Shown here in pieces: positions 1 through 64,000 of a stretch of DNA of 64,000 bases (positions within the stretch are counted from its first letter, which is position 1; every line of letters begins with the position of its first letter). The stretch comes from Bacteroidota bacterium (GTDB lineage: Bacteria; Bacteroidota; Bacteroidia; Bacteroidales; JAAAOM01): positions 77,663-141,662 of the forward strand of contig JAAAOM010000003.1 in NCBI GenBank assembly GCA_009908855.1, read 5' to 3'. The notes beneath the pieces are model-generated. The model was not told where the DNA came from and did not search any database. It saw nothing but the letters and a program-made list of their open reading frames with translations. A program made the translations under genes and the position numbers.

Positions 1-16
1 TATTAACTAAAACATT

Positions 17-1057
17 TTAGGCAACAGACGATGATTTTTGTGAAATTTCATTCCGCACCATATCATTCAGAGCGTCAATCCATATATCATCGTCGTTCAG
101 GCTTTCCACCATTTTTAATTCTTCGCCTCCATGTTCTTTAAATAACTGTTCGTATTCGTACTGTATTTCAACCGTTGTTTCTAAACAGTCAGCAACAAAG
201 GAAGGAGCCACAAACAATAACTTTTTAACACCTTCTTTTGCTTTTTCTATTACAATTTTATCAGAAAAAGGTTTAATCCACTTGTCGGATAATCGTGACT
301 GAAAACCAACGCTATATTGTTCAGGATTCAGGTTCAGTTTTTCTGCCAGCAATCGGGTAGTATGGTAGCAGGTTCCCCGATAACAAAAATGACCATGTGC
401 CGGTAATGATTTGTAGCATGTACAGGTTTGATTGTCGATATGGGGATGTACCCTGTCTAAATGGCGTAACGGCAATCCATGATAGGAGAATACAATATGG
501 TCGTAATTTTCAGGATGACAAGATTTTATTTTATTAACAAATGCATCCAGAAATTTAGGCGCTGCATAAAATTGATTAATGGTACGAATCGTTGGAATTA
601 CATTCCAATTCTTTATACGATTCATAACATCCTGTAAGGCTGTACCTGTGGTAGATGAAGCATATTGCGGAAAAAGCGGAATAATCACAATTTTTGAAAA
701 CCTGCCTTCTTTTATCTGAGCCAGCGCTTTACGGATGCCCGGATTTTGATAGCGCATGGCAATAAAAACCTTGTCACTATCGGGCAGTCGATCCTGTAAT
801 TTATTCCTGACCTGTTGGGCATAATACAGCAGCGGTGATCCGTTTGCGGTCCACAATCGTTTATACAAAACGGTTGATTTTGGCGCACGAAAAGGCACAA
901 TAATCAGGTTAACCAGAATTTTTTGAAACAGCCATGGCAAATCAATTACCCTTCGGTCATTTAAAAACTGAAACAAATATTTTCTTACATATTTTACGCT
1001 TGGTTTATCGGGTGTACCTACGTTTAACAGTAAAATGGCTGTTTTACCTTTTTTCAT
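17..1057 (-). CDS. hemH: ferrochelatase (protoporphyrin ferrochelatase)
   Basis: 346-aa ORF. N-terminus KTAILLLNVGTPDKPSVKYVRKYLFQFLNDRRVIDLPW and the internal FSYHGLP and ADCLET motifs are typical of ferrochelatase. It is the last gene of a co-directional hem cluster. Confidence 0.93.
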   Translation of the reverse strand: MKKGKTAILLLNVGTPDKPSVKYVRKYLFQFLNDRRVIDLPWLFQKILVNLIIVPFRAPKSTVLYKRLWTANGSPLLYYAQQVRNKLQDRLPDSDKVFIAMRYQNPGIRKALAQIKEGRFSKIVIIPLFPQYASSTTGTALQDVMNRIKNWNVIPTIRTINQFYAAPKFLDAFVNKIKSCHPENYDHIVFSYHGLPLRHLDRVHPHIDNQTCTCYKSLPAHGHFCYRGTCYHTTRLLAEKLNLNPEQYSVGFQSRLSDKWIKPFSDKIVIEKAKEGVKKLLFVAPSFVADCLETTVEIQYEYEQLFKEHGGEELKMVESLNDDDIWIDALNDMVRNEISQKSSSVA

Positions 1058-1124
1058 ATAGCGCTGTATTCTAAAGTTTTTGTTCCTTTGGTAAAATTGG
1101 TAAACTTATGAATTTCTGTAATGT

Positions 1125-2051
1125 TCAATTGTTAGCTTCAACATTTAACCAGTCAATGCCTTTTTTGAGAAATTGCAAAGTTTTTGATTCTTCCGATCCG
1201 TCAGCTACTTCAAAATGATATTCCCATGCGGCCTCAGCAGGCAGGCTGATAAGAATAGATTCGGTATTACCACCAGATTCCAGACCGAATTTCGTACCCC
1301 GGTCGTAAACCAAATTAAACTCAACATAACGTCCCCGTCGAATTTTCTGCCACATTTTTTCTTTCTCCCCATACGTACAATCTTTTTTATTATGCATGAT
1401 CTCCCTGTAAATATCAGGATAGAACCGGGCCAGTTGTTTGGTAAATGATAACAGGTCCTCAAAACCTATTTGATCGCCGGGTTTTAACCGATCGAAAAAA
1501 ATCCCGCCAACACCGCGTGTTTCATTGCGATGAGGAATGTAAAAATAATTATCGGCCCATACTTTATATTCAGGGTAAAAACCAGGATGATACGCATCGC
1601 AAACCTGCTTTAAATGCTGATGGAAACGTCGTGCTTCACCCAAATCGATATAGTGTGGTGTTAAATCAATTCCACCACCAAACCAGCTTATACCGTTGTC
1701 CAGAGCAAAATACCTTACATTCATGTGAATTATCGGTATCATCGGACTGATGGGATGAATTATTGAAGATATACCGGTTGCTGCATAATAATCCGCTGAT
1801 TCACCCAGTATTTCCTCCATCTTTTCACCGTAAGGTCCTTTGACATAAGAAAAATTCACACCTGCCTTTTCGATGATTGAACCTTCGCGCATGACACATG
1901 TAACGCCGCCGCCAATGTCTTTTTCCCAGGGATGTATTCCGAATGTACCCCGGCCATCAGCATGCTCCAGTACGCTGCAAATATGCGACTGTATTGACCT
2001 GTATTGATCAGCTATTTCATCGGCTTTAAGCAGTATATCAGCTTGTTGCAT
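1125..2051 (-). CDS. hemF: oxygen-dependent coproporphyrinogen III oxidase
   Basis: 308-aa ORF with HemF-type motifs (GGGVTCVMREG..EKAGVNFS, WFGGGIDLTPHY, RRGRYVEFNLVYDRGTKFGL). Confidence 0.93.
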   Translation of the reverse strand: MQQADILLKADEIADQYRSIQSHICSVLEHADGRGTFGIHPWEKDIGGGVTCVMREGSIIEKAGVNFSYVKGPYGEKMEEILGESADYYAATGISSIIHPISPMIPIIHMNVRYFALDNGISWFGGGIDLTPHYIDLGEARRFHQHLKQVCDAYHPGFYPEYKVWADNYFYIPHRNETRGVGGIFFDRLKPGDQIGFEDLLSFTKQLARFYPDIYREIMHNKKDCTYGEKEKMWQKIRRGRYVEFNLVYDRGTKFGLESGGNTESILISLPAEAAWEYHFEVADGSEESKTLQFLKKGIDWLNVEANN

Positions 2052-2073
2052 GTCAGATCAATTTTTCGTTTTT

Positions 2074-3453
2074 CTAATAATTCAGTTGTGTTCTCAAATA
2101 GTCGGCTAATCTCCTGGCCTGCTCTACCCGGTTGGCCATGCCTATGCCATTTTTTACATTGCCTGCGATAATCAGGCCCGGGTATTGGTTTTCGATGTTA
2201 TCTATTTGTTGCAAACGTTCTTTCATGGTTATGTCATATTGCGGTATGGCTTTCTGATAGCGGAATATCCTTATCAAATCAGGCCTGGCTACTGAGCCCA
2301 ACATGTTTTTAACTTCATTTAGCACTAATTTTTTTATTGTCTCATCCGGCATGTTAATTATTTCCGGTTGTCTCACACCTCCAGCAAAAACCGATAACAC
2401 ACATCCCTCCTCAGGTGCCCTGCCCTGAAAAAAAGACGATGTGAATAAAATCCCCAATATATCCCTTTTTTCCTTTGATGGAACCAATCCGCCAAATGCA
2501 TTCAGACTCATACCCTCCCATTTTTTATAGCCCAATACAACCTGAACCACACCGGCATAAGGAATATTTGTTACATTCTCAACCATATTCTTGTCCGGAA
2601 AGGGCATAAGTTTTTGAATATCAAAGGCACCAATTGTGGATATAACCCTTCTTGCCTGTATTGACAATTTTTTTCCGGATTTAGTATAATGCGCTTCAAA
2701 GCCATCATCCACCGGCTGTATAAAAGTATTCTCAGCGCTCACATGTATACTCTCCTGCGGGACAGAGGTTTGTAATGCATGAATCAAATTTTTCAAGCCG
2801 CCTTTTACAGCAAAAACTTCACGTGTTGCTTTCTTTTCCCAATCGCTTTTACCTGCTTTTTTCTTCCTGATACCGCCATTAATAAAACTGCCATATTGCT
2901 GCTCCAGGTTGTATAGCTTAGGCAATGCAAATTTTGTGATTAATTGATGGGGATCACCGGCATAAACACCTGAAATAAAAGGGTCAACCGCGTAATCCAA
3001 AAAACTTTTCCCCAGCCTTCTTATGACCAATTCAGCCAATGATTCATCCGGATTATTTCCTTTTGACCGAAAAGGCTCACCCAAAATCCTAAATTTATCC
3101 TTAATAGTAAATAATTTGGTATTAACTGCCTGAACCGGACCTGAAGGTAATGGATGCCATGTATTATTCTTCCGGATCCATCGGCTTTTGGCTTTGGGGT
3201 CCGCTATTTCCAATTGGCATTTATCTGATAAATCATCCATTAATTCAGCCATCTCCGGTGTAGCCAGAACGCCGGTGTTCGGGCCGGCTTCGAAAGTAAA
3301 TCCATCCTCATTGTATGTTTGCATCACCCCGCCCATTCGCTCGCTTTTTTCAAGCAGTTTAAACGGAATGTTGTATTTATGCAGGTAAAAAGCCAGGGTG
3401 AGACCGGTTAAACCACCTCCAATAATTAAAATATCGGTTTGTTCATCAGTCAT
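2074..3453 (-). CDS. hemY: FAD-dependent protoporphyrinogen oxidase (HemY/PgoX type)
   Basis: 459-aa ORF with an N-terminal dinucleotide-binding motif (DILIIGGGLTGLTLAFYL) and amine-oxidase-like length. It sits between hemN and hemF. The presence of HemF and HemN argues for the protoporphyrin-dependent branch rather than CgoX. Confidence 0.85.
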   Translation of the reverse strand: MTDEQTDILIIGGGLTGLTLAFYLHKYNIPFKLLEKSERMGGVMQTYNEDGFTFEAGPNTGVLATPEMAELMDDLSDKCQLEIADPKAKSRWIRKNNTWHPLPSGPVQAVNTKLFTIKDKFRILGEPFRSKGNNPDESLAELVIRRLGKSFLDYAVDPFISGVYAGDPHQLITKFALPKLYNLEQQYGSFINGGIRKKKAGKSDWEKKATREVFAVKGGLKNLIHALQTSVPQESIHVSAENTFIQPVDDGFEAHYTKSGKKLSIQARRVISTIGAFDIQKLMPFPDKNMVENVTNIPYAGVVQVVLGYKKWEGMSLNAFGGLVPSKEKRDILGILFTSSFFQGRAPEEGCVLSVFAGGVRQPEIINMPDETIKKLVLNEVKNMLGSVARPDLIRIFRYQKAIPQYDITMKERLQQIDNIENQYPGLIIAGNVKNGIGMANRVEQARRLADYLRTQLNY

Positions 3454-3456
3454 AAT

Positions 3457-4830
3457 TCAGACAACTTTTGAGAATTGCTTATCCCGTTTTTGCATGAGTG
3501 GATCAAGCGATGCTGCCACATTACGAATAAAAGGGCTACCCGGTGTGGTAACTGAAAAACCGTCTTGCGTAAAGATAATGAGCCCGTCCTTTTCCATATT
3601 TTTGAGTGATTCTTCATCATAATGTAAGGTGTTCTTTATGCCCTCCGTATCCATGTTGAATTTATCCGAAAGTTCAGTCCAACACAGCCGCTCATTGCAC
3701 ATTATCTGCTCAATTACCTCACGAATAAGCATTTCATCCTTGTTTAACCGATATCCCTTAATAATAGGGAATTGTCCATTGTTTATGGATGCAATATATT
3801 CATCCACCGACTTTGTGTTTTGGGCATAGGCAAATTGCAACTGATGAATTGCCGACACCCCGAATGCATATACCTGCCCCGTTGTACGCGTCGTGCAATA
3901 ACCCATGAAATTCCTTTTTAACTGTTGGGATTCCCGGGCTGAATACAATTCATCACTGTCCAGCACAAAATGGTCGAGTCCAATGCTTTTGTAACCATTT
4001 TCCAAAAGAAAATGACGGGCATTGTCAAACATTTCCTGTTTCATATCCTGCGATGGCAAGCCTTTTTTCTCGAGTTGTTTTTGTCGTTTGTTAAACCAGG
4101 GTACATGTGCATACGAAAATGTAACCAGTCGCTCGGGTTTTATCGCCAATGCCTGTTTCATACAATCGCGAAAACTATCAGACGTTTGGCCCGGCAAACC
4201 ATAAATAAAATCAAGATTCACCGCTATTTCATCGTTGTCCTGCCTGATATAAGCTACCAATTCGTTAACCGGTACTTGTGAAGGTGCCCGGTTGACATTT
4301 TTCAACACCTCATGGCTGAAATCCTGAATACCCAAACTAAATCGATTAAAACCAATTTTTTTCAACTGATCAATATACGGCTTATCAAGGTATGCCGGAT
4401 TACATTCAATGGCAATTTCGGGTCGCGGTATAAATTGCATTTCGGATTTTAACACATTAACTATTTCAGAAAGATAATCAGCCGAAACGGTATTGGGTGT
4501 TCCACCACCAAAATGAATTTGCGATATGCGCCGGTTGGGATCAATCCTGCCTTTTAGCAATCTGATCTCTTTTAACAGGGCGTCATGGTATTTTTTTACA
4601 ATATCACCTTTGGGAAAGGGACAAGAATTACAACCGCAATAAAAACACATTTTTTGACAAAAAGGAATGTGTACATAAAACGATATATTTTTCGGCTCCC
4701 AATAATTTGATTCCTCCACAGCATGCAGGAAATCATTTTCGCTGTACTGTTCTGAAAAATAATTTGCCGGGGGATAACTTGTATAGCGTGGAACAGGAAT
4801 ATTGTATTTTGATAATTTATCTTCGCCCAT
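3457..4830 (-). CDS. hemN: oxygen-independent coproporphyrinogen III oxidase (radical SAM)
   Basis: 457-aa ORF with the radical-SAM cluster motif YVHIPFCQKMCFYCGCN and HemN-like length. It ends 3 nt before the hemY start. Confidence 0.9.
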   Translation of the reverse strand: MGEDKLSKYNIPVPRYTSYPPANYFSEQYSENDFLHAVEESNYWEPKNISFYVHIPFCQKMCFYCGCNSCPFPKGDIVKKYHDALLKEIRLLKGRIDPNRRISQIHFGGGTPNTVSADYLSEIVNVLKSEMQFIPRPEIAIECNPAYLDKPYIDQLKKIGFNRFSLGIQDFSHEVLKNVNRAPSQVPVNELVAYIRQDNDEIAVNLDFIYGLPGQTSDSFRDCMKQALAIKPERLVTFSYAHVPWFNKRQKQLEKKGLPSQDMKQEMFDNARHFLLENGYKSIGLDHFVLDSDELYSARESQQLKRNFMGYCTTRTTGQVYAFGVSAIHQLQFAYAQNTKSVDEYIASINNGQFPIIKGYRLNKDEMLIREVIEQIMCNERLCWTELSDKFNMDTEGIKNTLHYDEESLKNMEKDGLIIFTQDGFSVTTPGSPFIRNVAASLDPLMQKRDKQFSKVV

Positions 4831-4870
4831 AATTAATTATATCTCCATCTCATATAAAATTCAACAATGC

Positions 4871-5905
4871 CTATCCTCTCTGCCAATCGGCATGTTGCAT
4901 ATAATCAACAACAAATTTGACATTCTCAACAGGAATACCAGGCATGAAACCATGTCCTACATTAAAAATCCAATCCTGATGTTGGCGGCCAAACGCAACA
5001 TACCGTTGCAATTCAACTTCTATCTCCTCCTGCGAACAAAACAACAATCGCGGGTCCAAATTACCCTGTAATCCGATTTGATTATGCACGGCTTTACGGG
5101 CCATTTCAATAGGTGTATGCCAGTCCACACTCAAAAAGTCGCATGTGTCTGGTGTAATATCGCCAATTCCCACACTAAGGCCTTTTGGGAAATAAATGAA
5201 CGGAATATTTTTCTGTCTTATTGCCCGTGCAATAATCTTAACAGCCGGCATAAAAAGCTCGTTATACAAATCAAGGGGAACCAATCCGGCATGACTTTCA
5301 AATAACTGAAATACTTCAACCCCATGTTTTATCTGACCGTGTGCATATTCAATAGAAAGTTCGGTAATATGATCAACCAGTTTTTGTACGGTTCGTTTAT
5401 GCTGATAAATATATTTGATCGCTTCGGGAAATTCTTTTTTTTGACTTGATCCCTGTAACATGTATAACAGAACCGTTAATGGTGCACCGCAGAAGCCAAT
5501 AAGCGGGATGTTTTTCGGACGTGTATCAATAATCACATCAATGGCATTGTAGATATATTCAAGCTTCGAAGGATCGGGATTTAGTTCGGCTACCGGATCA
5601 CTGCTGTTGATCAGGTATTTTTCAAACACCGGCCCCTTATCCGTAAAATCGAGTCCCATACCACTGGCATACGGTATTACCAGAATATCCGAAAATAAAA
5701 TAGCAGCATCCACATTCAGGTCATGAATCGGCAATAGGGTAACCTTTGCGGCTATTTCGGGTTGCTGCATCATCTGCCAGAATGAATATTTTTTTTTGAT
5801 GGCCATATAGGATGGTAAAACCCTGCCTGCCTGCCGCATAAACCAAATAGGTGGTCGAGGGGTGGATTTACCGTGTAATGTACGTAGTAATAATGAATTC
5901 TGCAT
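4871..5905 (-). CDS. hemE: uroporphyrinogen decarboxylase
   Basis: 344-aa ORF. N-terminus RPPIWFMRQAGRVLPSY is the classic URO-D signature. Confidence 0.93.
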   Translation of the reverse strand: MQNSLLLRTLHGKSTPRPPIWFMRQAGRVLPSYMAIKKKYSFWQMMQQPEIAAKVTLLPIHDLNVDAAILFSDILVIPYASGMGLDFTDKGPVFEKYLINSSDPVAELNPDPSKLEYIYNAIDVIIDTRPKNIPLIGFCGAPLTVLLYMLQGSSQKKEFPEAIKYIYQHKRTVQKLVDHITELSIEYAHGQIKHGVEVFQLFESHAGLVPLDLYNELFMPAVKIIARAIRQKNIPFIYFPKGLSVGIGDITPDTCDFLSVDWHTPIEMARKAVHNQIGLQGNLDPRLLFCSQEEIEVELQRYVAFGRQHQDWIFNVGHGFMPGIPVENVKFVVDYMQHADWQRG

Positions 5906-5915
5906 GTGTGCCTGG

Positions 5916-7208
5916 TTAAAGAAGCTTTTTCAGGGCTTCGTAATTTTTTTCAATGGTATACTGAATATCTTTTTCGGTATGTGCCGATGAAACAAAGCCT
6001 GCTTCAAACTGAGACGGGGCTATATATATGCCGTCCTGTAATGTTTCGTTGAAATACCGCGCAAATTTATTTGTATCACTGGTTAATACATCGTTAAATG
6101 ACTTTACCGCTGCCTGATCGGTAAAGAACAGGGTAAACATAGACCCTATCCGATTAAATACTGCGGGAAAATTCAGTTTTTTCAGATTATAATTAATGCC
6201 CTCTTCCAGCCGTTGAGATATCTTTTCAAGCTCTATGTAAATATCGGGTTGGTTATTGAGAATTGACAATGTGGTATATCCGGCAATCATGGCTAATGGA
6301 TTGCCTGATAATGTACCAGCCTGATAAACCGGGCCGGTAGGCGATAGCATTTCCATAATTTCCTTTTTACCACCGAAAGCACCTACCGGTAATCCGCCAC
6401 CAATAATTTTTCCCAGGGTGGTCAGATCAGGATCAATGCCCAGTACTTCCTGTGCCCCGCCACGGGCCAAACGGAAACCGGTCATTACCTCATCAAAAAT
6501 AAGCACGCTGTTATATTGGTTACATAGCATACGCAACCCTTTTAAAAATCCTTCATCGGGTACTACAACGCCCATGTTGCCTGTTACCGGTTCCAGAATA
6601 ACCGCTGCTATGTCGTTACCATATTGATTGAACAATTGCTCCACTGAATTCAAATCGTTGAAAGAAGCGGTTAGTGTGTTTTTGGCTGTTTCTGGTGTTA
6701 CTCCTGGTGAATTGGGTGTTCCGAATGTCAACGCACCCGATCCGGCTTTGATTAAAAAACTGTCTCCATGACCATGATAACAACCCTCGAATTTAACAAC
6801 CAGGTTTCGTCCGGTATACCCGCGAGCCAACCTGAGCGCACTCATAGTGGCCTCTGTACCGGAATTCACCATTCTCACACTTTCTATGGAACTTACCATT
6901 TCTATAATTAGATGGGCCATACGTGTTTCCAACAAGGTAGGAGCGCCAAAGCTCGTTCCGGAAACGGCCATTTTTTGGACAGCCTGAATAACTTCGGGCC
7001 TGGCATGCCCCAGAATCATAGGGCCCCATGATGCTACGTAATCAATAAAATCATTGCCATCAATATCGTATACTTTTGATCCCAATGCTTTTTCAATAAA
7101 AACAGGGTCGTTATCAACACTTTTAAATGCCCTTACCGGTGAATTAACACCGCCGGGTATACATTCCAATGCTTCCTGATATGCTGCTGTACTCTTGTTG
7201 AAATTCAA
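5916..7208 (-). CDS. hemL: glutamate-1-semialdehyde 2,1-aminomutase
   Basis: 430-aa ORF of class-III aminotransferase type ([39 protein letters not shown]). Confidence 0.93.
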
Positions 7209-7228
7209 AATCCGTCTTTTTTTAGGGT

Positions 7229-8197
7229 TTATAGATCCTTTATTATTTCTTGTGTATGATAGGATATGATAATGTCTGCTCCTGCCCTTTTCATGGAAGT
7301 CAGTAGTTCCGACACCAGACGTTTTTCATCAATCCAACCTTTTTGCGCCGCTGCTTTAACCATCGAAAATTCACCACTTACATTATAGGCAGCAACAGGC
7401 ACATTAATATTTTGTTTTACACGGGTGATAATGTCCAGATAACTCAATGCCGGCTTTACCATCACAATATCGGCTCCTTCAGTAATGTCCATTTCAATTT
7501 CGCGCATGGCCTCACGGCTATTGGCGGGGTCCATCTGATAGGTAGCCCGATTTCCGAATTGTGGTGCGCTTTCGGCTGCCTCACGAAAGGGGCCGTAGAA
7601 AGCCGATGAATATTTGGCTGCATAAGACATAATGGGAATGCCATGATAACCCTCCCGGTCCAATGATTGACGAATATGCTTTACACGCCCATCCATCATA
7701 TCGCTGGGCGCCACCATATCAACCCCTGCCCGTGCCAGTGATAATGACTGCTTCGACAATGTATTGAGGGTGACATCATTATCAACATCACCATCTATTA
7801 TGGTTCCGCAGTGGCCATGCGTGGTATACTCGCAATTGCAAACATCAGCAATAAGGTATAGATTTGGGATTTCTTTTTTCAGGGCACGAATGGCCTGCTG
7901 AACAATCCCGTCTTCCTGACAGGCTATTTCACCCGTTTCGTCTTTTTCTTCCGGAATACCAAATAATAAAACTGCCTGAACACCCATTTTTTCCAATTCA
8001 CTGCATTTTTCAACCAGTAAATCGACCGATAACTGGTAGTTACCCGGCATAGATGAGATAGCCTTTTTTACATTTGATCCGCTACGCACAAATAGTGGCA
8101 TAACCAGATCGTCACCAGATAATCTGTTTTCTCTTACCAGGTTTCGAATGGTTTCTGTTTTACGCAATCGACGTAATCGGGTAACCGGATATGTCAT
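7229..8197 (-). CDS. hemB: porphobilinogen synthase (ALA dehydratase)
   Basis: 322-aa ORF with [17 protein letters not shown] at the N-terminus, the [13 protein letters not shown] active-site lysine region and a Cys-rich metal site ([12 protein letters not shown]). Confidence 0.93.
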
Positions 8198-8232
8198 TTA
8201 ACTAATATGTTTTAGTTAATATTCAACTTCGT

Positions 8233-9003
8233 TTATTTAATATAGTATTCACAAATGCTATCGGCAATCCCTTTGGCATCAGACATACGTGCTGTAACAA
8301 CCGGAATCACACCCTGTTGTTCAATGGCAGTTGTGGTTGTATGCCCGATGCTGGCTATCCGTAATTTATTGGTAACCGACTCATCATCAATCAGGTTTTT
8401 TAAATTATCAAATCCCGAAGGACTTGTAAATATAATAAGGTCGTATTGATCATTCATCACCTGATCTAAAATTGTTTGATCTACCGCTTCGGGTTTTACT
8501 GTGTTGTACACATATACAACTTCAATATCAGCCTTGTGTTTAAGGTTATCCTTTAAAACAGATCGTGAAAGGTTACCGGTTGGCCATAATACCCGGGGAT
8601 TGGCATTTCCGAATTCCTTTTCAAGAGCATTCGCAAAATCGTTACTGGTATTCCCGGAATTTATGAAATCGGCTTTTAAATTGTATGCTTCAAGTTGTTT
8701 GGCAGTATGCTTACCTATGGTGGCCAATTTAAGGCTACGCGGCAGCTGCACCTGCCCGAATTCCTCTTTCAACAGATGAAAAAAATACCGGATACCATTC
8801 GGACTGGTGAAAATAATCCATTGATAATGTGAAAGGGGAAATATTTTGTTTTTGACTGAATGATCAATCTTTCGTTGTTGAATTTCAATCATGGGCATTT
8901 CCAACACTCGCCCCCCCATCTCATTAATATAGCCGGCCAATTCATCCGTTCTTCCGGGTGGCCTGGTTGAAATAAATATTTTATTTTCCAGCACTTTGTT
9001 CAT
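8233..9003 (-). CDS. hemD: uroporphyrinogen-III synthase
   Basis: 256-aa ORF with HEM4-like two-lobe organisation (IFTSPNG.. repeated as IIFTSPSG). Its ATG overlaps the hemC stop as TAATG at 9001..9005. Confidence 0.8.
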   Translation of the reverse strand: MNKVLENKIFISTRPPGRTDELAGYINEMGGRVLEMPMIEIQQRKIDHSVKNKIFPLSHYQWIIFTSPNGIRYFFHLLKEEFGQVQLPRSLKLATIGKHTAKQLEAYNLKADFINSGNTSNDFANALEKEFGNANPRVLWPTGNLSRSVLKDNLKHKADIEVVYVYNTVKPEAVDQTILDQVMNDQYDLIIFTSPSGFDNLKNLIDDESVTNKLRIASIGHTTTTAIEQQGVIPVVTARMSDAKGIADSICEYYIK

Positions 9004-9929
9004 TATGTCCTTATTTCATCTAAAATTTCTGCTCCTCCACGCGCCAACAATGACTCGGCCAAGGCAATTGCCAGGTCATTGGCTTTGGTGCGTTCGCCGC
9101 TAAATGTATCCTGAATATATTGATGGCCTTCCAGTGAGGCCACAAAACCATGAATAGTAAATTGTTCGTTCTGTAATTCGGTGTAACAACCAACGGGCAC
9201 CTGGCACCCGCCCATTAATGTTCGCATAAAACTACGCTCGGCACAAGCAGCAATCCATGTATCTTCGTGATGGAGCGCATTTAGAATTTCTTTGGTTTCC
9301 GCATCACCGGCATTTATTTCGATGGCTATTATCCCCTGACTCACAGCAGGCATGAATATCGACGGTTCAAGGATTTCAGTAATATAATTATCCAGGCCAA
9401 GCCTTTTGATCCCGGCTGCAGCCATTATCATGGCGTCACAATGGCCCTCCTCCATTTTTCGCAGTCGTGTATTAACATTTCCCCGTATGTCAACTATGTT
9501 AAATCGCCTGTTAATATTCAGTAATCCTGCTTTTCGCCTCAGGCTGGAAGTGGCGATGGTATGCTCCGGTGTCAGTTCATTGAGTTTAATATGATTCCGA
9601 CTAATAAGCGCATCCCTGCAATCCGCCCGGTCGAGTACGGCACCAATTTCAAAACCCGGTTCCAGCTCGGTTTGTAAATCCTTTAAACTATGCACAACCA
9701 TATCCACTTCGCCATTGGTAAGTGCAACCTCCAGTTCTTTTGTAAAAAGGCCTTTGTCACCAATTTTTGACAGGGCAACATCGACAATTTTATCGCCTTT
9801 GGTTTTAATCACTTTGGTCTCTATGAGGGTATCGTGAAATGCGTTTTCAAGGTGTTTTTTTACTTCGTTCGCCTGGAACAATGCCAGTTGACTTCCACGA
9901 GTACCGATTCTGATGTTTTTTTTGCTCAT
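9003..9929 (-). CDS. hemC: hydroxymethylbilane synthase (porphobilinogen deaminase)
   Basis: The ORF track gives 9003..9977, but the conserved N-terminus starts at MSKKNIRIGTRGSQLALFQA (ATG at 9929). That start also avoids overlap with hemA, which ends at 9946. Confidence 0.9.
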   Translation of the reverse strand: MSKKNIRIGTRGSQLALFQANEVKKHLENAFHDTLIETKVIKTKGDKIVDVALSKIGDKGLFTKELEVALTNGEVDMVVHSLKDLQTELEPGFEIGAVLDRADCRDALISRNHIKLNELTPEHTIATSSLRRKAGLLNINRRFNIVDIRGNVNTRLRKMEEGHCDAMIMAAAGIKRLGLDNYITEILEPSIFMPAVSQGIIAIEINAGDAETKEILNALHHEDTWIAACAERSFMRTLMGGCQVPVGCYTELQNEQFTIHGFVASLEGHQYIQDTFSGERTKANDLAIALAESLLARGGAEILDEIRT

Positions 9930-9945
9930 GTTGTTATCCCTGTTT

Positions 9946-11202
9946 TCAGGATACCTTGTCGGATAAAAACAGATCATTTATCGCTTTCAGGGAAGTTGAT
10001 GAGCTGTCGGTATGGGCCACCTGTTTAAGATTGCGAATAAACGTTCGAATATATTTCCGGGTAAGATTACCGGTATATTGCTCTATATATGCAGCCATTT
10101 CAGGATCACAATGATTCTTATAATTCAATAATTCTTCATCACGGATTTTTTGCATTTGAGCGGTAATGGTTTGAATAACCGGTCGCAGATTGCGGCTTTC
10201 AAGCCAGGTCATGTATTCAGCAACCATTTCCATGATTATTTCTTCGGCTGTAAGAATGCTGCTTTTACGCATTTCGGCTGTACCATTGACAATTTCCTGC
10301 AAAGCATCAACATCAAACAAATGTTTATCAGGAATACAGCCAATGGCCGGGTCGATGTTATTGGGCACTGACAGATCAATCAGTACCTGTGCATTCTTCG
10401 GGCCACCTTTGGCCTGAAAATGATCAGTTGAAATGATATATTCTTTTGCACCTGTTGTTACAAAAACGATATCGCTTGAAGATAAGTGCCTTGGGAATTG
10501 GTTGTAATCCACCACAATTGCATCGAATTCAGTGGCCAGTTTCTCAGCTTTGGCAGCTGTACGATTGGTTATTTTTAAATGTTGAACCCCTCTTTTTTTA
10601 AGATAGCGCATGGTCAATTCGGCTATTTCACCCGCGCCTATTATAAATACTTCTTTATCTTGAAGGTTACCCACTTTATTTTCGCATAAATCTATAGCCA
10701 CATAACTGATAGATGTTGCTCCCTGTTGAATTTCTGTTTCGGAACGAACCCGTTTGCTGGTTTCAAACGATTTTTGAAACAATCGCATGAGAATAGCATC
10801 GGTTAAATTGGCGTTTGTGGCAAATAAATAGGCATCTTTTACCTGTTTCACTATCTGAACTTCGCCCAGTACCATGGAATCGACTCCTGAGGTAACCCTG
10901 AATAGGTGATCTACAGCTTTGTCATCAACATATACGTAGAAATGTTTATGATATGATTCCTGAATTTGTTTATACTTATGCAAAAAATCAAGTATATCAC
11001 GTCGTATATACTGATTGCAAATATGTTCACATGAAAAATAAATCTCTGTTCTGTTGCAAGTTGAAATTACTACTGCTTCTTTAATACCGGTATGCTTTTG
11101 CAATCCTTCGGTAAAGGGTATTATTTCATCAGATGTTAATGAAAATTGCTGTCGAATATTTTGAGAAGCTGTTTTGTGGCTTATGCCCAAGGCTCCAACC
11201 AT
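9946..11202 (-). CDS. hemA: glutamyl-tRNA reductase
   Basis: 418-aa ORF with the catalytic-Cys motif VISTCNRTEIY, the NADPH-binding IIGAGEIAEL motif and a C-terminal dimerisation helix. It is the first gene of the hem cluster. Confidence 0.92.
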   Translation of the reverse strand: MVGALGISHKTASQNIRQQFSLTSDEIIPFTEGLQKHTGIKEAVVISTCNRTEIYFSCEHICNQYIRRDILDFLHKYKQIQESYHKHFYVYVDDKAVDHLFRVTSGVDSMVLGEVQIVKQVKDAYLFATNANLTDAILMRLFQKSFETSKRVRSETEIQQGATSISYVAIDLCENKVGNLQDKEVFIIGAGEIAELTMRYLKKRGVQHLKITNRTAAKAEKLATEFDAIVVDYNQFPRHLSSSDIVFVTTGAKEYIISTDHFQAKGGPKNAQVLIDLSVPNNIDPAIGCIPDKHLFDVDALQEIVNGTAEMRKSSILTAEEIIMEMVAEYMTWLESRNLRPVIQTITAQMQKIRDEELLNYKNHCDPEMAAYIEQYTGNLTRKYIRTFIRNLKQVAHTDSSSTSLKAINDLFLSDKVS

Positions 11203-11289
11203 ATTACTGTAATGTTTCGTAAGGTGTTTACTTAAATTAAATATATAAAAATTTCACAAATGGATTCGGTCTTTGGAAACTGTTGAATC

Positions 11290-11658
11290 TTATACAGCAT
11301 GTGGAGGCGGGCGAATAAAAAAAATGGTATTCCGTTCGGCTATTTTCGGGGATGCATCAACATCCGCTTTTACTTTACTGATAATACAGGGCGGCGATGC
11401 ATTAAATAAATTTTGTTGAATAATGCCATTCCAATCTTTTTCAGAAAGGAATGTATGGTAAAAAATTGTTTTTGCTCTTTCCCGGGCATTGTCAATTGAT
11501 TGAATTTGTTCTTTATCAATTTCAATCGTTTTATTTTCAGCGTATGTTTCCTGATCCTTTTCTTTGGCCTGAAAGGAGTAATTAATCATGCCCAACAGGT
11601 ATATCGCAAAAACTGCAATATACGGTAACGGACCGGAAAATATTCCAATAAATATCAT
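11290..11658 (-). CDS. hypothetical small membrane-anchored protein
   Basis: 122-aa ORF with one N-terminal hydrophobic helix (IFIGIFSGPLPYIAVFAIYLLGMI). I recognise no family. Confidence 0.4.
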   Translation of the reverse strand: MIFIGIFSGPLPYIAVFAIYLLGMINYSFQAKEKDQETYAENKTIEIDKEQIQSIDNARERAKTIFYHTFLSEKDWNGIIQQNLFNASPPCIISKVKADVDASPKIAERNTIFFIRPPPHAV

Positions 11659-12132
11659 ACCCTATAATTTCGCTGTAAAATTAGCCATTTTAACCCAATT
11701 TTTGAAAAGGTTTTGCATATTTTAATTAATTCTACTTCTAAAAGGTTTAGAATACGAATAGCTTTGGCCTATTTAAAAATGGTCCCGAACATTCATATCT
11801 GCCAAAAAATGTGAGGATGATAAATTAATTGAATTTACGGGCGGAAATAATGGCCAGTCATAACAAACGGCTAATAAACATTGGGGCAAAGTGGATATCC
11901 TTCCCCGATGTTTCATAAGAAAAATCGGGATAGGCTGATATCACCTCATAAATTCGTATCAGATATTGTTCATTTTAATCCTGACTGGTTTCTAAATTTT
12001 CAAATTGGTTTTATCTTTTTCTTCCTGCGCAGTTACACTATTTTCTGATGTTATGAATACTGTAACAACAACAATTAATAAATAACGCTAATTTTTGGTG
12101 TATACGTATCATAATGAATCTCCATTTTTCTA

Positions 12133-12525
12133 TTAAACATTTACAAAAAGACCTGATAATGCCACCACCAGTAAAACCATTATGAGCATCCAGTATATGG
12201 TGCCAATGGCCATTTTGGTAGTTTCATTGTCTGTTTCTTGCTTTTTGGGTTTATCAAGTTCCACCTCCCTTGTTAATTTTGGAGTAGCCGCTGCCAGTAT
12301 GAGCGCTATAATGACCCCTACAATAAGCGGTGGAAACCAATAAACCTTGTAATTTTCAGGTCCCCTGGGCTCTATCCATGCATCAAAACCCCATATAGCC
12401 AAAAACAGTACCAGGAAAAAAGTCCAGAAACTTCCCCAGGGACCTCTGATTTTAAAGCCATAATAGAATATCAGTGTTGCAATGCATGCAATAGATATTA
12501 TATATATAATGTTTAGTAAATTCAT
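12133..12525 (-). CDS. hypothetical integral membrane protein (about 4 TM helices)
   Basis: 130-aa ORF with four clear hydrophobic segments and no competing ORF. The family is unknown. Confidence 0.55.
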   Translation of the reverse strand: MNLLNIIYIISIACIATLIFYYGFKIRGPWGSFWTFFLVLFLAIWGFDAWIEPRGPENYKVYWFPPLIVGVIIALILAAATPKLTREVELDKPKKQETDNETTKMAIGTIYWMLIMVLLVVALSGLFVNV

Positions 12526-12898
12526 AACTTTTTTACAATACCAGTTGAAAAAGCCATGCCAGCATGATTATGGTGAAATTTAAACAAGCACGAAAACAGA
12601 AATAATGGCAGGTTGTTTTTCTTGGGGCTTATTCATATCATAAAGACAATCAGTTATTTATGTAGAATTATTTCTACATAATAAGGAAGTGTGTTCACAA
12701 GCTCTCCGTTAAAAGCGAACCTGGTTGTTGCCTTACTTAATCAAATAATTGTTAATAGTGTTCGGCGAATCTCCCGAAGGGTGCTCACGAATACAATTAA
12801 ATTCAAATTTATAATGTGTAAACCTGACCATAGAAAAATTCATACTTCAACTTGTTATTAGCACCGCTGCGCTCGCAAGCAAGGTTCATGTTCTTTTG

Positions 12899-15800
12899 TT
12901 ATTGATTCGGATTACGATACAGGGAATCTGTTTGTGGTAAAGTCAAGACATTAATAAGGGCCGTTTCTTCAACTGTATTGCTGATATCATCGGTTACAAT
13001 CGCTTTCACTTCGTCGCCATCAACCAGGTTACCGGTTGTAAAATTATTTCCTGACACACCGTCCGTTTGTAACACATTATTTACGTAAAATTCAATTGTT
13101 AACTGGTTTACACCACCGTTTGCGGTAACTGTAAAGGTGATTATATCTCCCTCACAAATTATCAAATCAGCATCATCGGCATCCAATGTAATCATTAATG
13201 TATCATATATTGTGATGGACTGGTTACAGTTAGAAATATTGCCGTTACCATCATCAGCTGACCAGTTTATGGTATGTGTTCCAACCGGCAATGAAAAGCC
13301 GTTTAAACCTGCACCTCCAACGTCATAATCATGGCTTAGGGTATAAGAACAGTTATCACTAACCGATGGATCCAGTGAGTTATCTGATACATTGAAGCTT
13401 CCTGCATTGTTTACCACCCGGTTTTGGTCGGTACAGGTGATAGCCGGTACCTGATTATCTTCTACCGTTACTTCAAAGGTATATTCAACCGGCCCGTTTC
13501 CGGATGCATCGGTGTAATTGTATTTTATGATGGTTGTACCGATTGGGAACACAGAACCGGATGAATAACCCTGCACAAGCGTTCCGGGTTGATCCCCGTC
13601 GCAATTATCTCTGAATACCGGGACATTAAAATGAAAGGCGGCACCACAATCACCAGGTGTGGCATGAATGGTTGTATCATTGGGTGCGCTGAGGATGTAT
13701 GGCCGTGTGGTATCGCTTACCTGAATAATGGATGTGCATTGATCCTGCGCATTCATCGGATCACGAACTGTAAATGTCACTATGTTCAGGCCTTTGTCGG
13801 CACAACTGAAAACCGATTTACTGAGTGTTCGCGTCAACGGATCACCGTCCGGATCATGGGAACCATCATCAACATCAGCGGGTGTGATGGATACATTTCC
13901 CGCCGCACCTAAATATATTTTAACAGTATCCTTGCATTGAGCCACAGGCACATCATTATCGGCTGTAACGCTGATATAAACCGTAGCCGTATTCGATTCC
14001 AATCCGCCATTGTCCCTGAAGGTATAGGTAAACTGATCGTTTCCCTGGTAGTCAGCATCCGGTGTGTATGTTACCACCCCATTGGCGGGAGAGGAAAGTG
14101 TGCCGTTTAACGGACCAGACTGGATTAAAACACTCTGATTATCAATGGTGCCAATACCATCCTGATCGCTATCGTTTGTTATTACATTAATAGCTACATC
14201 TGTATCTTCGGGGGTGGAAATAGTATCGTTATTGGCAACAGGATTGTAATCGTTGGAGTAACTAACGTTAATACTCACAGTTGCCGAGGCATTGTCGCCA
14301 TTTCCATCGGTAATTTGGTAGGTAAACTGATCGGAACCGTAGAATTGATTATCCGGGGTGTAATTAAATTCCCCGTTGCTGTTCAAATTCAGTGTGCCAT
14401 TGCTAACATCGGCAACCAGGCTCACGGTTATACCATCTCCCAGTCCGCTGTCATTCACCAGTACCGATATATTCGTTAATGCAGTATTTTCATTCATGGT
14501 ATAACTATCGTTTTCCGCATTGGGAATGTCATTCACGGATTGAACCGTAAAAATTACACGGGCAGTTGATTCATCGCCATCCTGATCACGAATGGTGTAT
14601 TGTATTGTATCGGTGCCATTAAAATTGGCATCCGGTGTATAGGTAAAATCACCGGTGGCGGTATTCAGACTCAGGGTGCCGTATAAAGGATCACTATTGG
14701 AAGGGATAGTTATTGGCGGATCTCCCAATCCGTTGTCGTTGCTAAGTATATTGCCGGATACATTTTCGTCTTCATTCAGGGCATAAGCATCATTAACAGC
14801 AACCGGTGTTTCATCATTGTCAACAATCGTACCGGCGGCCTGATTATCTGAAAATTCTGCATTGCCCGATATATTACTCAGGCTTATCAGCAAGTCTTCA
14901 TTGCCTTCTTCCTCGGTGTCCTCAATGGTTGTAACCTGAATGGTATCCGACATATCGCCTGCTGAAATGGTAAATGCCACATTGGCGGCAGAAGTAAAAT
15001 CACCGGGCGAAACGGCCGTATTATCCGATGTACTATAATTAAATGTAATATCGGAGCTACCCGGATGTGAAATGGTTACGGGAAATTTAATAATGGTGCC
15101 CTCAGTGGTTGTTGCATCCTGAACGGAGACCTGTGGTAACCCGTCGTTATCCAATATACCGGCTATAAATTTTTTGGAGGTTGAAGCATCAGAAAAAAGG
15201 GCATGCTGAAGATTCTGAATATGAATTTTAAAATGCTCAAGGCCTTCGTTAATTATATCATCGTTTGTTGGTATGTTTAATGAATAATTAACCGTTCCGG
15301 CGGGAATTGTATCGAAATTAGAAGGTATGGCCGTATAATCATCAGGAGAAGTTGCTGTGGAATCGGCTGTAAATATTCTGAAAATAATATTTTTTGCACT
15401 CGGGTTGTTAAGCGTTCCGTTTAACACAAAATTATTGCCCTCACTTATATTGGTTGCATTCAGCGATAATACCGGCTTGGTTTCATTATCGGTAATTGAA
15501 CAGACGGATGTTAAATTCCCTGCTGTGGCATTTACCACATTCGACAATGTAATAGAAAACGTTTCATTTGCACCAGGTTCATGTAAATTGTCGTTATTGA
15601 TATTAATAATCAGTGATTTGGTTATATCACCGGGGTTAAAGGTGAGTGTTCCGGAATAGGAAGCCGCAGAAAAATCATCAACCTGAGTGGCAGTGTTCGC
15701 TGTAATGGTAAAGTCTGTGGTTATGAATTGACCACTGGCCCTGTTCAAATTTATAGCAAATGCAATTGTTCCGGCATTTTCATTAACTGTTTTAGACGCT

Positions 15801-17779
15801 TCCAGTGTTAGCACAGGTTGAGGGTCGGTATCATCAATGATGGTACATATTGATGAATTATTACTGATCACGGCATTCACTGCATTTGAAATTTGCAATT
15901 CAAAGGTTTCATCATTTTCCGACAGCAGATCATTCTGGATAGGTACACTAATTACTTTGGTTGTGTTGCCGGCAGTGATGGTATTTGTACCACCGGATGT
16001 TGTATAATCGTTTCCTCCACTGGCCGTACCGGCAACGGTGGTATAATTAAAAGAAACATCGTCTTCATCCCAGGGATGGGACAAGGTTGCTGTAAACTCT
16101 GCATTCGGTTGGGCTGTATTACCCTCGGTAATGGAGAGTGTAAGCGGTGTTAAATTAAGGCAGGGCAGAATAACTATTTCAGGTGACGGATATGTATAAC
16201 TGCTTTCACCGGCACATGTAGTAACACCCACCACTTTATATCGTCCGGGACCCGTTGGAATATAAACCGAATCACTTTCTCCGGCTACTTCAACACCATC
16301 TTTATACCAGGTGTATGTTGAATAACCTTTTGCAGTTAGTTCAGTATTCCCCGCGCATAATCCCTGTGCGGCCAAAACAGGGTTGAAACTTATCTCAGGC
16401 ACCGTACCAAAACCAGAGTAAAATCCACCAGCGCCGATAGCACCCGATTCAATGGTAAGCCCGGCATTTAATGCGCCGGTTGACACCACCGTGAAATTCC
16501 AGTCTGCACCAGGATTATAACCACTTAATTCCGATTGTGTTACAGTATATGCTTCCCAGTAACTGTTGCCAGGAATAGAGATAGCGCCGCTTATGGTATT
16601 GCCATTAATGGTAACCACAGAACCAGCCTGTGTTACAAGTTTCAGGTCCGGATTACCCAAAAAATCAGCATACGAAATTTGAACACTTTTGGATGCATTG
16701 CATGACAATCGCGGAATAAACATCATACCCGTGGTTGCATCAGATGTAGAGCCGGCAAGTGATTGATATACATATACCGGTTTGTCCGATTCGATGTATA
16801 AAATATCATTGGCATTATACTGATTTTCAGGGATAACTATATAATCACCGGCATTTGACATGGTTCCATAAGCACTGCCTGATCCGTTAAGGTAAATATC
16901 ATTATTGTCCTCGGTACTTACCACAATCACTCTTTCGGTATTGTTTGAACCTTCACCGCGCATGACAATGTATTCGGTACCTACAATTTCGATAGGTACG
17001 ATTTGATCGACACCAATATCTCTAAGACTATTATTATTTCCGGCTGTCCATGAACCCGAATTTACCGCAATTGGCTTGTTTGATGTAATATTGGTTCCGT
17101 TAATATGATTTACCGTAACATCCGTGAGCCCGGATTGGTGAAAGTCACGTGTAATTACATAAGACTGGCCTTCCTGAAGTACAACTGTAAATGAGTTTGA
17201 ACCTTTGTCATCGAAGGTAAAATTAGGATTTTCAACGGTAACGTAGGTGTTGTTCTCAGTAGCCATAAAGGAAATAAAATGGGAACGTCGTCTGTTACGG
17301 TTATTATTGTGATTATTGCCCTCCATATTTGTAAACATGTGGCCGCTGTAAAAATTCTTGCCAAAACCTACAGATCCCTTAGAGGTTAGAATGGCGGCCT
17401 GTATATTGGTAAGATGTGTAATATTTACAAAAAATCCTTTCGGCCCTGAGAATATCAGTCCTTCATCATTCAATACCGTATTTTTATCAGCCGGTCCAAT
17501 TAAACCTTCCGCATTAAATTTGTTACCCAGAAATATGCGGGCCGGGGCGTTTTTTGATATGGTAAAGGACTGATTGTATGAATTATCGCGCGTACTCACA
17601 GTTACAGTAAACGGTGTTGTTTCAAAGGTAGACAACAATGCGTAATGATCGTCATAATCGCCACCGTTGTTTCCGGTATAGTACAGCGGTGGTAGATAAT
17701 GAATGGTATCAATTTGTGCGATACTGTTGATACCTATAAATGCGAATCCCAGTAATAATAATAATCTCAAAAACTTCAT
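12899..17779 (-). CDS. giant secreted cell-surface protein with Calx-beta, cadherin-like and HYR repeats
   Basis: The ORF is open over 12899..17824. The probable start is MKFLRLLLLLGFAFIGINSIAQ (ATG at 17779), which reads as a signal peptide. There are four Calx-beta-like units (e.g. NDLLSENDETFELQISN...TIIDDT, EPGANETFSITLSN, NEGLEHFKIHIQN, EEEGNEDLLISLSN). There are three cadherin-like VND/NED units (PVAVNDAYALNEDENVSGNILSNDNGLGD, etc.), followed by HYR-like modules (...FRDNCDG..., TFEVTVEDNQVPAITC). Confidence 0.85.
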   Translation of the reverse strand: MKFLRLLLLLGFAFIGINSIAQIDTIHYLPPLYYTGNNGGDYDDHYALLSTFETTPFTVTVSTRDNSYNQSFTISKNAPARIFLGNKFNAEGLIGPADKNTVLNDEGLIFSGPKGFFVNITHLTNIQAAILTSKGSVGFGKNFYSGHMFTNMEGNNHNNNRNRRRSHFISFMATENNTYVTVENPNFTFDDKGSNSFTVVLQEGQSYVITRDFHQSGLTDVTVNHINGTNITSNKPIAVNSGSWTAGNNNSLRDIGVDQIVPIEIVGTEYIVMRGEGSNNTERVIVVSTEDNNDIYLNGSGSAYGTMSNAGDYIVIPENQYNANDILYIESDKPVYVYQSLAGSTSDATTGMMFIPRLSCNASKSVQISYADFLGNPDLKLVTQAGSVVTINGNTISGAISIPGNSYWEAYTVTQSELSGYNPGADWNFTVVSTGALNAGLTIESGAIGAGGFYSGFGTVPEISFNPVLAAQGLCAGNTELTAKGYSTYTWYKDGVEVAGESDSVYIPTGPGRYKVVGVTTCAGESSYTYPSPEIVILPCLNLTPLTLSITEGNTAQPNAEFTATLSHPWDEDDVSFNYTTVAGTASGGNDYTTSGGTNTITAGNTTKVISVPIQNDLLSENDETFELQISNAVNAVISNNSSICTIIDDTDPQPVLTLEASKTVNENAGTIAFAINLNRASGQFITTDFTITANTATQVDDFSAASYSGTLTFNPGDITKSLIININNDNLHEPGANETFSITLSNVVNATAGNLTSVCSITDNETKPVLSLNATNISEGNNFVLNGTLNNPSAKNIIFRIFTADSTATSPDDYTAIPSNFDTIPAGTVNYSLNIPTNDDIINEGLEHFKIHIQNLQHALFSDASTSKKFIAGILDNDGLPQVSVQDATTTEGTIIKFPVTISHPGSSDITFNYSTSDNTAVSPGDFTSAANVAFTISAGDMSDTIQVTTIEDTEEEGNEDLLISLSNISGNAEFSDNQAAGTIVDNDETPVAVNDAYALNEDENVSGNILSNDNGLGDPPITIPSNSDPLYGTLSLNTATGDFTYTPDANFNGTDTIQYTIRDQDGDESTARVIFTVQSVNDIPNAENDSYTMNENTALTNISVLVNDSGLGDGITVSLVADVSNGTLNLNSNGEFNYTPDNQFYGSDQFTYQITDGNGDNASATVSINVSYSNDYNPVANNDTISTPEDTDVAINVITNDSDQDGIGTIDNQSVLIQSGPLNGTLSSPANGVVTYTPDADYQGNDQFTYTFRDNGGLESNTATVYISVTADNDVPVAQCKDTVKIYLGAAGNVSITPADVDDGSHDPDGDPLTRTLSKSVFSCADKGLNIVTFTVRDPMNAQDQCTSIIQVSDTTRPYILSAPNDTTIHATPGDCGAAFHFNVPVFRDNCDGDQPGTLVQGYSSGSVFPIGTTIIKYNYTDASGNGPVEYTFEVTVEDNQVPAITCTDQNRVVNNAGSFNVSDNSLDPSVSDNCSYTLSHDYDVGGAGLNGFSLPVGTHTINWSADDGNGNISNCNQSITIYDTLMITLDADDADLIICEGDIITFTVTANGGVNQLTIEFYVNNVLQTDGVSGNNFTTGNLVDGDEVKAIVTDDISNTVEETALINVLTLPQTDSLYRNPNQ

Positions 17780-17919
17780 GCCCTGTAATAAATCGTTTGA
17801 TCCATTATTTATACGTGCTATCATAAGAAAGTTATTATTTTTTTACCATTTTTCGTGGTAAACAGATAAATGAACAATACTGAAGGATTAAAAGTATTTA
17901 TAGTGATAACAATAAGCAT

Positions 17920-20900
17920 TTATTTACTTAACAGATGTTCCATTTTTTGAATGAGCAGATTGAGACTTATGGGTTTGGCCAGGAAGTCGTTAAAACCGGC
18001 ATTTTTAATTTTTCTTTCGTCTTCACTCTGTGTAAAAGCAGTTTGCGCAATAACCGGTACATCCCGTTTTTCTCCACGAATCATCTGAAAAACCTGAAAA
18101 CCATCGTAATCCGGAAGTTTTATGTCAAGTAAAACGATATCAATGGTTTTCTTTTTTTCTTTTCTGATAATATCCATGGCTTCACTTCCATTCTTTGCCC
18201 ACAATAATTTTATATTGGTTTTTAAAAGGGCAAATTTGAGATATTTATAATTCGATTCTTCATCTTCAACGATTAAGGCTGTTTTATCCTGCCAGTTTTT
18301 TATTATGGAGATTTGTTGTTCGTTCTCATAATTGGTGTCACTATTTGATTCCTCTGCAACATTGCGTGGTAGCCAGAGAATAAATTCAGACCCCTTTTTC
18401 AATTCGGATGTAACATCTAAATCTCCTCCTAAAAGATTGGCAAGCTGTTTTGAAATTGATAAACCTAAGCCGGCACCGCGATACACTTTTTTAATACTAT
18501 GGTGTACGGTAGTAAACCGATCGAATACGGAGGGCAGGTATTCGGCTGAAATACCAATACCGGTATCTTTCACTGAAAGAAGTATCCGGTCATCATCAAC
18601 TGTGCAGGATACCGTTATTTCTCCCTCATCAGTGTATTTTATTGCATTGTCAATTAAATTGGATACAATTTGTTTAAGCCGTAAATCGTCGGTATAAAAT
18701 ATAGATGGTACATTTTGCGCAATATCGAGCTTCATTTGAATGGCAGGGTTGTTGTTGATTTGTTTGATGATGTGTTTCGAACAACTGCGTAAGTACCCTT
18801 CTTAAATCGCATTTGGTTGACGATATTTGAATGTTCTGTGATTCGATTTTGGAAATATCAATTAAGTCATTAAGCAACTTAAGCAACATTTCACCATTGG
18901 TCTGAATTTGTGTGACAAAAAGTTCTTTTTCATCTTGTTGAAATTCATCAGCACTTGCCAGTAAATCAGAAAAACCGAGTATGGCATTCATGGGTGTTCT
19001 GATTTCATGACTCATATTGGCCAGGAATGCCGATTTAAGCCGATCGGATTCTTCGGCTTTTTTAAGGGCTTTTTCCAGTTCTGAGGTTCTCTGTTCAATG
19101 AGTTTTTCCAAATTTTCACGGTGGTGCTGTAACTCGGTGTTTTTTGCCTGTATTTCCTGATTCTGATGTAGAATTTTTTCCTGACGACGTTGTAATAAAG
19201 TGTTTGCTTCTGTTAAATTGGTGGTTTGCAAATTTACCAGGCTCTTTAGTTTTTTCTGTTTAATTAACAGGTTTTGTGTACGCAATCGGTAAATAAACCA
19301 TATAAATGCAAGGGTAACCAACACAAGCAGTGCTTTAAACCATAAAGTTTGCCAATACGGAGGTGTAATGATAATTGTTAGTGATTTGCCTTACTCATTC
19401 CATACCCCGTCGTTGTTACTTCCTTTAACATGAAAATGGTAAGTGCCCGGGTTCAGATTGGTATAAGTAGCTGTTCTTTTATGTCCTGCTTCCGTCCATG
19501 TTTTATCAAATCCTTCGAGGTAATAGGCGTATTCGTTTTCTTCGGGAAAGCAATAGTTAAGTGCCGAAAATTCGAGACTGAAAACAGATTGTTTGTAACT
19601 TAACACAACGGTATCAGCATAAATAATATTTTTTTTCAGCGCTCCATCTGTTGTAATATCCAGTGATTCATTAAAAACTTTAAAGTCTGTAATAAATATT
19701 GGCGGGATAAAATCATTGTTGGAAATATGGGCAGGGTTAAAATAAATAAGGCCATTGTTGCTGCCAAAATACATGTGCCCGTTTTCATCCATAGAGGCTG
19801 TATTAGGATTAAATTGTTCTGCTTCCAGTCCATCAGTTATGCCATAAGCAGATACCGTATATTCGGTTTTATTGAACTTACAAATACCTTTTGATGTACT
19901 CAACCATAGATTATCCTCTTGGTCTTCCAGTATATCATACACAATATTACCGGATAATCCTTCGTGCGTTGTAAATTTCCGAAACCCGTCAATCGCAGGA
20001 TCAAACAGATTTAATCCGCCACCATGTGTACCTACCCAGAGCATATTATCTGAATCTTTATAGATCGACAAAACCCAGTTATGTCCCAGACTATGAGAAT
20101 TATCTTCTGCATGGAAGTAATGTTTTATAAGATTTCCGTCAATTGTATATTTTTTTAATCCGTTATATGTCCCCACCCAAATATTTTTTTGGTGCGGTAA
20201 AATACGCCAGGCAAATTCTTTTTGTTCTTCGGACAATATAACGAAAGTGCCTTTTATTATATCAAATAAAAGAGCCCCGTAATTTTTTGTAGCCAACCAT
20301 AGTTTATGGTCATCATGGTGCAAACTGATGTCCCAAACATTGAAATTCTTAGGATCAGTAATCCAATCAGGAATATATGATTTGAATGAACCGGTTGATG
20401 GAGAATAAGACACCAACCCCCTTCAAAACAGCCCAGCCATATATTATCGAAACGGTCTTGTTTAATGGAAAGCACTTTATCTACATTTCCGTATTTGGTT
20501 GAAATGGAACGGGTTGTATATAATTGTGCTTCTTTTGTGTTTTTATTATATTGATGAATGCCCTTTCCATCTGTTCCAACCCATAAATTATCCTGGTTGT
20601 CATGGAATGTAGATATCACATAGTCCATTTTCATTTCAAATAAAGCGGGCATTTGGCGGTTGTTAACGTGAAATTCTTTTATGGATTGATCGATGTAGTT
20701 TAAACCTCCGTTAAAGTTACCGATCCAGCGTGAACCGGATTTGTCCTGGTATGAAGTACGAATAATATTATTATTCAGTGAGTTCGGATCACCTTCATTA
20801 TACGTATAAGTTATGAAAATGCCATCCTCTGTGCAATATTCACTAATACCCCCATCCTGTGTACTGACCCATATATGATCGTTATCGGCTTTGTTAAAAG

Positions 20901-21789
20901 ACCAGATTATATTGCTCTCCAACATTGAATTACGGGTAGTATACTGATGCAATAATTTACCGTTCCCGTTCATTTCAAATATACCGTCACCATGTGTTCC
21001 GATCCAGTATTTGTCGGGGCCCAAATCCACGATAGCGGTTACAAAGACAGTTGTTTGTTCCATATCGGGTGTCAGATCCCTGCAATGCCATTTTTTTACA
21101 AACTCCATATTGTAGCATTCAACACCTTTATCTTTGGTTCCAATCCAAATATTGTTATATCTGTCAACCAGGGCAGTTTCATTATTATTGCTGGCCAGTG
21201 AGCTAAGGTCATCAGGATCGTGAGAAAGTTTCACAATACTTCCGTCATCTTTGTGCAGAATATAAATTCCCGTTGATTCGGTAACAATCAACAACCTGTT
21301 ATTTGTAATTTCCAGGATTTTTAATACCGTGTTCGGCGGCTCTGACTGAATATCAGCAACCAAATAAGATGTGAACCGGTCTATATCTCTTTCGTAACGA
21401 TTAAATCCATTAACTGTGCCTACCCACATTACAGAATCAGCATCCTCCATAATACAATGAATTGAATTGTCACTCAACCCATAATCGTTTTGGTTATAAA
21501 TAGTAACGTGGTATCCATCGTAACGATTTAACCCATCCCAGGTACCAAACCACAGAAAACCGTACACATCCTGATATATCGCTTCTACATTGTTGTTGGA
21601 TAAACCGTCTCTGATAGTAAATTTCTGAAATTTTTGATTTTTATGGGACTTACAGGTATATGCAGCCTTACTGTTTAAAGTAAACAGTATGCAAAAGATG
21701 ATAATAATTACCCGGGTATAGTGATAATTCATCATTATTAAATTCCAGCATGGATTATGCGAATAAAATATACGCAATAAATCAGACAT
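17920..21789 (-). pseudogene. disrupted hybrid sensor histidine kinase (periplasmic beta-propeller + Y_Y_Y, TM, HisKA, HATPase_c, receiver)
   Basis: Four consecutive ORF fragments reconstitute one roughly 1270-aa protein. Fragment 20257..21789 carries propeller repeats (WFGT/WIGT/WVGT). Fragment 19391..20416 carries more propeller repeats plus Y_Y_Y (TYHFHVKGSNNDGVWNE). Fragment 18674..19324 carries the TM helix, a coiled coil and HisKA ([18 protein letters not shown]). Fragment 17920..18735 carries HATPase (DNAIKYT, DTGIGI, GAGLGLSI) and the receiver (LIVEDEE...DIVLLDIKLPDYDG). The breaks are a frameshift at the C5/G5 run 20417..20421, an in-frame TAA at 19391..19393, and a frameshift within about 18770..18801. 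Confidence 0.8.
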
Positions 21790-21849
21790 TGTTGTAGATT
21801 TTTATTAAGAAGTTGTTAGAAACAATAAAACTTTTTAGCTTTGCGGCCA

Positions 21850-21935
21850 TTAATAACGGGGTGCCTTAATACAACGGGCTGAGATCATACCCATAAAACC
21901 TGATGCGGATAATGCCGCCGAAGGGAGCGTATGGT
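21850..21935 (+). promoter_or_regulatory. TPP (THI-box) riboswitch
   Basis: The sequence GGGGTGCC...GGCTGAGATCATACCC...AACCTGATGCGGATAATGCCGCCGAAGGGA matches the conserved THI-element core (CUGAGA, ACCUGAU, GGAUAAUGCC, AGGGA). It lies about 60 nt upstream of the TonB-dependent receptor start. Confidence 0.85.
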
Positions 21936-21993
21936 AAACGTAATGGAAAGTTCCCCGCTTTTCGCTTTGTTTAACCAATAATATTTTTTCATT

Positions 21994-24279
21994 ATGAAAC
22001 GTTTTTACATTTTTTTGGCTTTGGTTATGAGCTGTTTAAACGGTATCTCACAACAAGTATCAGGTGTGGTACTTAACAAACAATCCGGAGAACCATTAAT
22101 CGGGGCCAATGTTTATTATTCTGAAACCGGAAATGGTACTGTTACCAATGCTGAAGGCTACTTTTCAATGAATGTTCCCCGCTCTGCAGAGCATATAACC
22201 ATCAGTCATGTCGGGTTTAAAACAAAGAAAATTGCCATAAGCGATACAGTTAAAGCATACCTGGCTCCGGCTGTGGATTTGGAGCAAGTAATTATACAGG
22301 CTGTCCGTGCCGGCGATCAGGACCCTGTGACGCAAAGTACGGTTGAGCGCAAAGAACTGGAAAATGTGTATAATGGTGAGCAACCGATATTTTTTCTTGA
22401 GGACCTGACTCCCTCAATCATATCCTACTCCGAATCCGGAACTAAATTAGCCAACTATGGAAGTATGCGTTTGAGAGGTATTGGTCAGGAAAGAATTAAC
22501 ATGACACTGAACGGGGTTCCATTAAATGATATGATTGATCATGGCGTGTTCTTTTCCAATTTCACGGATATCGGTAACAGCTTCGAATCGGTACAGGTGC
22601 AGCGGGGAGTCGGAACCAGCAGCAACGGTGTGGCTTCCTATGCCGGATCAATTAATTTCGAATCTGTTAATATTGAAGACCGTGAACAGGGCGGACAACT
22701 GGAACTGGGACTTGGTTCTTTTAACACATACCGGTTAAATAGCAGTCTTTCCTCTGGTATGATTGATGATAAATGGTCATTTTATGGCAGCTATAGTCGC
22801 ATTGCTTCTGATGGTTTCAAGGATAATACCGGTACAAATGCATATTCGTTTTTCTTTTCAGGTGGTTATTTTGGTGAAAAAGATATGTTTAAGATAAACG
22901 CTTTCGATGCACGCTCCAAAAACGGATTGGGTTACAATTCTGAACCGGAAAGTGTATTAAAAAAAGATATAACTGCCAATTCGCTAAATGAGAATGACCA
23001 AGACGACTTCGGTCAACGCCTGATACAATTACAGCATACCCATATTTTCAACGATTTGTTCTCGACCAATGCTTCACTTTATTATGGAGGGGCATCGGGG
23101 GATTTTTTGTATACGTATCAGCATCCTGATGATACAACCGCCCTGGCACAGATTAACTATCCGCTTATAAATGACCACTATGGCCTTATGGTTAACGGGT
23201 TCCTGAATTATGGTCAATGGGAAATCAGTGTTGGTACCCATGGGTATATATTTAAGCGGGTAAATGAAGAATCATTTACACCGGATTTTGCCAATCCCTA
23301 TTATTTCGAAACTTCCGACAAAAAAGAGGTCAGTTGGTTTGGAAAAGTTCAATGGACCAATAGTACCTGGCGCATTTATGCCGATGCGCAAATGAGACAA
23401 ATGAACCTTTCCATTCACCCCGATTATGATGCTCCCGGCATGGAAGGCGTTGAACCTGAAGGGGAAATTACGAGAAACCGGACATTTATTAATCCCAACA
23501 TTGGTGCAAGTTATTCTTTCTCTGATCATTTATCGGTGTATGCATCCCTGGGGAGAATGGGACGCGAACCAACACGGATCGATATATTAGGTGGTTTTAG
23601 TTTATCTGCAGCCAATTTCGAGTTTGCGCAATCAGATGCTTTTAAGCCTGAGTATGTAAACGATTTGGAAGCAGGCATTAAATGGAATTCACAAATGTTG
23701 GCAGTTAATACAAACTTTTTCTATATGGATTTTGAGAATGAAATAGCGCCAATTGGTGAGGTATTGGCATTTGGCCTGCAAAAACGCCGAAATATCCCTA
23801 ATAGTTATCGTACAGGTGTTGAAATGGAGTGGAATTATCTACCCGTCCGCTTTATCGGTTTCCAGGGAAATCTGACCTATATGCAAAGTGAGATTGAAAC
23901 ATTCACATCCGGCACTGGTGAAACATACAATAATAAAACTCCCATACTCAGTCCTGAAATTATAGGACGGGGAAGAATAAATATATTTCCGGCAGAGAAT
24001 CTTTCGGTTAGATTCTCCGGGAATTATGTAGGCCAATCATTTCTGGAGCTTACCAATGATCCTGAATTTACGCTACCTGCTTATTTTACAATGGATGCCG
24101 CCATTGCCTATGAATTGGGAAGTATATCAATACGATTGGAAGCTAAGAATTTAAGTGATCAACATTATTATACGAATGGTTCACCATTGGATCTTGATTT
24201 TGACGGTACAAATGATGAACCCGGATATATTGTAAATGCCGGCAGAAATTATTTTTTATCAACAACATTTAAATTCTAG
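21994..24279 (+). CDS. TonB-dependent outer-membrane receptor, probably thiamine/thiamine-precursor uptake
   Basis: 761-aa ORF with a signal peptide, a CarboxypepD_reg-like N-domain (VSGVVLNKQSGEPLIGANVYY), a plug (RGIGQERINMTLNGVPLND) and a C-terminal barrel ending in aromatic F. It is preceded by the TPP riboswitch, and there is no SusD partner. Confidence 0.88.
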   Translation: MKRFYIFLALVMSCLNGISQQVSGVVLNKQSGEPLIGANVYYSETGNGTVTNAEGYFSMNVPRSAEHITISHVGFKTKKIAISDTVKAYLAPAVDLEQVIIQAVRAGDQDPVTQSTVERKELENVYNGEQPIFFLEDLTPSIISYSESGTKLANYGSMRLRGIGQERINMTLNGVPLNDMIDHGVFFSNFTDIGNSFESVQVQRGVGTSSNGVASYAGSINFESVNIEDREQGGQLELGLGSFNTYRLNSSLSSGMIDDKWSFYGSYSRIASDGFKDNTGTNAYSFFFSGGYFGEKDMFKINAFDARSKNGLGYNSEPESVLKKDITANSLNENDQDDFGQRLIQLQHTHIFNDLFSTNASLYYGGASGDFLYTYQHPDDTTALAQINYPLINDHYGLMVNGFLNYGQWEISVGTHGYIFKRVNEESFTPDFANPYYFETSDKKEVSWFGKVQWTNSTWRIYADAQMRQMNLSIHPDYDAPGMEGVEPEGEITRNRTFINPNIGASYSFSDHLSVYASLGRMGREPTRIDILGGFSLSAANFEFAQSDAFKPEYVNDLEAGIKWNSQMLAVNTNFFYMDFENEIAPIGEVLAFGLQKRRNIPNSYRTGVEMEWNYLPVRFIGFQGNLTYMQSEIETFTSGTGETYNNKTPILSPEIIGRGRINIFPAENLSVRFSGNYVGQSFLELTNDPEFTLPAYFTMDAAIAYELGSISIRLEAKNLSDQHYYTNGSPLDLDFDGTNDEPGYIVNAGRNYFLSTTFKF

Positions 24280-24434
24280 CACGATATTTGCTTGTAATCA
24301 CTTTAAACGCACTATTATAAAATTCAAACCTGATTTTAACTTTTTTTTAGAGTGCAGGTGAACAACATAAGAACAATAAAAGCGTTAGAATATTAGGTTC
24401 TCATAATGTTTAGGTTTAGATTTCTAGGGTTTTT

Positions 24435-24468
24435 AACCGGGGTGCTTATTGTGGCACTCCGGTTTTTT
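24435..24468 (+). terminator. rho-independent terminator-like hairpin
   Basis: AACCGGGGTGC / GCACTCCGGTT forms an 11-bp stem with one G-U pair and an 8-nt loop, running into T6. It lies 156 nt after the receptor stop codon. Confidence 0.6.
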
Positions 24469-24594
24469 CTTGCATGATTTAATCTGACATGAATTTATAT
24501 GAGCAAGGGTTACTTTTCGTCGTTACGGTACATTAACTATCAAGCGGTTAAGTAATCTTAAAATATTGGAATATAGTTTTGCGGTACTGGATAG

Positions 24595-24614
24595 TAGTTA
24601 GTTAGTTAGTTAGT
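24595..24614. repeat. (TAGT)5 tetranucleotide microsatellite
   Basis: Direct reading gives tagttagttagttagttagt. Because the period is 4, it places stop codons in all three frames on both strands (TAG on +, TAA on -). Confidence 0.9.
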
Positions 24615-24619
24615 TTAAA

Positions 24620-24654
24620 GGGAAGTGGATGAATATTCACCTCCCTTTTTTTTT
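24620..24654 (+). terminator. second rho-independent terminator-like hairpin
   Basis: GGGAAGTG / CACCTCCC forms an 8-bp stem with one mismatch and a 10-nt loop, followed by T9. Confidence 0.5.
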
Positions 24655-24752
24655 AAATTGTACCAGCAATATCTTATTGGGGAAATATCAAATAATGCAA
24701 GCTACCCATCAATTATTGACAGCATTCAATTTCATAATTCAATGTTACGTAG

Positions 24753-25562
24753 CTAACCAAAAGCAACATCCAAAATCATCATCACGGTGAAGCCCAACAA
24801 AGTACCCAAAGTAGCCAAATCGGTATTGCCATGCAATTGCGATTCAGGAATCAATTCCTCCACAACTACAAAAATCATGGCACCTGCGGCAAATGACAGT
24901 GCATATGGAAGTATGGGTTCGATGAGGATAACCGCGGCGGCCCCTAAAACACCGGCAACCGGTTCAACTATACCTGAAAATTGCCCGTATTTAAAACTTC
25001 GCCAACGCGAAAACCCTTCTCTTCTTAACGGTACAGCAACCGATATGCCTTCCGGAAAATTCTGCAATCCGATTCCCAATGCCAATGCCACTGCCCCGGC
25101 AAATGATGCAGTGGTTGCATCCGAGGCAAGTGCTCCAAAAGCCACGCCAATAGCAAGTCCTTCCGGTATATTATGTAAAGTAATTGCCGTTACCAACAAA
25201 ATGCTTCTGTGCCAGTTGGTTTGTATACCCTCAGCTTTATTGCGCGGAAATCCAACATGCAAATGCGGTAGCAACTTATCGATACCCCAGATAAAAAATC
25301 CGCCCAATAAAAATCCGGTGGCTGCCGGGAACCAGGGAGCAATTTTATCCTGCTCTGCCATTTCAATGGCCGGGTTTAGTAACGACCAAAAACTGGCTGC
25401 AATCATCACCCCTGCCGCAAAGCCCATCATACCATCCAGCGCCTGACGGTTAAAACTTTTGAAAAAGAATACAACGGCAGCACCCAGTGCAGTAACACCC
25501 CATGTAAACAATGTGGCTAAAAAGGCCTGAAAAATCGGGTTTTGTTCTGCAAACCAATCCAT
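24753..25562 (-). CDS. zupT: ZIP-family divalent metal (zinc) transporter
   Basis: 269-aa polytopic membrane ORF with ZIP/ZupT-type motifs ([25 protein letters not shown]). Confidence 0.85.
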
Positions 25563-25813
25563 GACAATATTTTTTTAGATTAGCTAACAAAAATGTTAAA
25601 TACCCCTAACAAAAATAAATTGTTGAAGCTGTTGTATAACAGTTTTGCGATAATTAATAATTATCAAAAATGCATGTCGGATTTTGCCAAAAGATAAAAT
25701 GATGGCCTATATGTTCGGTCAATCAGTAATCAGTTTAATACCTGTTTAACCCAATTAACCGAATCACTTCAGCATCGAAATACCCTATATTCATGTAAAG
25801 TGCATGAAAATCA

Positions 25814-26182
25814 TTAAGCGGCAGGTTTCTCGACCTTCAATACTTCCTTAAAAGCTTTTTCAAATGTTTCCTTTGGCAATGCACCCATAGCCATTTGGGG
25901 CTCGGCATCGGTAGGAATGAACAATAACGACGGAATACTTTGAATGCCAAACATTCCGGCCAGTTCTTTTTCCGATTCAGTATCTATTTTATAAATATTT
26001 ACCTTTCCTTCATATTCCCCTGATAGTTCTTCCAACACAGGAGCAACTTGTTTACATGGCCCACACCAGTCAGCATAAAAATCAATCACCGCCGGCTTGT
26101 CGCCCTCAAATTTCCACTCTTTGTTTTGTTCGAAATTGAAGACTTTCTCTTTAAACGTTTCTTTAGTCAAATGCTCTACCAT
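25814..26182 (-). CDS. trx: thioredoxin
   Basis: 122-aa ORF with the WCGPCK active site and a thioredoxin fold-length context (VIDFYADWCGPCKQVAPVLEELS). Confidence 0.9.
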   Translation of the reverse strand: MVEHLTKETFKEKVFNFEQNKEWKFEGDKPAVIDFYADWCGPCKQVAPVLEELSGEYEGKVNIYKIDTESEKELAGMFGIQSIPSLLFIPTDAEPQMAMGALPKETFEKAFKEVLKVEKPAA

Positions 26183-26345
26183 AACTATTTTATTTATAAA
26201 ATTATTAATCTAAATATATACATTTATACATTTGTTCAAAAATAGTCAAATTGTATACCAAAACATAATTTTTCAATATACTTTTCGCAGCAGCCAAAAA
26301 ATGGTAATTTTGTCCAGTATTATTGACAAATTGACATATCTAAAT

Positions 26346-27761
26346 ATGAATAATTGTCTAAACGACACTGTTTTTCAGGTTATTTCTGAATCGTTAGAAG
26401 AATTATCCCTTGAAGGCTATGTAATTGGCGGCTATGTTCGCGATTGCATACTGGAAAGACCCTCAAAGGACATTGATATAGTGGTGGTTGGCAGTGGTAT
26501 TGAATTGGCCCGACATACAGCCAGGAAACTGCCAGGGAAAGCCAACGTTACTGTATTCAAAAATTTTGGTACCGCCCAGGTTGTGTACAAGGATATGGAT
26601 ATTGAATTTGTTGGCGCCCGAAAAGAATCGTATCGCCAGGATAGTCGCAAACCCATTGTTGAAGACGGCAGTTTGCAGGATGATCAAAACCGACGGGATT
26701 TCACGATCAATGCCATGGCCTATTCGCTGAATAACGATACCTTTGGCCAACTCACAGACCCGTTTGACGGTAAAGCAGACCTGCAAAATAAAATCATTCG
26801 TACCCCGCTTGATCCGGACATCACCTATTCCGACGATCCATTACGTATGCTGCGTGCCGTACGTTTTGCCACCCAGCTGGAATTCCATATAGACAAAGCC
26901 TCATTTGAAAGCATTTCACGTAACAGTGAACGACTGCAAATTATTTCGGAAGAGCGCATCATGGACGAATTTAATAAAATATTGCTGGCACCAAAACCCT
27001 CATACGGTCTATTTTTACTGGATAGGACCAACTTGCTCAAACAATTTTTACCCGAAATGGCAGCCATGAAAGGTGTGGAATCGGTTGAAGGAAAAAAACA
27101 CAAGGATAATTTCATTCATACGGCCATGGTACTTGACAGACTTGCACCCCATACAGATAATTTGTGGCTGCGATGGGCCGCCCTGTTACACGATATTGGC
27201 AAACCCGGAACGAAAAAATTCTTTCCGGATCATGGCTGGACGTTTCATGGCCATGAAGTAGTGGGTGCCAGAATGGTCCCGGGTATTTTCAAACGCCTGA
27301 AACTCCCGCTCGGGCAGCCCATGAAATATGTGCAAAAATTAGTCGCTCTCCATTTGCGGCCCATTGCGCTGGTAAAGGAAGAAGTATCTGATTCTGCCGT
27401 ACGCCGACTGCTCTTTGAAGCCGGTGATGATATTGACGATTTAATGACGCTCTGCGAAGCTGATATTACTTCTGCCATTGACGAGAAAGTAAAACGTTAC
27501 ACACGGAATTTTAAAAAGGTGCGTCAAAAACTTATTGAAATTGAAGAAAAAGACGCCATTCGTAATTTTCAGCCACCCATAAGGGGAGCGGAAATAATGG
27601 AAATGTTTGATCTAAAGCCAAGCCGGGAGGTTGGTATATTGAAAAATGCGATCAAAGAAGCCATCCTTGAAGGAGAAATAAGAAATAATTACAACGAAGC
27701 CTATCAATATCTGCTTAAAAAAGCAGATGAAATAGGGCTTGATAAAAAAGTCAGACAATAA
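26346..27761 (+). CDS. cca: CCA-adding tRNA nucleotidyltransferase / poly(A) polymerase family protein with HD domain
   Basis: The ORF is open from 26232. The conserved PolyA_pol head starts just after MNNCLND (ATG at 26346): GYVIGGYVRDCIL..KDIDIVV, RRDFTINAM, and an HD region (LLHDIGKP). Confidence 0.85.
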   Translation: MNNCLNDTVFQVISESLEELSLEGYVIGGYVRDCILERPSKDIDIVVVGSGIELARHTARKLPGKANVTVFKNFGTAQVVYKDMDIEFVGARKESYRQDSRKPIVEDGSLQDDQNRRDFTINAMAYSLNNDTFGQLTDPFDGKADLQNKIIRTPLDPDITYSDDPLRMLRAVRFATQLEFHIDKASFESISRNSERLQIISEERIMDEFNKILLAPKPSYGLFLLDRTNLLKQFLPEMAAMKGVESVEGKKHKDNFIHTAMVLDRLAPHTDNLWLRWAALLHDIGKPGTKKFFPDHGWTFHGHEVVGARMVPGIFKRLKLPLGQPMKYVQKLVALHLRPIALVKEEVSDSAVRRLLFEAGDDIDDLMTLCEADITSAIDEKVKRYTRNFKKVRQKLIEIEEKDAIRNFQPPIRGAEIMEMFDLKPSREVGILKNAIKEAILEGEIRNNYNEAYQYLLKKADEIGLDKKVRQ

Positions 27762-27797
27762 TATTGAACCAATAAGCATTCAGCAAAGTTTAGCAGT

Positions 27798-28271
27798 ATG
27801 AAAAAATCTTATAGTATGAAGATAAAAGATGCCAATCGGATTTTAACCGTAATAGTTTTGGTTGTTTTTTTATCCGCCTGCCAAAAGGAAGTAAAAAAAT
27901 TACCCGATCATGCCGCCAATGAAACAGAAGTTACATCCGCCAAAACATTTGTGCAGAACTATTTTGAAACAATGCGAAATGATACGGTCTACAGACTCCC
28001 TGACAATATCAGCCGGGAAATGAGACAAAATATAACACCGGGTACTTTACTTGAATATTACCATGAAATTATTACCGGGTATGGCGATATGCAATCAATC
28101 CAATTTACCGAAGTATGGGGATCAGGGAAAGAAGATGCCATGAAAATTCTTCGTTTTAAAGGGAGGTTTGAAAAAATGGATCATCCCGCCGAGATCCGGG
28201 TACATTTGAAGGAAGACAGTATCATCCATGGATTTGAAATTAAACCCTGGAAAGATAATCTTTATCAATAA
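27798..28271 (+). CDS. hypothetical lipoprotein
   Basis: 157-aa ORF with a signal peptide and lipobox (VVFLSAC). I cannot name a family with confidence. Confidence 0.6.
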   Translation: MKKSYSMKIKDANRILTVIVLVVFLSACQKEVKKLPDHAANETEVTSAKTFVQNYFETMRNDTVYRLPDNISREMRQNITPGTLLEYYHEIITGYGDMQSIQFTEVWGSGKEDAMKILRFKGRFEKMDHPAEIRVHLKEDSIIHGFEIKPWKDNLYQ

Positions 28272-28277
28272 TTAACA

Positions 28278-28748
28278 TTGGCGATGAAAAGAACACAAAC
28301 AGGCTGGATATTTTTGGTTTTGCTACCGCTCATACAGGTTGCATTAACCGTTGCCTTTTGGCGGGAATATCAGGTTCCCGTCAGTGAATTTCCTGACCAG
28401 GCCAGGTATGGATGGTATACATCCTTGTGTATTGTATTGCTGTTACTGTTGTTGTTTTACCGACTCACCATTGTTGTTACTGACCGTGAAGTTCGGTTTT
28501 ATGTTGGTATTGGTCTCATCAGGGGCAACTACAAACTCGATAATATCACTGAGGTAAAGGCTGTCAGTTATTTTCCTTTGGGTTGGGGTATCAGGCTGAG
28601 ACCCGGAAAAATTATATACAACGTTTCCGGACGGAAGGCAGTTGAATTGTCCCTCAATCACAGAAGAAACAATGTGTTAATAGGTACCAATCACGCTGAA
28701 GAGTTGGCTGGTTATATCAGGGCCAAAATTAACCCACCGGAAAAGTAG
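28278..28748 (+). CDS. hypothetical membrane protein (two TM helices plus a small soluble domain)
   Basis: 156-aa ORF starting 6 nt after the preceding gene, with two hydrophobic helices followed by a roughly 90-aa domain. Confidence 0.55.
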   Translation: MAMKRTQTGWIFLVLLPLIQVALTVAFWREYQVPVSEFPDQARYGWYTSLCIVLLLLLLFYRLTIVVTDREVRFYVGIGLIRGNYKLDNITEVKAVSYFPLGWGIRLRPGKIIYNVSGRKAVELSLNHRRNNVLIGTNHAEELAGYIRAKINPPEK

Positions 28749-29203
28749 CAATTTAACATTGGAATTATTATCATTACCATACGCAACCAAATAGTATTTG
28801 TATGCATCTTGTATTTAATTCGATCACGCATTGAGTGTTATATCAGGTTCTTAATTGGTGTTTGGTATTTCCGTTCAAAATTGAATAGTGCAAATTTGAA
28901 TAATGTTTTATAATTAAACCCATATTGAGTGATGACGCTGAATCGATTAAGTAAATGTAAGCATTTCGCTATTCGTATTCGGTAAATGCAACCTTTTCTA
29001 TCTCAATAGTCATCGCGACGGGTTAATCCTAAGTGAAGCGCTTATTTGTTTTGCTCCTCGATTAAAATGCCGGGCTGGTCAACCGCTCAACTCAGGTTAA
29101 ATTGAAAATGCAGGAATGGAAAAAGAATTTTGTCATCGGGTGTAAATTATAAAACACCAACAAAATTGATAAAGTCATTTACATAATACTTAAATTACTT
29201 ATC

Positions 29204-31765
29204 ATGAAACTACTTGCAAAACTCTTACTTTTCATCCTGTTAGGTACAATCCCTGTTGATAAAATAAATAGTCAGGTAAATTTTGATACGGAGACCTATC
29301 AAACCTTTTTAACCACCAATCAATCTTATTCGACTGATCAGATACTTGAAGCGAACCCGCCCCAAACGGATTATTATGTAAAAAGACAATTTCCTGCTTC
29401 TCCCCATGAAATAGCCTGCTTCCCTTCTATCGACAGTGTTTATCAATTTACGAACTACGAAAAACAATTGCTTACACAAAACCATTTTATGGTAACCGAG
29501 CGGCAAAGAAATAATTCCTGGGCCCAGTCATTTATTCAGATATACAGCAATGATCTGCCTCTTTTTATCAGTTCCGATTTTATTCTTCATAGTTTACACC
29601 GATCCTATGATGAAATTCTAATGGAACTGGAAAAAGAATTGTTGGAGCCAAATTTAAAAATATTGTTACAGTCAATGTATGATTCATACACTGATTTATA
29701 TCAAAAATATTCACAAAACAGCGATATGTTGCCGGCTCTGAGTGATGTAGACTTGTATATAGCCGTTGCGCTATCATTGAGCAAAAATAATACATATTTA
29801 CCACAACATTCAAATCGTGAAATGTATGATTTGGTAATGAATGCCATAGAGGTCCAACAACTTGTTAATTTAAATCTTTTTACAGACGACCGTATCCGTA
29901 AACTTGATTTCAGTCAGTACAAACCCAGAGGACATTACACACATGAATTTTATGAAGAAGGTAATTTACGAACATTGAAAGATTATTTTGTGACGATGAT
30001 GTGGTTAGGACGTATTGATTTTTTGCTTACCGGCCCTCCGGAAAACCCCTGGGAAACAGACTGGACGCAAGAAGAGTTACAACGCATGCAAATAGCCGCG
30101 GTATTATTGAATGAACTGTTAAATACTTGTGGAGATAAAAATCTTTTAGATACACATGAGAATATTATCAGTTTTTTAGTGGGGCCTGATGATAATCTCA
30201 CACCTGATGAATTAACATCACTGGTCTCCGATCATTTGGAATCCCCTGAAGATATCCTGAATGAAAATAATTTTGATGTCTTTACCAATGCACTGAATGC
30301 CTCTGATGATTATGGACAGAAAATCATGTCCAATTTTTTTTATGTCGATCCGAAATCTTCAGATCCGGGAAAACTACCCGTTTCTTACAAGCTCCTGGGG
30401 CAGAAATTTATACTTGATTCGTACATTGCCAGTGAAGTTGTATACGACCGAATTGTTTGGGATGAAGACAAAATATACAGGGGTATGCCTGATCCGTTGG
30501 ATGTAATGGCAGTATTAGGCAATGAAGATGCACTTATGCTCATGCAGGATGAGATGAAAAAATTCCACTATGCCTACAAAATAAATGCATTGCAAGAACT
30601 AATCTCATATTATGATGATGGGTTCTGGGAACAATCTTTATACAACAGCTGGTTATCTGCCATTCGTACACTCAACCCGCCGGAAACCAGTGATAATTTG
30701 CCTTATTTCATGCAAACAACGGCATGGCATCACGAGAAATTAAATACACAGCTTACGTCATGGGCCGAGTTGCGACATGATAACATTCTTTATGCTAAAC
30801 AATCATACACAGGAGCAACCGGTTGTTCATTTCCTTATACGTACATTGAACCTTACCCGTCTCTTTATCAAAAAATTAAAAAAATTGCGTATGACGCACA
30901 ACATTTCTTTGACGACTTATTAGGCAGCGATCATAAAATCACGCGATTCTACGAATCCTATGGAAACCTTATGAGTCATTTTACCAATATTGCTGAGAAA
31001 GAATTAAATGCCATACCACTTAACGATACTGAGGTCACTTTCTTAAAAACCATGATCAATGGAACTATGGCTTCAGGACCGTCTATCAGCGGATGGTTTA
31101 ATGATCTGTTCTATACTCCTTATAAAGCATACGGTGAGGATTTTATTGTTGCGGATATTCATACACAACCAACCGATGAACACGGTAATGTTGTGGGCAA
31201 TGTTTATCATGTAGGAAGCGGATATATAAATCAAGGAGTGTTTTTTGCTCCCAATCCTGTGCGACCCAAACAAATCATGGCATTTACCGGGCCGGTTGCA
31301 TCATTTCATTATGACATTACCAGTAACTTTGAACGCCATAGTGATGAAGAATGGGAAACAAAATTTGGGATGCAATCTGATATGCCAAAACGTCCCGATT
31401 GGGTGAATATATATCTGGCTAACGAAAAGGGAGAGGCTTATCCTGATGGCAGAAAATTGCATGGTAAAACTTATACAGGCAAATTGACCAATGTTTATGA
31501 ACCCAAATTATCGGATTACCTGTTAGCTTTTCCAAATCCTGCCAGGAATAAGATAAATATACGATTAATGCTTAATAACCAAAGTGATATCCAGGCTACC
31601 ATATATGATATGCGGGGACGGGTAGTTCAGCGGATGCATCATACCCGTTTGTTACCTGCGGAACATAACCTGGTAATGAATATTGATCATTTGCAACCAG
31701 GTCAATATATCGTACAAATACAACTGGATAAAGAAATGATAACAAAAAAAATTACGATTCTATAG
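29204..31765 (+). CDS. secreted DUF3160-like protein with a T9SS type-A C-terminal sorting domain
   Basis: 853-aa ORF with a signal peptide. The YKPRGHYT motif and overall length are reminiscent of DUF3160. The C-terminal roughly 80 aa (LLAFPNPARNKINIRL...ATIYDMRGRVVQ...LQPGQYIVQIQLDKEMITKKITIL) match the Por secretion tail pattern. Confidence 0.7.
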   Translation: MKLLAKLLLFILLGTIPVDKINSQVNFDTETYQTFLTTNQSYSTDQILEANPPQTDYYVKRQFPASPHEIACFPSIDSVYQFTNYEKQLLTQNHFMVTERQRNNSWAQSFIQIYSNDLPLFISSDFILHSLHRSYDEILMELEKELLEPNLKILLQSMYDSYTDLYQKYSQNSDMLPALSDVDLYIAVALSLSKNNTYLPQHSNREMYDLVMNAIEVQQLVNLNLFTDDRIRKLDFSQYKPRGHYTHEFYEEGNLRTLKDYFVTMMWLGRIDFLLTGPPENPWETDWTQEELQRMQIAAVLLNELLNTCGDKNLLDTHENIISFLVGPDDNLTPDELTSLVSDHLESPEDILNENNFDVFTNALNASDDYGQKIMSNFFYVDPKSSDPGKLPVSYKLLGQKFILDSYIASEVVYDRIVWDEDKIYRGMPDPLDVMAVLGNEDALMLMQDEMKKFHYAYKINALQELISYYDDGFWEQSLYNSWLSAIRTLNPPETSDNLPYFMQTTAWHHEKLNTQLTSWAELRHDNILYAKQSYTGATGCSFPYTYIEPYPSLYQKIKKIAYDAQHFFDDLLGSDHKITRFYESYGNLMSHFTNIAEKELNAIPLNDTEVTFLKTMINGTMASGPSISGWFNDLFYTPYKAYGEDFIVADIHTQPTDEHGNVVGNVYHVGSGYINQGVFFAPNPVRPKQIMAFTGPVASFHYDITSNFERHSDEEWETKFGMQSDMPKRPDWVNIYLANEKGEAYPDGRKLHGKTYTGKLTNVYEPKLSDYLLAFPNPARNKINIRLMLNNQSDIQATIYDMRGRVVQRMHHTRLLPAEHNLVMNIDHLQPGQYIVQIQLDKEMITKKITIL

Positions 31766-31882
31766 TTTCATGTATTGCCGAATTTCCGGGATGATTTTCG
31801 CAAATTATTCCTTGCGGATTACGGATGTGGATAGCCAATTTCAAGGCTATTAACGATGGTTGGAACAGGTCAGATACAGTGA

Positions 31883-34819
31883 TTAAGCAAACAGCTCCAT
31901 CACTTCATCCACCGAAGCAGCTTTAAACGGATTATTATTATTGATAAAGACATCCGACAGATCAGATTTACGCTTTTTAAGTTGCAATATTTTTTCTTCA
32001 ATGGTATCACGGCCAATAAACCGATATACAAATACATTTTTATCCTGTCCGATTCGATGTGCCCTGCTAATAGCCTGATTTTCGGCTGCCGGATTCCACC
32101 AGGGATCCAAAATAAATACATAATCAGCCGCCGTTAAGTTAAGACCTACCCCGCCCGCTTTGAGCGAAATCAGGAAACACCGTATCGATTCATCTTCCTG
32201 AAATTTTTGCACGATATCATTCCGATGATCTGTTTCTCCGGTCAGCATGCAATAGCCAATTTCATTTTCAACCAGTTGTTTTTCAATTAATTCCAAATGT
32301 TTAACGAAAGATGAGAACAACAATGCTTTATGCCCCTCAGCCACAATATTGTTTATTGTACGCAGAATTTCGCCATACTTGCCCGATTCATATTCGTATG
32401 ATGGATCGATCATAATGGGATGATTGGCAATTTGCCGCAATCGGGTAAGTGATTGTAATACCATGATGGCTGATTTTTCAGCACCAAACTTACCGATATT
32501 TTCAAGTATTAAATTCCGCGCTTTCGATTTCTCCTCCTCATAAATTTTACGCTGTTCAGGTGTCATTTCACACATGACTTGTTGCTGTGTTATAGGGGGT
32601 AGATCCTTGGCAACTTCTTTTTTTGTGCGCCGGAGAATAAAAGGTTGGATGAGTGTTTTTAATTTATACTCTCTTTCTTCGTTATTCTGTTTCTCGATGG
32701 GTGTTACAAACTCACTTTTAAAAAAATTAAGATTCCCCAGCAGTCCTTTGTTCAGAAAATTAATTTGCGCCCACATATCTACCAATGAATTTTCGATTGG
32801 TGTTCCTGTGAGTACCAACCGATGATCGGAATTAACCTGATTGATGGCTTTGTACGTTTTGGACATCGGATTTTTGATCATCTGGCTTTCATCCAGCACC
32901 AAATAAAGGAAATGGTACTTTTTAAGCATTTCAAGGTCATTGCGGATAATACCGTAGGATGTAATTATCACATCGCTGTGCTTATATATCCGGCTGAAAT
33001 TTCTTCGGTTAGCGCCAATATAAGTATTCACTTTTAAACTAGGCGTGAATTTTTTGGTCTCGTTAATCCAGTTAAAAACCAGCGATACAGGCACCACAAT
33101 AAGAACGGGGTAAGTCTTTGCCGCTTTGGCTCCTTCGGGGTTATCAAAAATGGTTAGCTGCCCTTCGGCTACATCTGTGGGCGCACCAACCTGCTCACGT
33201 ATATTTTCATTAATCACCGACTGGATCAATACCAATGTCTGGATTGTTTTTCCCAATCCCATATCATCAGCCAGGCAACCACCAAAATTATTTTTGTACA
33301 GGTTATACATCCATTTTAACCCCTGATACTGATATGACCGAAGTTCAACATTCACACCTTCGGGAATTTCAACCTCATCACCAATTGATTCATTGGTCAG
33401 GTCAATTAACTTATCCTTATAACTTTTATCAATCCCTTTCAGCTCTGATTTTATTAAGGAGAAGTATTGTTTATCCAATTGCAGGTTTTCGTCCTTGTCA
33501 TGTCCAAAAGTGAATATCTCCCGAAAACGTGAGAACCATTCATCGGGTAAAATAAATACCTCCTTGTTCGGAAGCTCAAATTCCCGTTTTTCATTCAAAA
33601 TATGATCACGGAACTGAAGAAACGGTATTTTAAAATCAGAGAATATAACATAAGCCTTTATATCAAACCAATCCGCGCTGTCATCGGATACCTGAACATC
33701 CAGTCTGAATTCGCGGGTATAATATTTACGTTCCTGCAGGCGCTGTACAATCGTAAAGCCATTTTCCTCCAGGGTAGTATTTTTCTGGTTAAAATAGTTA
33801 ATAAACTGGTATAAATCCTCATTATGCTTATATCCCAGGGGGATAAAAAAAGGCCCGTCGGTATTCACAAAACCAGCCGACAGAAACATGGATATGTAGT
33901 GATTTTCCTGTTCGTATTGACGATTTATCTTGCTAAAAAAAAATGCTGACCCGTTTTCCTGAAACAATACTTTTAACTCTGACTTTTTGTTAGCCTGATA
34001 TTCAAGGCCTTGTCCGTATTTAAATTTCAGAATGGCCACCGGTTTGTTATTAAAATCGTACTCAAGCGAAATAACGGGCTCAGGTGTAATATCCTCATCC
34101 ACAATATCAAATCCGGTAGCATTTACACGGAAGTTCTTAATGGCATTCAGTACAAATGTACGCAAATATTTGGTTTCAAAATTCGGAGGCACCGATACAC
34201 TTTCTTTGCTGAAAAATGGCAACAGTTTCTTACCATCAATATCCTGGAACTGGTAAAGTGTGTTTTCTACAATCAACCGACAGGGTTCGTTGCATAAAAT
34301 AATACCTTCCTTATTGGTCAGGGATATATCATTGTCGCCATTGCTTATGGTAAGATAATACCGAAGTCCTTCACCGTTTTTGATAAAATTAAAAACCGCC
34401 TCAGCCGGCTCAGGGCTTACTTCTATTTTATCAGATTCGTAAATATTATTAAGTGCAATTTTGTGGTATATATCAATATCGGCAGAAGACAAAATTTCAA
34501 GACATCGATTCATTCGTCGTTCTACATAGGGACGAATATGATCACGAAACAAGTCATCAGGGATATTATTCAGGAAATTCTGCGTGCCCGTTTTTTTCTT
34601 TGAAAAATGTTTTGTGAGATTACTATCGTTATACTCATCTACCAATCTGACTATTTGACGGGCATCTTCGGACAATTCAGGGTATAAATTAATATTGGTT
34701 TCCAACACACGATCTACAATGGTGTAAAACTCCTGTCCCGATTCGCGCTCTACATAATATGGTGCAAAAACGTATCCAAGTACCCTATGTTCCGTCAAAG
34801 CGACGATTAACTTTCTCAT
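31883..34819 (-). CDS. SNF2-family DEAD/DEAH-box helicase (RapA/HepA-like)
   Basis: 978-aa ORF with SNF2 motifs LADDMGLGKTIQ (motif I) and LVLDESQMIKN (motif II), and a helicase C domain (LISLKAGGVGLNLTAADYVFILDPWWNPAAENQAISRAHRIGQ). It has a long N-terminal accessory region. Confidence 0.88.
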   Translation of the reverse strand: MRKLIVALTEHRVLGYVFAPYYVERESGQEFYTIVDRVLETNINLYPELSEDARQIVRLVDEYNDSNLTKHFSKKKTGTQNFLNNIPDDLFRDHIRPYVERRMNRCLEILSSADIDIYHKIALNNIYESDKIEVSPEPAEAVFNFIKNGEGLRYYLTISNGDNDISLTNKEGIILCNEPCRLIVENTLYQFQDIDGKKLLPFFSKESVSVPPNFETKYLRTFVLNAIKNFRVNATGFDIVDEDITPEPVISLEYDFNNKPVAILKFKYGQGLEYQANKKSELKVLFQENGSAFFFSKINRQYEQENHYISMFLSAGFVNTDGPFFIPLGYKHNEDLYQFINYFNQKNTTLEENGFTIVQRLQERKYYTREFRLDVQVSDDSADWFDIKAYVIFSDFKIPFLQFRDHILNEKREFELPNKEVFILPDEWFSRFREIFTFGHDKDENLQLDKQYFSLIKSELKGIDKSYKDKLIDLTNESIGDEVEIPEGVNVELRSYQYQGLKWMYNLYKNNFGGCLADDMGLGKTIQTLVLIQSVINENIREQVGAPTDVAEGQLTIFDNPEGAKAAKTYPVLIVVPVSLVFNWINETKKFTPSLKVNTYIGANRRNFSRIYKHSDVIITSYGIIRNDLEMLKKYHFLYLVLDESQMIKNPMSKTYKAINQVNSDHRLVLTGTPIENSLVDMWAQINFLNKGLLGNLNFFKSEFVTPIEKQNNEEREYKLKTLIQPFILRRTKKEVAKDLPPITQQQVMCEMTPEQRKIYEEEKSKARNLILENIGKFGAEKSAIMVLQSLTRLRQIANHPIMIDPSYEYESGKYGEILRTINNIVAEGHKALLFSSFVKHLELIEKQLVENEIGYCMLTGETDHRNDIVQKFQEDESIRCFLISLKAGGVGLNLTAADYVFILDPWWNPAAENQAISRAHRIGQDKNVFVYRFIGRDTIEEKILQLKKRKSDLSDVFINNNNPFKAASVDEVMELFA

Positions 34820-34910
34820 AAAACAAAAATGTGAAAAAGAATACTATTGACAAATGACCTTTTACAAGAAATTCTTAAAAAATAACAAATTAACATTGGT
34901 ATATTTCGGG

Positions 34911-35960
34911 TCATTGTGCAAAAAAATCAATATAAACCGGCAAGTGGTCGCTGTAACCAGGCTGCCAGTTAAATCCATGATAGGTTCTGAAAGGATATTT
35001 TCCTGTGAACCGCTCATCATCTGTTAATAAAAAATCCGACTGAAATATTTTTATAGCATCCAACCTTGTATATATTGAATTTGAAGGATTGAGCAATGAA
35101 CCTGATACCATCACCTGATCCAGTATATTCCAATGTCCCTGGTATTTATGAGTGCCTATGCTCAAGGATTCCAATGTGGCGCTTACATTGTATATGATGG
35201 TATCCTGAATGGACGAATATTCATTTTTTGCCCTGAGATATTGTTGGATGCTTATGTTTTGGGGTGTATCGTTAAAATCTCCCATAATGACTATGTTGGC
35301 ATCCTGATCCTTCATGAAAATGGAATCGAGCATATTGCGCAGGTTTTTAGCTGCCGCGATACGGTTTGGGCGACTTCTTTCTTCTCCTCCCCAACGTGAT
35401 GGCCAGTGGTTAACCAGAAAATGCATCGTATCTTTTCCTGCGTGCAATAATGTGGTATGAAGTATTTCACGCGTAGTACGGGTACTATCAAAAGGATAAT
35501 TTATGGTTCGGTAGCTTTCGGCAACCCTGGTGAACTGATTTGTATTGAATAGAAGCGCTACATCAATCCCCCGGCGATCAGGCGATTCACGATGGATAAT
35601 CTCATAGGGATGTTTGGATAAGGGTGTTTTGGAAATCAAATCTTCCAACACATGGCGATTCTCAATTTCCGACAAACCAATAATATCCACACCGTCCCAC
35701 TCACCTACTGCAGCCAGCACTTTATATATATTGTTCAGTTTATGGTTGTATTTATAGTCAGTCCAGGCCCTGTTGCCTTCAGGTGTATACTCATCATCGT
35801 TGGTCAGTGAATCATTTTGGGTATCAAACAGGTTTTCGACGTTGTAAAATACCACGCGAAAGGATTTATGTCGGCTTTGGGCCGATAAAGACCCTACTGC
35901 GGTCACACCCATCAGTACAATAAAAATCAACATAAATAATTGTTGTCTGCTAAGCTGCAT
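34911..35960 (-). CDS. secreted endonuclease/exonuclease/phosphatase (EEP) family protein
   Basis: 349-aa ORF with a signal peptide (LMGVTAVGSLSAQ). EEP-type motifs are present (FRVVFYNVENLF, IIGLSEIEN, IVIMGDFND, SDHLPVYIDF). Confidence 0.8.
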   Translation of the reverse strand: MQLSRQQLFMLIFIVLMGVTAVGSLSAQSRHKSFRVVFYNVENLFDTQNDSLTNDDEYTPEGNRAWTDYKYNHKLNNIYKVLAAVGEWDGVDIIGLSEIENRHVLEDLISKTPLSKHPYEIIHRESPDRRGIDVALLFNTNQFTRVAESYRTINYPFDSTRTTREILHTTLLHAGKDTMHFLVNHWPSRWGGEERSRPNRIAAAKNLRNMLDSIFMKDQDANIVIMGDFNDTPQNISIQQYLRAKNEYSSIQDTIIYNVSATLESLSIGTHKYQGHWNILDQVMVSGSLLNPSNSIYTRLDAIKIFQSDFLLTDDERFTGKYPFRTYHGFNWQPGYSDHLPVYIDFFAQ

Positions 35961-35969
35961 TAGGTATTA

Positions 35970-37436
35970 TTATTCGGATTGAATATATTCATAAGCCCCA
36001 ATATCCGGTGCTTCATCAGTATTTCTGAAATTTCCCAATATATCCTTTTCCAGGCCCGCAACCTCATCCAGCAATGCCGGATTACCTTTGTCAATGGCAA
36101 AAGCAGCTGAATCAAGCGATAAATCCAGGCTATCTGACGATACCTGCCTAAATCCGGGTTCGTTATTCCAGTAAATATTTTTAAAGCGTTTGGTATCGGT
36201 TGTATCCATATCCTTGCCGGAAGCCTTAATCAGGCAATTCTCGAAATTATATTCATAAACATTTAAAAGCGTATCGGCCAATACCAATTCATCTTTGCTA
36301 TTGCCATATATTATGGAATTCCTGAAATCAGCTTTTAGTAAATCACCACCAAAGTGTATGTCAAAAATTTCACCGGTAAACGGATCGCGATAGTTGGCGT
36401 ATGTAAAATAATTGGATAACCAAATTCCGGTACGCAAATTTTTTGAAGCCCCTACCGTGGTCTTATAGTTGCCAAATGTGCAATGATGAAATTCATATTC
36501 GCCCCCTCTGAAAAGGGCTAACAACACTTCGGAGCAATTGCTTATTTCAACATTTATCCCGGTAATAGTTGCACCGAAGGCGTAAATACCGGAAAAACTC
36601 ATATTCTCAATTATCACATTTTCGAGCATCACCTCAACGGGTTCATTTTCGGTAAGTAACCCAACCTGCATACCGGTAATGGCATTTTTTATTTGCGCAT
36701 TTTTGATCATATTCCCGGTACTTTTCGGGAAAAATACAATGGTTCCCCACTGACTTGGAATATCCTGGTAATCTTCTTCTAATCTGTCGGCCTGAAATAT
36801 TACCGGATTTTCAACGGTGCCTTCTACCAGCAACTGTCCCTGAATAATAATGCTGGAGCGGAAATGAGAATATACCTTCACCCCTTCCTGTATGGTTAAT
36901 GTGGTATTGCTGTCCACCAGTAAGTTATTGTAAATCACATAAGGCTTGTCGGCGGTCCAGGTTTCATCCGTTCTAATGGTTTTGGCGTTGAATAGATGTA
37001 TATTCTGTCCCCAGGCTACAATTTGTACAAAATGTGTTTGATTGTTAACCTCAAAAGCAATGGAATCGTTAATGAATATGGGATTGTTCTCATCCGATCC
37101 GTCGATAGTAGCCTCTACAAAAATGAACAGGCTGTCCTTACTGTGCAAGGTAATGTTCTTTCGTGATGTGTTTTCCTGTCCGTTAATGTTTAACCGAAAA
37201 TACGACTGATTACCACCCATCAAACGTATTTCATTAAATTTAACCGATTTATTCTCCCGATTGTAAACCTTAAAGATTTTGGTGGTTGTGCCGAGGGTTG
37301 TAAAAACGGTGTCGAACATAACCGTATCAGTCGAAAAACCAATATTCACATTGGATTGACTGTCAGCAAAATCATCCTTTTGGCAGGCAATCACCGCAAG
37401 CAGACTAATACATACAGGAATAAACTTATATATCAA
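35970..37436 (-). CDS. lipoprotein with parallel beta-helix-like repeats
   Basis: 488-aa ORF with a lipobox (LLAVIAC). Repeated N-x-x-I-x-N style turns (LENVIIENMSFSG, INVEISNCSE, FRNSIIYGN, FENCLIKA) suggest a right-handed beta-helix. It lies 9 nt upstream of the EEP gene. Confidence 0.6.
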   Translation of the reverse strand: MIYKFIPVCISLLAVIACQKDDFADSQSNVNIGFSTDTVMFDTVFTTLGTTTKIFKVYNRENKSVKFNEIRLMGGNQSYFRLNINGQENTSRKNITLHSKDSLFIFVEATIDGSDENNPIFINDSIAFEVNNQTHFVQIVAWGQNIHLFNAKTIRTDETWTADKPYVIYNNLLVDSNTTLTIQEGVKVYSHFRSSIIIQGQLLVEGTVENPVIFQADRLEEDYQDIPSQWGTIVFFPKSTGNMIKNAQIKNAITGMQVGLLTENEPVEVMLENVIIENMSFSGIYAFGATITGINVEISNCSEVLLALFRGGEYEFHHCTFGNYKTTVGASKNLRTGIWLSNYFTYANYRDPFTGEIFDIHFGGDLLKADFRNSIIYGNSKDELVLADTLLNVYEYNFENCLIKASGKDMDTTDTKRFKNIYWNNEPGFRQVSSDSLDLSLDSAAFAIDKGNPALLDEVAGLEKDILGNFRNTDEAPDIGAYEYIQSE

Positions 37437-37602
37437 AACCAGGTATTTTATTACACACGAACGTCAAAGATAAGATGATTATTACATTGACCGGATACAT
37501 GTTTAAAAAATAATGAATTATTCACATTTGATTCGTAAATATTAGTTTATAATTTTAATTATCTTTTATCTTTGAAATGACTTTATTAAATCAATCGTTT
37601 AG

Positions 37603-38100
37603 ATGGAAATAAAACTTGCTGTTGAAAAAGACATTGTTGAAATTATGTTCTTTTTTAGAGAATGTGCCAAACACAACATAAAAAACGGTCTTTTTTATTG
37701 GAATAACCACCACCCCGCCTATCAGGATACGATGAATGATATTAATAAGCAGGAATTATTTTTTTTACAAGACAGGTTTATTTGTGCCGGCGTTATGTGT
37801 CTGAATTCAGAGCCCGGTAATAAGTTTGCTGCATTGGCCTGGAATGATAAAGAAAACCCCTTAATTATGAAATATTTTGGTGTTCATCCCGACTGGCACA
37901 AAAAAGATGTAGGCAATAAACTACTTGAATTTTCAAACCAAAAAGCGCTGGATGAAGATTTTACAAGCATACATGCCGATGTATTCTCCTCCGATGAAGT
38001 GCATAAGCGAATGCTCATCGACAACGGATTTGAGGAAATTGGTGAATACCTGAGAGAACCTCAAATGTTTTCGTACAAGGCGTTTGAAAAAGAGTTTTAA
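37603..38100 (+). CDS. GNAT-family N-acetyltransferase
   Basis: 165-aa ORF whose size and the FGVHPDWHKKDVGNKLL acetyl-CoA-binding-like segment fit GNAT. Confidence 0.7.
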   Translation: MEIKLAVEKDIVEIMFFFRECAKHNIKNGLFYWNNHHPAYQDTMNDINKQELFFLQDRFICAGVMCLNSEPGNKFAALAWNDKENPLIMKYFGVHPDWHKKDVGNKLLEFSNQKALDEDFTSIHADVFSSDEVHKRMLIDNGFEEIGEYLREPQMFSYKAFEKEF

Positions 38101-38114
38101 CGCATTATTGCGTT
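38099..38114. terminator. short hairpin between convergent genes (possible bidirectional terminator)
   Basis: AACGCA-TTAT-TGCGTT is a perfect 6-bp stem flanked by T-rich sequence on + and A-rich sequence upstream. It lies between the GNAT stop and the TolC stop. Confidence 0.35.
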
Positions 38115-38120
38115 TTGTGC

Positions 38121-39470
38121 CTAATTTAATGATAACTGATTACCCAGGTAAAAATCAATTAATTTCAATTGAAATACATACTCAAATTTGGCCTGCAGAG
38201 AATCTGATTTTGCTTTTATTAAATTGTTTTTCGCCGTATTGTATTCAACAGCAGTAATCATACCCACATCATATTTTTGCTGCGCATAGGAAAAGGCTTC
38301 TTCGTTGAATTTCACAGCTTCCTGTGCCGCGTAATATCTGTCCAACGCTGCCTGACCATCGGCATATACCTGCTGAATATCCTTATAAAGTTGTAATTTG
38401 GTTTTCTCAAGGCTAAGCTCAGCTTGCTTACTATACATTCTTGCCCGGTTGACGGAAGCACGATTTTCAAAACGATTAAAAATGGGAATTTGTAATCCTA
38501 CCGACACATTGCCATCCTGGTTGTCTTCAATCTGATCGAAATAGGGATAATCCTCCGTTACTCCGGTATTTTCGTTCGGCAATGTACGTAAACTCGAATA
38601 ACCGGTTGAGATTCTAAAACTCGCATATAACGAAGGACGAAATCCTGACTTTTGAATTTCCACGTTTTTGTCGGCTGATTTAACGCGCCATTCGGCACTC
38701 TTCACCTGGGGCATAATGCCCAATGAGGTTTGATACAACTCGCTTACCGGCTGTAACAGTCGATTGTGCTCCTGAACAGCTATTTCAGGTATAACAATTT
38801 CAAAGTTATCAGTATCCTCAAGATCGAGTAGTTGAACAAGGTCAAGATAAGCAATATTCAATTCATTTTGGGCATTGGTAACATTATATTTCTCATTTGC
38901 GGCCTGTGCCTGAATCTCATATAAATCGCCTTTGGCAACATTACCAACCTCCACCAATGCTTTTGTTCGTTCCAGTTGCATTTGAATTAGGCTGTCCTGA
39001 CTTTGTGCCACCTGCAGCAATTCCTTATTAAAAAGGATTTGCAGGTAAGCCATAGCTATTTGAATGGAAATATCATTTTTAGCTTTTTCCAGCTCGGCCT
39101 CCGTCATTTTCAACCTGTATTCCCGATAGGCCAGGTTATGATATTTTCGCAATCCTTCAAATAAACTCACCTGTGACTGTACATAGAAATTATTACTGGT
39201 ACTTGGGTCAGTAACAATTTCATTCAAAAATGGGTCCAGTGAACGCCCAAAATTGTAATTATAACCGGCACCGGCATTTAAGTCGGGCAAAAGACTGTAT
39301 TTAGCCACTTCCACATCGGTCTGGCTAATGTTACTTTCAAGTTGCTGTTGCTTAATATCAAGGTTGTTTTCGTAAGCATATTGTATGCAACGTTCCAATG
39401 ACCATGGCTGGGCAGTAGCCGCAAAAACCATCATAAATAGACAAATAAGCAGGATACTAAGTTTTTTCAT
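38121..39470 (-). CDS. tolC: TolC-family outer-membrane efflux protein
   Basis: 449-aa ORF with a signal peptide, and two repeats of the OEP coiled-coil/barrel pattern. The N-terminus (SLERCIQYAYENNLDIKQQQLE) is typical. Confidence 0.85.
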   Translation of the reverse strand: MKKLSILLICLFMMVFAATAQPWSLERCIQYAYENNLDIKQQQLESNISQTDVEVAKYSLLPDLNAGAGYNYNFGRSLDPFLNEIVTDPSTSNNFYVQSQVSLFEGLRKYHNLAYREYRLKMTEAELEKAKNDISIQIAMAYLQILFNKELLQVAQSQDSLIQMQLERTKALVEVGNVAKGDLYEIQAQAANEKYNVTNAQNELNIAYLDLVQLLDLEDTDNFEIVIPEIAVQEHNRLLQPVSELYQTSLGIMPQVKSAEWRVKSADKNVEIQKSGFRPSLYASFRISTGYSSLRTLPNENTGVTEDYPYFDQIEDNQDGNVSVGLQIPIFNRFENRASVNRARMYSKQAELSLEKTKLQLYKDIQQVYADGQAALDRYYAAQEAVKFNEEAFSYAQQKYDVGMITAVEYNTAKNNLIKAKSDSLQAKFEYVFQLKLIDFYLGNQLSLN

Positions 39471-39613
39471 TTAATGAATTGTTTGACTTATGAATGACTG
39501 AATTATTAATTAGAATGATGTTAACCATATAAAAGTAAACTTCCTTACAAATAACGAACTAATTAAAGAATTATTTATAATTATTTAAGAAAAAATAACG
39601 TTTCAGGTTAATG

Positions 39614-39826
39614 TTATACAATATCGATTGCTAAATCCTGAAAATGAATTACATCATCTTTCCTGATTTTGGCCCGTTTACGTGTTTCAACTTCATGATT
39701 AACCGATACATGACCTTGTTCTATCAATAATTTTGACATGCCTCCTGAATGAGCCATCTGTAATACTTTTAATAGCTTATATAATTCAATCGAATCGCTT
39801 TTTAATTCAAAGGTGAGATGTTGCAT
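39614..39826 (-). CDS. S4-domain RNA-binding protein (YaaA-like)
   Basis: 70-aa ORF. LYKLLKV...GGMSKLLIEQGHVSVNHEVETRKRAKIRKDDVI matches the small S4-domain protein pattern. Confidence 0.7.
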   Translation of the reverse strand: MQHLTFELKSDSIELYKLLKVLQMAHSGGMSKLLIEQGHVSVNHEVETRKRAKIRKDDVIHFQDLAIDIV

Positions 39827-39904
39827 GAAGTAATGTTCGGTAATTGAATACCAATTAAAGATAATTTTTTGAGAATTGAAAAGAAATACTGATAAATACG
39901 CTGC

Positions 39905-40195
39905 TTATTTGCTAAGGGTAAGTGTTTCAACAAGATCGTTTACCTCCTCTTCAACGTTGGTAATCAGAATTTTTGCTCCTTTTTCGTTGGCTGATTTAAA
40001 CAGATCAAACAATGTATTAAAACCTTTGGAGCTGAAGTTCCTGATTCCTTTGAAATTAATGATAAACATCCTGTCTTCTCCCAGTTTGGGTGTTATTTCG
40101 CGGGTAAGTGAATTGGCCAGGTCTTCGGTAAATCCGGAATCATTCCCGATGTTTACCATATATTCTTTTTCTTTATAATGATTGATATCGATCAT
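39905..40195 (-). CDS. STAS-domain protein (anti-sigma-factor-antagonist-like)
   Basis: 96-aa ORF. FIINFKGIRNFSSKGFNTLFDLF...GAKILITNV resembles the SpoIIAA/STAS core, including a Ser in the usual phospho-site region. The +-strand ORF 39876..40178 is judged spurious. Confidence 0.65.
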   Translation of the reverse strand: MIDINHYKEKEYMVNIGNDSGFTEDLANSLTREITPKLGEDRMFIINFKGIRNFSSKGFNTLFDLFKSANEKGAKILITNVEEEVNDLVETLTLSK

Positions 40196-40243
40196 ACAAC
40201 CTTTTTTATATTAAACATGAGCAGGAATCAATTGTTCTACAAC

Positions 40244-42244
40244 TTACTGAATACTTTTTACCACAAAGCTGATTAATTCATCAGCCGGATTTGGTTTTTC
40301 GAATGCTTTGGTGATATAAGATGGTTTATTTAAGAGTTTCCGATCGATCATTTCATTAATAGTATCAACATATTTCAAGGATGTTTTACCCACCAACAAC
40401 GAATCAAGTTTGCCATTTTCCTGATAATAATTAAGTATATCACGAAAACCACGCAGATATAAAAAATCTTTTGTAAATCCCCCTCCCCTATACACACGTG
40501 CCGTAAAATAAAAAGCCTTTTCGGCAGAAATATCAGCCAGGTCGCGGATGTAATAAAAAGTATCGCGGAAGCTTTTGCCTCTTAAAAGGCTTTGGATACA
40601 TAAAACCCTTAAGGCTAATTCTTTTAATCGTTCAATACTGAGATTACCTGAAAGCATTTCACTTAAAATAGCCAGCCCTTCCTGCGTTAATGTATTAACA
40701 GGCAATCCCAGCCGTAATATTTGCAAGGGTTGGTTCCGGGCATTGATGGTAGTTACCATGTGAACACCTATTTCATGTTCGCTCAATGCGCGCAATGCCC
40801 TTTCGGAATAATAAGTACCGCGTCGGAGCCTTATGGTTTTTTTGTTGTTAAGCACCAATACTTTGGCTACAATGTTTTTGGCAATTTCCACTTTACAGTC
40901 AAAGCCATAGTCGGCAACTTCCTTACGGAAATAGTTCCTGGCTGCTTCCACCGATATATTTTCTTCTACATCGCCAACATCATGATTACCGGCATGCATT
41001 ATGAATTGGGCATTACTCACATCATTCTCTGATGGCTCACCAAAATAACGCAATGAATTATATACGAATTTATCGGTACCGATGGTGGCAATCAGGTCTA
41101 CCTTATCAGCATAGGCATCAATCACATCCTTATACATATTTTGGATGTTGATGTCACTAATTTGTTCCACCTTTATATTGTACAGTTTACGTTTGAATTC
41201 GAAGGGGTTAATAACAAGCTGACGATACCTAAACTCGGGATTGACATTGAATTTCGACTGAAAGAACCGTTTTTTTTCCTGTTCCAGGTTAACAGGGTTG
41301 ATAAAATTCAATATTTCAAAATTGCGTACCAATTGAAATAATTCCCGGTCTACTTTCATGGTTTCTTTATCGGGTGCCTGAGAAAGCAGGTATGGCGCTT
41401 TAACGTTGCGGTCTTTAATAATATACCGATTGAAATATTTGGAAAGATTAATTATGGACTGACGCATACCAACCGAAATTGCATCTACCACCACGGGATA
41501 GAATACGCCCTGCTCTTCATCGCCATATACCTTCTTAACTTCAGTGGGTAATATCAGGGTGTTTCGGAAATTTTGTTGCGCAAATTCGGCCAGGTACCCG
41601 CGGCCATAGAAAATATCGTTTATGGCTACGGTAGTTTCAATATCAGGAATTTCGATTTTTCGCAGTTCAGCAAACCACTTTTTTATGGCTTTGTTGTATC
41701 GCCTGGTATCAATCAGATCAGTACCAATATTAATGACCGGTAATATTCGATTGTATCGCTTATAGTTAAATGAATGTATATCAAATACCAAACAGCTGTT
41801 AAAAGTTTCTTCAAGGTGCTTGATTAAAGCATATACTACTTTATAAAAATTATGATGTTTGGACAGCGATGTTTCTTTCTGTTTTTTTGTTAATGGCTTC
41901 TTCCACACCTGTTTACCCCATGCTTCGCCATAAATTGCATCGGCAGGATTTCGATTCAGGTCATATTCATATCGCGTATCATTCCCCACCAACCGAATGG
42001 GAAAACCACTTATAAACTGATCTGTTTTCGGGTCTTCTTCATATAACCGTTCGTTTTCATTTAATAAACAATTACCATGCAGCTCCTCCCGGAAATTATG
42101 TCCGGCATGTATGGCCGCGCATACATAAGGTACATAATCATCAATAAATATACTGAATGATTCGTCTTCGGTAGTTGCCTGAAAAGTTTTATGCTGATTG
42201 ATCCGTTTCAGGATATCATCGATAGATAGCTTAAGCATTTTCAA
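40244..42244 (-). CDS. two-domain hydrolase: N-formylglutamate-amidohydrolase-like N-domain fused to a DUF1704 / QEGLA-motif (MATCAP-family) metallocarboxypeptidase-like C-domain
   Basis: 666-aa ORF. The N-half carries FGase-like motifs (AAIHAGHNF, TRYEYDLNRNP, LVFDIHSF). The C-half carries HEIGVH (HExxxH) followed about 30 aa later by LTQEGLA. The start overlaps the upstream ATP-grasp gene by 14 nt. Confidence 0.75.
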   Translation of the reverse strand: MKMLKLSIDDILKRINQHKTFQATTEDESFSIFIDDYVPYVCAAIHAGHNFREELHGNCLLNENERLYEEDPKTDQFISGFPIRLVGNDTRYEYDLNRNPADAIYGEAWGKQVWKKPLTKKQKETSLSKHHNFYKVVYALIKHLEETFNSCLVFDIHSFNYKRYNRILPVINIGTDLIDTRRYNKAIKKWFAELRKIEIPDIETTVAINDIFYGRGYLAEFAQQNFRNTLILPTEVKKVYGDEEQGVFYPVVVDAISVGMRQSIINLSKYFNRYIIKDRNVKAPYLLSQAPDKETMKVDRELFQLVRNFEILNFINPVNLEQEKKRFFQSKFNVNPEFRYRQLVINPFEFKRKLYNIKVEQISDINIQNMYKDVIDAYADKVDLIATIGTDKFVYNSLRYFGEPSENDVSNAQFIMHAGNHDVGDVEENISVEAARNYFRKEVADYGFDCKVEIAKNIVAKVLVLNNKKTIRLRRGTYYSERALRALSEHEIGVHMVTTINARNQPLQILRLGLPVNTLTQEGLAILSEMLSGNLSIERLKELALRVLCIQSLLRGKSFRDTFYYIRDLADISAEKAFYFTARVYRGGGFTKDFLYLRGFRDILNYYQENGKLDSLLVGKTSLKYVDTINEMIDRKLLNKPSYITKAFEKPNPADELISFVVKSIQ

Positions 42245-43259
42245 TTATATTACGGAAACTACGCTTACGGTCAATGGCCGATTCTTTATGTTGCACAACA
42301 TTCTCGGCAAAATCAATAATCTGTTTTTGCAGTTTTACGCGGTTGAATTTATTGATGCGGGTAATTCCTCCCGGACTGCAAACATTTATTTCAATGAGTT
42401 TACCATTGATTATATCCAGCCCTACAAAATACAACCCGTCTGATACTAACTTGGAACCGATATTCCTGCATAGTTTTCTTTCGGCTTTGGTTAAATTATG
42501 TTTCACGGCATTGCCGCCTGCATGAATATTTGAACGTACATCATCATCGGCCGGCACCCGGCGGTATGCACCAATGGGTTCACCGTTGAGCATCAATACG
42601 CGTACATCACCTTTTTCAGCTCCTTCAACATAGTCCTGTAAAATCACATAATTACTGTCCTTTTTGCCGGATATATAAAAATCGAGAATGGAATTGATAT
42701 TTTGGGTGGCATTTTTCTCCAACACTATCACACCGCTTCCGCCAAAACCATCTAAAGGCTTTAATATCATCCATTTGGAGTCAGATTCCTTAATGATCTT
42801 TTTCAAATAATCTTTATTCTTGGATACATGCGTAGCAGGAATCATTTCATGTTCCGGATCATTAAAACATGCCGGATACAGTTTATTGCTTGCTTTACGC
42901 AGGCCATCAATATCGTTTATGATAAAAGTATCGTCCTTGACAGAATCCAGGAAATTTAACATAATCGGATCAAGCGGTGGATTGGTGCGAACAAATATCA
43001 CATCAAAACCCGATAACGGGAACATCTGCTCCTTAAACCTCGCTTTTTTATAAAATGTGGTGATGGTAGGAGATATTTTTTCATCTTTCAGTAGCATTTT
43101 TACAAATGCATAAGCATTGTTTCCCCGTATGGTTAAATTATTGGGATATACCACACCAACCTTATGCCCACGCAAAGCGGCCTCGTGCACCATACGTAAA
43201 CTTGAATCGGTCTCAGGTTCAATTACTTCCCACGGATATAAAATAAAGCAAATATTCAT
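42231..43259 (-). CDS. GshB-like ATP-grasp ligase (glutathione-synthetase family)
   Basis: The ORF is open to 43355, but the conserved N-terminus begins at MNICFILYPW (ATG at 43259). It is colinear with E. coli GshB motifs (DSS, DVIFVRTNPPLD, NKLYPACF, ILKPLDGFGGSGV, GDVRVLMLNGEP, RSNIHAGG, YFVGLDIINGKLIEINVCSPGG). Confidence 0.85.
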   Translation of the reverse strand: MNICFILYPWEVIEPETDSSLRMVHEAALRGHKVGVVYPNNLTIRGNNAYAFVKMLLKDEKISPTITTFYKKARFKEQMFPLSGFDVIFVRTNPPLDPIMLNFLDSVKDDTFIINDIDGLRKASNKLYPACFNDPEHEMIPATHVSKNKDYLKKIIKESDSKWMILKPLDGFGGSGVIVLEKNATQNINSILDFYISGKKDSNYVILQDYVEGAEKGDVRVLMLNGEPIGAYRRVPADDDVRSNIHAGGNAVKHNLTKAERKLCRNIGSKLVSDGLYFVGLDIINGKLIEINVCSPGGITRINKFNRVKLQKQIIDFAENVVQHKESAIDRKRSFRNIIENA

Positions 43260-43327
43260 TACGCCAGTTGTTTTTTTGCGGTTGCTAATGTCGTTTAATA
43301 AAATTGAATTTACATTTAATTTGCCAT

Positions 43328-43370
43328 TCAATTTGCCATTCAATTTGCCATTCAATTTGAATAAAATTTA
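43328..43370. repeat. 12-nt tandem repeat, about 3.6 copies (AATTTGCCATTC)
   Basis: Direct reading gives aatttgccattc three times, then aatttga. It lies 69 nt upstream of the probable ATP-grasp start. If translated it would read (NGKL)3. Confidence 0.9.
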
Positions 43371-43615
43371 GCAGATTAAAAAAAGATTGCTTCAGCGATC
43401 ATATATACATTCACCGAAGCCCATGCATCGAAAAGAAAAAACAACTTTGAAATCAATGCCGTTTAGCGGAGGTAATTTATTTTGTAATTATAAAAAATAG
43501 GAGAATACATTTATAACCAATATTATTTTCAGTTTCATTTACGCAATGGGTCGTGTTTTATGTGTGGGGCCACGTATTTACCTGAATTAGGTGAGATTTG
43601 CTGATGAAATAGTAT

Positions 43616-43666
43616 ATGAGGCTGGCTATAAAATTTTTAATCTGATACTTTATTAGCCAGCCTCAT
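43616..43666. repeat. 13-bp perfect inverted repeat with a 25-nt spacer
   Basis: ATGAGGCTGGCTA (43616..43628) is the exact reverse complement of TAGCCAGCCTCAT (43654..43666). It lies about 100 nt downstream of the MtaC-like gene, and no U-tract follows on either strand. Confidence 0.8.
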
Positions 43667-43768
43667 GAAAAAGGTGCTTTATACCGGTTTGAAAATTGCA
43701 TTTTTCTTACATTCCGACCCGGGTATACGAATGCCGTTAATACGTAATGTCCAAACAACCATATAACC

Positions 43769-44440
43769 TTAGGCTGCCAGTAATTTATTCAGGCTGGATA
43801 CGGCTCCTTGCGGATCAGGAGAATATGCATCAGCACTAATTTTCTCACAAAATTCCTGATTAACAGGTGCTCCGCCAATTATAATTTTCGTATCAGGAGA
43901 AGCCGCCTTGATTTCCCCGACAATTTTCTCCATACTTACCATTGTAGTAGTAAGCAAAGCCGATAAACCGACAAAGCAACCGGGATATTGTTTAATGGTT
44001 TCAATAAAGGATTCAGCTGATACATCAACGCCTAAATCAACTACATTCCATCCGTTTCCTTCCACCATCATGGAAACCAGATTTTTGCCTATATCATGCA
44101 AATCACCCGAGACAGTGCCTATAACAAATGTTCCTTTTTGTTGAACCGACCCGTCCTGAAAATAAGGTTTAATATGCAACATGGCTTTGCTCATGGCCTT
44201 GGCAGACATAAGCATCTGCGGAACAAAAATTTTATTTTGCGTAAATTTATTACCGACTTTTTCCATTGCAGCAATCATGCCATCGGAAAGTATTTCCGAA
44301 GGTTTAATTCCGCTATCCAGGGCTGATTTCACCAGTTCATCTGCTCCATCCTGTCCTTTCATATCAGGTGGAAAGGGACTGTTTTTATCAATTTTACCAA
44401 ACTCAATACAATGCGCGATTTGTTCAATTATTTTTTCCAT
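43769..44440 (-). CDS. mtaC: corrinoid (B12)-binding protein, MtaC/MtbC-like
   Basis: 223-aa ORF with an N-terminal helical cap domain plus a Rossmann B12-binding domain. It carries the DxHxxG signature (GDLHDIGKN), SxL (LSALLTTT) and GG (IIIGGAPV). Confidence 0.85.
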   Translation of the reverse strand: MEKIIEQIAHCIEFGKIDKNSPFPPDMKGQDGADELVKSALDSGIKPSEILSDGMIAAMEKVGNKFTQNKIFVPQMLMSAKAMSKAMLHIKPYFQDGSVQQKGTFVIGTVSGDLHDIGKNLVSMMVEGNGWNVVDLGVDVSAESFIETIKQYPGCFVGLSALLTTTMVSMEKIVGEIKAASPDTKIIIGGAPVNQEFCEKISADAYSPDPQGAVSSLNKLLAA

Positions 44441-44499
44441 GACAATTTATTTATTCAATTATTTAATTTACTAATAATTTATGATTTTATTGCTTTAAT

Positions 44500-45885
44500 T
44501 TAGGTGATACCATACTCATTAAGCAAAATTTTATTTTGATCTAAAGTTGGTACTACCAGGTCAATAAACTTCTCCTCATTAAACGGGATTGCTTCTAATT
44601 CTGAACGTAACATGTCAATCCAGGTAAGTTCCATGTCATTTAATGTTAGTTTATCCTGTTTATAGGCCTTGTCTATAATTTCAACTGATTTCAGACATCC
44701 TAATACGCAGGCTTCGATATAATTATTGCCCTTTACGATTTCCTTTGAAATTTCAATTACGCTTTCAGGTGCAAGTACCAATGCCTGCGGATCGTAAGAG
44801 ATATCAGAATTCACCATTAGTTCCTGTAATTGTGTGCAGGCATCGTGGCCTTTATGTACAGCCTGGTTCATTAAACGACAATCGTACTCAAGCTGTTCAA
44901 GATAGACGGTAGGTGCAAAACCAGCCAACAGTTTAATGTTCTGAACCGATTCGTTGCTCCATAAATCGCAACAAGCGGCTGCTATGTTACCTACAGGACT
45001 TAAATGTGCACATGCGGCAGTTTTACCTTCCATCGAAATGGGTATCCCGGCAATAGCCTTTAAGAAGGGGCCTTCATAACCACAGTCTTTATCCGGCCCG
45101 GTAGCACCGTGCTCAACAGCCACCAGCGTTCTTACCACCGTTGCTACGCGAGCAACAGCCGCAAAAATTTTTGGTATATATTTTTTTTCGGCAAGAACCA
45201 TTGCTGTATTTCCAAATCCGCATGCCGTATCACCACCCATCAATACACCTGTTTTACCGGCAACGTCAGCAATTTTATCCCATAAAAAATGCATGTCACG
45301 AACCCCCAGAACTGCCTGACTGAATATGAATTGTGTCATATTACACATCATCAGTGCGTCATCAGAAATTTCCTTGCCACCGGTGCTTTCGATACTCAGC
45401 AGATTACCACCTGCTTTCGCCCCTTCTTCAAACAACTGCATCATCGGATCAAGATATGCACCGGTACGTTGCCTCGGAGGGCGGTCAAATTCGCGTAAAT
45501 CATTTGGTGTAAGGCGAATCTCAGTAGGCAACTGATGCTTTTGATAGTATTCTTCACAAATTTCATTCATGGTTTTTACAACTCCCACACCTATATCCGG
45601 GTATTTGGTCATTTCAATAACCGTTTCCAGTTCTAAAACCACTCCTTGGCTATATAAGTCCTTAGCCCTTTCAAGTGCACCGGTTGTAATTTGACGATAA
45701 TGTTCAATAACCTGTTCTTTAGAATCCGGGGAGACTTCAATAGAAGGAAGGGTGAAATTCAGTTCCGGGTAAACCCGGCCTCCGCCAATAACCAATCCGC
45801 GTTTGGTTGTTACAGGATGTGGTGTATTACCAAAAATCAGGTCATTGGCATTTTTTATAGCTAAATCACGATATTTCATATTCAA
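44500..45885 (-). CDS. mtaB: MtaB-family methanol:corrinoid methyltransferase homologue
   Basis: 461-aa ORF. Long colinear similarity to Methanosarcina MtaB as I recall it: LLSIESTGGKE, GGDTACGFGNTAM, GPDKDCGYEG, KAIAGIPISMEGKTAACAH, CCDLWSNESV. The Glu/Cys/Cys positions matching the MtaB zinc ligands appear conserved. Confidence 0.8.
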   Translation of the reverse strand: MNMKYRDLAIKNANDLIFGNTPHPVTTKRGLVIGGGRVYPELNFTLPSIEVSPDSKEQVIEHYRQITTGALERAKDLYSQGVVLELETVIEMTKYPDIGVGVVKTMNEICEEYYQKHQLPTEIRLTPNDLREFDRPPRQRTGAYLDPMMQLFEEGAKAGGNLLSIESTGGKEISDDALMMCNMTQFIFSQAVLGVRDMHFLWDKIADVAGKTGVLMGGDTACGFGNTAMVLAEKKYIPKIFAAVARVATVVRTLVAVEHGATGPDKDCGYEGPFLKAIAGIPISMEGKTAACAHLSPVGNIAAACCDLWSNESVQNIKLLAGFAPTVYLEQLEYDCRLMNQAVHKGHDACTQLQELMVNSDISYDPQALVLAPESVIEISKEIVKGNNYIEACVLGCLKSVEIIDKAYKQDKLTLNDMELTWIDMLRSELEAIPFNEEKFIDLVVPTLDQNKILLNEYGIT

Positions 45886-45894
45886 ATGTATTAA

Positions 45895-46929
45895 TTATGT
45901 TTCACGTACTAAAAGTTCAGATAAAATGACTAATTGTTTACTGGTTAGTTCAGGGTCGTTATGGATGATTTGTACAATTCTGCGGGCCATCTCGGCATAG
46001 TTGCAGTCTAATACTGTTAAAGGCGGATTGCAATACCTTGTAATCTCTGTATTGCCGTATGAGACAATGGCAACATCGTCAGGTACTTTAATACGCCAGC
46101 TTTGTAATCTTCCTAAAATCCGGATTGACCGTGTATCCTGTAATGATAATATGCCGGTTATATGATTGTCCTGAATATATGCTTTGTTTATACGGTTTAG
46201 GTTGGTATTAATAAATAATTTGCGTTGTGGCTGCCTGGAAGCAATAATCTGCCATGCCGTATTTTCAATTAATTCCATAATCATGTGTTTTCCTTGCCAG
46301 GGTTCATCAACCGAGAGTAATATATTTCCGGAGTTAGCACTAAAAAGATAATTGATGGCGCGCTTTATACCCAGGTCATAACTTTGTACGGCATATTCAA
46401 AATACGAACCGGCCATGGTATAATCGGCCAGCACAAGTTTAGACTTTTCAAGTGAAAGGTGTCGGTAAAACTCGGCGGTGAGCATTTCATTATAGTTAGG
46501 AACCACAATGATAGCCTCAAAGCCCTGATTAATAAGATTCCCGACCAGACGCATTTCTTCAGCCGCATTATTATAATGCAGAAAATATTGCAACTTACGC
46601 TCATACTGCTCGGCCAGGTTGTTTATTTCAGAAATTAATTGTTCAATATTAGAAGAATAAAAGGGTATGACCATACCCCAAATTTTAATTACTTTTTTTA
46701 CGGACAAAACGTAAGTACCTTTGCCTGCCCGTGATACCACAAGATTTTCATCGATAAGAGATTTAATTACTTTTTTAGCCGTTTCACGCGATACCTTATG
46801 CCGGTCCATTATACGATTTATGGAATCAATGCGTGAACCGGCTTCATATTCCTGAGCAATAATCTTATTCCGGTAGTAATCGGTAAGACGTTTATAGATA
46901 GGTATGTAATCCTGAAATTCCAATGGCAT
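45895..46929 (-). CDS. AraR-like transcriptional regulator (GntR wHTH + LacI-type sugar-binding domain)
   Basis: 344-aa ORF. The N-terminal GntR HTH reads SINRIMDRHKVSRETAKKVIKSLIDENLVVSRAGKGTYV. The C-terminal periplasmic-binding-protein-like domain reads VPDDVAIVSYGNTEI...PPLTVLD. It ends 9 nt upstream of the mtaB-like start. Confidence 0.8.
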   Translation of the reverse strand: MPLEFQDYIPIYKRLTDYYRNKIIAQEYEAGSRIDSINRIMDRHKVSRETAKKVIKSLIDENLVVSRAGKGTYVLSVKKVIKIWGMVIPFYSSNIEQLISEINNLAEQYERKLQYFLHYNNAAEEMRLVGNLINQGFEAIIVVPNYNEMLTAEFYRHLSLEKSKLVLADYTMAGSYFEYAVQSYDLGIKRAINYLFSANSGNILLSVDEPWQGKHMIMELIENTAWQIIASRQPQRKLFINTNLNRINKAYIQDNHITGILSLQDTRSIRILGRLQSWRIKVPDDVAIVSYGNTEITRYCNPPLTVLDCNYAEMARRIVQIIHNDPELTSKQLVILSELLVRET

Positions 46930-47011
46930 TATTTTATGGTTCCAAGATAGTCAGTATAACCATAAATACCATCACATTACATCACGGTTTATTATAAATC
47001 ATCACATTTTC

Positions 47012-47689
47012 TTATTTATGATGTGAGGAATGATGCGTGGTGGCATGTTTTATTAACCTACAGCCTGCCAATAATTCGATAAAAAGGTCATACACATCAT
47101 CCGAAGGCAAATAATTGGCATTCAGGCCCAATTTTAAATCAAACCCGTTTTTGGCTGCCAAACTAACACCAAGCGGTACCTGCAAGGCAACTTTTTTCCG
47201 CATAGCACCAACTGATAATCCCGAGTAAGGTTTTATAATGCCTAATTTCACTGAATGCAAGTAGTATCTCATACCAACAAAAAAACCATTTCCGCCGTCT
47301 TCTGTATTCTTCACCACGTCGATTGCATAGTTTATGGATGGTTTAGTGAAATAATTCAGGTGGAATTTATAGAAAAAACTTCCTCCGGTAAGGTCCATCA
47401 TCATACCAGCACTTATGCCATGCCTGTCGGGTATTCGTTTTGACCTGGCGCTTACAAGAACAACATCTCCATTGTTATAGATAATCTTATCAATGTTTTT
47501 GGTATCCTCAATGACTATGATGGTATCTTTGGCATCTAAAAACCGATATTTAACCTGTTTATCGGACTTTTCGGTAATTTTAACCAATTTTTCTTCGCCT
47601 GTTTTAAAATAGATTGTGTCTTGTGAGTAACTCATATTTGCCATGAGCATAAAGCCGGCAAACACGCTCCATACGCCCCAAAATTTCAT
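47012..47689 (-). CDS. hypothetical secreted protein, possible small beta-barrel, with a His-rich C-terminal tail
   Basis: 225-aa ORF with a signal peptide (FMLMANMSYSQ), an alternating hydrophobic pattern in the C-half, and a tail reading KHATTHHSSHHK. Confidence 0.5.
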   Translation of the reverse strand: MKFWGVWSVFAGFMLMANMSYSQDTIYFKTGEEKLVKITEKSDKQVKYRFLDAKDTIIVIEDTKNIDKIIYNNGDVVLVSARSKRIPDRHGISAGMMMDLTGGSFFYKFHLNYFTKPSINYAIDVVKNTEDGGNGFFVGMRYYLHSVKLGIIKPYSGLSVGAMRKKVALQVPLGVSLAAKNGFDLKLGLNANYLPSDDVYDLFIELLAGCRLIKHATTHHSSHHK

Positions 47690-47832
47690 GTTCCGTATTT
47701 AAATGATGCTGTTATATGTATTTTGAACTATTGGGAGTAAATGTAACCAGATAATATATAGAGACCAAATAGATGAAGGGTATTTTTCAGATTTAAAGCT
47801 ATTTTATTCTTATTTGTTACAAACCCTGTAAA

Positions 47833-49260
47833 TTATTCAATATTAATAAGCCGGTATAAATCAAAATCACTGTCGGTATAAATTAAAGAAAAGCGGTTAG
47901 TGTCTAAGTGCGAAGGTTTATGTATGACCAGGTATGCGGCGCCCCTACTAATTAATTCATTAAGTTTATGCTGATTCAGTTTGTTATCATCAATAGTCCA
48001 TCCTTTTCTGTTAAGAAAATATAATTGCTGTGGTGACGGACCTGCATTAATCACAACCAGTTTATCTTTTTCAATATATTCACCTGAAATGTATTCAAGT
48101 CGTAATACTTTGGTGTCATTCTTTTTGAGAAAAAAATCGTGTTGCTGATTGGCCACGGCTTCAATACCAATAATAACTAACAATAGTGTAGCATATTTTT
48201 GTGGTATTTTGTTAATAAATAATCCTGCCACCAATGCCATTATTGGTGTATAAGGGATCACATAATAATTATGTAATGGAAATACCGACCCTGTTTTAAG
48301 TATAAACACCAAAAAAACCAGGGTTACCACTCCTAGTGTGTAATAGATATACCTATTGTTATGATGCAGTAATATAACTAAACCTCCTATAAAACAGCAA
48401 AAAGCCAAATAGGACTGTAACGAGCTGAAATAAAATTTTTCAAGGGTTTCAGGAAACAGCTTTTTTATCTCACTGAATCCCTCAACAATCCCTTTGGGAA
48501 AATATAATTGGTACTGATATTTTTCGAGTAAATGAGGTACCCATTGAAAATACCATAGATATATCAAAACCAGCCCGCCTATTGAAATTGAATAAAAAAT
48601 GAATTTTCGCTGACGCGGAATTTTTTTATCAAATAAAGGAATAACAGCAATACCCAAAAGACTCAACGCCGGGATTTTGCATAATACGCCTAATGAACAA
48701 AAGATAAAATACAAGATCAATGAAAACAAATTTCCCGTAAATAAATACTTATAGGCCATGAATAAACCAATAATAACGAGTGATACACTGAAGGTGTCAG
48801 GCATAATTTTTCTGGAAAAAGTAAACCAGATAGAGAGCGTTAAAATAATGGTGGCGTTGAATGCAACCTTTTTATTGAGAAGATTTTTAACCAATAGATA
48901 AAAGTAGTACGCTCCAAAACCGGATACAATGAGGTTTATAATCCTTCCATACCAATGCGTATAGCCAAAAACAGAAGATACTATATAAATTAAATAGTTA
49001 AAAAACGGAAACTCCGAACCAATAATTCCTGATTTATCTCCTGCCATATCAATTCTTGGATAAAGGATGTTGGAATCGACTTCGTAAAAATTTCGGGCAA
49101 TCATATTGGTTAATGACTGACGCCAATTGTGGCCGGATTCAAGAGGTGGATTGGTTATGCCAATTAGTCGAATGAGAAAAAATAATATTATCCAGAAGCG
49201 TATGTCACTAAGGATAGCTTTTAAACGATATTTTGTGTTAACCACTGTTAAATCTTGCAC
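47833..49260 (-). CDS. ArnT/PMT-like (GT39/GT83-type) membrane glycosyltransferase
   Basis: 475-aa polytopic membrane ORF. The N-terminal loop NPPLESGHNWRQSLTNMIARNF is typical of lipid-carrier-dependent glycosyltransferases of this fold. Confidence 0.7.
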   Translation of the reverse strand: MQDLTVVNTKYRLKAILSDIRFWIILFFLIRLIGITNPPLESGHNWRQSLTNMIARNFYEVDSNILYPRIDMAGDKSGIIGSEFPFFNYLIYIVSSVFGYTHWYGRIINLIVSGFGAYYFYLLVKNLLNKKVAFNATIILTLSIWFTFSRKIMPDTFSVSLVIIGLFMAYKYLFTGNLFSLILYFIFCSLGVLCKIPALSLLGIAVIPLFDKKIPRQRKFIFYSISIGGLVLIYLWYFQWVPHLLEKYQYQLYFPKGIVEGFSEIKKLFPETLEKFYFSSLQSYLAFCCFIGGLVILLHHNNRYIYYTLGVVTLVFLVFILKTGSVFPLHNYYVIPYTPIMALVAGLFINKIPQKYATLLLVIIGIEAVANQQHDFFLKKNDTKVLRLEYISGEYIEKDKLVVINAGPSPQQLYFLNRKGWTIDDNKLNQHKLNELISRGAAYLVIHKPSHLDTNRFSLIYTDSDFDLYRLINIE

Positions 49261-49310
49261 TTTAAAACCCGTAAACTATTGTATACTTCAGCATATGGTA
49301 TTAAATCAGT

Positions 49311-50300
49311 TTATACTTTTACCCATCTATTCTCATAAATGGAAATTATTGTATCAACAATGCTGTTTATATTTTCATCGGCTATTTGCCATTTCTTATT
49401 ATTACGGTACCATGATACGACTTCCTGCACACCCTGTGAAAATGGCACTGTGCATTGGAAATCAGGTACCAGTTTTTTGATCTTTGCATTATCAAATATC
49501 ACCGAATGTGATTTATCCCCTAACAGGCTCGCCCCACGATCGGGTGCATAACGGGCAATAAAGTCGGTTGGTACATGCACTGCATTTAAGGGAACCCCGA
49601 GTGCATCGGCATGCATTTGAAAAATCCGGTTCCAGGTAAGCAATTCATCGGATGTGATATGATAGGCTTCGCCAATCGCTTCCTGTTTACCCATTAGACC
49701 GACAAATCCGCGTGCAAAATCAGTATTATGCGTTAAAACCCAAATGGAAGTACCATCGCCATGAATGATTACTTTTTTACCTTTCAGCATACGGTCGAGA
49801 ATGGTATAGCCCCAGCCTGTGGTAACCATGCTGTAATCGTAAGTATGTGAGGGCCGCACAATGGTAACAGGAAAATCCTTTTTTTTACAGGCATCCAACA
49901 ATAAATTTTCACATTGTGCTTTTAATTGTGCATATTCCCAATATGGATTGTACAATGGTGTATCTTCATTAATAGGTAATTTTTGTACTGGTTTTTGATA
50001 TGCCGATGCGGAGCTGATAAAAATATATTGTTTTGTTTTGCCCGAAAATATCTCAATATCGGCCTTTACATGTTCCGGTATGAAATTAATCCAGTTTACC
50101 ACTACATCAAACTGATAACCATTGAGTATTTTCTCGGTTTCTTCAATATTACGTATATCGCCACGTATGTGATTAACCCCGTTAATCTGTCGATGGCTTT
50201 TGCCCCGATTGAAATGAAACAACTCAATCCCTTTTTTTACGGCCAGCTCGGAAACAGCTGAACTAATTATTCCGGTTCCGCCTATGAACAGTGCTTTCAT
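49311..50300 (-). CDS. NAD-dependent epimerase/dehydratase (extended SDR)
   Basis: 329-aa ORF with the N-terminal Rossmann motif MKALFIGGTGIISSAV and a YxxxK region (YAQLKAQCE). Confidence 0.8.
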   Translation of the reverse strand: MKALFIGGTGIISSAVSELAVKKGIELFHFNRGKSHRQINGVNHIRGDIRNIEETEKILNGYQFDVVVNWINFIPEHVKADIEIFSGKTKQYIFISSASAYQKPVQKLPINEDTPLYNPYWEYAQLKAQCENLLLDACKKKDFPVTIVRPSHTYDYSMVTTGWGYTILDRMLKGKKVIIHGDGTSIWVLTHNTDFARGFVGLMGKQEAIGEAYHITSDELLTWNRIFQMHADALGVPLNAVHVPTDFIARYAPDRGASLLGDKSHSVIFDNAKIKKLVPDFQCTVPFSQGVQEVVSWYRNNKKWQIADENINSIVDTIISIYENRWVKV

Positions 50301-50390
50301 ACGGGTTTTTACTTATATTTAGTATAAAAATAAGGACTTACGGTGGTAATACAAAATTTGTAGTTATCAGACGATCATTAAAATTGAATG

Positions 50391-51143
50391 TTAAACTTTT
50401 CTGCGAATATGATAATTAAATTCCATATTCACCTGCTTCACCGTTTTATCATCCCAGATCGGTTTAAGGGCCTGCTGTAAATGACCGATAATATCGTCGC
50501 AATGATATTCGTCGTATCGTTTAACCGCAGACCATGTACTGAGGTAATTAAGCAGGGTATCGCGTGTCCAGGACTGTACCATTTCAAAATGGGGCGGTTC
50601 AACCTTTTGAAAGGGAAATTCAACTTCTTTGTAGCCCGATTTGGCCAGCCAGTTTCTTTCTGACCAATAACCTTCAACGGGATTAAATAATTGCTCGTTT
50701 ATAACATTATCTAATTCATCTTCTATATTGAAAAATCCATAATTAAAACACGCCATTATACCGCCTGTCTTCAACACCCGGTCGGCTTCTTTAAAAAATG
50801 CCTCAATGTCAAACCAGTGTAAAGCCTGGGCAACACAAATCATATCAAAATACCGATCGGGAAAGTTGGTTTGTTCTGCCGGCATGACCTGGTAATTAAC
50901 ATGTGTGTGCTGAAAAGCATGGTTGATTTGATTTTCGCTTATGTCCGTACCATGCACTTCTGTAAATTCATCAGCCAGATCAATAGCAACCTGTCCATTA
51001 CCACAACCACAATCCCATAATCGCTCTTTTGATTCCAATAACGAAATCAGGAATTTGTAAAACGCGACTGGATATTTAGGGCGTGCCAATGCATACTGAT
51101 CAGACTTTTGATTGAAACTTGCTGCATTTTTATTGATAGCCAT
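50391..51143 (-). CDS. class I SAM-dependent methyltransferase
   Basis: 250-aa ORF with SAM-binding motif I (LWDCGCGNGQVAIDLA) and a post-I acidic residue (GTDIS). Confidence 0.8.
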   Translation of the reverse strand: MAINKNAASFNQKSDQYALARPKYPVAFYKFLISLLESKERLWDCGCGNGQVAIDLADEFTEVHGTDISENQINHAFQHTHVNYQVMPAEQTNFPDRYFDMICVAQALHWFDIEAFFKEADRVLKTGGIMACFNYGFFNIEDELDNVINEQLFNPVEGYWSERNWLAKSGYKEVEFPFQKVEPPHFEMVQSWTRDTLLNYLSTWSAVKRYDEYHCDDIIGHLQQALKPIWDDKTVKQVNMEFNYHIRRKV

Positions 51144-51165
51144 AATTGATAAGCATTCCTTTTAA

Positions 51166-51894
51166 CTACTCATGCATTATTAAATGCGCTGCTTCACTGT
51201 CCATAAACCAGAACAGATTACCCGATACCGGATTAACCAGTGCTGCCGGATATTTATCCTTCACATATTCGCGCTCATCCAATATACCTGCAACAATATT
51301 TTTTTTATTGGTTCCTGTTAACAGGAAAGCCACATGTTTAGCATTATTAATTACCTTACCGGTAAGGCTCACCCTTTTTTGGCCGGTTTCAGGATGTTCA
51401 CCAACCACACAATTGCTATTTTCATCCCATAGCTTAATCTGATGCGGGAAAATTGATGCGGTATGTCCATCATTTCCCATGCCCAGGATGATTAAATCGA
51501 AATGAGGAGTATTGTTCTTTAAGGGCAGTTTTTCCTGAAGCAGAGAAGCATAATTCCCGGCTTCTTTCTGCGGTGATTCTTCACCCTTCATGCGGTACAC
51601 CTGATCCGGATTAATTTTTAACTTATCCAGCAAATGTTTTTTTGCATTGTAAAAGTTACTTTCATTGCTATCGGGTGGTACACACCTTTCATCAACCCAA
51701 AAGAAATGCACTTTCTGCCAAATATGGCTTTCTTTTAAATTGTCGGCCCAATAGTTAAATAATGCTATGGGTGTTGTACCACCGCTTATGGCCATGTAAA
51801 ACGTTCCTGATTTATTATCAGCCAGTTGTACAAAGAATTTTGTAAATCCCTCACACAAACCATGTATATCGGTAAAAATTTGTTGCTTGTCCAT
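51166..51894 (-). CDS. pgl: 6-phosphogluconolactonase
   Basis: 242-aa ORF with Pgl/NagB-fold motifs (ISGGTTP, FFWVDERCVP, DLIILGMGNDGHTASIFP). It lies immediately downstream of zwf. Confidence 0.88.
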   Translation of the reverse strand: MDKQQIFTDIHGLCEGFTKFFVQLADNKSGTFYMAISGGTTPIALFNYWADNLKESHIWQKVHFFWVDERCVPPDSNESNFYNAKKHLLDKLKINPDQVYRMKGEESPQKEAGNYASLLQEKLPLKNNTPHFDLIILGMGNDGHTASIFPHQIKLWDENSNCVVGEHPETGQKRVSLTGKVINNAKHVAFLLTGTNKKNIVAGILDEREYVKDKYPAALVNPVSGNLFWFMDSEAAHLIMHE

Positions 51895-51902
51895 TGATTT
51901 TA

Positions 51903-53432
51903 TTATAATTCACAATAAATACCATCATCAGCCAGGTTTTTACAAGGATACCGCCATGTCAGGTTATCCCCGTCAATAAGATTATCAGCCATATCAGGCC
52001 CCCAGGTACCTGCCGGATAACCATACAGGGGCGTATCCGGATTATCATGCCAATACTGAATTACGGGATCGACAAACTTCCAGGCTTCTTCAACCCCGTC
52101 ACCCCGGGTATATAAAGTTGCATCGCCCTGCATGCAATCCAGTAACAGCCGTTCGTAAGCACTTGGCACATAAGTTTCCTGCAGGTCTTTGTAATGAAAA
52201 TCCATATTTACGTTTTTTACCTGAAAACCAGCGCCCGGAATTTTCATGCCCGTTTTAAGCAAAATACCTTCATCAGGCTGAATACGTAATACCAATACAT
52301 TTCCATCATTACAAAAATCGAGATTTTCAACGAATAATTTATGCGGTGTTGGCTTAAAATGGATAACAATTTCAGAAACAGTGGTAGGCAGCGCTTTACC
52401 GGTCCGGATATAGAATGGTACACCGCCCCATCGCCAGTTATCCACAAAAAATTTCATGGCCACATACGTTTCGGTACGCGAATCGGGGTTTACACCTGTT
52501 TCTTCGCGATACCCTTTTGTCTGTTTGCCCTGCACATGCGCGGATGTATATTGTCCCCGGATAACATTTTTATAGAAGTCGGCTTCGGTAAAGGGCCGTA
52601 ACGACTGGAATACCTTAATTTTTTCGTTTCTGATAGCTCCTGCATCGATCACCGTAGGTGGCTCCATGGCAACCAGCGCCAACAACTGCATTAAATGGTT
52701 TTGTACCATGTCGCGCATGGCACCGGCCGGATCGTAGTAACCTCCTCGCGAGCCAACACCCAGGTTTTCAGCTGCGGTAATCTCAACATGGTGAATAAAA
52801 TTGCTGTTCCACAGTGGTTCATAAATACTATTGGCAAATCGGGTTACTAAAATATTTTGTACGGTCTCCTTGCCCAGGTAATGATCAATACGGAAAATCT
52901 GTTCTTCATCAAAATACTGTAATAGATATTTGTTAAGCTCTAAAGCCGACTTTAAATCAGTACCGAAAGGTTTTTCAATGATAATACGTCGCCAGTTCGA
53001 TTCACTTTTGTTTAAATCATGAGCAGCCAGAAAACCAGGGATAACGGTGTACAAAGATGGTGGTGCGGAAAGATAGTAGGTATAATTACCGCACGTGTTA
53101 CACGGGCCATCCAACTCTTCAAGCCTGGATTTTACTTTTGCATAATCTTCTTCAGCGGATGTATCAATGGCTTGGTAATATAAAATTTTACAAAAATTAT
53201 TGATCTTGTCATCCCCGGAATTATTGAACTTAGCAAAGCGCTGAATACCTTCTTTCATTTTGTTACGGAAAGCCTCATCAGACATCTCACTACGGCTTAC
53301 CCCCAACATGGCAAAATGACCGGGTAACAAATCCTGCATGTACAAATCGAAAATTGCCGGAACAAGTTTACGAAATGTTAAATCGCCCGATGCTCCGAAA
53401 ATTACCAAAATATGGTCGTCGGGTTTTTTCAA
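51903..53432 (-). CDS. zwf: glucose-6-phosphate 1-dehydrogenase
   Basis: 509-aa ORF with the NADP motif VIFGASGDLTFRKL and the active-site motif RIDHYLGKE. Confidence 0.93.
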   Translation of the reverse strand: MKKPDDHILVIFGASGDLTFRKLVPAIFDLYMQDLLPGHFAMLGVSRSEMSDEAFRNKMKEGIQRFAKFNNSGDDKINNFCKILYYQAIDTSAEEDYAKVKSRLEELDGPCNTCGNYTYYLSAPPSLYTVIPGFLAAHDLNKSESNWRRIIIEKPFGTDLKSALELNKYLLQYFDEEQIFRIDHYLGKETVQNILVTRFANSIYEPLWNSNFIHHVEITAAENLGVGSRGGYYDPAGAMRDMVQNHLMQLLALVAMEPPTVIDAGAIRNEKIKVFQSLRPFTEADFYKNVIRGQYTSAHVQGKQTKGYREETGVNPDSRTETYVAMKFFVDNWRWGGVPFYIRTGKALPTTVSEIVIHFKPTPHKLFVENLDFCNDGNVLVLRIQPDEGILLKTGMKIPGAGFQVKNVNMDFHYKDLQETYVPSAYERLLLDCMQGDATLYTRGDGVEEAWKFVDPVIQYWHDNPDTPLYGYPAGTWGPDMADNLIDGDNLTWRYPCKNLADDGIYCEL

Positions 53433-53825
53433 TCTGTCGTGTTTTATAGTTTTTAGTCTCTACAAAAACACTGAAATGCAGAAATGGTTCAGACAATTTA
53501 AAATTCGACTTTATTCTTTTTGTAATCTGTATAAATAAGTGTTTATTCTTCGCAATGTGTAATATAAAGTTCTTTTGCCTAAAAAAAAAACCACCCACCT
53601 GACTTGTATGGTAATTACTCAATAAATTAACTTACAAGCGTTTAGGAATATTTATCGGATTATAATTTATTTTCATTTGTCGGATAGAGCTCGCCATGAT
53701 GCATCATATACTCCAAACAACTTGTTAATAGCTTCATTATAATTATTCATGTGCGTGTCAATTTTATTATCATGGCTCGGTTCCTATTATTTTTCTTTGA
53801 CCAAACAAGGAAACGTCAAATCAGG

Positions 53826-53864
53826 AATAAAAAAGAAACCTTTCCCTGCGTAGGCAGGGAAAGG
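53826..53864 (-). terminator. rho-independent terminator
   Basis: CCTTTCCCTGC-GTAG-GCAGGGAAAGG is a perfect 11-bp stem with a 4-nt loop. It is followed on the minus strand by TTTCTTTTTTAT. It lies 37 nt downstream of the 53901..54254 ORF. Confidence 0.8.
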
Positions 53865-53900
53865 GAATTCTAATGCAGGCTGTTTCAATCTATCAATTAG

Positions 53901-54254
53901 TTAGGTACCGGCGGACTTCGGCATCACAAATTCTCTGAAATTTTTTCTTGTAATTGTTTTATTCTCTGAATTATATGCATCAGTGAATGTTTTTGGTAAT
54001 TTATTTGATTTCTTTTCTGACCATTTAAATTCATATCCAAAAATCTTTCCCCCAATATCTTCTACAAAATCAACTTCTTGTTGTTGTTTAGTTCTCCAAA
54101 AATATATTCTTGCCAAACTCTTTTTATACTCATTTTGCTTAACTCTCTCCGAGATCAGGAAATTTTCCCATAAAGCTCCTTTATCTTGAAAATACAGAAT
54201 TAATGTTGCTGTATCGCTGCTGTTATTGCAAGCCAAACAATAGTGTACAAACAA
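53901..54254 (-). pseudogene. 3'-terminal remnant of a DUF4143-type AAA ATPase gene
   Basis: The 117-aa ORF matches only the C-terminal part of the roughly 380-400-aa ATPase family (ALWENFLISE...YFWRTKQQQEVDFVED..GYEFKWSEKK). Only 62 nt separate it from the upstream gene, so the AAA domain is missing. Confidence 0.65.
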
Positions 54255-54316
54255 TCTTTTTTATATCCATACAGTGGAGTGCAGCAGTATTACCAGGCAC
54301 TCCATGCATTCAATAC

Positions 54317-55165
54317 CTACGATAACCCTGCTTCATTTATCACCTCCACCTGAAATGGTTTGCTCGCTTCTCCCCTGTACAGTGAAACATGTGGGAACGG
54401 TATTTCAATTTCTGCACGCTCAAAGGCTTCCTGAATGTCAATAAATAAGCTATTTCTGAGCTTCACGTAGTTCGTTTTTTCAAACCAAACACCGAATGTT
54501 ATATCAATGCCACTGGCTCCGTAATTCTGAAATAAAATTAGTGTTTCAGGTTCATCCAATACCAATGGGTTTTTAACGGCAACATCCTGTAACACCTCTT
54601 TCACTTTGCGCAGGTCTTCCTTATAAGCCACACTCAATTTTACATCCATCCGACGGATGGGAAATTTGGTGATATTGGTAATATCGGTACTCAATATGTT
54701 TTGATTGGGGATACGAATCAGTAAATTATCGAGTGTTCGTAGCTTGGTGGATAGCAAATCAACCGAGTAAACAATGCCGAGTTTATCGCCGACACGGATC
54801 AGATCACCGATTTCAAAGGATTTCTCGGAAATTACAAAAAGACCGCTAATAATATTCCCCACACTGGTTTGTGAAGCAAATCCGACAATCACCCCCACAA
54901 TACCTGCCCCGGCCAGTAAGGTGGTTATATTGATGCCAAATTCGCGTAATACAGCAAAAACCAGTAAAATAACACCGGTATACACAATGGCTTTATTTAA
55001 CAACATGCGGCCCTGTGGTGACATCTTACGCGTAAAAAAGCGTCGTACAATTAGCGCCAGCAGCTGAATGAGCCCATAACCCACAATGATAATAATGGCA
55101 ATTTTCAGTGCTTTGGTTAGATTTTCGGCACTGAGGAACTGTTGAAAATCGAAGTTAAAATCCAT
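54317..55165 (-). CDS. mscS: MscS-family mechanosensitive ion channel
   Basis: 282-aa ORF with three N-terminal TM helices and the conserved pore/beta-domain region (GFASQTSVGNIISGLFVISEKSFEIGDLIRVG..GIVYSVDLLSTKLRTLDN). Confidence 0.88.
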   Translation of the reverse strand: MDFNFDFQQFLSAENLTKALKIAIIIIVGYGLIQLLALIVRRFFTRKMSPQGRMLLNKAIVYTGVILLVFAVLREFGINITTLLAGAGIVGVIVGFASQTSVGNIISGLFVISEKSFEIGDLIRVGDKLGIVYSVDLLSTKLRTLDNLLIRIPNQNILSTDITNITKFPIRRMDVKLSVAYKEDLRKVKEVLQDVAVKNPLVLDEPETLILFQNYGASGIDITFGVWFEKTNYVKLRNSLFIDIQEAFERAEIEIPFPHVSLYRGEASKPFQVEVINEAGLS

Positions 55166-55168
55166 AGC

Positions 55169-55954
55169 TTACTGGGTAAATGATTTTAAAAAATGAAAAC
55201 TTCTTTTTAGTAAATTCCGGTTATCGGATGAACGAGGATTGGCCAACATTTTAAAATGCTGGCTGAAAGTAGGTTTCGACTTTATAGGTTGCACATCACT
55301 GGCCACATCCGGCCCACGAAATGTAATCCTGGTTTCGTTGCTACACAAATAGGATTTTTCGGCATATAATGTTAAATGCTCTACCCGCAATAAAAAGCGC
55401 TGAAAATCCAAAATTTCTTTTGAATCATTAAATAGTTTTACAGGGCATATTACATGATTGGTTTTTAATTCCTCCGGGCGATAGGTAAATAAAATGGAGC
55501 GGTCGCCTGACAATGCCAACTCTCCGTTATCCGGTTCACCAAACCAGGTTTGCGACATTTCAACGGATGGAAACTCTATTAAACGATTTTCTTCTTTCAC
55601 CGTACCCAGATAAAACTGAATATAAACCGGAACCTGGAAATATATGGTACTCTGAATACCAGGGGCAATTTTCAGTTCATCCTGTGGTTTAAATACAATG
55701 GGATATACAGGCATGGCCGGCATCATATACAACTGACTGCGATCAGTAATAAATTTAGTTCCTCCCTCCAAATCAATCTCAGTATCTTCAGTGGTATAAA
55801 GATATTCCGGGCTTTCCTCATCAACCCGCTCTTTTAATATGGTAATTGTCTTGCCTACTTTGCTCACCTGCAATTGTATATCCCCCAATTGCCACTTATG
55901 TAGCTGATTGTCTTCCAGTTTATACCTGGTCCATATTTGCTGATTCATAATCAA
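55169..55954 (-). CDS. conserved hypothetical protein (family not identified)
   Basis: 261-aa soluble ORF with no competing frame. Its stop lies 3 nt before the mscS start, which suggests co-transcription. Confidence 0.6.
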   Translation of the reverse strand: MIMNQQIWTRYKLEDNQLHKWQLGDIQLQVSKVGKTITILKERVDEESPEYLYTTEDTEIDLEGGTKFITDRSQLYMMPAMPVYPIVFKPQDELKIAPGIQSTIYFQVPVYIQFYLGTVKEENRLIEFPSVEMSQTWFGEPDNGELALSGDRSILFTYRPEELKTNHVICPVKLFNDSKEILDFQRFLLRVEHLTLYAEKSYLCSNETRITFRGPDVASDVQPIKSKPTFSQHFKMLANPRSSDNRNLLKRSFHFLKSFTQ

Positions 55955-56050
55955 CGCTTTTATCTATCGAAAATTAGAATTATTCGCGTAAAGATAAAAG
56001 CTTTTGTATTGAATTAAATCATGGTGAAGAAATGATAGGGTCCAATCATT

Positions 56051-56749
56051 TTAAACTTTTAAAGTGGATAACCCACCGTCTACCCCGATGATTTGCCCGG
56101 TGATCCAGCTTGATTTTTCAGACAACAGAAAGCAGGCCATTTCCGATATATCCGTGGGCAATCCTACACGTTTCAGTGGATGTCTGTCAGCCGAAGCCTG
56201 CTTTTTGCTATCGCTTGAAAGCAATCGCTCCGATAAATTGGTTTCGGTAAGCGACGGTGCAATACCATTTACCCTCACCTTTGGTGCATATTCAGCTGCC
56301 AGGGCACGAATAAGGCCTTCAACCGCTCCTTTTGCTGATGCAATGGAGGCATGAAATGGCATGCCTTGTTTAACGGCAACAGTAGACAATAATACAATAG
56401 ATGCCTGATGGTTCATGGTTAAACTCTTCATGGCCCATTTTATGGCTTTGACTGCACCCATAAAATTGATCTGCATATCATTATGAAAGTCATTTTCTTT
56501 CAGACTTTTAAAGGGTTTCAGTGTAATGGTACCGGGCAGGTACAGCAATCCGTCAAGTTTTTCAGGTATGATATCAACCGGTAAGTCATCTTCTAATATA
56601 TTTAGCTGATGGACACTTATATTGTCAAAATCTTTTTCTGGCTTGTCCCTGGCAATCACTGTACAATAATCGCCTTCTGATGTGATTTTTCCTATCACTT
56701 CCATCCCTATAGTGGAATTCCCACCAATAATTAAATACTGTTTAGACAT
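56051..56749 (-). CDS. short-chain dehydrogenase/reductase (classical SDR)
   Basis: 232-aa ORF with a Rossmann start (YLIIGGNSTIG), and a catalytic S...Y/K region (ASIASAKGAVEGL). Confidence 0.8.
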   Translation of the reverse strand: MSKQYLIIGGNSTIGMEVIGKITSEGDYCTVIARDKPEKDFDNISVHQLNILEDDLPVDIIPEKLDGLLYLPGTITLKPFKSLKENDFHNDMQINFMGAVKAIKWAMKSLTMNHQASIVLLSTVAVKQGMPFHASIASAKGAVEGLIRALAAEYAPKVRVNGIAPSLTETNLSERLLSSDSKKQASADRHPLKRVGLPTDISEMACFLLSEKSSWITGQIIGVDGGLSTLKV

Positions 56750-56817
56750 ACTTTTTTTAATTGTCTAAACATCCAATGTATTATTTTTGTTTAATTATTT
56801 ATATTATTAGTTAAACA

Positions 56818-58257
56818 TTATTTGTATCGCTCCAGATTTCTGATCATGCCATTGAAAATGAAACCATGAAAAGGTAGCAGTAAAAACCAGTAAATCCTGC
56901 CCCAAACACCTTTTGGACGAAATGTAGCCGTTTGCTGCAGGATAAATTCATGATTTTCTTTTGTAATATTGAATGCCAACCATGCTTCACCGGGCAATTT
57001 CATTTCAGCGTAAAGCAATAACCGACCCTCCGCGCGATTGGCATAAATAACCCGCCAGAAATCGATTACATCGCCCGGTTCAATCATGGCAAAATTTGTT
57101 CGCCCCCGACGCAACCCGATGCCTCCTGCCATTTTATCCAAAACACCCCGTATACGCCACAAAAAATTACCATAATACCATCCTCTCTCACCACCTATGC
57201 TCCATATATTATCGATCACATTGTTAATATCATTTGTGATCTTAATTTGTTTATAATCTTTAAAACAACCGTATGTTGGCACTTCAATAAGCGATTGCAA
57301 TGATAAATGACGGTTACCGGCAATCATGGCATCTTTCCAACTGGATAGTACCAGATTTTGTTCAATACGTTCAAAGGCCTGTTTTATAGCATGGGTGTAA
57401 TCGATGCGTTCAATGTTCACATAATTCTTAATATCGTCATTTTTACAAACCACTTCTATTTTCATACTGTTCACCAGGTTTACAGCCAGATTATAAGAAG
57501 TAGACGTAACAAAATACAACCAATAGGATGAAAGTCGCGGAGTCATAACAGGTAACGTAATGATCAACCGTTTCAACTTTCGGAAGGCGGCAAATTTCAG
57601 AAGCATCTGTTTGTACGTAAGTATTTCGGGACCACCTATGTCAAAAGTTTGGTTGTAGGTTCCGGAAACATGTAAGACACCATACAAATATTCAATAACG
57701 TTTCGGATGGCTATGGGTTGACATTTGGTTTTCAGCCATTGTGGTGTAATCATTACCGGTAGTTTTTCAACCAGATCACGAATGATTTCAAAGGAAGCGC
57801 TGCCTGAACCGACAATTATGCCGGCTCGTAAGGTGGTTAACGGGACTTTGGAAGCAGCCAACAGATTCTCTACCTTTTTTCGGGATTTTAAATGCTCACT
57901 TAAATGATCGGCATTGCTGATACCACTTAAAAATACTATTTGCTGTGCCCGTGTCTGATCCATTAATTCCACAAAATTGGCTGCTGTTTGTGACTCTAAA
58001 TCACTGAACCCACCGCGATTGGCTCCCATTGAATGAATCAAATAAAAGGCAGCATCAATATCATCAGGGAATGCATCGGATTCTTTGACATGCAGTAAAT
58101 CAATCTCCATGGTTTCAAGCAGACCGGTATCATACTTATGAATATCAAATCGGTTTTTGTCTCTAACTGTTGCTACTACCTCATGGCCATTTTCAAGCAA
58201 CACTGGTAAGAGTCTTTTTCCTATATAACCATTGGCACCGGTTAGCAATATTTTCAT
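56818..58257 (-). CDS. NAD(P)H-binding (NmrA/atypical SDR) protein with a DUF2867-like C-terminal domain
   Basis: 479-aa ORF. The N-terminus MKILLTGANGYIGKRLLPVLLENGHEVVATVR is a Rossmann motif. The C-terminal roughly 180 aa resemble the SRPBCC-like DUF2867 extension commonly fused to this SDR. Confidence 0.7.
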   Translation of the reverse strand: MKILLTGANGYIGKRLLPVLLENGHEVVATVRDKNRFDIHKYDTGLLETMEIDLLHVKESDAFPDDIDAAFYLIHSMGANRGGFSDLESQTAANFVELMDQTRAQQIVFLSGISNADHLSEHLKSRKKVENLLAASKVPLTTLRAGIIVGSGSASFEIIRDLVEKLPVMITPQWLKTKCQPIAIRNVIEYLYGVLHVSGTYNQTFDIGGPEILTYKQMLLKFAAFRKLKRLIITLPVMTPRLSSYWLYFVTSTSYNLAVNLVNSMKIEVVCKNDDIKNYVNIERIDYTHAIKQAFERIEQNLVLSSWKDAMIAGNRHLSLQSLIEVPTYGCFKDYKQIKITNDINNVIDNIWSIGGERGWYYGNFLWRIRGVLDKMAGGIGLRRGRTNFAMIEPGDVIDFWRVIYANRAEGRLLLYAEMKLPGEAWLAFNITKENHEFILQQTATFRPKGVWGRIYWFLLLPFHGFIFNGMIRNLERYK

Positions 58258-58365
58258 ATAAACAGCTTTGTGTATACATATTATACCCTGAAAACAATAA
58301 GCCCACCTGTTGGTTCAGCAAAATTGAATATGGAATGAGCAAATTGGCTTCATTGGCCTTCAATA

Positions 58366-59166
58366 TCAATTGAGCCAAATTTCAAAACCGGTGCAGTTAT
58401 AGAATACATTGCGCTTGAAATTTTTCTTCAGAATCACATAATTATTGATTCCTGTGCAGTGACACACACCGACCTGTTTCACCTTATGTTTATTGAAGTA
58501 CTGATAAATACGATGTATACTATCCAATGATGCCTCTTTGGTATGAAAACCGCCAATTACCATGTTTACCGGTAGTTTAAAATATCTAACTGCTGTTTCC
58601 AACATATTAATGATACCCCTGTGCGAACAACTACTTAGAATATTTAGCATATTGTCATGCTTAATAGCCAAAAATAATTCATCTTCAAACTCATCCGGTA
58701 TCATTTCATCCTGCTCTTTGATCTCAAAGCCCTCGTAATGCGTATCCGCCTGGTTATATATGGTTGTATCCGGGCAAACAAAAATACCAGGGCATATCTC
58801 TTCAACTTCATGTACAATATGCAATCGATCCGCAGGTATAGTTATGGAAGGGTCGATGCCGACATATCTGTCTCTTTTATATTTGGGCCTGAATATTCCT
58901 TCCTTAGCAATTATTTTGGCCTTTTGGTTCAATTCCAAAAAACGTTTGAGCCCGCCAACATGATCGTAATGACCATGACTGAGAATGAGCACATCAATAT
59001 CAGCTATATCAATACCCAATTGTTCGGCATTTTGACAGAATAAATCGCTTTGACCGGTATCAAATATTATTTTTAAATCCTCGTGATGCAAAAAAATGGA
59101 TATGCCATGTTCCGCACCCAGGTCTTTATTATAAACTACATTTTCAACTAAGGTCACAATTCTCAC
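58366..59166 (-). CDS. MBL-fold metallo-hydrolase (COG1237-like)
   Basis: 266-aa ORF with HxHxDH replaced by the typical SHGHYDHVGG motif. Its length and N-terminus (VTLVEN...GAEHGIS) resemble the MJ0301-like subfamily. Confidence 0.75.
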   Translation of the reverse strand: MRIVTLVENVVYNKDLGAEHGISIFLHHEDLKIIFDTGQSDLFCQNAEQLGIDIADIDVLILSHGHYDHVGGLKRFLELNQKAKIIAKEGIFRPKYKRDRYVGIDPSITIPADRLHIVHEVEEICPGIFVCPDTTIYNQADTHYEGFEIKEQDEMIPDEFEDELFLAIKHDNMLNILSSCSHRGIINMLETAVRYFKLPVNMVIGGFHTKEASLDSIHRIYQYFNKHKVKQVGVCHCTGINNYVILKKNFKRNVFYNCTGFEIWLN

Positions 59167-59452
59167 TTACCAGTATCTTATTAGGTCCTTTGCATTTAAT
59201 TTGAGCATCGGTTAAGATATTGAATCGATGCCATAAATACAAAAATAAGTTATTAAACGCCATATTCCTTCTTAAACAGGTGAACGGTGAATGTAATAAA
59301 TTTCCTTTTGTCAAGGCTATTCTACTCCCTCGCCAGGAGCGAGAAAGAAAAGTAATTTGTACCAATTAGTGATACAAATTAGTTCATTTATTTTGAACCT
59401 GTTAAATTAAAAATATTATTTGTCATTATCCATGTTTGAAAACAGCTTTCCG

Positions 59453-62400
59453 TTAATTCTCATAAGGTATTTGATAAAAAAGATCAACCAATTGCTTTTC
59501 CAATGGCAATTCCTTTTCGGAATAACGCGGGTCTTCAATAAATTTTTCCTTTTCCATTCGTTCAACCTCAATACTGTAAAAACCAAACTCCTCAACCACT
59601 TTACCGGTAACCTTGTATATACCTTTACCACGGACCGGGTAAGCTGCTGCCACCGGAGGAAAATGGGTTGTATCAAAAAAGAAACCGTCGCGGTCCAGAA
59701 AAGTTCCGAAAAACATTATTTTTTTTTGAGCCGTTCTTGTTTCTTTGCGCGTAACAAAATATCCCCATAGGCTTATTGTTTTGCCCAAATATATTGGTAA
59801 ATCATGGGCGGTTAAATTATTACCCGGCCGATGTTGTGTTAATGCAAACGGATTGATCAATGGAAAATGAAGCAGCTCTATATGATCAAAAGCATCCTCG
59901 TATTTCGACCGTATGAGCGCCGGTATATTATAATTTTTCCGGCTACTAATAAATAGCTGTTTTTGTTGCACTTCTTTTTTACCTATATTCAATATAAAAT
60001 GGGCTTTCCACAATAACTCACGCTTATTAATATGCGTGAAACGAAATGCATCTACGCGTATAAGAATGGAAATTTGTTCCAGTGAGATACTTACCCGCTC
60101 CATGAAATCATCGAAACCATCAAACATTCCATTTCTATTTCGTTCCCTGATAATTTGTTCGGCCACACCAGAATCAAGCGCATGTAAATGTTGCAGTCCA
60201 ATATAAATATGATGGCCATAAATGGTGGTAAGCCATTCGCTTTTATTGATATCGGGTGCATGAATGGCGCCTCCATTAATACGGGCTTCGTTAACATAAA
60301 TCTCAGACCGGTAAAAGCCCCCGAAATTGTTAATTACAGCAACCATGTACTCAAGTGGATAATATGCCTTGAGATACAGGCTTTGGTAACTTTCAACGGC
60401 ATAAGAGGCGGAATGACCTTTTGCAAAAGCATAACCTGCAAAGCTCTCTATCTGTCGCCAAATATCGGCTGTAAGTTGTGGATCGTATTTCTTTTCCCGA
60501 CAATTATTAAAAAATTGGTTTTTCGCCTTGGTAAATTCTTCCCGCGAGCGATATTTACCCGACATGCCGCGCCTCAATACATCCGCTTCTGATAAGGTTA
60601 AGCCGGCAAAATAATGTGCTACTTTAATAACATCTTCCTGGTACACCATAACACCAAATGTTTCCGGCATAATATTCATAAGCAGGGGATTCACATCTTT
60701 TCTTCTTTCAGGATTTTTTAAACGCAATATATACTCGCGCATCATACCCGATTTTGAAACACCAGGCCGGATGATTGAACTGGCGGCAACCAGACCCAAA
60801 TAGTTATCAACCTCCATCTTCTTCAGTAGCATTCGCATGGCAGGCGATTCTACATAAAAACACCCGATTGCTTTCGCGTTTTTCAGCAGATGCTTCACTT
60901 TCGTATCCTGTTTAAACCTTTTTACATCATGAATATCAATAGGTTCATCACCAGGATTATTTTGCCTGACAATGGCTAATGCATCCTTGATTTTACCCAG
61001 GCCTCGCTGACTCAAAATATCGAATTTGTAAAGGCCTATATCCTCTGCCACCAGCATATCAAAATGTGTTAACGGAAAACCTTTGGGAGGTAATGTGGTA
61101 GCCGTGTAATAGTGTATCGGCTTTTCGGAAATAAGAATACCACCGGCATGAATGCTTAAATGACTCGGGAAACCGTGTATACGCTCACTGTATTTTAATA
61201 CCAGTGATGAAATATGGTCTTGTGGTGCGGATTGATACCTGCCTTCGGTAAGCACTTCAATTTCATGCCTGGGCAGACCAAATACCTTTCCTAACTCATG
61301 AATAGCCGCTCTGCGCTGAAATGTGCTAAATGCTGCCAGTAAGGCCACATTCGGAAAACGGTTAAAAATATAGCTGATTACATCATCCCGTTCCTGCCAG
61401 GAAAAATCGATATCGAAATCAGGTGGATTTTTTCGGAAAAGATTGATAAATCGTTCAAAATACAAATCAAGCTCAACCGGGTCTACATCCGTAATACGCA
61501 GTAGATAAGCAACAATGCTGTTGGCACCGCTTCCACGGCCCACGTAAAAATATCCCTGACGGCGTGCATAGCTCACGATGTCCCAATTTATTAAAAAATA
61601 GGGCACGAATTGTTTTTGCCTGATGATTTCCAGTTCCATGTCCAACCGCTCCATGATTTTCTGATCGGCATCGGGATACCGATAGGTTATTCCTTCCCTG
61701 CAAAGCTGTGTTAACATTTTGAAATCTTCTTCTTCTGAGGAAGTATAGGTTTTCTTGTTTTTGGGCGGAAATTCACTACCAAATTCAAATCTGACCTCAC
61801 AATTTTTCAGGAGATATTCAGTATTGGCAATTATCTCAGGATAGTCATAATATATTTTCAGTAATTCCTTTTGAGGCAGCAACTTATCAGTCTCTCTTCC
61901 CTCCTCGCTTTTCGGCAATTTGCTCAACAATGTGTTATTATCGATAGCACGCAAAAGGCGATGAGTGTTAAAATCGCGTTTATTCCTGAATGTTGCTGTT
62001 TGTAAAACAACCAGTTTATCTCGCTGCGATTCCCATGGGGTGAATTTGATGCGGTTTAAATCGGAAGGTGCGATACCCAGGTATTCGTTGTCCAACAATT
62101 CCCATCCGGTATATTTTTTATACGGATATATAATATATGTGTTTTTAAGATTTGGTGGCCTGTCAGGAATCCGTTCCCCGTTATGCAAATAATACGAAAG
62201 AAAATGATTGAGTTCATAAAACCCTTCATTATTCCGGGCTATACCCACAAATTGTTGTTGCACACCGTTACGGAAATCAATACCCGTAACCGGTTTTATA
62301 TTCTGTTTTTGGGCCAGCCGTAGAAAATTAAGACTGGCTGAAGTGTTGTTGATATCCGTCAACGCCACACACGAAATGCCTTTCTGCTGAACTTCGTTCA

Positions 62401-62464
62401 ACAACTCTTTGGTACTCATGGTGCCGTAGCGCATGCTGTAATACGTATGGGTGTTCAGGTACAT
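59453..62464 (-). CDS. dnaE2: DNA polymerase III alpha-subunit homologue, short DnaE2/ImuC-like form
   Basis: 1003-aa ORF with an N-terminal PHP domain (HTHTYYSMRYG...ALTDINN), a Pol IIIa palm/fingers region (GRGSGANSIVAYLLRITDVDP, DIDIDF) and an OB-fold at the C-terminus. It is about 200 aa shorter than replicative DnaE. Confidence 0.8.
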   Translation of the reverse strand: MYLNTHTYYSMRYGTMSTKELLNEVQQKGISCVALTDINNTSASLNFLRLAQKQNIKPVTGIDFRNGVQQQFVGIARNNEGFYELNHFLSYYLHNGERIPDRPPNLKNTYIIYPYKKYTGWELLDNEYLGIAPSDLNRIKFTPWESQRDKLVVLQTATFRNKRDFNTHRLLRAIDNNTLLSKLPKSEEGRETDKLLPQKELLKIYYDYPEIIANTEYLLKNCEVRFEFGSEFPPKNKKTYTSSEEEDFKMLTQLCREGITYRYPDADQKIMERLDMELEIIRQKQFVPYFLINWDIVSYARRQGYFYVGRGSGANSIVAYLLRITDVDPVELDLYFERFINLFRKNPPDFDIDFSWQERDDVISYIFNRFPNVALLAAFSTFQRRAAIHELGKVFGLPRHEIEVLTEGRYQSAPQDHISSLVLKYSERIHGFPSHLSIHAGGILISEKPIHYYTATTLPPKGFPLTHFDMLVAEDIGLYKFDILSQRGLGKIKDALAIVRQNNPGDEPIDIHDVKRFKQDTKVKHLLKNAKAIGCFYVESPAMRMLLKKMEVDNYLGLVAASSIIRPGVSKSGMMREYILRLKNPERRKDVNPLLMNIMPETFGVMVYQEDVIKVAHYFAGLTLSEADVLRRGMSGKYRSREEFTKAKNQFFNNCREKKYDPQLTADIWRQIESFAGYAFAKGHSASYAVESYQSLYLKAYYPLEYMVAVINNFGGFYRSEIYVNEARINGGAIHAPDINKSEWLTTIYGHHIYIGLQHLHALDSGVAEQIIRERNRNGMFDGFDDFMERVSISLEQISILIRVDAFRFTHINKRELLWKAHFILNIGKKEVQQKQLFISSRKNYNIPALIRSKYEDAFDHIELLHFPLINPFALTQHRPGNNLTAHDLPIYLGKTISLWGYFVTRKETRTAQKKIMFFGTFLDRDGFFFDTTHFPPVAAAYPVRGKGIYKVTGKVVEEFGFYSIEVERMEKEKFIEDPRYSEKELPLEKQLVDLFYQIPYEN

Positions 62465-62482
62465 TGAAGCGCGTATGAATTA

Positions 62483-62550
62483 TATCCAAATATCGGTAAA
62501 AAATGGATAAAACAGCATGGTGAGTATGCGATCGACCAGGTATTTGGATA
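62483..62550. repeat. 10-bp perfect inverted repeat in the dnaE2-like 5' region
   Basis: TATCCAAATA (62483..62492) and TATTTGGATA (62541..62550) are exact reverse complements separated by 48 nt, between the SixA-like stop and the polymerase start. Confidence 0.6.
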
Positions 62551-62592
62551 ATAAGCGGGGAATAAAATAATTCATACAGATCATTCTGATAA

Positions 62593-63096
62593 TCAAATTG
62601 TTTTTTTCGGATAATCAAAATTACTTTTTATCAGGTTATCCTTTTTAATGGTTTTCCATTTATCAGTTTCAAAGGTGAGTGATACTATTCCTGAAGTGGG
62701 CATGTTATGGATATACTCCGGGTAAAACAGATTGGCAAAAACAGTAAAAGTAGGATTATGCCCAAAAAGTATCATGTGATTAATTGCATTGTCGGTATCA
62801 TAAATGAGTTTAAAAATATCCTCTTCTCCGGCATTGTAGATAATAGGCTTGATTCGGATATTGTCAAACGAAATTTCAAGTTCACGGGCAAAGATGGCAG
62901 CGGTATGCAACGCTCTTGATGCGGGACTGGTTATAATCCATTGCGGTTTGGCATAGGCTTGTTTAAGCCTTTCGGCCATTTTATGTGCATCATTAATACC
63001 ACGTTCCTTCAATGGCCTGTCAATATCGACCACTTCTTCATAATCCCATGTTGATTTTCCATGACGAACGATATGTAATATTTTGGGTGCTGACAT
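62593..63096 (-). CDS. sixA: histidine phosphatase family protein (SixA-like)
   Basis: 167-aa ORF with the catalytic RHG motif (LHIVRHGKS) and a downstream H (LFGHNP). Confidence 0.8.
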   Translation of the reverse strand: MSAPKILHIVRHGKSTWDYEEVVDIDRPLKERGINDAHKMAERLKQAYAKPQWIITSPASRALHTAAIFARELEISFDNIRIKPIIYNAGEEDIFKLIYDTDNAINHMILFGHNPTFTVFANLFYPEYIHNMPTSGIVSLTFETDKWKTIKKDNLIKSNFDYPKKTI

Positions 63097-63115
63097 ATTT
63101 TCTATTCTTAATGTT

Positions 63116-64000
63116 TTATAATAAATGACTGGCTAATTCAGCCAGGAAGCTTCTTTCACCTTTTACTAAATTAATGTGTGCGTATAAATCCTGTCCGTGC
63201 ATTTTGGCAGATAAATAGCTCAATCCGTTGGATTTCACATCAAGGTATGGGGAGTCGATTTGCTCTACATCGCCCGTAAATATCATTTTGGTGCTCTCTC
63301 CTGCCCGGGTTATGATTGTTTTTATTTCATGCGGGGTAAGGTTTTGCGCTTCATCCACAATAAAAAAGACATTGGATAAACTTCTGCCACGAATGTAAGC
63401 CAACGGAGAAATGATGAGTTTTTCATTTTTCTGCATTTCTTCAATAATCTGTAATTCACGACTTTGCGCTGCAAATTTATTTTTAATCACCGCCAGGTTG
63501 TCGAACAATGGTTGCATATAAGGCTCCATTTTTTCTTTGATATCGCCCGGTAGAAAGCCCATATCGCGATTTGCTAATGGAACAATAGGCCGTGCCAGGT
63601 AAATTTGCTGATAGCGGTGGCGCTGTTGAATGGCTGCTGCAAGGGCCAGCAATGTTTTCCCCGTGCCGGCTTTACCCGTTAATGTCACCAATTGTATCTC
63701 CGGATTTAACAATGCATCCAGGGCAAATGTTTGCTCAGCGTTACGCGGATCGATACCATAGGTGCGCTGTTTCTCCACCCGGTTAATGGTTCCGTTGCGT
63801 GGATTGTAATACGCCAATGCACTTACATTGGGTGCTTTAAAAATAAAATATTGATTGGGAGCCGGTTCAAAGTCGAAGTTGAATTGATCAACCGGGATTC
63901 CTTCGAATTTTTCATATAGCTGAGATACCAATCCGTCTTCCATTTTATCCAGCGTAGTTATGCCCTTGTAAAGCTCATCAAGGTTTTGCACTTTGTCATT
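63116..64000 (-). CDS. phoH: PhoH-family ATPase, 5'-partial (frame open to the window edge)
   Basis: Walker A (GKAGTGKT), Walker B (FFIVDEAQNLT) and the PhoH C-terminal region are present. The reading frame continues upstream of the GTG at 63991 through position 64000, so the N-terminal part (probably a PIN domain, as in YlaK-type proteins) lies outside the window. Confidence 0.85.
   Translation of the reverse strand, partial: NDKVQNLDELYKGITTLDKMEDGLVSQLYEKFEGIPVDQFNFDFEPAPNQYFIFKAPNVSALAYYNPRNGTINRVEKQRTYGIDPRNAEQTFALDALLNPEIQLVTLTGKAGTGKTLLALAAAIQQRHRYQQIYLARPIVPLANRDMGFLPGDIKEKMEPYMQPLFDNLAVIKNKFAAQSRELQIIEEMQKNEKLIISPLAYIRGRSLSNVFFIVDEAQNLTPHEIKTIITRAGESTKMIFTGDVEQIDSPYLDVKSNGLSYLSAKMHGQDLYAHINLVKGERSFLAELASHLL

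Follow-up and report, generated by a model that had tools for sequence, protein, structure and literature searches.

A GshB-family ATP-grasp ligase and a fused FGase-MATCAP (QEGLA) hydrolase, adjacent on the minus strand of the window (the whole stretch of DNA analysed, 64,000 nucleotides), form what their sequences indicate to be a strongly conserved, translationally coupled unit. The pair recurs in hundreds of bacterial species (neighbourhood counts cover 80 loci). Our best reading, a tentative one that falls a little short of probable, is a self-contained 'make-and-trim' pair, whose enzymes would act on a short peptide or peptide tail of the glutamate type. The original prediction for this region stands as far as the domains and the coupled, conserved unit are concerned, but not in the roles it gave to the neighbouring STAS, S4 and TolC genes. 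The features of the ligase gene are:

42231..43259, minus strand: GshB-family ATP-grasp ligase, 342 aa, subfamily PRK12458/NF009110 (Pfam, NCBIfam, 1gsa alignment)
43313..43359, no strand assigned: 12-nt tandem repeat, 3.9 copies, immediately 5' of the ligase start (Tandem Repeats Finder, score 87)

The ligase ORF starts with ATG, and the tandem repeat preceding it is possibly a regulatory site. The protein contains GSH-S_N (4e-22, 78.9 bits, cutoff 21.3) followed by GSH-S_ATP (4e-56, 189.8 bits, cutoff 23), in this order and both above the gathering score, which places it in the prokaryotic glutathione synthetase fold family. Residues 6-320 align with E. coli GshB (1gsa) at E 1e-36, in agreement with the predicted colinearity of this 342-aa ATP-grasp protein with glutathione synthetase, and the similarity to RimK (E 1e-11) is far more distant. 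RimK family models remain under cutoff (TIGR00768 81.7 bits, cutoff 143.4; RimK equivalog NF007764 56 bits, cutoff 331), and LysX, MptN and CofF appear as weak similarities among the ATP-grasp matches. The best-scoring model is NCBIfam NF009110/PRK12458 (435.8 bits, curated cutoff 408). It is also the best model, and is passed, for the hydrolase-linked partner ligases of Sinorhizobium meliloti (501 bits), Photobacterium damselae (485 bits) and a Sulfurimonadaceae MAG (452 bits); the Empedobacter ligase, with 320 bits, lies under the cutoff. Of the glutathione synthase equivalog models, TIGR01380 is missed (235.2 bits, cutoff 299.05) and NF003573 is passed just barely (286.8 bits, cutoff 272).

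Among 77 ligases, residues K125, K160, G164/166/167, Q198, D208, R210, R225, P227, R233, N235, G239/240, D273, E281 and N283 (E. coli GshB numbering) are conserved in at least 95% of the sequences. K125, K160, R210, R225, R233, D273, E281 and N283, which we take to be ATP, Mg and loop residues of the E. coli enzyme, are clade-invariant and match E. coli GshB, as do G164/166/167 and N235. Nearly all residues in common with E. coli GshB are kept, including D19, R86, N114, R120 and N123 of the N-domain, and the clade-specific changes are E124N, S118G, T288G, Y100N and E294N. The ligase resembles E. coli GshB in domain architecture and in its ATP, Mg and loop positions, but differs in belonging to the separate subfamily NF009110 and in being coupled to a hydrolase rather than encoded on its own (one orphan aside, L089).

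That the ligase is a genuine isozyme of glutathione (or analogue) synthetase, with the hydrolase, for example, degrading GSH/GS-conjugates or processing a precursor, is improbable. The full GshB architecture with its catalytic residues and the narrowly passed NF003573 cutoff speak for it, as does the name glutathione synthase, given by every annotation source that assigns the ligase a function (one source says hypothetical); the missed TIGR01380 cutoff and the higher score of a separate subfamily argue against it. No gshA-type Pfam family was found in the 64-kb window among the 25 ORFs scanned, out of 28 of at least 300 aa, which agrees with the earlier statement. Bacteroidota, a Sulfurimonadaceae MAG and a Chlamydiales-labelled MAG also possess the pair, and to our knowledge Bacteroidota, Sulfurimonadaceae and Chlamydiales are generally considered not to make GSH. 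The megaplasmid pSymB of S. meliloti 2011 carries the module at 99.5% identity, yet a chromosomal gshB mutant of this strain is without GSH by HPLC (PMC7063052); the module ligase does not supply GSH in this mutant. Both the separate subfamily and the S. meliloti mutant lend indirect support to the earlier view that the cassette serves something other than housekeeping glutathione synthesis.

The second gene of the pair possesses two hydrolase domains, with the following features:

40244..42238, minus strand: fused FGase-MATCAP (QEGLA) hydrolase, 664 aa from ATG (Pfam, TIGR02421, AF2, Foldseek)
41567..42130, minus strand: FGase domain, N-formylglutamate amidohydrolase-like, M14-like fold (PF05013, Foldseek)
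40256..41272, minus strand: MATCAP/DUF1704 gluzincin carboxypeptidase domain (PF08014, profile comparison with human MATCAP, Foldseek)
40760..40777, minus strand: HEIGVH zinc/catalytic motif, HExxxH (translation; alignment with human MATCAP)
40670..40684, minus strand: QEGLA motif, putative third metal ligand Glu (translation; alignment with EEGLA of MATCAP)

HMMs, the AlphaFold model (AF2, pLDDT 86.2; residues 276-284 form a disordered linker) and Foldseek are concordant on the predicted domains, FGase and MATCAP. The N-terminal half had been described as FGase-like, and this holds: PF05013 matches residues 39-226 (5e-15, 56.6 bits, cutoff 28.9), the motifs IHAGHNF, TRYEYDLNRNP and DIHSF are all found in the translation, and Foldseek matches the domain to 2q7s_A (E 1.7e-8, TM 0.77) and, more weakly, to carboxypeptidases A and T. 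In 18 homologues H44, E68, D87, R89, D93, N95, R96, D153 and H155 are invariant and E233 nearly so. The domain thus shares with HutG (PF05013; 2q7s, 2odf) the fold and the conserved His/Asp/Glu/Arg positions, but is fused to a MATCAP domain, coupled to a ligase and not accompanied by histidine-utilisation genes, as hut genes are absent beside the pair in the window, in annotated relatives and among the recurrent neighbours examined.

The assignment of the C-terminal half to the DUF1704/QEGLA family was likewise borne out, with PF08014 on residues 325-663 (1.6e-103, 346.9 bits, cutoff 27), TIGR02421 at 389.9 bits (cutoff 338.65) and a profile comparison with human MATCAP at E 1e-13. HEIGVH and QEGLA are 31 residues apart (about 30 had been claimed). 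By Foldseek the predicted structure matches the MATCAP fold 7z5g_B (E 6.7e-9, probability 1.00, target-normalised TM 0.64). In the alignment with human MATCAP, HEIGVH falls on HEIGTH, and on HQIGTH in chain 7z6s_C, presumably a catalytic E-to-Q mutant; QEGLA falls on EEGLA. H488, E489 and H493 of HExxxH as well as Q519, E520, G521 and A523 of QEGLA are invariant in the 18 homologues, and judged by the alignment the metal/catalytic motif is intact, with its Glu matched to the catalytic Glu of human MATCAP. The stand-alone QEGLA protein has this MATCAP/QEGLA domain too and scores above the cutoff of the NCBIfam model, but it is only about 426 aa long and has neither an FGase domain nor an adjacent ligase. 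Its name reportedly goes back to work on the fhp promoter of P. aeruginosa that dealt with PA3697, by which fhp is said to be regulated.

The two genes are joined by the following feature:

42231..42238, minus strand: ligase/hydrolase stop-start overlap, 8 nt, ATGCTTAA (sequence; overlap common in relatives)

The predicted 666-aa hydrolase with a 14-nt overlap is obtained from a TTG at 42244; an ATG at 42238, two codons further downstream, gives 664 aa and the 8-nt overlap, and 664 aa is also the length of the database gene call. In 78 of the 80 loci the gene immediately upstream of the hydrolase, on the same strand, is that of the ligase. The loci are spread over different species and phyla and include Bacteroidota and Gammaproteobacteria as well as MAGs labelled Sulfurimonadaceae, Nitrospirota, Verrucomicrobiales and Chlamydiales. 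Stop and start overlap by 1-20 nt in 70 of 77 loci, and by exactly 8 nt in 23 of these 77, with an ATG start in all 77 under a procedure that favoured ATG. Searched from the ligase side, the hydrolase is found downstream in three of four cases, once as split FGase and MATCAP genes. In Sinorhizobium, Aminobacter, Shinella and Mesorhizobium three neighbouring genes encode the FGase, the QEGLA protein and the GshB-like ligase, and on the rhizobial replicons these separate genes follow an order different from the fused locus. One further protein of 843 aa combines FGase, a middle region and MATCAP, so that the three domains show a pattern of fission and fusion. Exceptions to the pairing are a hydrolase without ligase (L045) and the orphan ligase (L089), and both count against a make-and-trim pair.

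The genes downstream of the pair encode, as predicted, STAS (1.4e-8), S4_2 (9.6e-22) and OEP/TolC (4e-58) domains according to Pfam. Co-occurrence of the ligase and the FGase-DUF1704 protein, optionally with STAS, had been put forward as a check; it holds for the pair but not for STAS, which accompanies it in 0 of 80 loci (phmmer E 1e-3). S4 and TolC are likewise conserved beside the pair in 0 of 80 loci, and the downstream genes differ among the six closest relatives. A role of STAS, S4 and TolC as target, regulator or export route is therefore not supported; they are no part of the module but local neighbours only. Among the loci examined no third gene (carrier protein, modifying enzyme and transporter included) is conserved near the pair, nor was a conserved small ORF found there that could be a co-encoded target. 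The substrate would therefore have to be something already at hand in most bacteria.

These neighbourhoods also bear on a sequential pathway, in which the hydrolase acts on an N-acylated or peptide-linked precursor, releasing or deprotecting an amino acid or peptide, and the ligase couples the product, or the ligation comes first and the deprotection follows. Such a pathway would follow the protecting-group logic of LysX/LysK-LysW or of the N-acetyl-glutamate pathways and lead to an unknown metabolite. It is consistent with the joint inheritance of the three activities, fused or split, with the better conservation of the ligase (62-75% identity, against 48-58% in the hydrolase) and with the weak LysX, MptN and CofF similarities. 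We nevertheless regard it as very improbable, as the pair has no conserved carrier protein, modifying enzyme or transporter beside it, and two hydrolytic steps and one ligation in two genes suggest no obvious known product.

For the preferred make-and-trim pair, the reactions, a glutamyl-type substrate and the antagonism of the two enzymes are inferred as follows. The two genes would constitute a self-contained cytoplasmic enzyme cassette. By the mechanism of its family, the ligase would use ATP to turn a free carboxylate on a short acidic peptide (glutamyl-type) into an activated acyl-phosphate, to which an amino acid would then be added. The hydrolase, probably translated in step with the ligase, would be a bifunctional metallohydrolase: its MATCAP domain, a predicted gluzincin carboxypeptidase, should take off the C-terminal residue, and its FGase domain, of M14-like fold, should cleave an acyl-glutamate amide bond. 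Together the enzymes may build and trim a small glutamate-containing peptide and so set its length or level. For each of the three domains, the relatives characterised so far act on substrates with glutamate (gamma-Glu-Cys, N-formyl-Glu and ...EEY/...EE tails). With nearly every conserved GshB residue retained in the ligase, the N-domain included, a small peptide would suit it no less than a protein tail. The characterised MATCAP enzymes, acting on proteins and not on small peptides, count against a peptide. A ligase co-expressed with hydrolases that undo its product would be futile unless one of them is regulated, a further point against make-and-trim. The searchable literature yielded no biochemical data on PRK12458 ligases or on bacterial MATCAP-family proteins.

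The cassette is likely tied to glutamate or osmotic homeostasis. In a single transcriptome of one species, P. damselae at 1% vs 3% NaCl, the adjacent 'GshB' and 'QEGLA' genes are up 38-fold and 27.5-fold, together with rimK, which is up 52-fold (PMC10308900). RimK/RimB, a ligase and protease pair handling poly-alpha-glutamate, provides the precedent for making and trimming such a peptide; in it, as here, an ATP-grasp ligase is co-encoded with a peptidase, there acting on C-terminal Glu or free poly-Glu (PMC11957051). Both systems are cytoplasmic. The adjacency and co-orientation of ligase and hydrolase across distant taxa (the 78 of 80 loci above) follow the same operon logic. The present pair differs in its ligase, which is GshB-type and misses the RimK family cutoff TIGR00768, and in its peptidase, a zinc hydrolase fusion of FGase and MATCAP, whereas RimB is a retropepsin-like aspartic protease.

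A possible but unlikely alternative is a ligase that extends the C-terminal tail of some widely conserved protein, for example a ribosomal one, by one or more residues, which MATCAP and FGase then trim off again. It would make the pair a bacterial counterpart of TTL/TTLL versus MATCAP/CCP on tubulin and of RimK versus RimB on ribosomal protein S6. The conserved MATCAP motif and fold agree with it, and the only characterised MATCAP-family enzymes that we know of are protein C-terminal carboxypeptidases. The FGase domain and the M14 carboxypeptidases, to which the eukaryotic CCP deglutamylases belong, have a common fold. Tight 1:1 gene coupling would fit a complex, RimK/RimB offers a bacterial precedent (PMC11957051), and rimK is co-induced with the pair in P. 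damselae (PMC10308900). However, no target gene or small ORF is conserved in the neighbourhood, the ligase is nearer to GshB than to RimK and keeps the GshB N-domain residues, and the FGase-family enzymes characterised so far have small N-acyl amino acids as substrates. The tails of the local STAS (...TLSK) and S4 (...IDIV) proteins are not acidic, nor are these proteins conserved with the pair.

With the tubulin cycle (TTL/TTLL versus MATCAP/TMCP and the M14 CCP) the module shares the combination of an ATP-grasp ligase, a MATCAP-family gluzincin and an M14-like hydrolase, as well as HExxxH and the EGLA Glu common to the hydrolase and human MATCAP. It differs in the low identity of the hydrolase to MATCAP (about 18%), in a ligase that is not TTL-like and in the tubulin tail substrate, which is absent from bacteria. 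A rather unlikely, more specific form of this alternative is that the GshB-derived ligase tags the acidic tail of a conserved protein, with the M14-like and MATCAP domains as eraser, in an osmotic or ionic response. If true, the cassette would represent a prokaryotic equivalent of MATCAP, the eraser of the eukaryotic 'tubulin code', and might even be related to its source.

A large branch of the bacterial MATCAP/DUF1704 family is firmly tied to one particular GshB-like ligase and to an FGase domain. The features of the pair in the window are as follows:

42231-43259, minus strand, ligase gene (342 aa from its ATG start)
40244-42238, minus strand, fused FGase-MATCAP hydrolase gene (664 aa)
40760-40777, minus strand, HEIGVH in the C-half of the hydrolase
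40670-40684, minus strand, QEGLA in the C-half of the hydrolase, 31 residues from HEIGVH
43313-43359, 12-nt tandem repeat (3.9 copies, 97% matches), directly 5' of the ligase ATG

The hydrolase of 666 aa and the 14-nt overlap with the ligase, as originally described, hold for a TTG start at 42244; the ATG at 42238, two codons 3' of this TTG, gives 664 aa and an overlap of 8 nt (ATGCTTAA), and the 664-aa form is also the database gene call. A longer ligase reading from a TTG (374 aa) gains only the translated tandem repeat, which appears there as NGKL repeats; the repeat may be a regulator binding site. A promoter and terminator scan of 39400-43800 returned sites no more numerous than in shuffled sequence, and Rfam has no match in the ligase/hydrolase locus. 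A long perfect inverted repeat (43610-43665), not listed by the simple terminator scan, lies just after a corrinoid-protein gene and is probably the terminator dividing the corrinoid-protein operon from the ligase promoter region.

Homologues of the fused hydrolase number more than 742, and each of the 120 best is about 664 aa long and contains both domains. Bacterial MATCAP/DUF1704 proteins run into the thousands: the full fused query matches 2823 representative clusters (E <=0.001, FGase-only matches included), and a scan in which a single genome stands for each species finds a relative in at least 571 species. Locus context was counted in the 80 best loci, which by record title comprise Bacteroidota, Gammaproteobacteria (e.g. 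Photobacterium, Marinobacterium, Neptuniibacter) and MAGs labelled Sulfurimonadaceae, Nitrospirota, Verrucomicrobiales and Chlamydiales. In 78 of them the gene immediately upstream of the hydrolase, on the same strand, encodes a GshB-like ligase; the two exceptions are a contig edge and a true orphan (L045, a Cytophagales MAG), whose fused hydrolase at 7989-9992 has no ligase within the 8-kb flanks. Of the 77 loci that could be measured, 70 show an overlap of 1-20 nt between ligase stop and hydrolase start, with starts picked by a preference for ATG, present in all 77. Starting from ligase homologues, the hydrolase is found downstream in three of four long contigs, and one of these three has separate FGase and MATCAP genes. 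The fourth contig, from Leptobacterium flavescens (L089), carries an orphan ligase (4001-5038), 64% identical and with no adjoining hydrolase.

When ORFs of 90 aa or more in the flanks (up to 8 kb) are clustered all against all, no third conserved gene emerges; a LysR regulator and a small protein of about 120 aa recur near the pair within the Photobacterium group only. STAS, S4_2 and OEP/TolC genes are indeed present downstream of the pair in the window, also on the minus strand, but their proposed part as target, regulator or export route is rejected because none is conserved with it: they adjoin the pair in 0/80 loci, and the downstream genes differ in each of the six closest relatives. The suggested co-occurrence stands for the ligase and the FGase-DUF1704 protein and falls for STAS. 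A small precursor or carrier peptide encoded with the pair was likewise rejected, as clustering of all ORFs of 25-130 aa within 1.5 kb of the pair in the 80 loci yields only lineage-specific shadow ORFs.

On rhizobial replicons (Sinorhizobium pSymB, Aminobacter, Shinella, Mesorhizobium) the three activities occupy three adjoining genes in a different order: a stand-alone FGase (31% identity to the FGase domain of the window), a QEGLA protein of about 620 aa and a PRK12458 ligase (501 bits). No triple fusion of ligase and hydrolase is found among the best 150 representatives, the longest of which is an 843-aa metagenomic protein composed of FGase, a middle region and MATCAP. Pseudoalteromonas possesses stand-alone QEGLA proteins of 426 aa with no ligase nearby, so the ligase-linked branch is a subfamily. 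In alphaproteobacterial QEGLA proteins the N-terminus holds an additional conserved domain, about 245 aa long and without a Pfam match, at these positions of three related loci:

L081, 6197-6940, extra N-terminal domain
L084, 4209-4950, extra N-terminal domain
L085, 4197-4940, extra N-terminal domain

Considered as a possible degenerate FGase, this domain aligns with the FGase domain in hhalign as a co-linear but weak match (4.8% probability), and the site equivalent to the DIHS His appears lost. In another related protein (P0216, 437 aa), MATCAP is replaced, and an FGase domain 42% identical to that of the window is joined to a GNAT acetyltransferase domain.

Every profile family named in the original prediction is matched by the pair. 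Pfam places FGase at residues 39-226 of the hydrolase (5e-15) and MATCAP at 325-663 (1.6e-103), and TIGR02421 'QEGLA' scores 389.9 bits. The AlphaFold2 model (18 homologues, mean pLDDT 86.2) consists of two domains and a disordered linker (276-284). Foldseek against the PDB matches the N-half to N-formylglutamate amidohydrolase 2q7s (E 1.7e-8, TM 0.77), also to 2odf and more weakly to M14 carboxypeptidases A and T, and the C-half to human MATCAP 7z5g and 7z6s (E 7e-9, target TM 0.64), which bears out the predicted identity of both halves. In sequence and profile searches, HEIGVH pairs with HEIGTH of MATCAP, QEGLA with EEGLA, and GGFTKDxLYL with GCFSKDQVYL; 7z6s_C reads HQIGTH at the first of these, taken to be a catalytic E-to-Q mutant. 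Among 18 homologues (47-57% identity), H488, E489, H493, Q519, E520 and G521 are invariant in the MATCAP domain, as are H44, E68, D87, R89, D93, N95, R96, D153 and H155 in the FGase domain, where E233 is nearly so. Given these fold matches, the MATCAP motif alignment and the invariant residues, both domains look catalytically competent. Ligase and hydrolase are taken to be cytoplasmic because neither begins with a hydrophobic signal-like segment, as judged by eye.

The ligase, markedly more conserved than the hydrolase (62-75% versus 48-58% identity to the respective closest database homologues), is by its sequence an intact GshB-family enzyme with a few systematic changes. It matches Pfam GSH-S_N (4e-22) and GSH-S_ATP (4e-56), and E. 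coli glutathione synthetase 1gsa at E 1e-36, versus only about 1e-11 for RimK structures. Aligned with E. coli GshB, 77 hydrolase-linked ligases conserve in at least 95% of the clade K125, K160, G164/166/167, Q198, D208, R210, R225, P227, R233, N235, G239/240, D273, E281 and N283 (E. coli numbering), and in the N-domain D19, E27, R31, R86, N114, R120 and N123; R210, R225, R233 and the two loops have catalytic roles in E. coli GshB. Changes in the clade include E124N, S118G, T288G, Y100N, E294N and I11W.

Of the 120 closest homologues of the ligase, all that are assigned a function bear the label 'glutathione synthase'. The ligase narrowly exceeds the NF003573 cutoff (286.8 versus 272) but stays under that of TIGR01380 (235 versus 299); its best NCBIfam subfamily is NF009110/PRK12458 (435.8 bits, cutoff 408), also the best-scoring model for all hydrolase-linked ligases of distant taxa. 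Mutation of the chromosomal gshB (SMc00419) leaves S. meliloti 2011 without GSH by HPLC (PMC7063052), although pSymB of strains 1021 and 2011 holds the three-gene module (99.5% identity); the pSymB paralogue therefore supplies no GSH under the conditions of that study. In line with the original note, no gshA-type family occurs among the scanned ORFs of the window, which is weak evidence at 64 kb. Several of the host groups (Bacteroidota, Campylobacterota) are not known to produce GSH. Glutathione synthesis is an improbable role for the ligase.

The analysis shows three enzyme domains whose motifs are intact; they are passed on as one unit and co-translated, and no dedicated partner gene accompanies the cassette. 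In these families, a GshB-type ATP-grasp enzyme converts the carboxylate of a peptide into an acyl phosphate and attaches an amine to it, FGase hydrolyses the amide bond of an acyl-Glu, and MATCAP removes a C-terminal residue after acidic residues. From these features and this family chemistry, ligase and hydrolase would make and trim a short peptide or tail of glutamate type. A small peptide is tentatively preferred as substrate, since the ligase retains N-domain residues common to GshB, characterised FGase enzymes take small substrates, and no target gene travels with the cassette from phylum to phylum. A protein tail is rather unlikely but viable, because the only characterised MATCAP enzymes work on proteins and RimK/RimB offers a precedent. 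A sequential protect/deprotect pathway receives very little weight.

The logic of the cassette resembles RimK/RimB and the eukaryotic TTL/MATCAP and TTLL/CCP pairs; however, its ligase is GshB-type and neither RimK- nor TTL-type, and its hydrolase, unlike the parts of those systems, fuses two metallohydrolases. In P. damselae at 1% versus 3% NaCl, the adjoining genes RS17020 (annotated as 'GshB') and RS17025 (as 'QEGLA motif protein') are up 38.4-fold and 27.5-fold, and rimK is up 52-fold in the same comparison (PMC10308900). No paper describing the ligase-hydrolase association or its biochemistry was found in the literature searched, and searches for QEGLA, DUF1704, TIGR02421 and PF08014 returned nothing functional. 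Iyer et al. (2009, Mol Biosyst), on amidoligases, may treat related neighbourhoods.

Other features of the window include the following:

17-11202, compact haem biosynthesis cluster (ferrochelatase, coproporphyrinogen oxidase, amine-oxidase-type oxidase, radical-SAM enzyme, URO-D, HemL-like class-III aminotransferase, ALAD, porphobilinogen deaminase, glutamyl-tRNA reductase)
21847-21943, TPP riboswitch (60 bits), immediately 5' of a TonB-dependent receptor gene (21994-24279)
35970-37436, 488-aa ORF without a Pfam match at E 1e-5
43769-46929, MtaB-like methyltransferase, corrinoid protein and GntR/periplasmic-binding-type regulator together

The riboswitch suggests thiamine-regulated outer-membrane uptake. 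In this Bacteroidales-like genome, the methyltransferase (Pfam 8e-158; NCBIfam MtaB 405 bits, below the cutoff of 720) and its neighbours look like a system for corrinoid-dependent methyl transfer.

PRK12458-type ligases should probably not be read as a sign of GSH synthesis, for example in genome reconstructions of Bacteroidota. With the ligase link, the orphan family MATCAP/DUF1704 becomes a system of three activities that can be tested. An oligo-glutamyl peptide as substrate would suggest a mechanism of glutamate or osmolyte buffering; if the substrate is a protein tail, a reversible C-terminal tagging system would stand beside RimK/RimB on ribosomal protein S6, with a bearing on the origin of the tubulin detyrosinase.

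Follow-up and report, generated by a model that had tools for sequence, protein, structure and literature searches.

Decaying plant and algal cell walls release large amounts of methanol, whose anaerobic consumption is mostly attributed to methanogens, acetogens and a few sulfate reducers. The closest described systems are the MtaABC sets of acetogens (Acetobacterium woodii, Eubacterium callanderi/limosum/maltosivorans, Moorella thermoacetica) and of the methanogen Methanosarcina barkeri (structure 2I2X). Methanogens use coenzyme M as the methyl acceptor and RamA/RamM as the activase, neither of which is expected in Bacteroidota. In A. woodii, E. callanderi and Moorella, MtaB is the methanol-specific methyltransferase (MT1), and acetogens usually carry one mtaABC cluster with an MtaA of ~30 kDa that methylates THF for the Wood-Ljungdahl pathway; the components can also be scattered over the genome, with solitary mtaA genes and the activase found elsewhere, and the corrinoid protein (CP) and second methyltransferase (MT2) can serve several MT1 enzymes (PMC13391211). 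Zinc in MtaB is held by one Glu and two Cys (PMC6257451), and COG0523 GTPases are clustered with mtaABC in Methanosarcina and Clostridium (PMC2770081). Two further systems are relevant for comparison: MetH with its Hcy, Fol, Cob and Act modules, including split variants, and the regulator AraR of Bacillus subtilis (3TB6), in which an N-terminal GntR winged HTH is joined to a C-terminal LacI/GalR-type PBP1 effector domain.

The locus described here lies in a window of 64 kb, by which we mean the whole stretch of DNA that was analysed, and which was scanned with Pfam profiles on ORFs of 120 aa or more. The host is a member of the Bacteroidota: the window encodes a Por_Secre_tail protein, a CarboxypepD_reg TonB receptor and a Reg_prop/Y_Y_Y sensor, and its G6PDH shares 67-69 % identity with proteins from Dysgonomonas and Prevotella. 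The host also encodes O2-dependent heme enzymes (HemF, HemY-type), and HemE, located within a heme operon, is the sole URO-D/MtaA-like gene of the window. A regulator gene, mtaB and mtaC are co-directional ORFs on the minus strand (Table 1). The regulator and mtaB are separated by 9 nt (stop to TTG) and mtaB and mtaC by 59 nt, followed by a gap of 413 nt to the next gene, which contains a stable hairpin; the three genes therefore constitute a single operon. The hairpin is found ~105 nt 3' of the mtaC stop, and its folding energy of -25.2 kcal/mol (z-score -5.65) was matched by 0 of 200 shuffles. Since no T-run follows it, we regard it only as a possible terminator.

Table 1. Features of the mta operon and its flanks, numbered by position in the window.
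Feature	Position	Strand	Basis or remark
Regulator, GntR-type winged HTH (aa 12-74) + LacI/PBP1-type effector domain	45895..46929	-	first gene of the operon
Predicted MtaB-family methanol:corrinoid methyltransferase (MT1)	44500..45885	-	Pfam MtaB; zinc ligands E166, C222, C268
MtaC-type His-on corrinoid protein, four-helix cap + Rossmann B12 domain	43769..44440	-	Pfam, motifs
Candidate operator, 3 phased direct repeats (T/C)GTGATG	46970..47006	-	motif conservation at mta promoters
Putative Bacteroidota-type -7 promoter element TATCTTG	46943..46949	-	recurrence in regulator-type loci
Stable hairpin, possible operon terminator	43618..43664	-	RNA fold

The first-pass annotation had read the second gene as an MtaB homologue on the basis of long colinear blocks and three zinc-binding positions, and both observations stand. 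The protein of 461 aa carries LLSIESTGGKE, GGDTACGFGNTAM, GPDKDCGYEG, MEGKTAACAH and CCDLWSNESV, and it matches the Pfam profile MtaB (PF12176) end to end, residues 4-450 being aligned to positions 3-449 of the 460 in the profile (526.5 bits, E = 8e-158, cut-off 25). The length of 461 aa is counted from a TTG; the database gene call comprises 459 aa from an ATG at 45879, which is the probable start. An alignment with the M. barkeri structure 2I2X_A (279 bits, 37 % identity over 435 residues) places E166, C222 and C268 on positions 164, 220 and 269, which we take to be the zinc-ligand residue numbers of the M. barkeri enzyme. The three residues do not vary among 12 close relatives and are conserved in nearly all family clusters, and a zinc site of one Glu and two Cys is thus predicted for the window protein. 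The nearest named cluster is that of the acetogen Eubacterium maltosivorans MtaB (47 % identity), likewise from a bacterial host. The methanogen enzyme is similar in its fold family, its Glu/Cys/Cys site and its His-on corrinoid partner, but the window protein scores 405.5 bits against NCBIfam NF040651 (MtaB_Meth), under the methanogen equivalog cut-off of 720. Methanol is the presumed substrate in view of the 47 % identity to the acetogen MtaB and the conserved ligands. This specificity is an extrapolation, because the score lies far below the cut-off and a literature search found no characterised member of the Bacteroidota-type MtaB clade.

The next gene encodes a His-on corrinoid protein, as had been proposed. 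Its 223 aa comprise the domains B12-binding_2 (PF02607, 64.8 bits) and B12-binding (PF02310, 86.5 bits), and the signature D113-x-H115-x-x-G118, S160-x-L162, G189-G190 is that of a methyltransferase-cognate corrinoid protein with four-helix cap and Rossmann B12 domain. In its short length (222-223 aa) and in its best PDB match, the Moorella corrinoid protein 1Y80 (169 bits), it resembles the acetogen type, whereas M. barkeri MtaC (2I2X_B) is longer (258 aa) and reaches only 95 bits; the B12 region of MetH yields 129 bits. The protein stays under every NCBIfam equivalog cut-off (TIGR02370, 176.9 versus 215.3; MtaC models, 118-126 versus 420-450). The adjacency of mtaB and mtaC recurs in 60 of the 81 related loci.

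For the gene upstream of mtaB, the AraR-type architecture noted earlier was confirmed: a GntR domain (PF00392, 39 bits) is fused to Peripla_BP_3 (PF13377, 51 bits, residues 252-343). Its similarity to solved effector domains is remote, with 36 bits to the LacI-type 3CLK and 31 bits to that of AraR (3TB6, residues 116-309). Unlike AraR, the regulator is tied to the mta operon and not to sugar genes. In 14 other loci, an orthologue of 42-52 % identity immediately precedes mtaB or mtaC; counting the window, all 15 loci have the mta operon as target. The protein belongs to a dedicated mta-operon family, whose place is taken by an AraC-type regulator in other genomes.

A candidate operator was found in front of the regulator gene, again unlike AraR in that it consists of direct repeats and not of a palindrome. 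Copies of GTGATG occur on the minus strand at 47000-47005, 46980-46985 and 46970-46975, i.e., at offsets of 0/+20/+30. Each of the 14 other loci with the regulator has the tandem pair GTGATG-N3-TGTGATG exactly once, in fixed geometry, and L028, L045 and L055 have it a short way upstream of mtaB. No further copy exists in 1.3 Mb; the pair is limited to mta promoters (18 loci), with a chance expectation of 0.12 in the window. A sigma-70 consensus scan gave no match above chance. The sequence TATCTTG, which precedes the ATG of the regulator by 14 nt, is a putative -7 element of the Bacteroidota type: most regulator-type loci show a TAtcTTG or TATATTG-like element ~21-27 nt 3' of the last repeat. 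The co-encoded GntR/PBP1 regulator most likely binds at the repeats, and the operon would then be autoregulated. GntR-family proteins usually bind palindromes rather than direct repeats, so that the repeats could belong to another factor. A GntR/PBP1 regulator that reads a phased TGTGATG array may be previously undescribed.

MtaBs that are 62-69 % identical to the window protein were found in at least 208 species genomes of the Bacteroidota, Ignavibacteria and Fibrobacterota, including the cultured Sunxiuqinia and Draconibacterium. The clade is monophyletic in 200 of 200 NJ bootstraps, nested among the bacterial MtaBs and distinct from the archaeal ones. Codon-usage distances of mtaB (0.121), the regulator (0.125) and mtaC (0.155) compare with a window mean of 0.124 +/- 0.026, and the GC3 of all three genes is native. 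Native codon usage and GC3 together with a monophyletic clade of this breadth give no support to the lateral acquisition considered in the first-pass annotation; the operon is not a recent foreign insert.

As had been remarked, MtaA, THF-methyltransferase and activase neighbours are lacking. Among the ORFs of at least 120 aa, Pfam profiles detected no MT2, RACo/RamA activase, CobW, pterin-binding or MetH-like gene, and MT1, CP, MT2 and activase are not encoded as a complete set within the 64 kb. That this is a peculiarity of the locus is not supported: of 45 well-flanked loci, 28 lack an MT2 candidate next to the pair and 7 contain only B(/C), and unlinked partners are the commoner state in the clade. 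The first-pass annotation had named a module widespread in the clade and syntenic with a known pathway as a finding that would speak against its reading, and for the most part this is what we see. Where partners are linked, the cassettes read MtaC-[MtaA-like URO-D]-MtaB-CobW-RACo-[MetH-activation-like], with RACo and CobW each beside the orthologous MtaB in 33 of 81 loci, URO-D (c5) in 25 and a MetH-activation-domain protein in 19. The activase is of the RACo/AcsV type, i.e., an ATP-dependent RACo/odmC-type enzyme as in acetogens and not the archaeal RamA, and the GTPase is CobW/ZigA-like. The MT2 candidate, where present, is URO-D/MtaA-like, and 14 of 18 MtaA/CmuA-like URO-D proteins keep the HxC...C zinc motif. 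In this respect the relatives differ from the acetogens and resemble the methanogens, with which they also share the neighbouring COG0523 GTPase. A small acetogen-type MT2 did not recur among the neighbour families found in at least 4 loci. Further differences to the acetogens lie in the regulators, which are GntR/PBP1 or AraC in the clade, and in the hosts, which are saccharolytic, often facultative organisms of the Bacteroidia type. To our knowledge, the Wood-Ljungdahl pathway is expected to be absent from the Bacteroidota hosts.

Implementing these observations, we consider it probable that the window operon is a methanol:corrinoid MT1/CP module whose MT2 and activase are encoded elsewhere. 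Zinc-bearing MtaB (Glu166/Cys222/Cys268) would polarise the C-O bond of methanol and hand the methyl cation to the Co(I) corrinoid, bound His-on through His115, in MtaC, yielding CH3-Co(III)-MtaC. Control would be exerted through the three TGTGATG direct repeats, which are helically phased and lie close to the promoter. An MT2 that unloads CH3-MtaC, an activase for the reductive rescue of Co(II) and a metallochaperone of COG0523 would be found at other places in the genome, as in most relatives. Unloading would most likely be the task of an MtaA-like URO-D zinc methyltransferase, with a MetH-type homocysteine domain as the alternative. Given the O2-dependent heme enzymes of the host, Co(I) chemistry would need efficient reactivation.

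The homocysteine domain leads to a different reading of the locus, which we hold to be possible but rather unlikely. Here, the methyl groups of methanol would go directly to homocysteine: MtaB and MtaC would replace the folate and cobalamin modules of MetH, separate Hcy-binding and activation-domain (or RACo repair) proteins would complete the set, and the window operon would represent the regulated donor half of an anabolic, methanol-dependent and folate-independent methionine synthase. A few relatives suggest homocysteine as the acceptor. On the complete Bacteroidales chromosome L022, MtaB-MtaC-HcyMT-Act form a tight operon (gaps of 34 nt and 32 nt, then an overlap), and L018, L027, L075 and L124 link MtaB/MtaC to a stand-alone Hcy S-methyltransferase domain and Met_synt_B12-like proteins. 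The Hcy domain scores 266 bits to the N-terminal half of YitJ and 179 bits to residues 3-314 of MetH. In 4 loci, the cassette has a Cys/Met PLP enzyme at its side. The window MtaB groups in the NJ tree with those of L022 and of L001, whose operon is MtaB-MtaC-Act. The activation-domain proteins counted above fit this reading as well, but they may merely reactivate the corrinoid. Moreover, the window contains no Hcy, Fol or Act module and no PLP gene, and MtaB shows no sequence relationship to the folate module. The Hcy domain occurs in only 5 of the 81 MtaB loci, and of 80 metagenomic loci collected from the Hcy domain, only 1 has MtaB nearby; the usual partner of the domain is a URO-D-like protein. 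A literature search found no description of a methanol-to-homocysteine pathway.

We give little credence to a methyl donor other than methanol, such as a sugar with an O-methyl group or some other methyl ether or methyl ester. The PBP1/LacI fold seen in the regulator's effector domain is typical of sugar sensors, the uncharacterised clade shares no more than 47 % identity with the nearest cluster that includes experimentally linked MtaBs, and a few carbohydrate-active genes (GH9, fucosidase, glucuronyl esterase, UxuA) flank the cassettes of relatives. However, methanol is the sole substrate known for the MtaB family, and O-demethylase MT1s include URO-D-type enzymes. Other O-demethylase MT1s, e.g., MtvB, also lie outside the MtaB family (PMC13391211). 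The zinc triad and the overall length are fully conserved, and the same MtaB stands under an AraC-type regulator in most genomes. Among 137 genes flanking the relatives' cassettes (155 Pfam families), no recurrent PUL, SusC/D, pectinesterase, transporter or sugar-catabolic set was found, and no PUL (SusC/SusD pair with glycoside hydrolases or esterases) lies within ~5 kb on either side of the window operon. The first-pass annotation had taken the sugar-type regulator as a hint to methylated sugars or pectin; with 31 bits to the AraR effector domain, a dedicated mta family and no recurrent sugar neighbours, this idea finds no support. Pectin-released methanol is a plausible environmental source, and the sequence holds no signal for pectin.

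A decaying remnant that has lost MT2, CobW and activase and no longer supports methyl transfer is highly improbable: the window form is minimal, as in the 7 loci mentioned, many relatives have cassettes of 5-7 genes and the partners are absent within 64 kb, but none of the three ORFs is disrupted or truncated, every catalytic residue is present, scattered partner genes are normal for corrinoid methyltransferase systems, and the bare regulator-MtaB-MtaC unit with its operator is kept in distinct lineages and contexts (L007/L083, L009, L020, L054), which argues for purifying selection.

Through the conserved operator, the regulon and the inducing signal can be sought, and the occasional joining of the module with MetH-type parts makes the methyl destination directly testable. 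If the methyl groups did go to homocysteine, MtaB/MtaC in Bacteroidota, Ignavibacteria and Fibrobacterota would not be a catabolic methylotrophy module. From a biological point of view, a clade that has a partner set of its own and either of two dedicated regulators points to unrecognised corrinoid-dependent methanol users among common polysaccharide degraders, and methanogenesis should not be the default assignment of mtaB reads from metagenomes and metatranscriptomes.

By all sequence criteria tried, the pair encoded by the mta operon is classed as one member each of the MtaB and the corrinoid-protein family. The three minus-strand open reading frames were confirmed at the positions of the first-pass annotation (see table), and the Pfam profiles match MtaB over its full length and MtaC with both B12-binding domains. 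The database gene call for mtaB is 459 aa long and uses an ATG start two codons inside the 461-aa open reading frame. MtaC carries the motif residues D113-x-H115-x-x-G118, S160-x-L162 and G189-G190. The alignment to the solved MtaB of M. barkeri (2I2X_A) spans 435 residues at 37% identity and scores 279 bits; in it, E166, C222 and C268 of the window protein pair with positions 164, 220 and 269, the zinc ligands of that chain. This bears out the earlier zinc-ligand assignment. The three columns are invariant among close relatives and kept in nearly all MtaB family clusters, and the Glu/Cys/Cys ligand type is backed by a review (PMC6257451). In the NCBIfam methanogen equivalog model it reaches 405 bits, with the cut-off at 720, so the window MtaB does not belong to that equivalog.

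Features of the mta operon and of other parts of the window
Feature	Position	Strand	Remarks
mtaB	44500-45885	-	461 aa; Pfam MtaB 526.5 bits, residues 4-450 on profile 3-449 of 460
mtaC	43769-44440	-	B12-binding_2 cap and B12-binding Rossmann domain (Pfam)
Regulator gene	45895-46929	-	GntR HTH and Peripla_BP_3 (Pfam); ends 9 nt ahead of mtaB
Repeat copies	47000-47005, 46980-46985, 46970-46975	-	candidate operator
-7-like box	46943-46949	-	14 nt before ATG
Hairpin	43618-43664		downstream of mtaC; -25.2 kcal/mol, z = -5.65
ATP-grasp and amidohydrolase genes	40244-43355	-	directly downstream of the mta operon
225-aa protein	47012-47689	-	just upstream of the operon promoter region
Heme biosynthesis cluster	17-11202	-	ten genes: GluTR, HemC, HemD, HemB, HemL, HemE, HemN-type radical SAM enzyme, HemY-type oxidase, O2-dependent HemF, ferrochelatase
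Split hybrid two-component sensor	17920-21789	-	four consecutive/overlapping ORFs; Reg_prop/Y_Y_Y propeller, HisKA, HATPase_c, receiver
TPP riboswitch	21847-21943	+	60 bits, above gathering score; directly before the TonB-dependent receptor
TonB-dependent receptor	21994-24279		CarboxypepD_reg; probably thiamine or thiamine-precursor uptake

The regulator shares the architecture of AraR, yet its sequence is very distant: the AraR effector domain 3TB6 matches with 31 bits and a LacI-type protein with 36 bits. Since its orthologues (42-52% identical) always lie directly upstream of mtaB or mtaC, it is predicted to be a dedicated mta regulator, and from genome to genome it alternates with an AraC-type regulator. 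In all loci with intact sequence, a direct tandem repeat, TGTGATG-N3-TGTGATG, is located upstream of the regulator gene, with exactly one copy per locus in all 14 other regulator-bearing loci. In three loci without an adjacent regulator (L028, L045, L055) the same repeat stands just upstream of mtaB. The rest of the 1.3 Mb of fetched sequence is free of it (chance expectation for the window 0.12), and a search allowing up to two mismatches revealed no second candidate operator before other genes. Exactly 20 nt before this pair there is a third copy of the unit, which gives offsets of 0/+20/+30 on a single helix face; it is exact in 7 of 18 sequences, the window being one of them, and degenerate in most of the others. 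About 21-27 nt downstream of the repeats we observe a TAtcTTG-like element that resembles the Bacteroidota -7 box and is a putative promoter element. Scans for sigma-70 promoters and terminators gave no signal above chance. The hairpin and a 413-nt gap 3' of mtaC probably mark the operon end.

Beyond this gap, the glutathione-synthetase-like ATP-grasp gene (NF009110, 436 bits) overlaps a gene with fused N-formylglutamate-amidohydrolase and MATCAP/QEGLA-motif parts; a threefold NGKL repeat at the start of the long ATP-grasp ORF is probably ahead of the true start. On the other side, the 225-aa protein matches no Pfam family; its N-terminus is signal-like and its C-terminus rich in His (HATTHHSSHHK).

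The operon had been proposed to be sugar-linked, a reading that is not supported here. A Pfam census of the 137 proteins flanking the cassettes yielded 155 families, each present in at most six proteins, and a recurrent SusC/D, pectinesterase or sugar-catabolic set is absent among them. Carbohydrate genes are scattered: GH9 (3), fucosidase (2), glucuronyl esterase (2) and UxuA (2). Together with the low score of the regulator to the AraR effector domain, nothing in these data indicates a sugar effector.

The clade to which the window MtaB belongs is widespread. With a word-indexed search we retrieved over 6,000 homologues, of which the best 120 are all about 458 aa long and 65-72% identical, under names including Draconibacterium, Cyclobacteriaceae and Bacteroidota. 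Scanning one genome per species, we detected relatives in at least 208 genomes. Identity to the window MtaB is 62-69% for the top 80, whose hosts include Prolixibacteraceae, Draconibacterium, Mariniphaga, Tangfeifania, Sunxiuqinia indica, Paludibacter, Lentimicrobium, Saprospiraceae, Cytophagales and Roseivirgaceae; other carrier genomes belong to Ignavibacteria/Melioribacter and Fibrobacterota/Chitinispirillaceae. Two of the carriers are in culture, Sunxiuqinia indica RC1_OXG_1F (L053) and Draconibacterium aestuarii Z1-6 (L064). The family overall is small: an exhaustive HMMER search of 1.84 billion cluster representatives gave 623 clusters at 50% identity, about 20 of them full-length. One cluster holds a 1238-aa fusion protein (P0155) with a C-terminal MtaB domain (785-1237), encoded on a 127 kb contig (ENA/Logan). 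The closest other clusters are bacterial (Eubacterium maltosivorans, 47%; Armatimonadota/Chthonomonadales, 44-46%), and archaeal clusters from Hodarchaeota, Methanomethylophilus, Methanobrevibacter, Methanosphaera and M. barkeri follow at 28-38%.

In a neighbour-joining tree, the MtaBs of Bacteroidota, Ignavibacteria and Fibrobacterota are monophyletic (200/200 bootstraps) and nested among bacterial clusters; the tree resolved no sister group of this clade. The codon-usage distances of mtaB (0.121), the regulator (0.125) and mtaC (0.155) fall inside the spread of the window (0.124 +/- 0.026), as does the GC3 of all three genes. Given a widespread monophyletic clade and the inconspicuous composition of the three genes, we see no sign of recent lateral acquisition, so that the earlier view of the genes as foreign is not upheld; MtaB may have been transferred anciently into an ancestor of these phyla. 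In seven Prolixibacteraceae-type loci (L034, L041, L051, L053, L059, L078, L079), the mta cassette occupies a conserved site in a branched-chain amino-acid cluster, with an AraC regulator and ilvC at one flank and ilvN/ilvB/ilvD at the opposite one. A Draconibacterium locus (L007) likewise has ilvC near a regulator-type mta unit. This shared position suggests vertical inheritance with swapping of regulators.

The first-pass annotation had also called the pair partner-less, which holds for the window and not for the clade. A Pfam scan of window ORFs of at least 120 aa yielded no hit to RACo/RamA or CobW, nor to MetH-like or pterin-binding families, and HemE as the single URO-D protein. The hemE gene (4871-5905) was considered as a hidden mtaA and rejected, as it matches URO-D full-length with 331 bits and has its place within a hemA-C-D-B-L-E-N-Y-F-H cluster. 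For the neighbour census, ORFs were called in 80 related loci and the window (n = 81) and clustered, and recurrent families were identified with Pfam and NCBIfam. MtaC is found in 60 of the 81 loci, a divergently transcribed AraC-type regulator (cupin and HTH_18) in 38, a RACo/AcsV-type reductive activase (Fer2, Raco_middle, RACo_C_ter) and a CobW/ZigA-type COG0523 GTPase in 33 each, and a URO-D protein with MtaA/CmuA as nearest family (129-135 bits) in 25. Less frequent are a Met_synt_B12 protein resembling the MetH activation domain (Act; 19), the window's regulator family (15), a second URO-D-like family (8) and a stand-alone MetH/YitJ-type homocysteine S-methyltransferase domain (HcyMT; 5). 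The most frequent gene order is AraC< MtaC> [URO-D>] MtaB> CobW> RACo> [Act>]. The MtaA-like H-x-C...C motif is kept in 14 of 18 URO-D proteins adjoining MtaB. Clustering of COG0523 with mtaA/B/C and ramM has been described for Methanosarcina and Clostridium (PMC2770081).

The genes are loosely linked. Of the 45 loci whose flanks reach 5 kb or more in both directions, 28 are missing an adjacent candidate for the second methyltransferase (MT2) and 24 an adjacent RACo, and seven, the window among them, have MtaB alone or MtaB and MtaC only. A bare regulator-MtaB-MtaC unit was also found in a Draconibacterium MAG, in an unrelated neighbourhood. The situation agrees with that of acetogens, in which corrinoid protein and MT2 may be common to several MT1s, and solitary mtaA genes and the activase occur elsewhere in the genome (PMC13391211). 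The absence of partners near the window pair is therefore real, yet ordinary for the clade.

As to the methyl acceptor, a complete Bacteroidales chromosome (L022) carries a compact operon, MtaB-MtaC-HcyMT-Act, whose genes are 34 and 32 nt apart and then overlap, and which reads as the MetH module set with MtaB in place of the folate module; these parts are linked in three further loci (L018, L027, L075), too. For the reverse test, metagenomes were scanned with the stand-alone Hcy domain, giving 80 loci. Its usual context is MtaC-like corrinoid protein, URO-D-like protein, HcyMT, CobW and Act, and MtaB adjoins it in only one locus (L124). The URO-D proteins of the HcyMT and MtaB contexts are about 31% identical and most of the former are missing the Cys motif, so they should not be equated; a single function of the URO-D-like c5 protein in both contexts, methyl-corrinoid:THF transfer, was rejected on these differences in identity and HxC...C motif. 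The mixed contexts of MtaB, corrinoid protein, URO-D, HcyMT and Act indicate parts that behave as interchangeable modules. From gene content, a methanol-to-homocysteine route is plausible in a minority of genomes and would be hypothetical for the window organism; our literature search found no publication on it. The recurrent metagenome cassette itself (L084-L163, e.g., L087, L088 and L094), with its MetH-type Hcy S-methyltransferase, looks like a split methionine synthase with a URO-D-family protein in the folate module's place.

The host belongs to the Bacteroidia: the window encodes a protein with a T9SS sorting domain, a TonB receptor with CarboxypepD_reg and a sensor of the Reg_prop/Y_Y_Y type, and the window's G6PDH shares 67-69% identity with proteins of Dysgonomonas and Prevotella and has no close named relative. 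The split hybrid sensor may be a frameshifted pseudogene or reflect sequencing errors. The heme cluster includes coproporphyrinogen oxidases of the O2-dependent and of the O2-independent kind. This suggests that the host is facultative, a point that bears on an O2-sensitive Co(I) enzyme system.

Among known systems, that of acetogens is nearest to the window pair in sequence and activase type, and that of methanogens resembles the clade in the type of MT2 candidate; the clade differs from both in host physiology, regulators and looser linkage. Databases already label these proteins methanol-corrinoid methyltransferases. In our literature search, no paper dealing with MtaBC in Bacteroidota came up, and in a paddy-soil preprint bacterial mtaB transcripts came only from Desulfobacterota, Bacillota and one unclassified MAG. 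The interest of the finding, which we consider moderate, lies in a large neglected clade, a newly seen regulator and candidate operator, and a testable question of the methyl acceptor.
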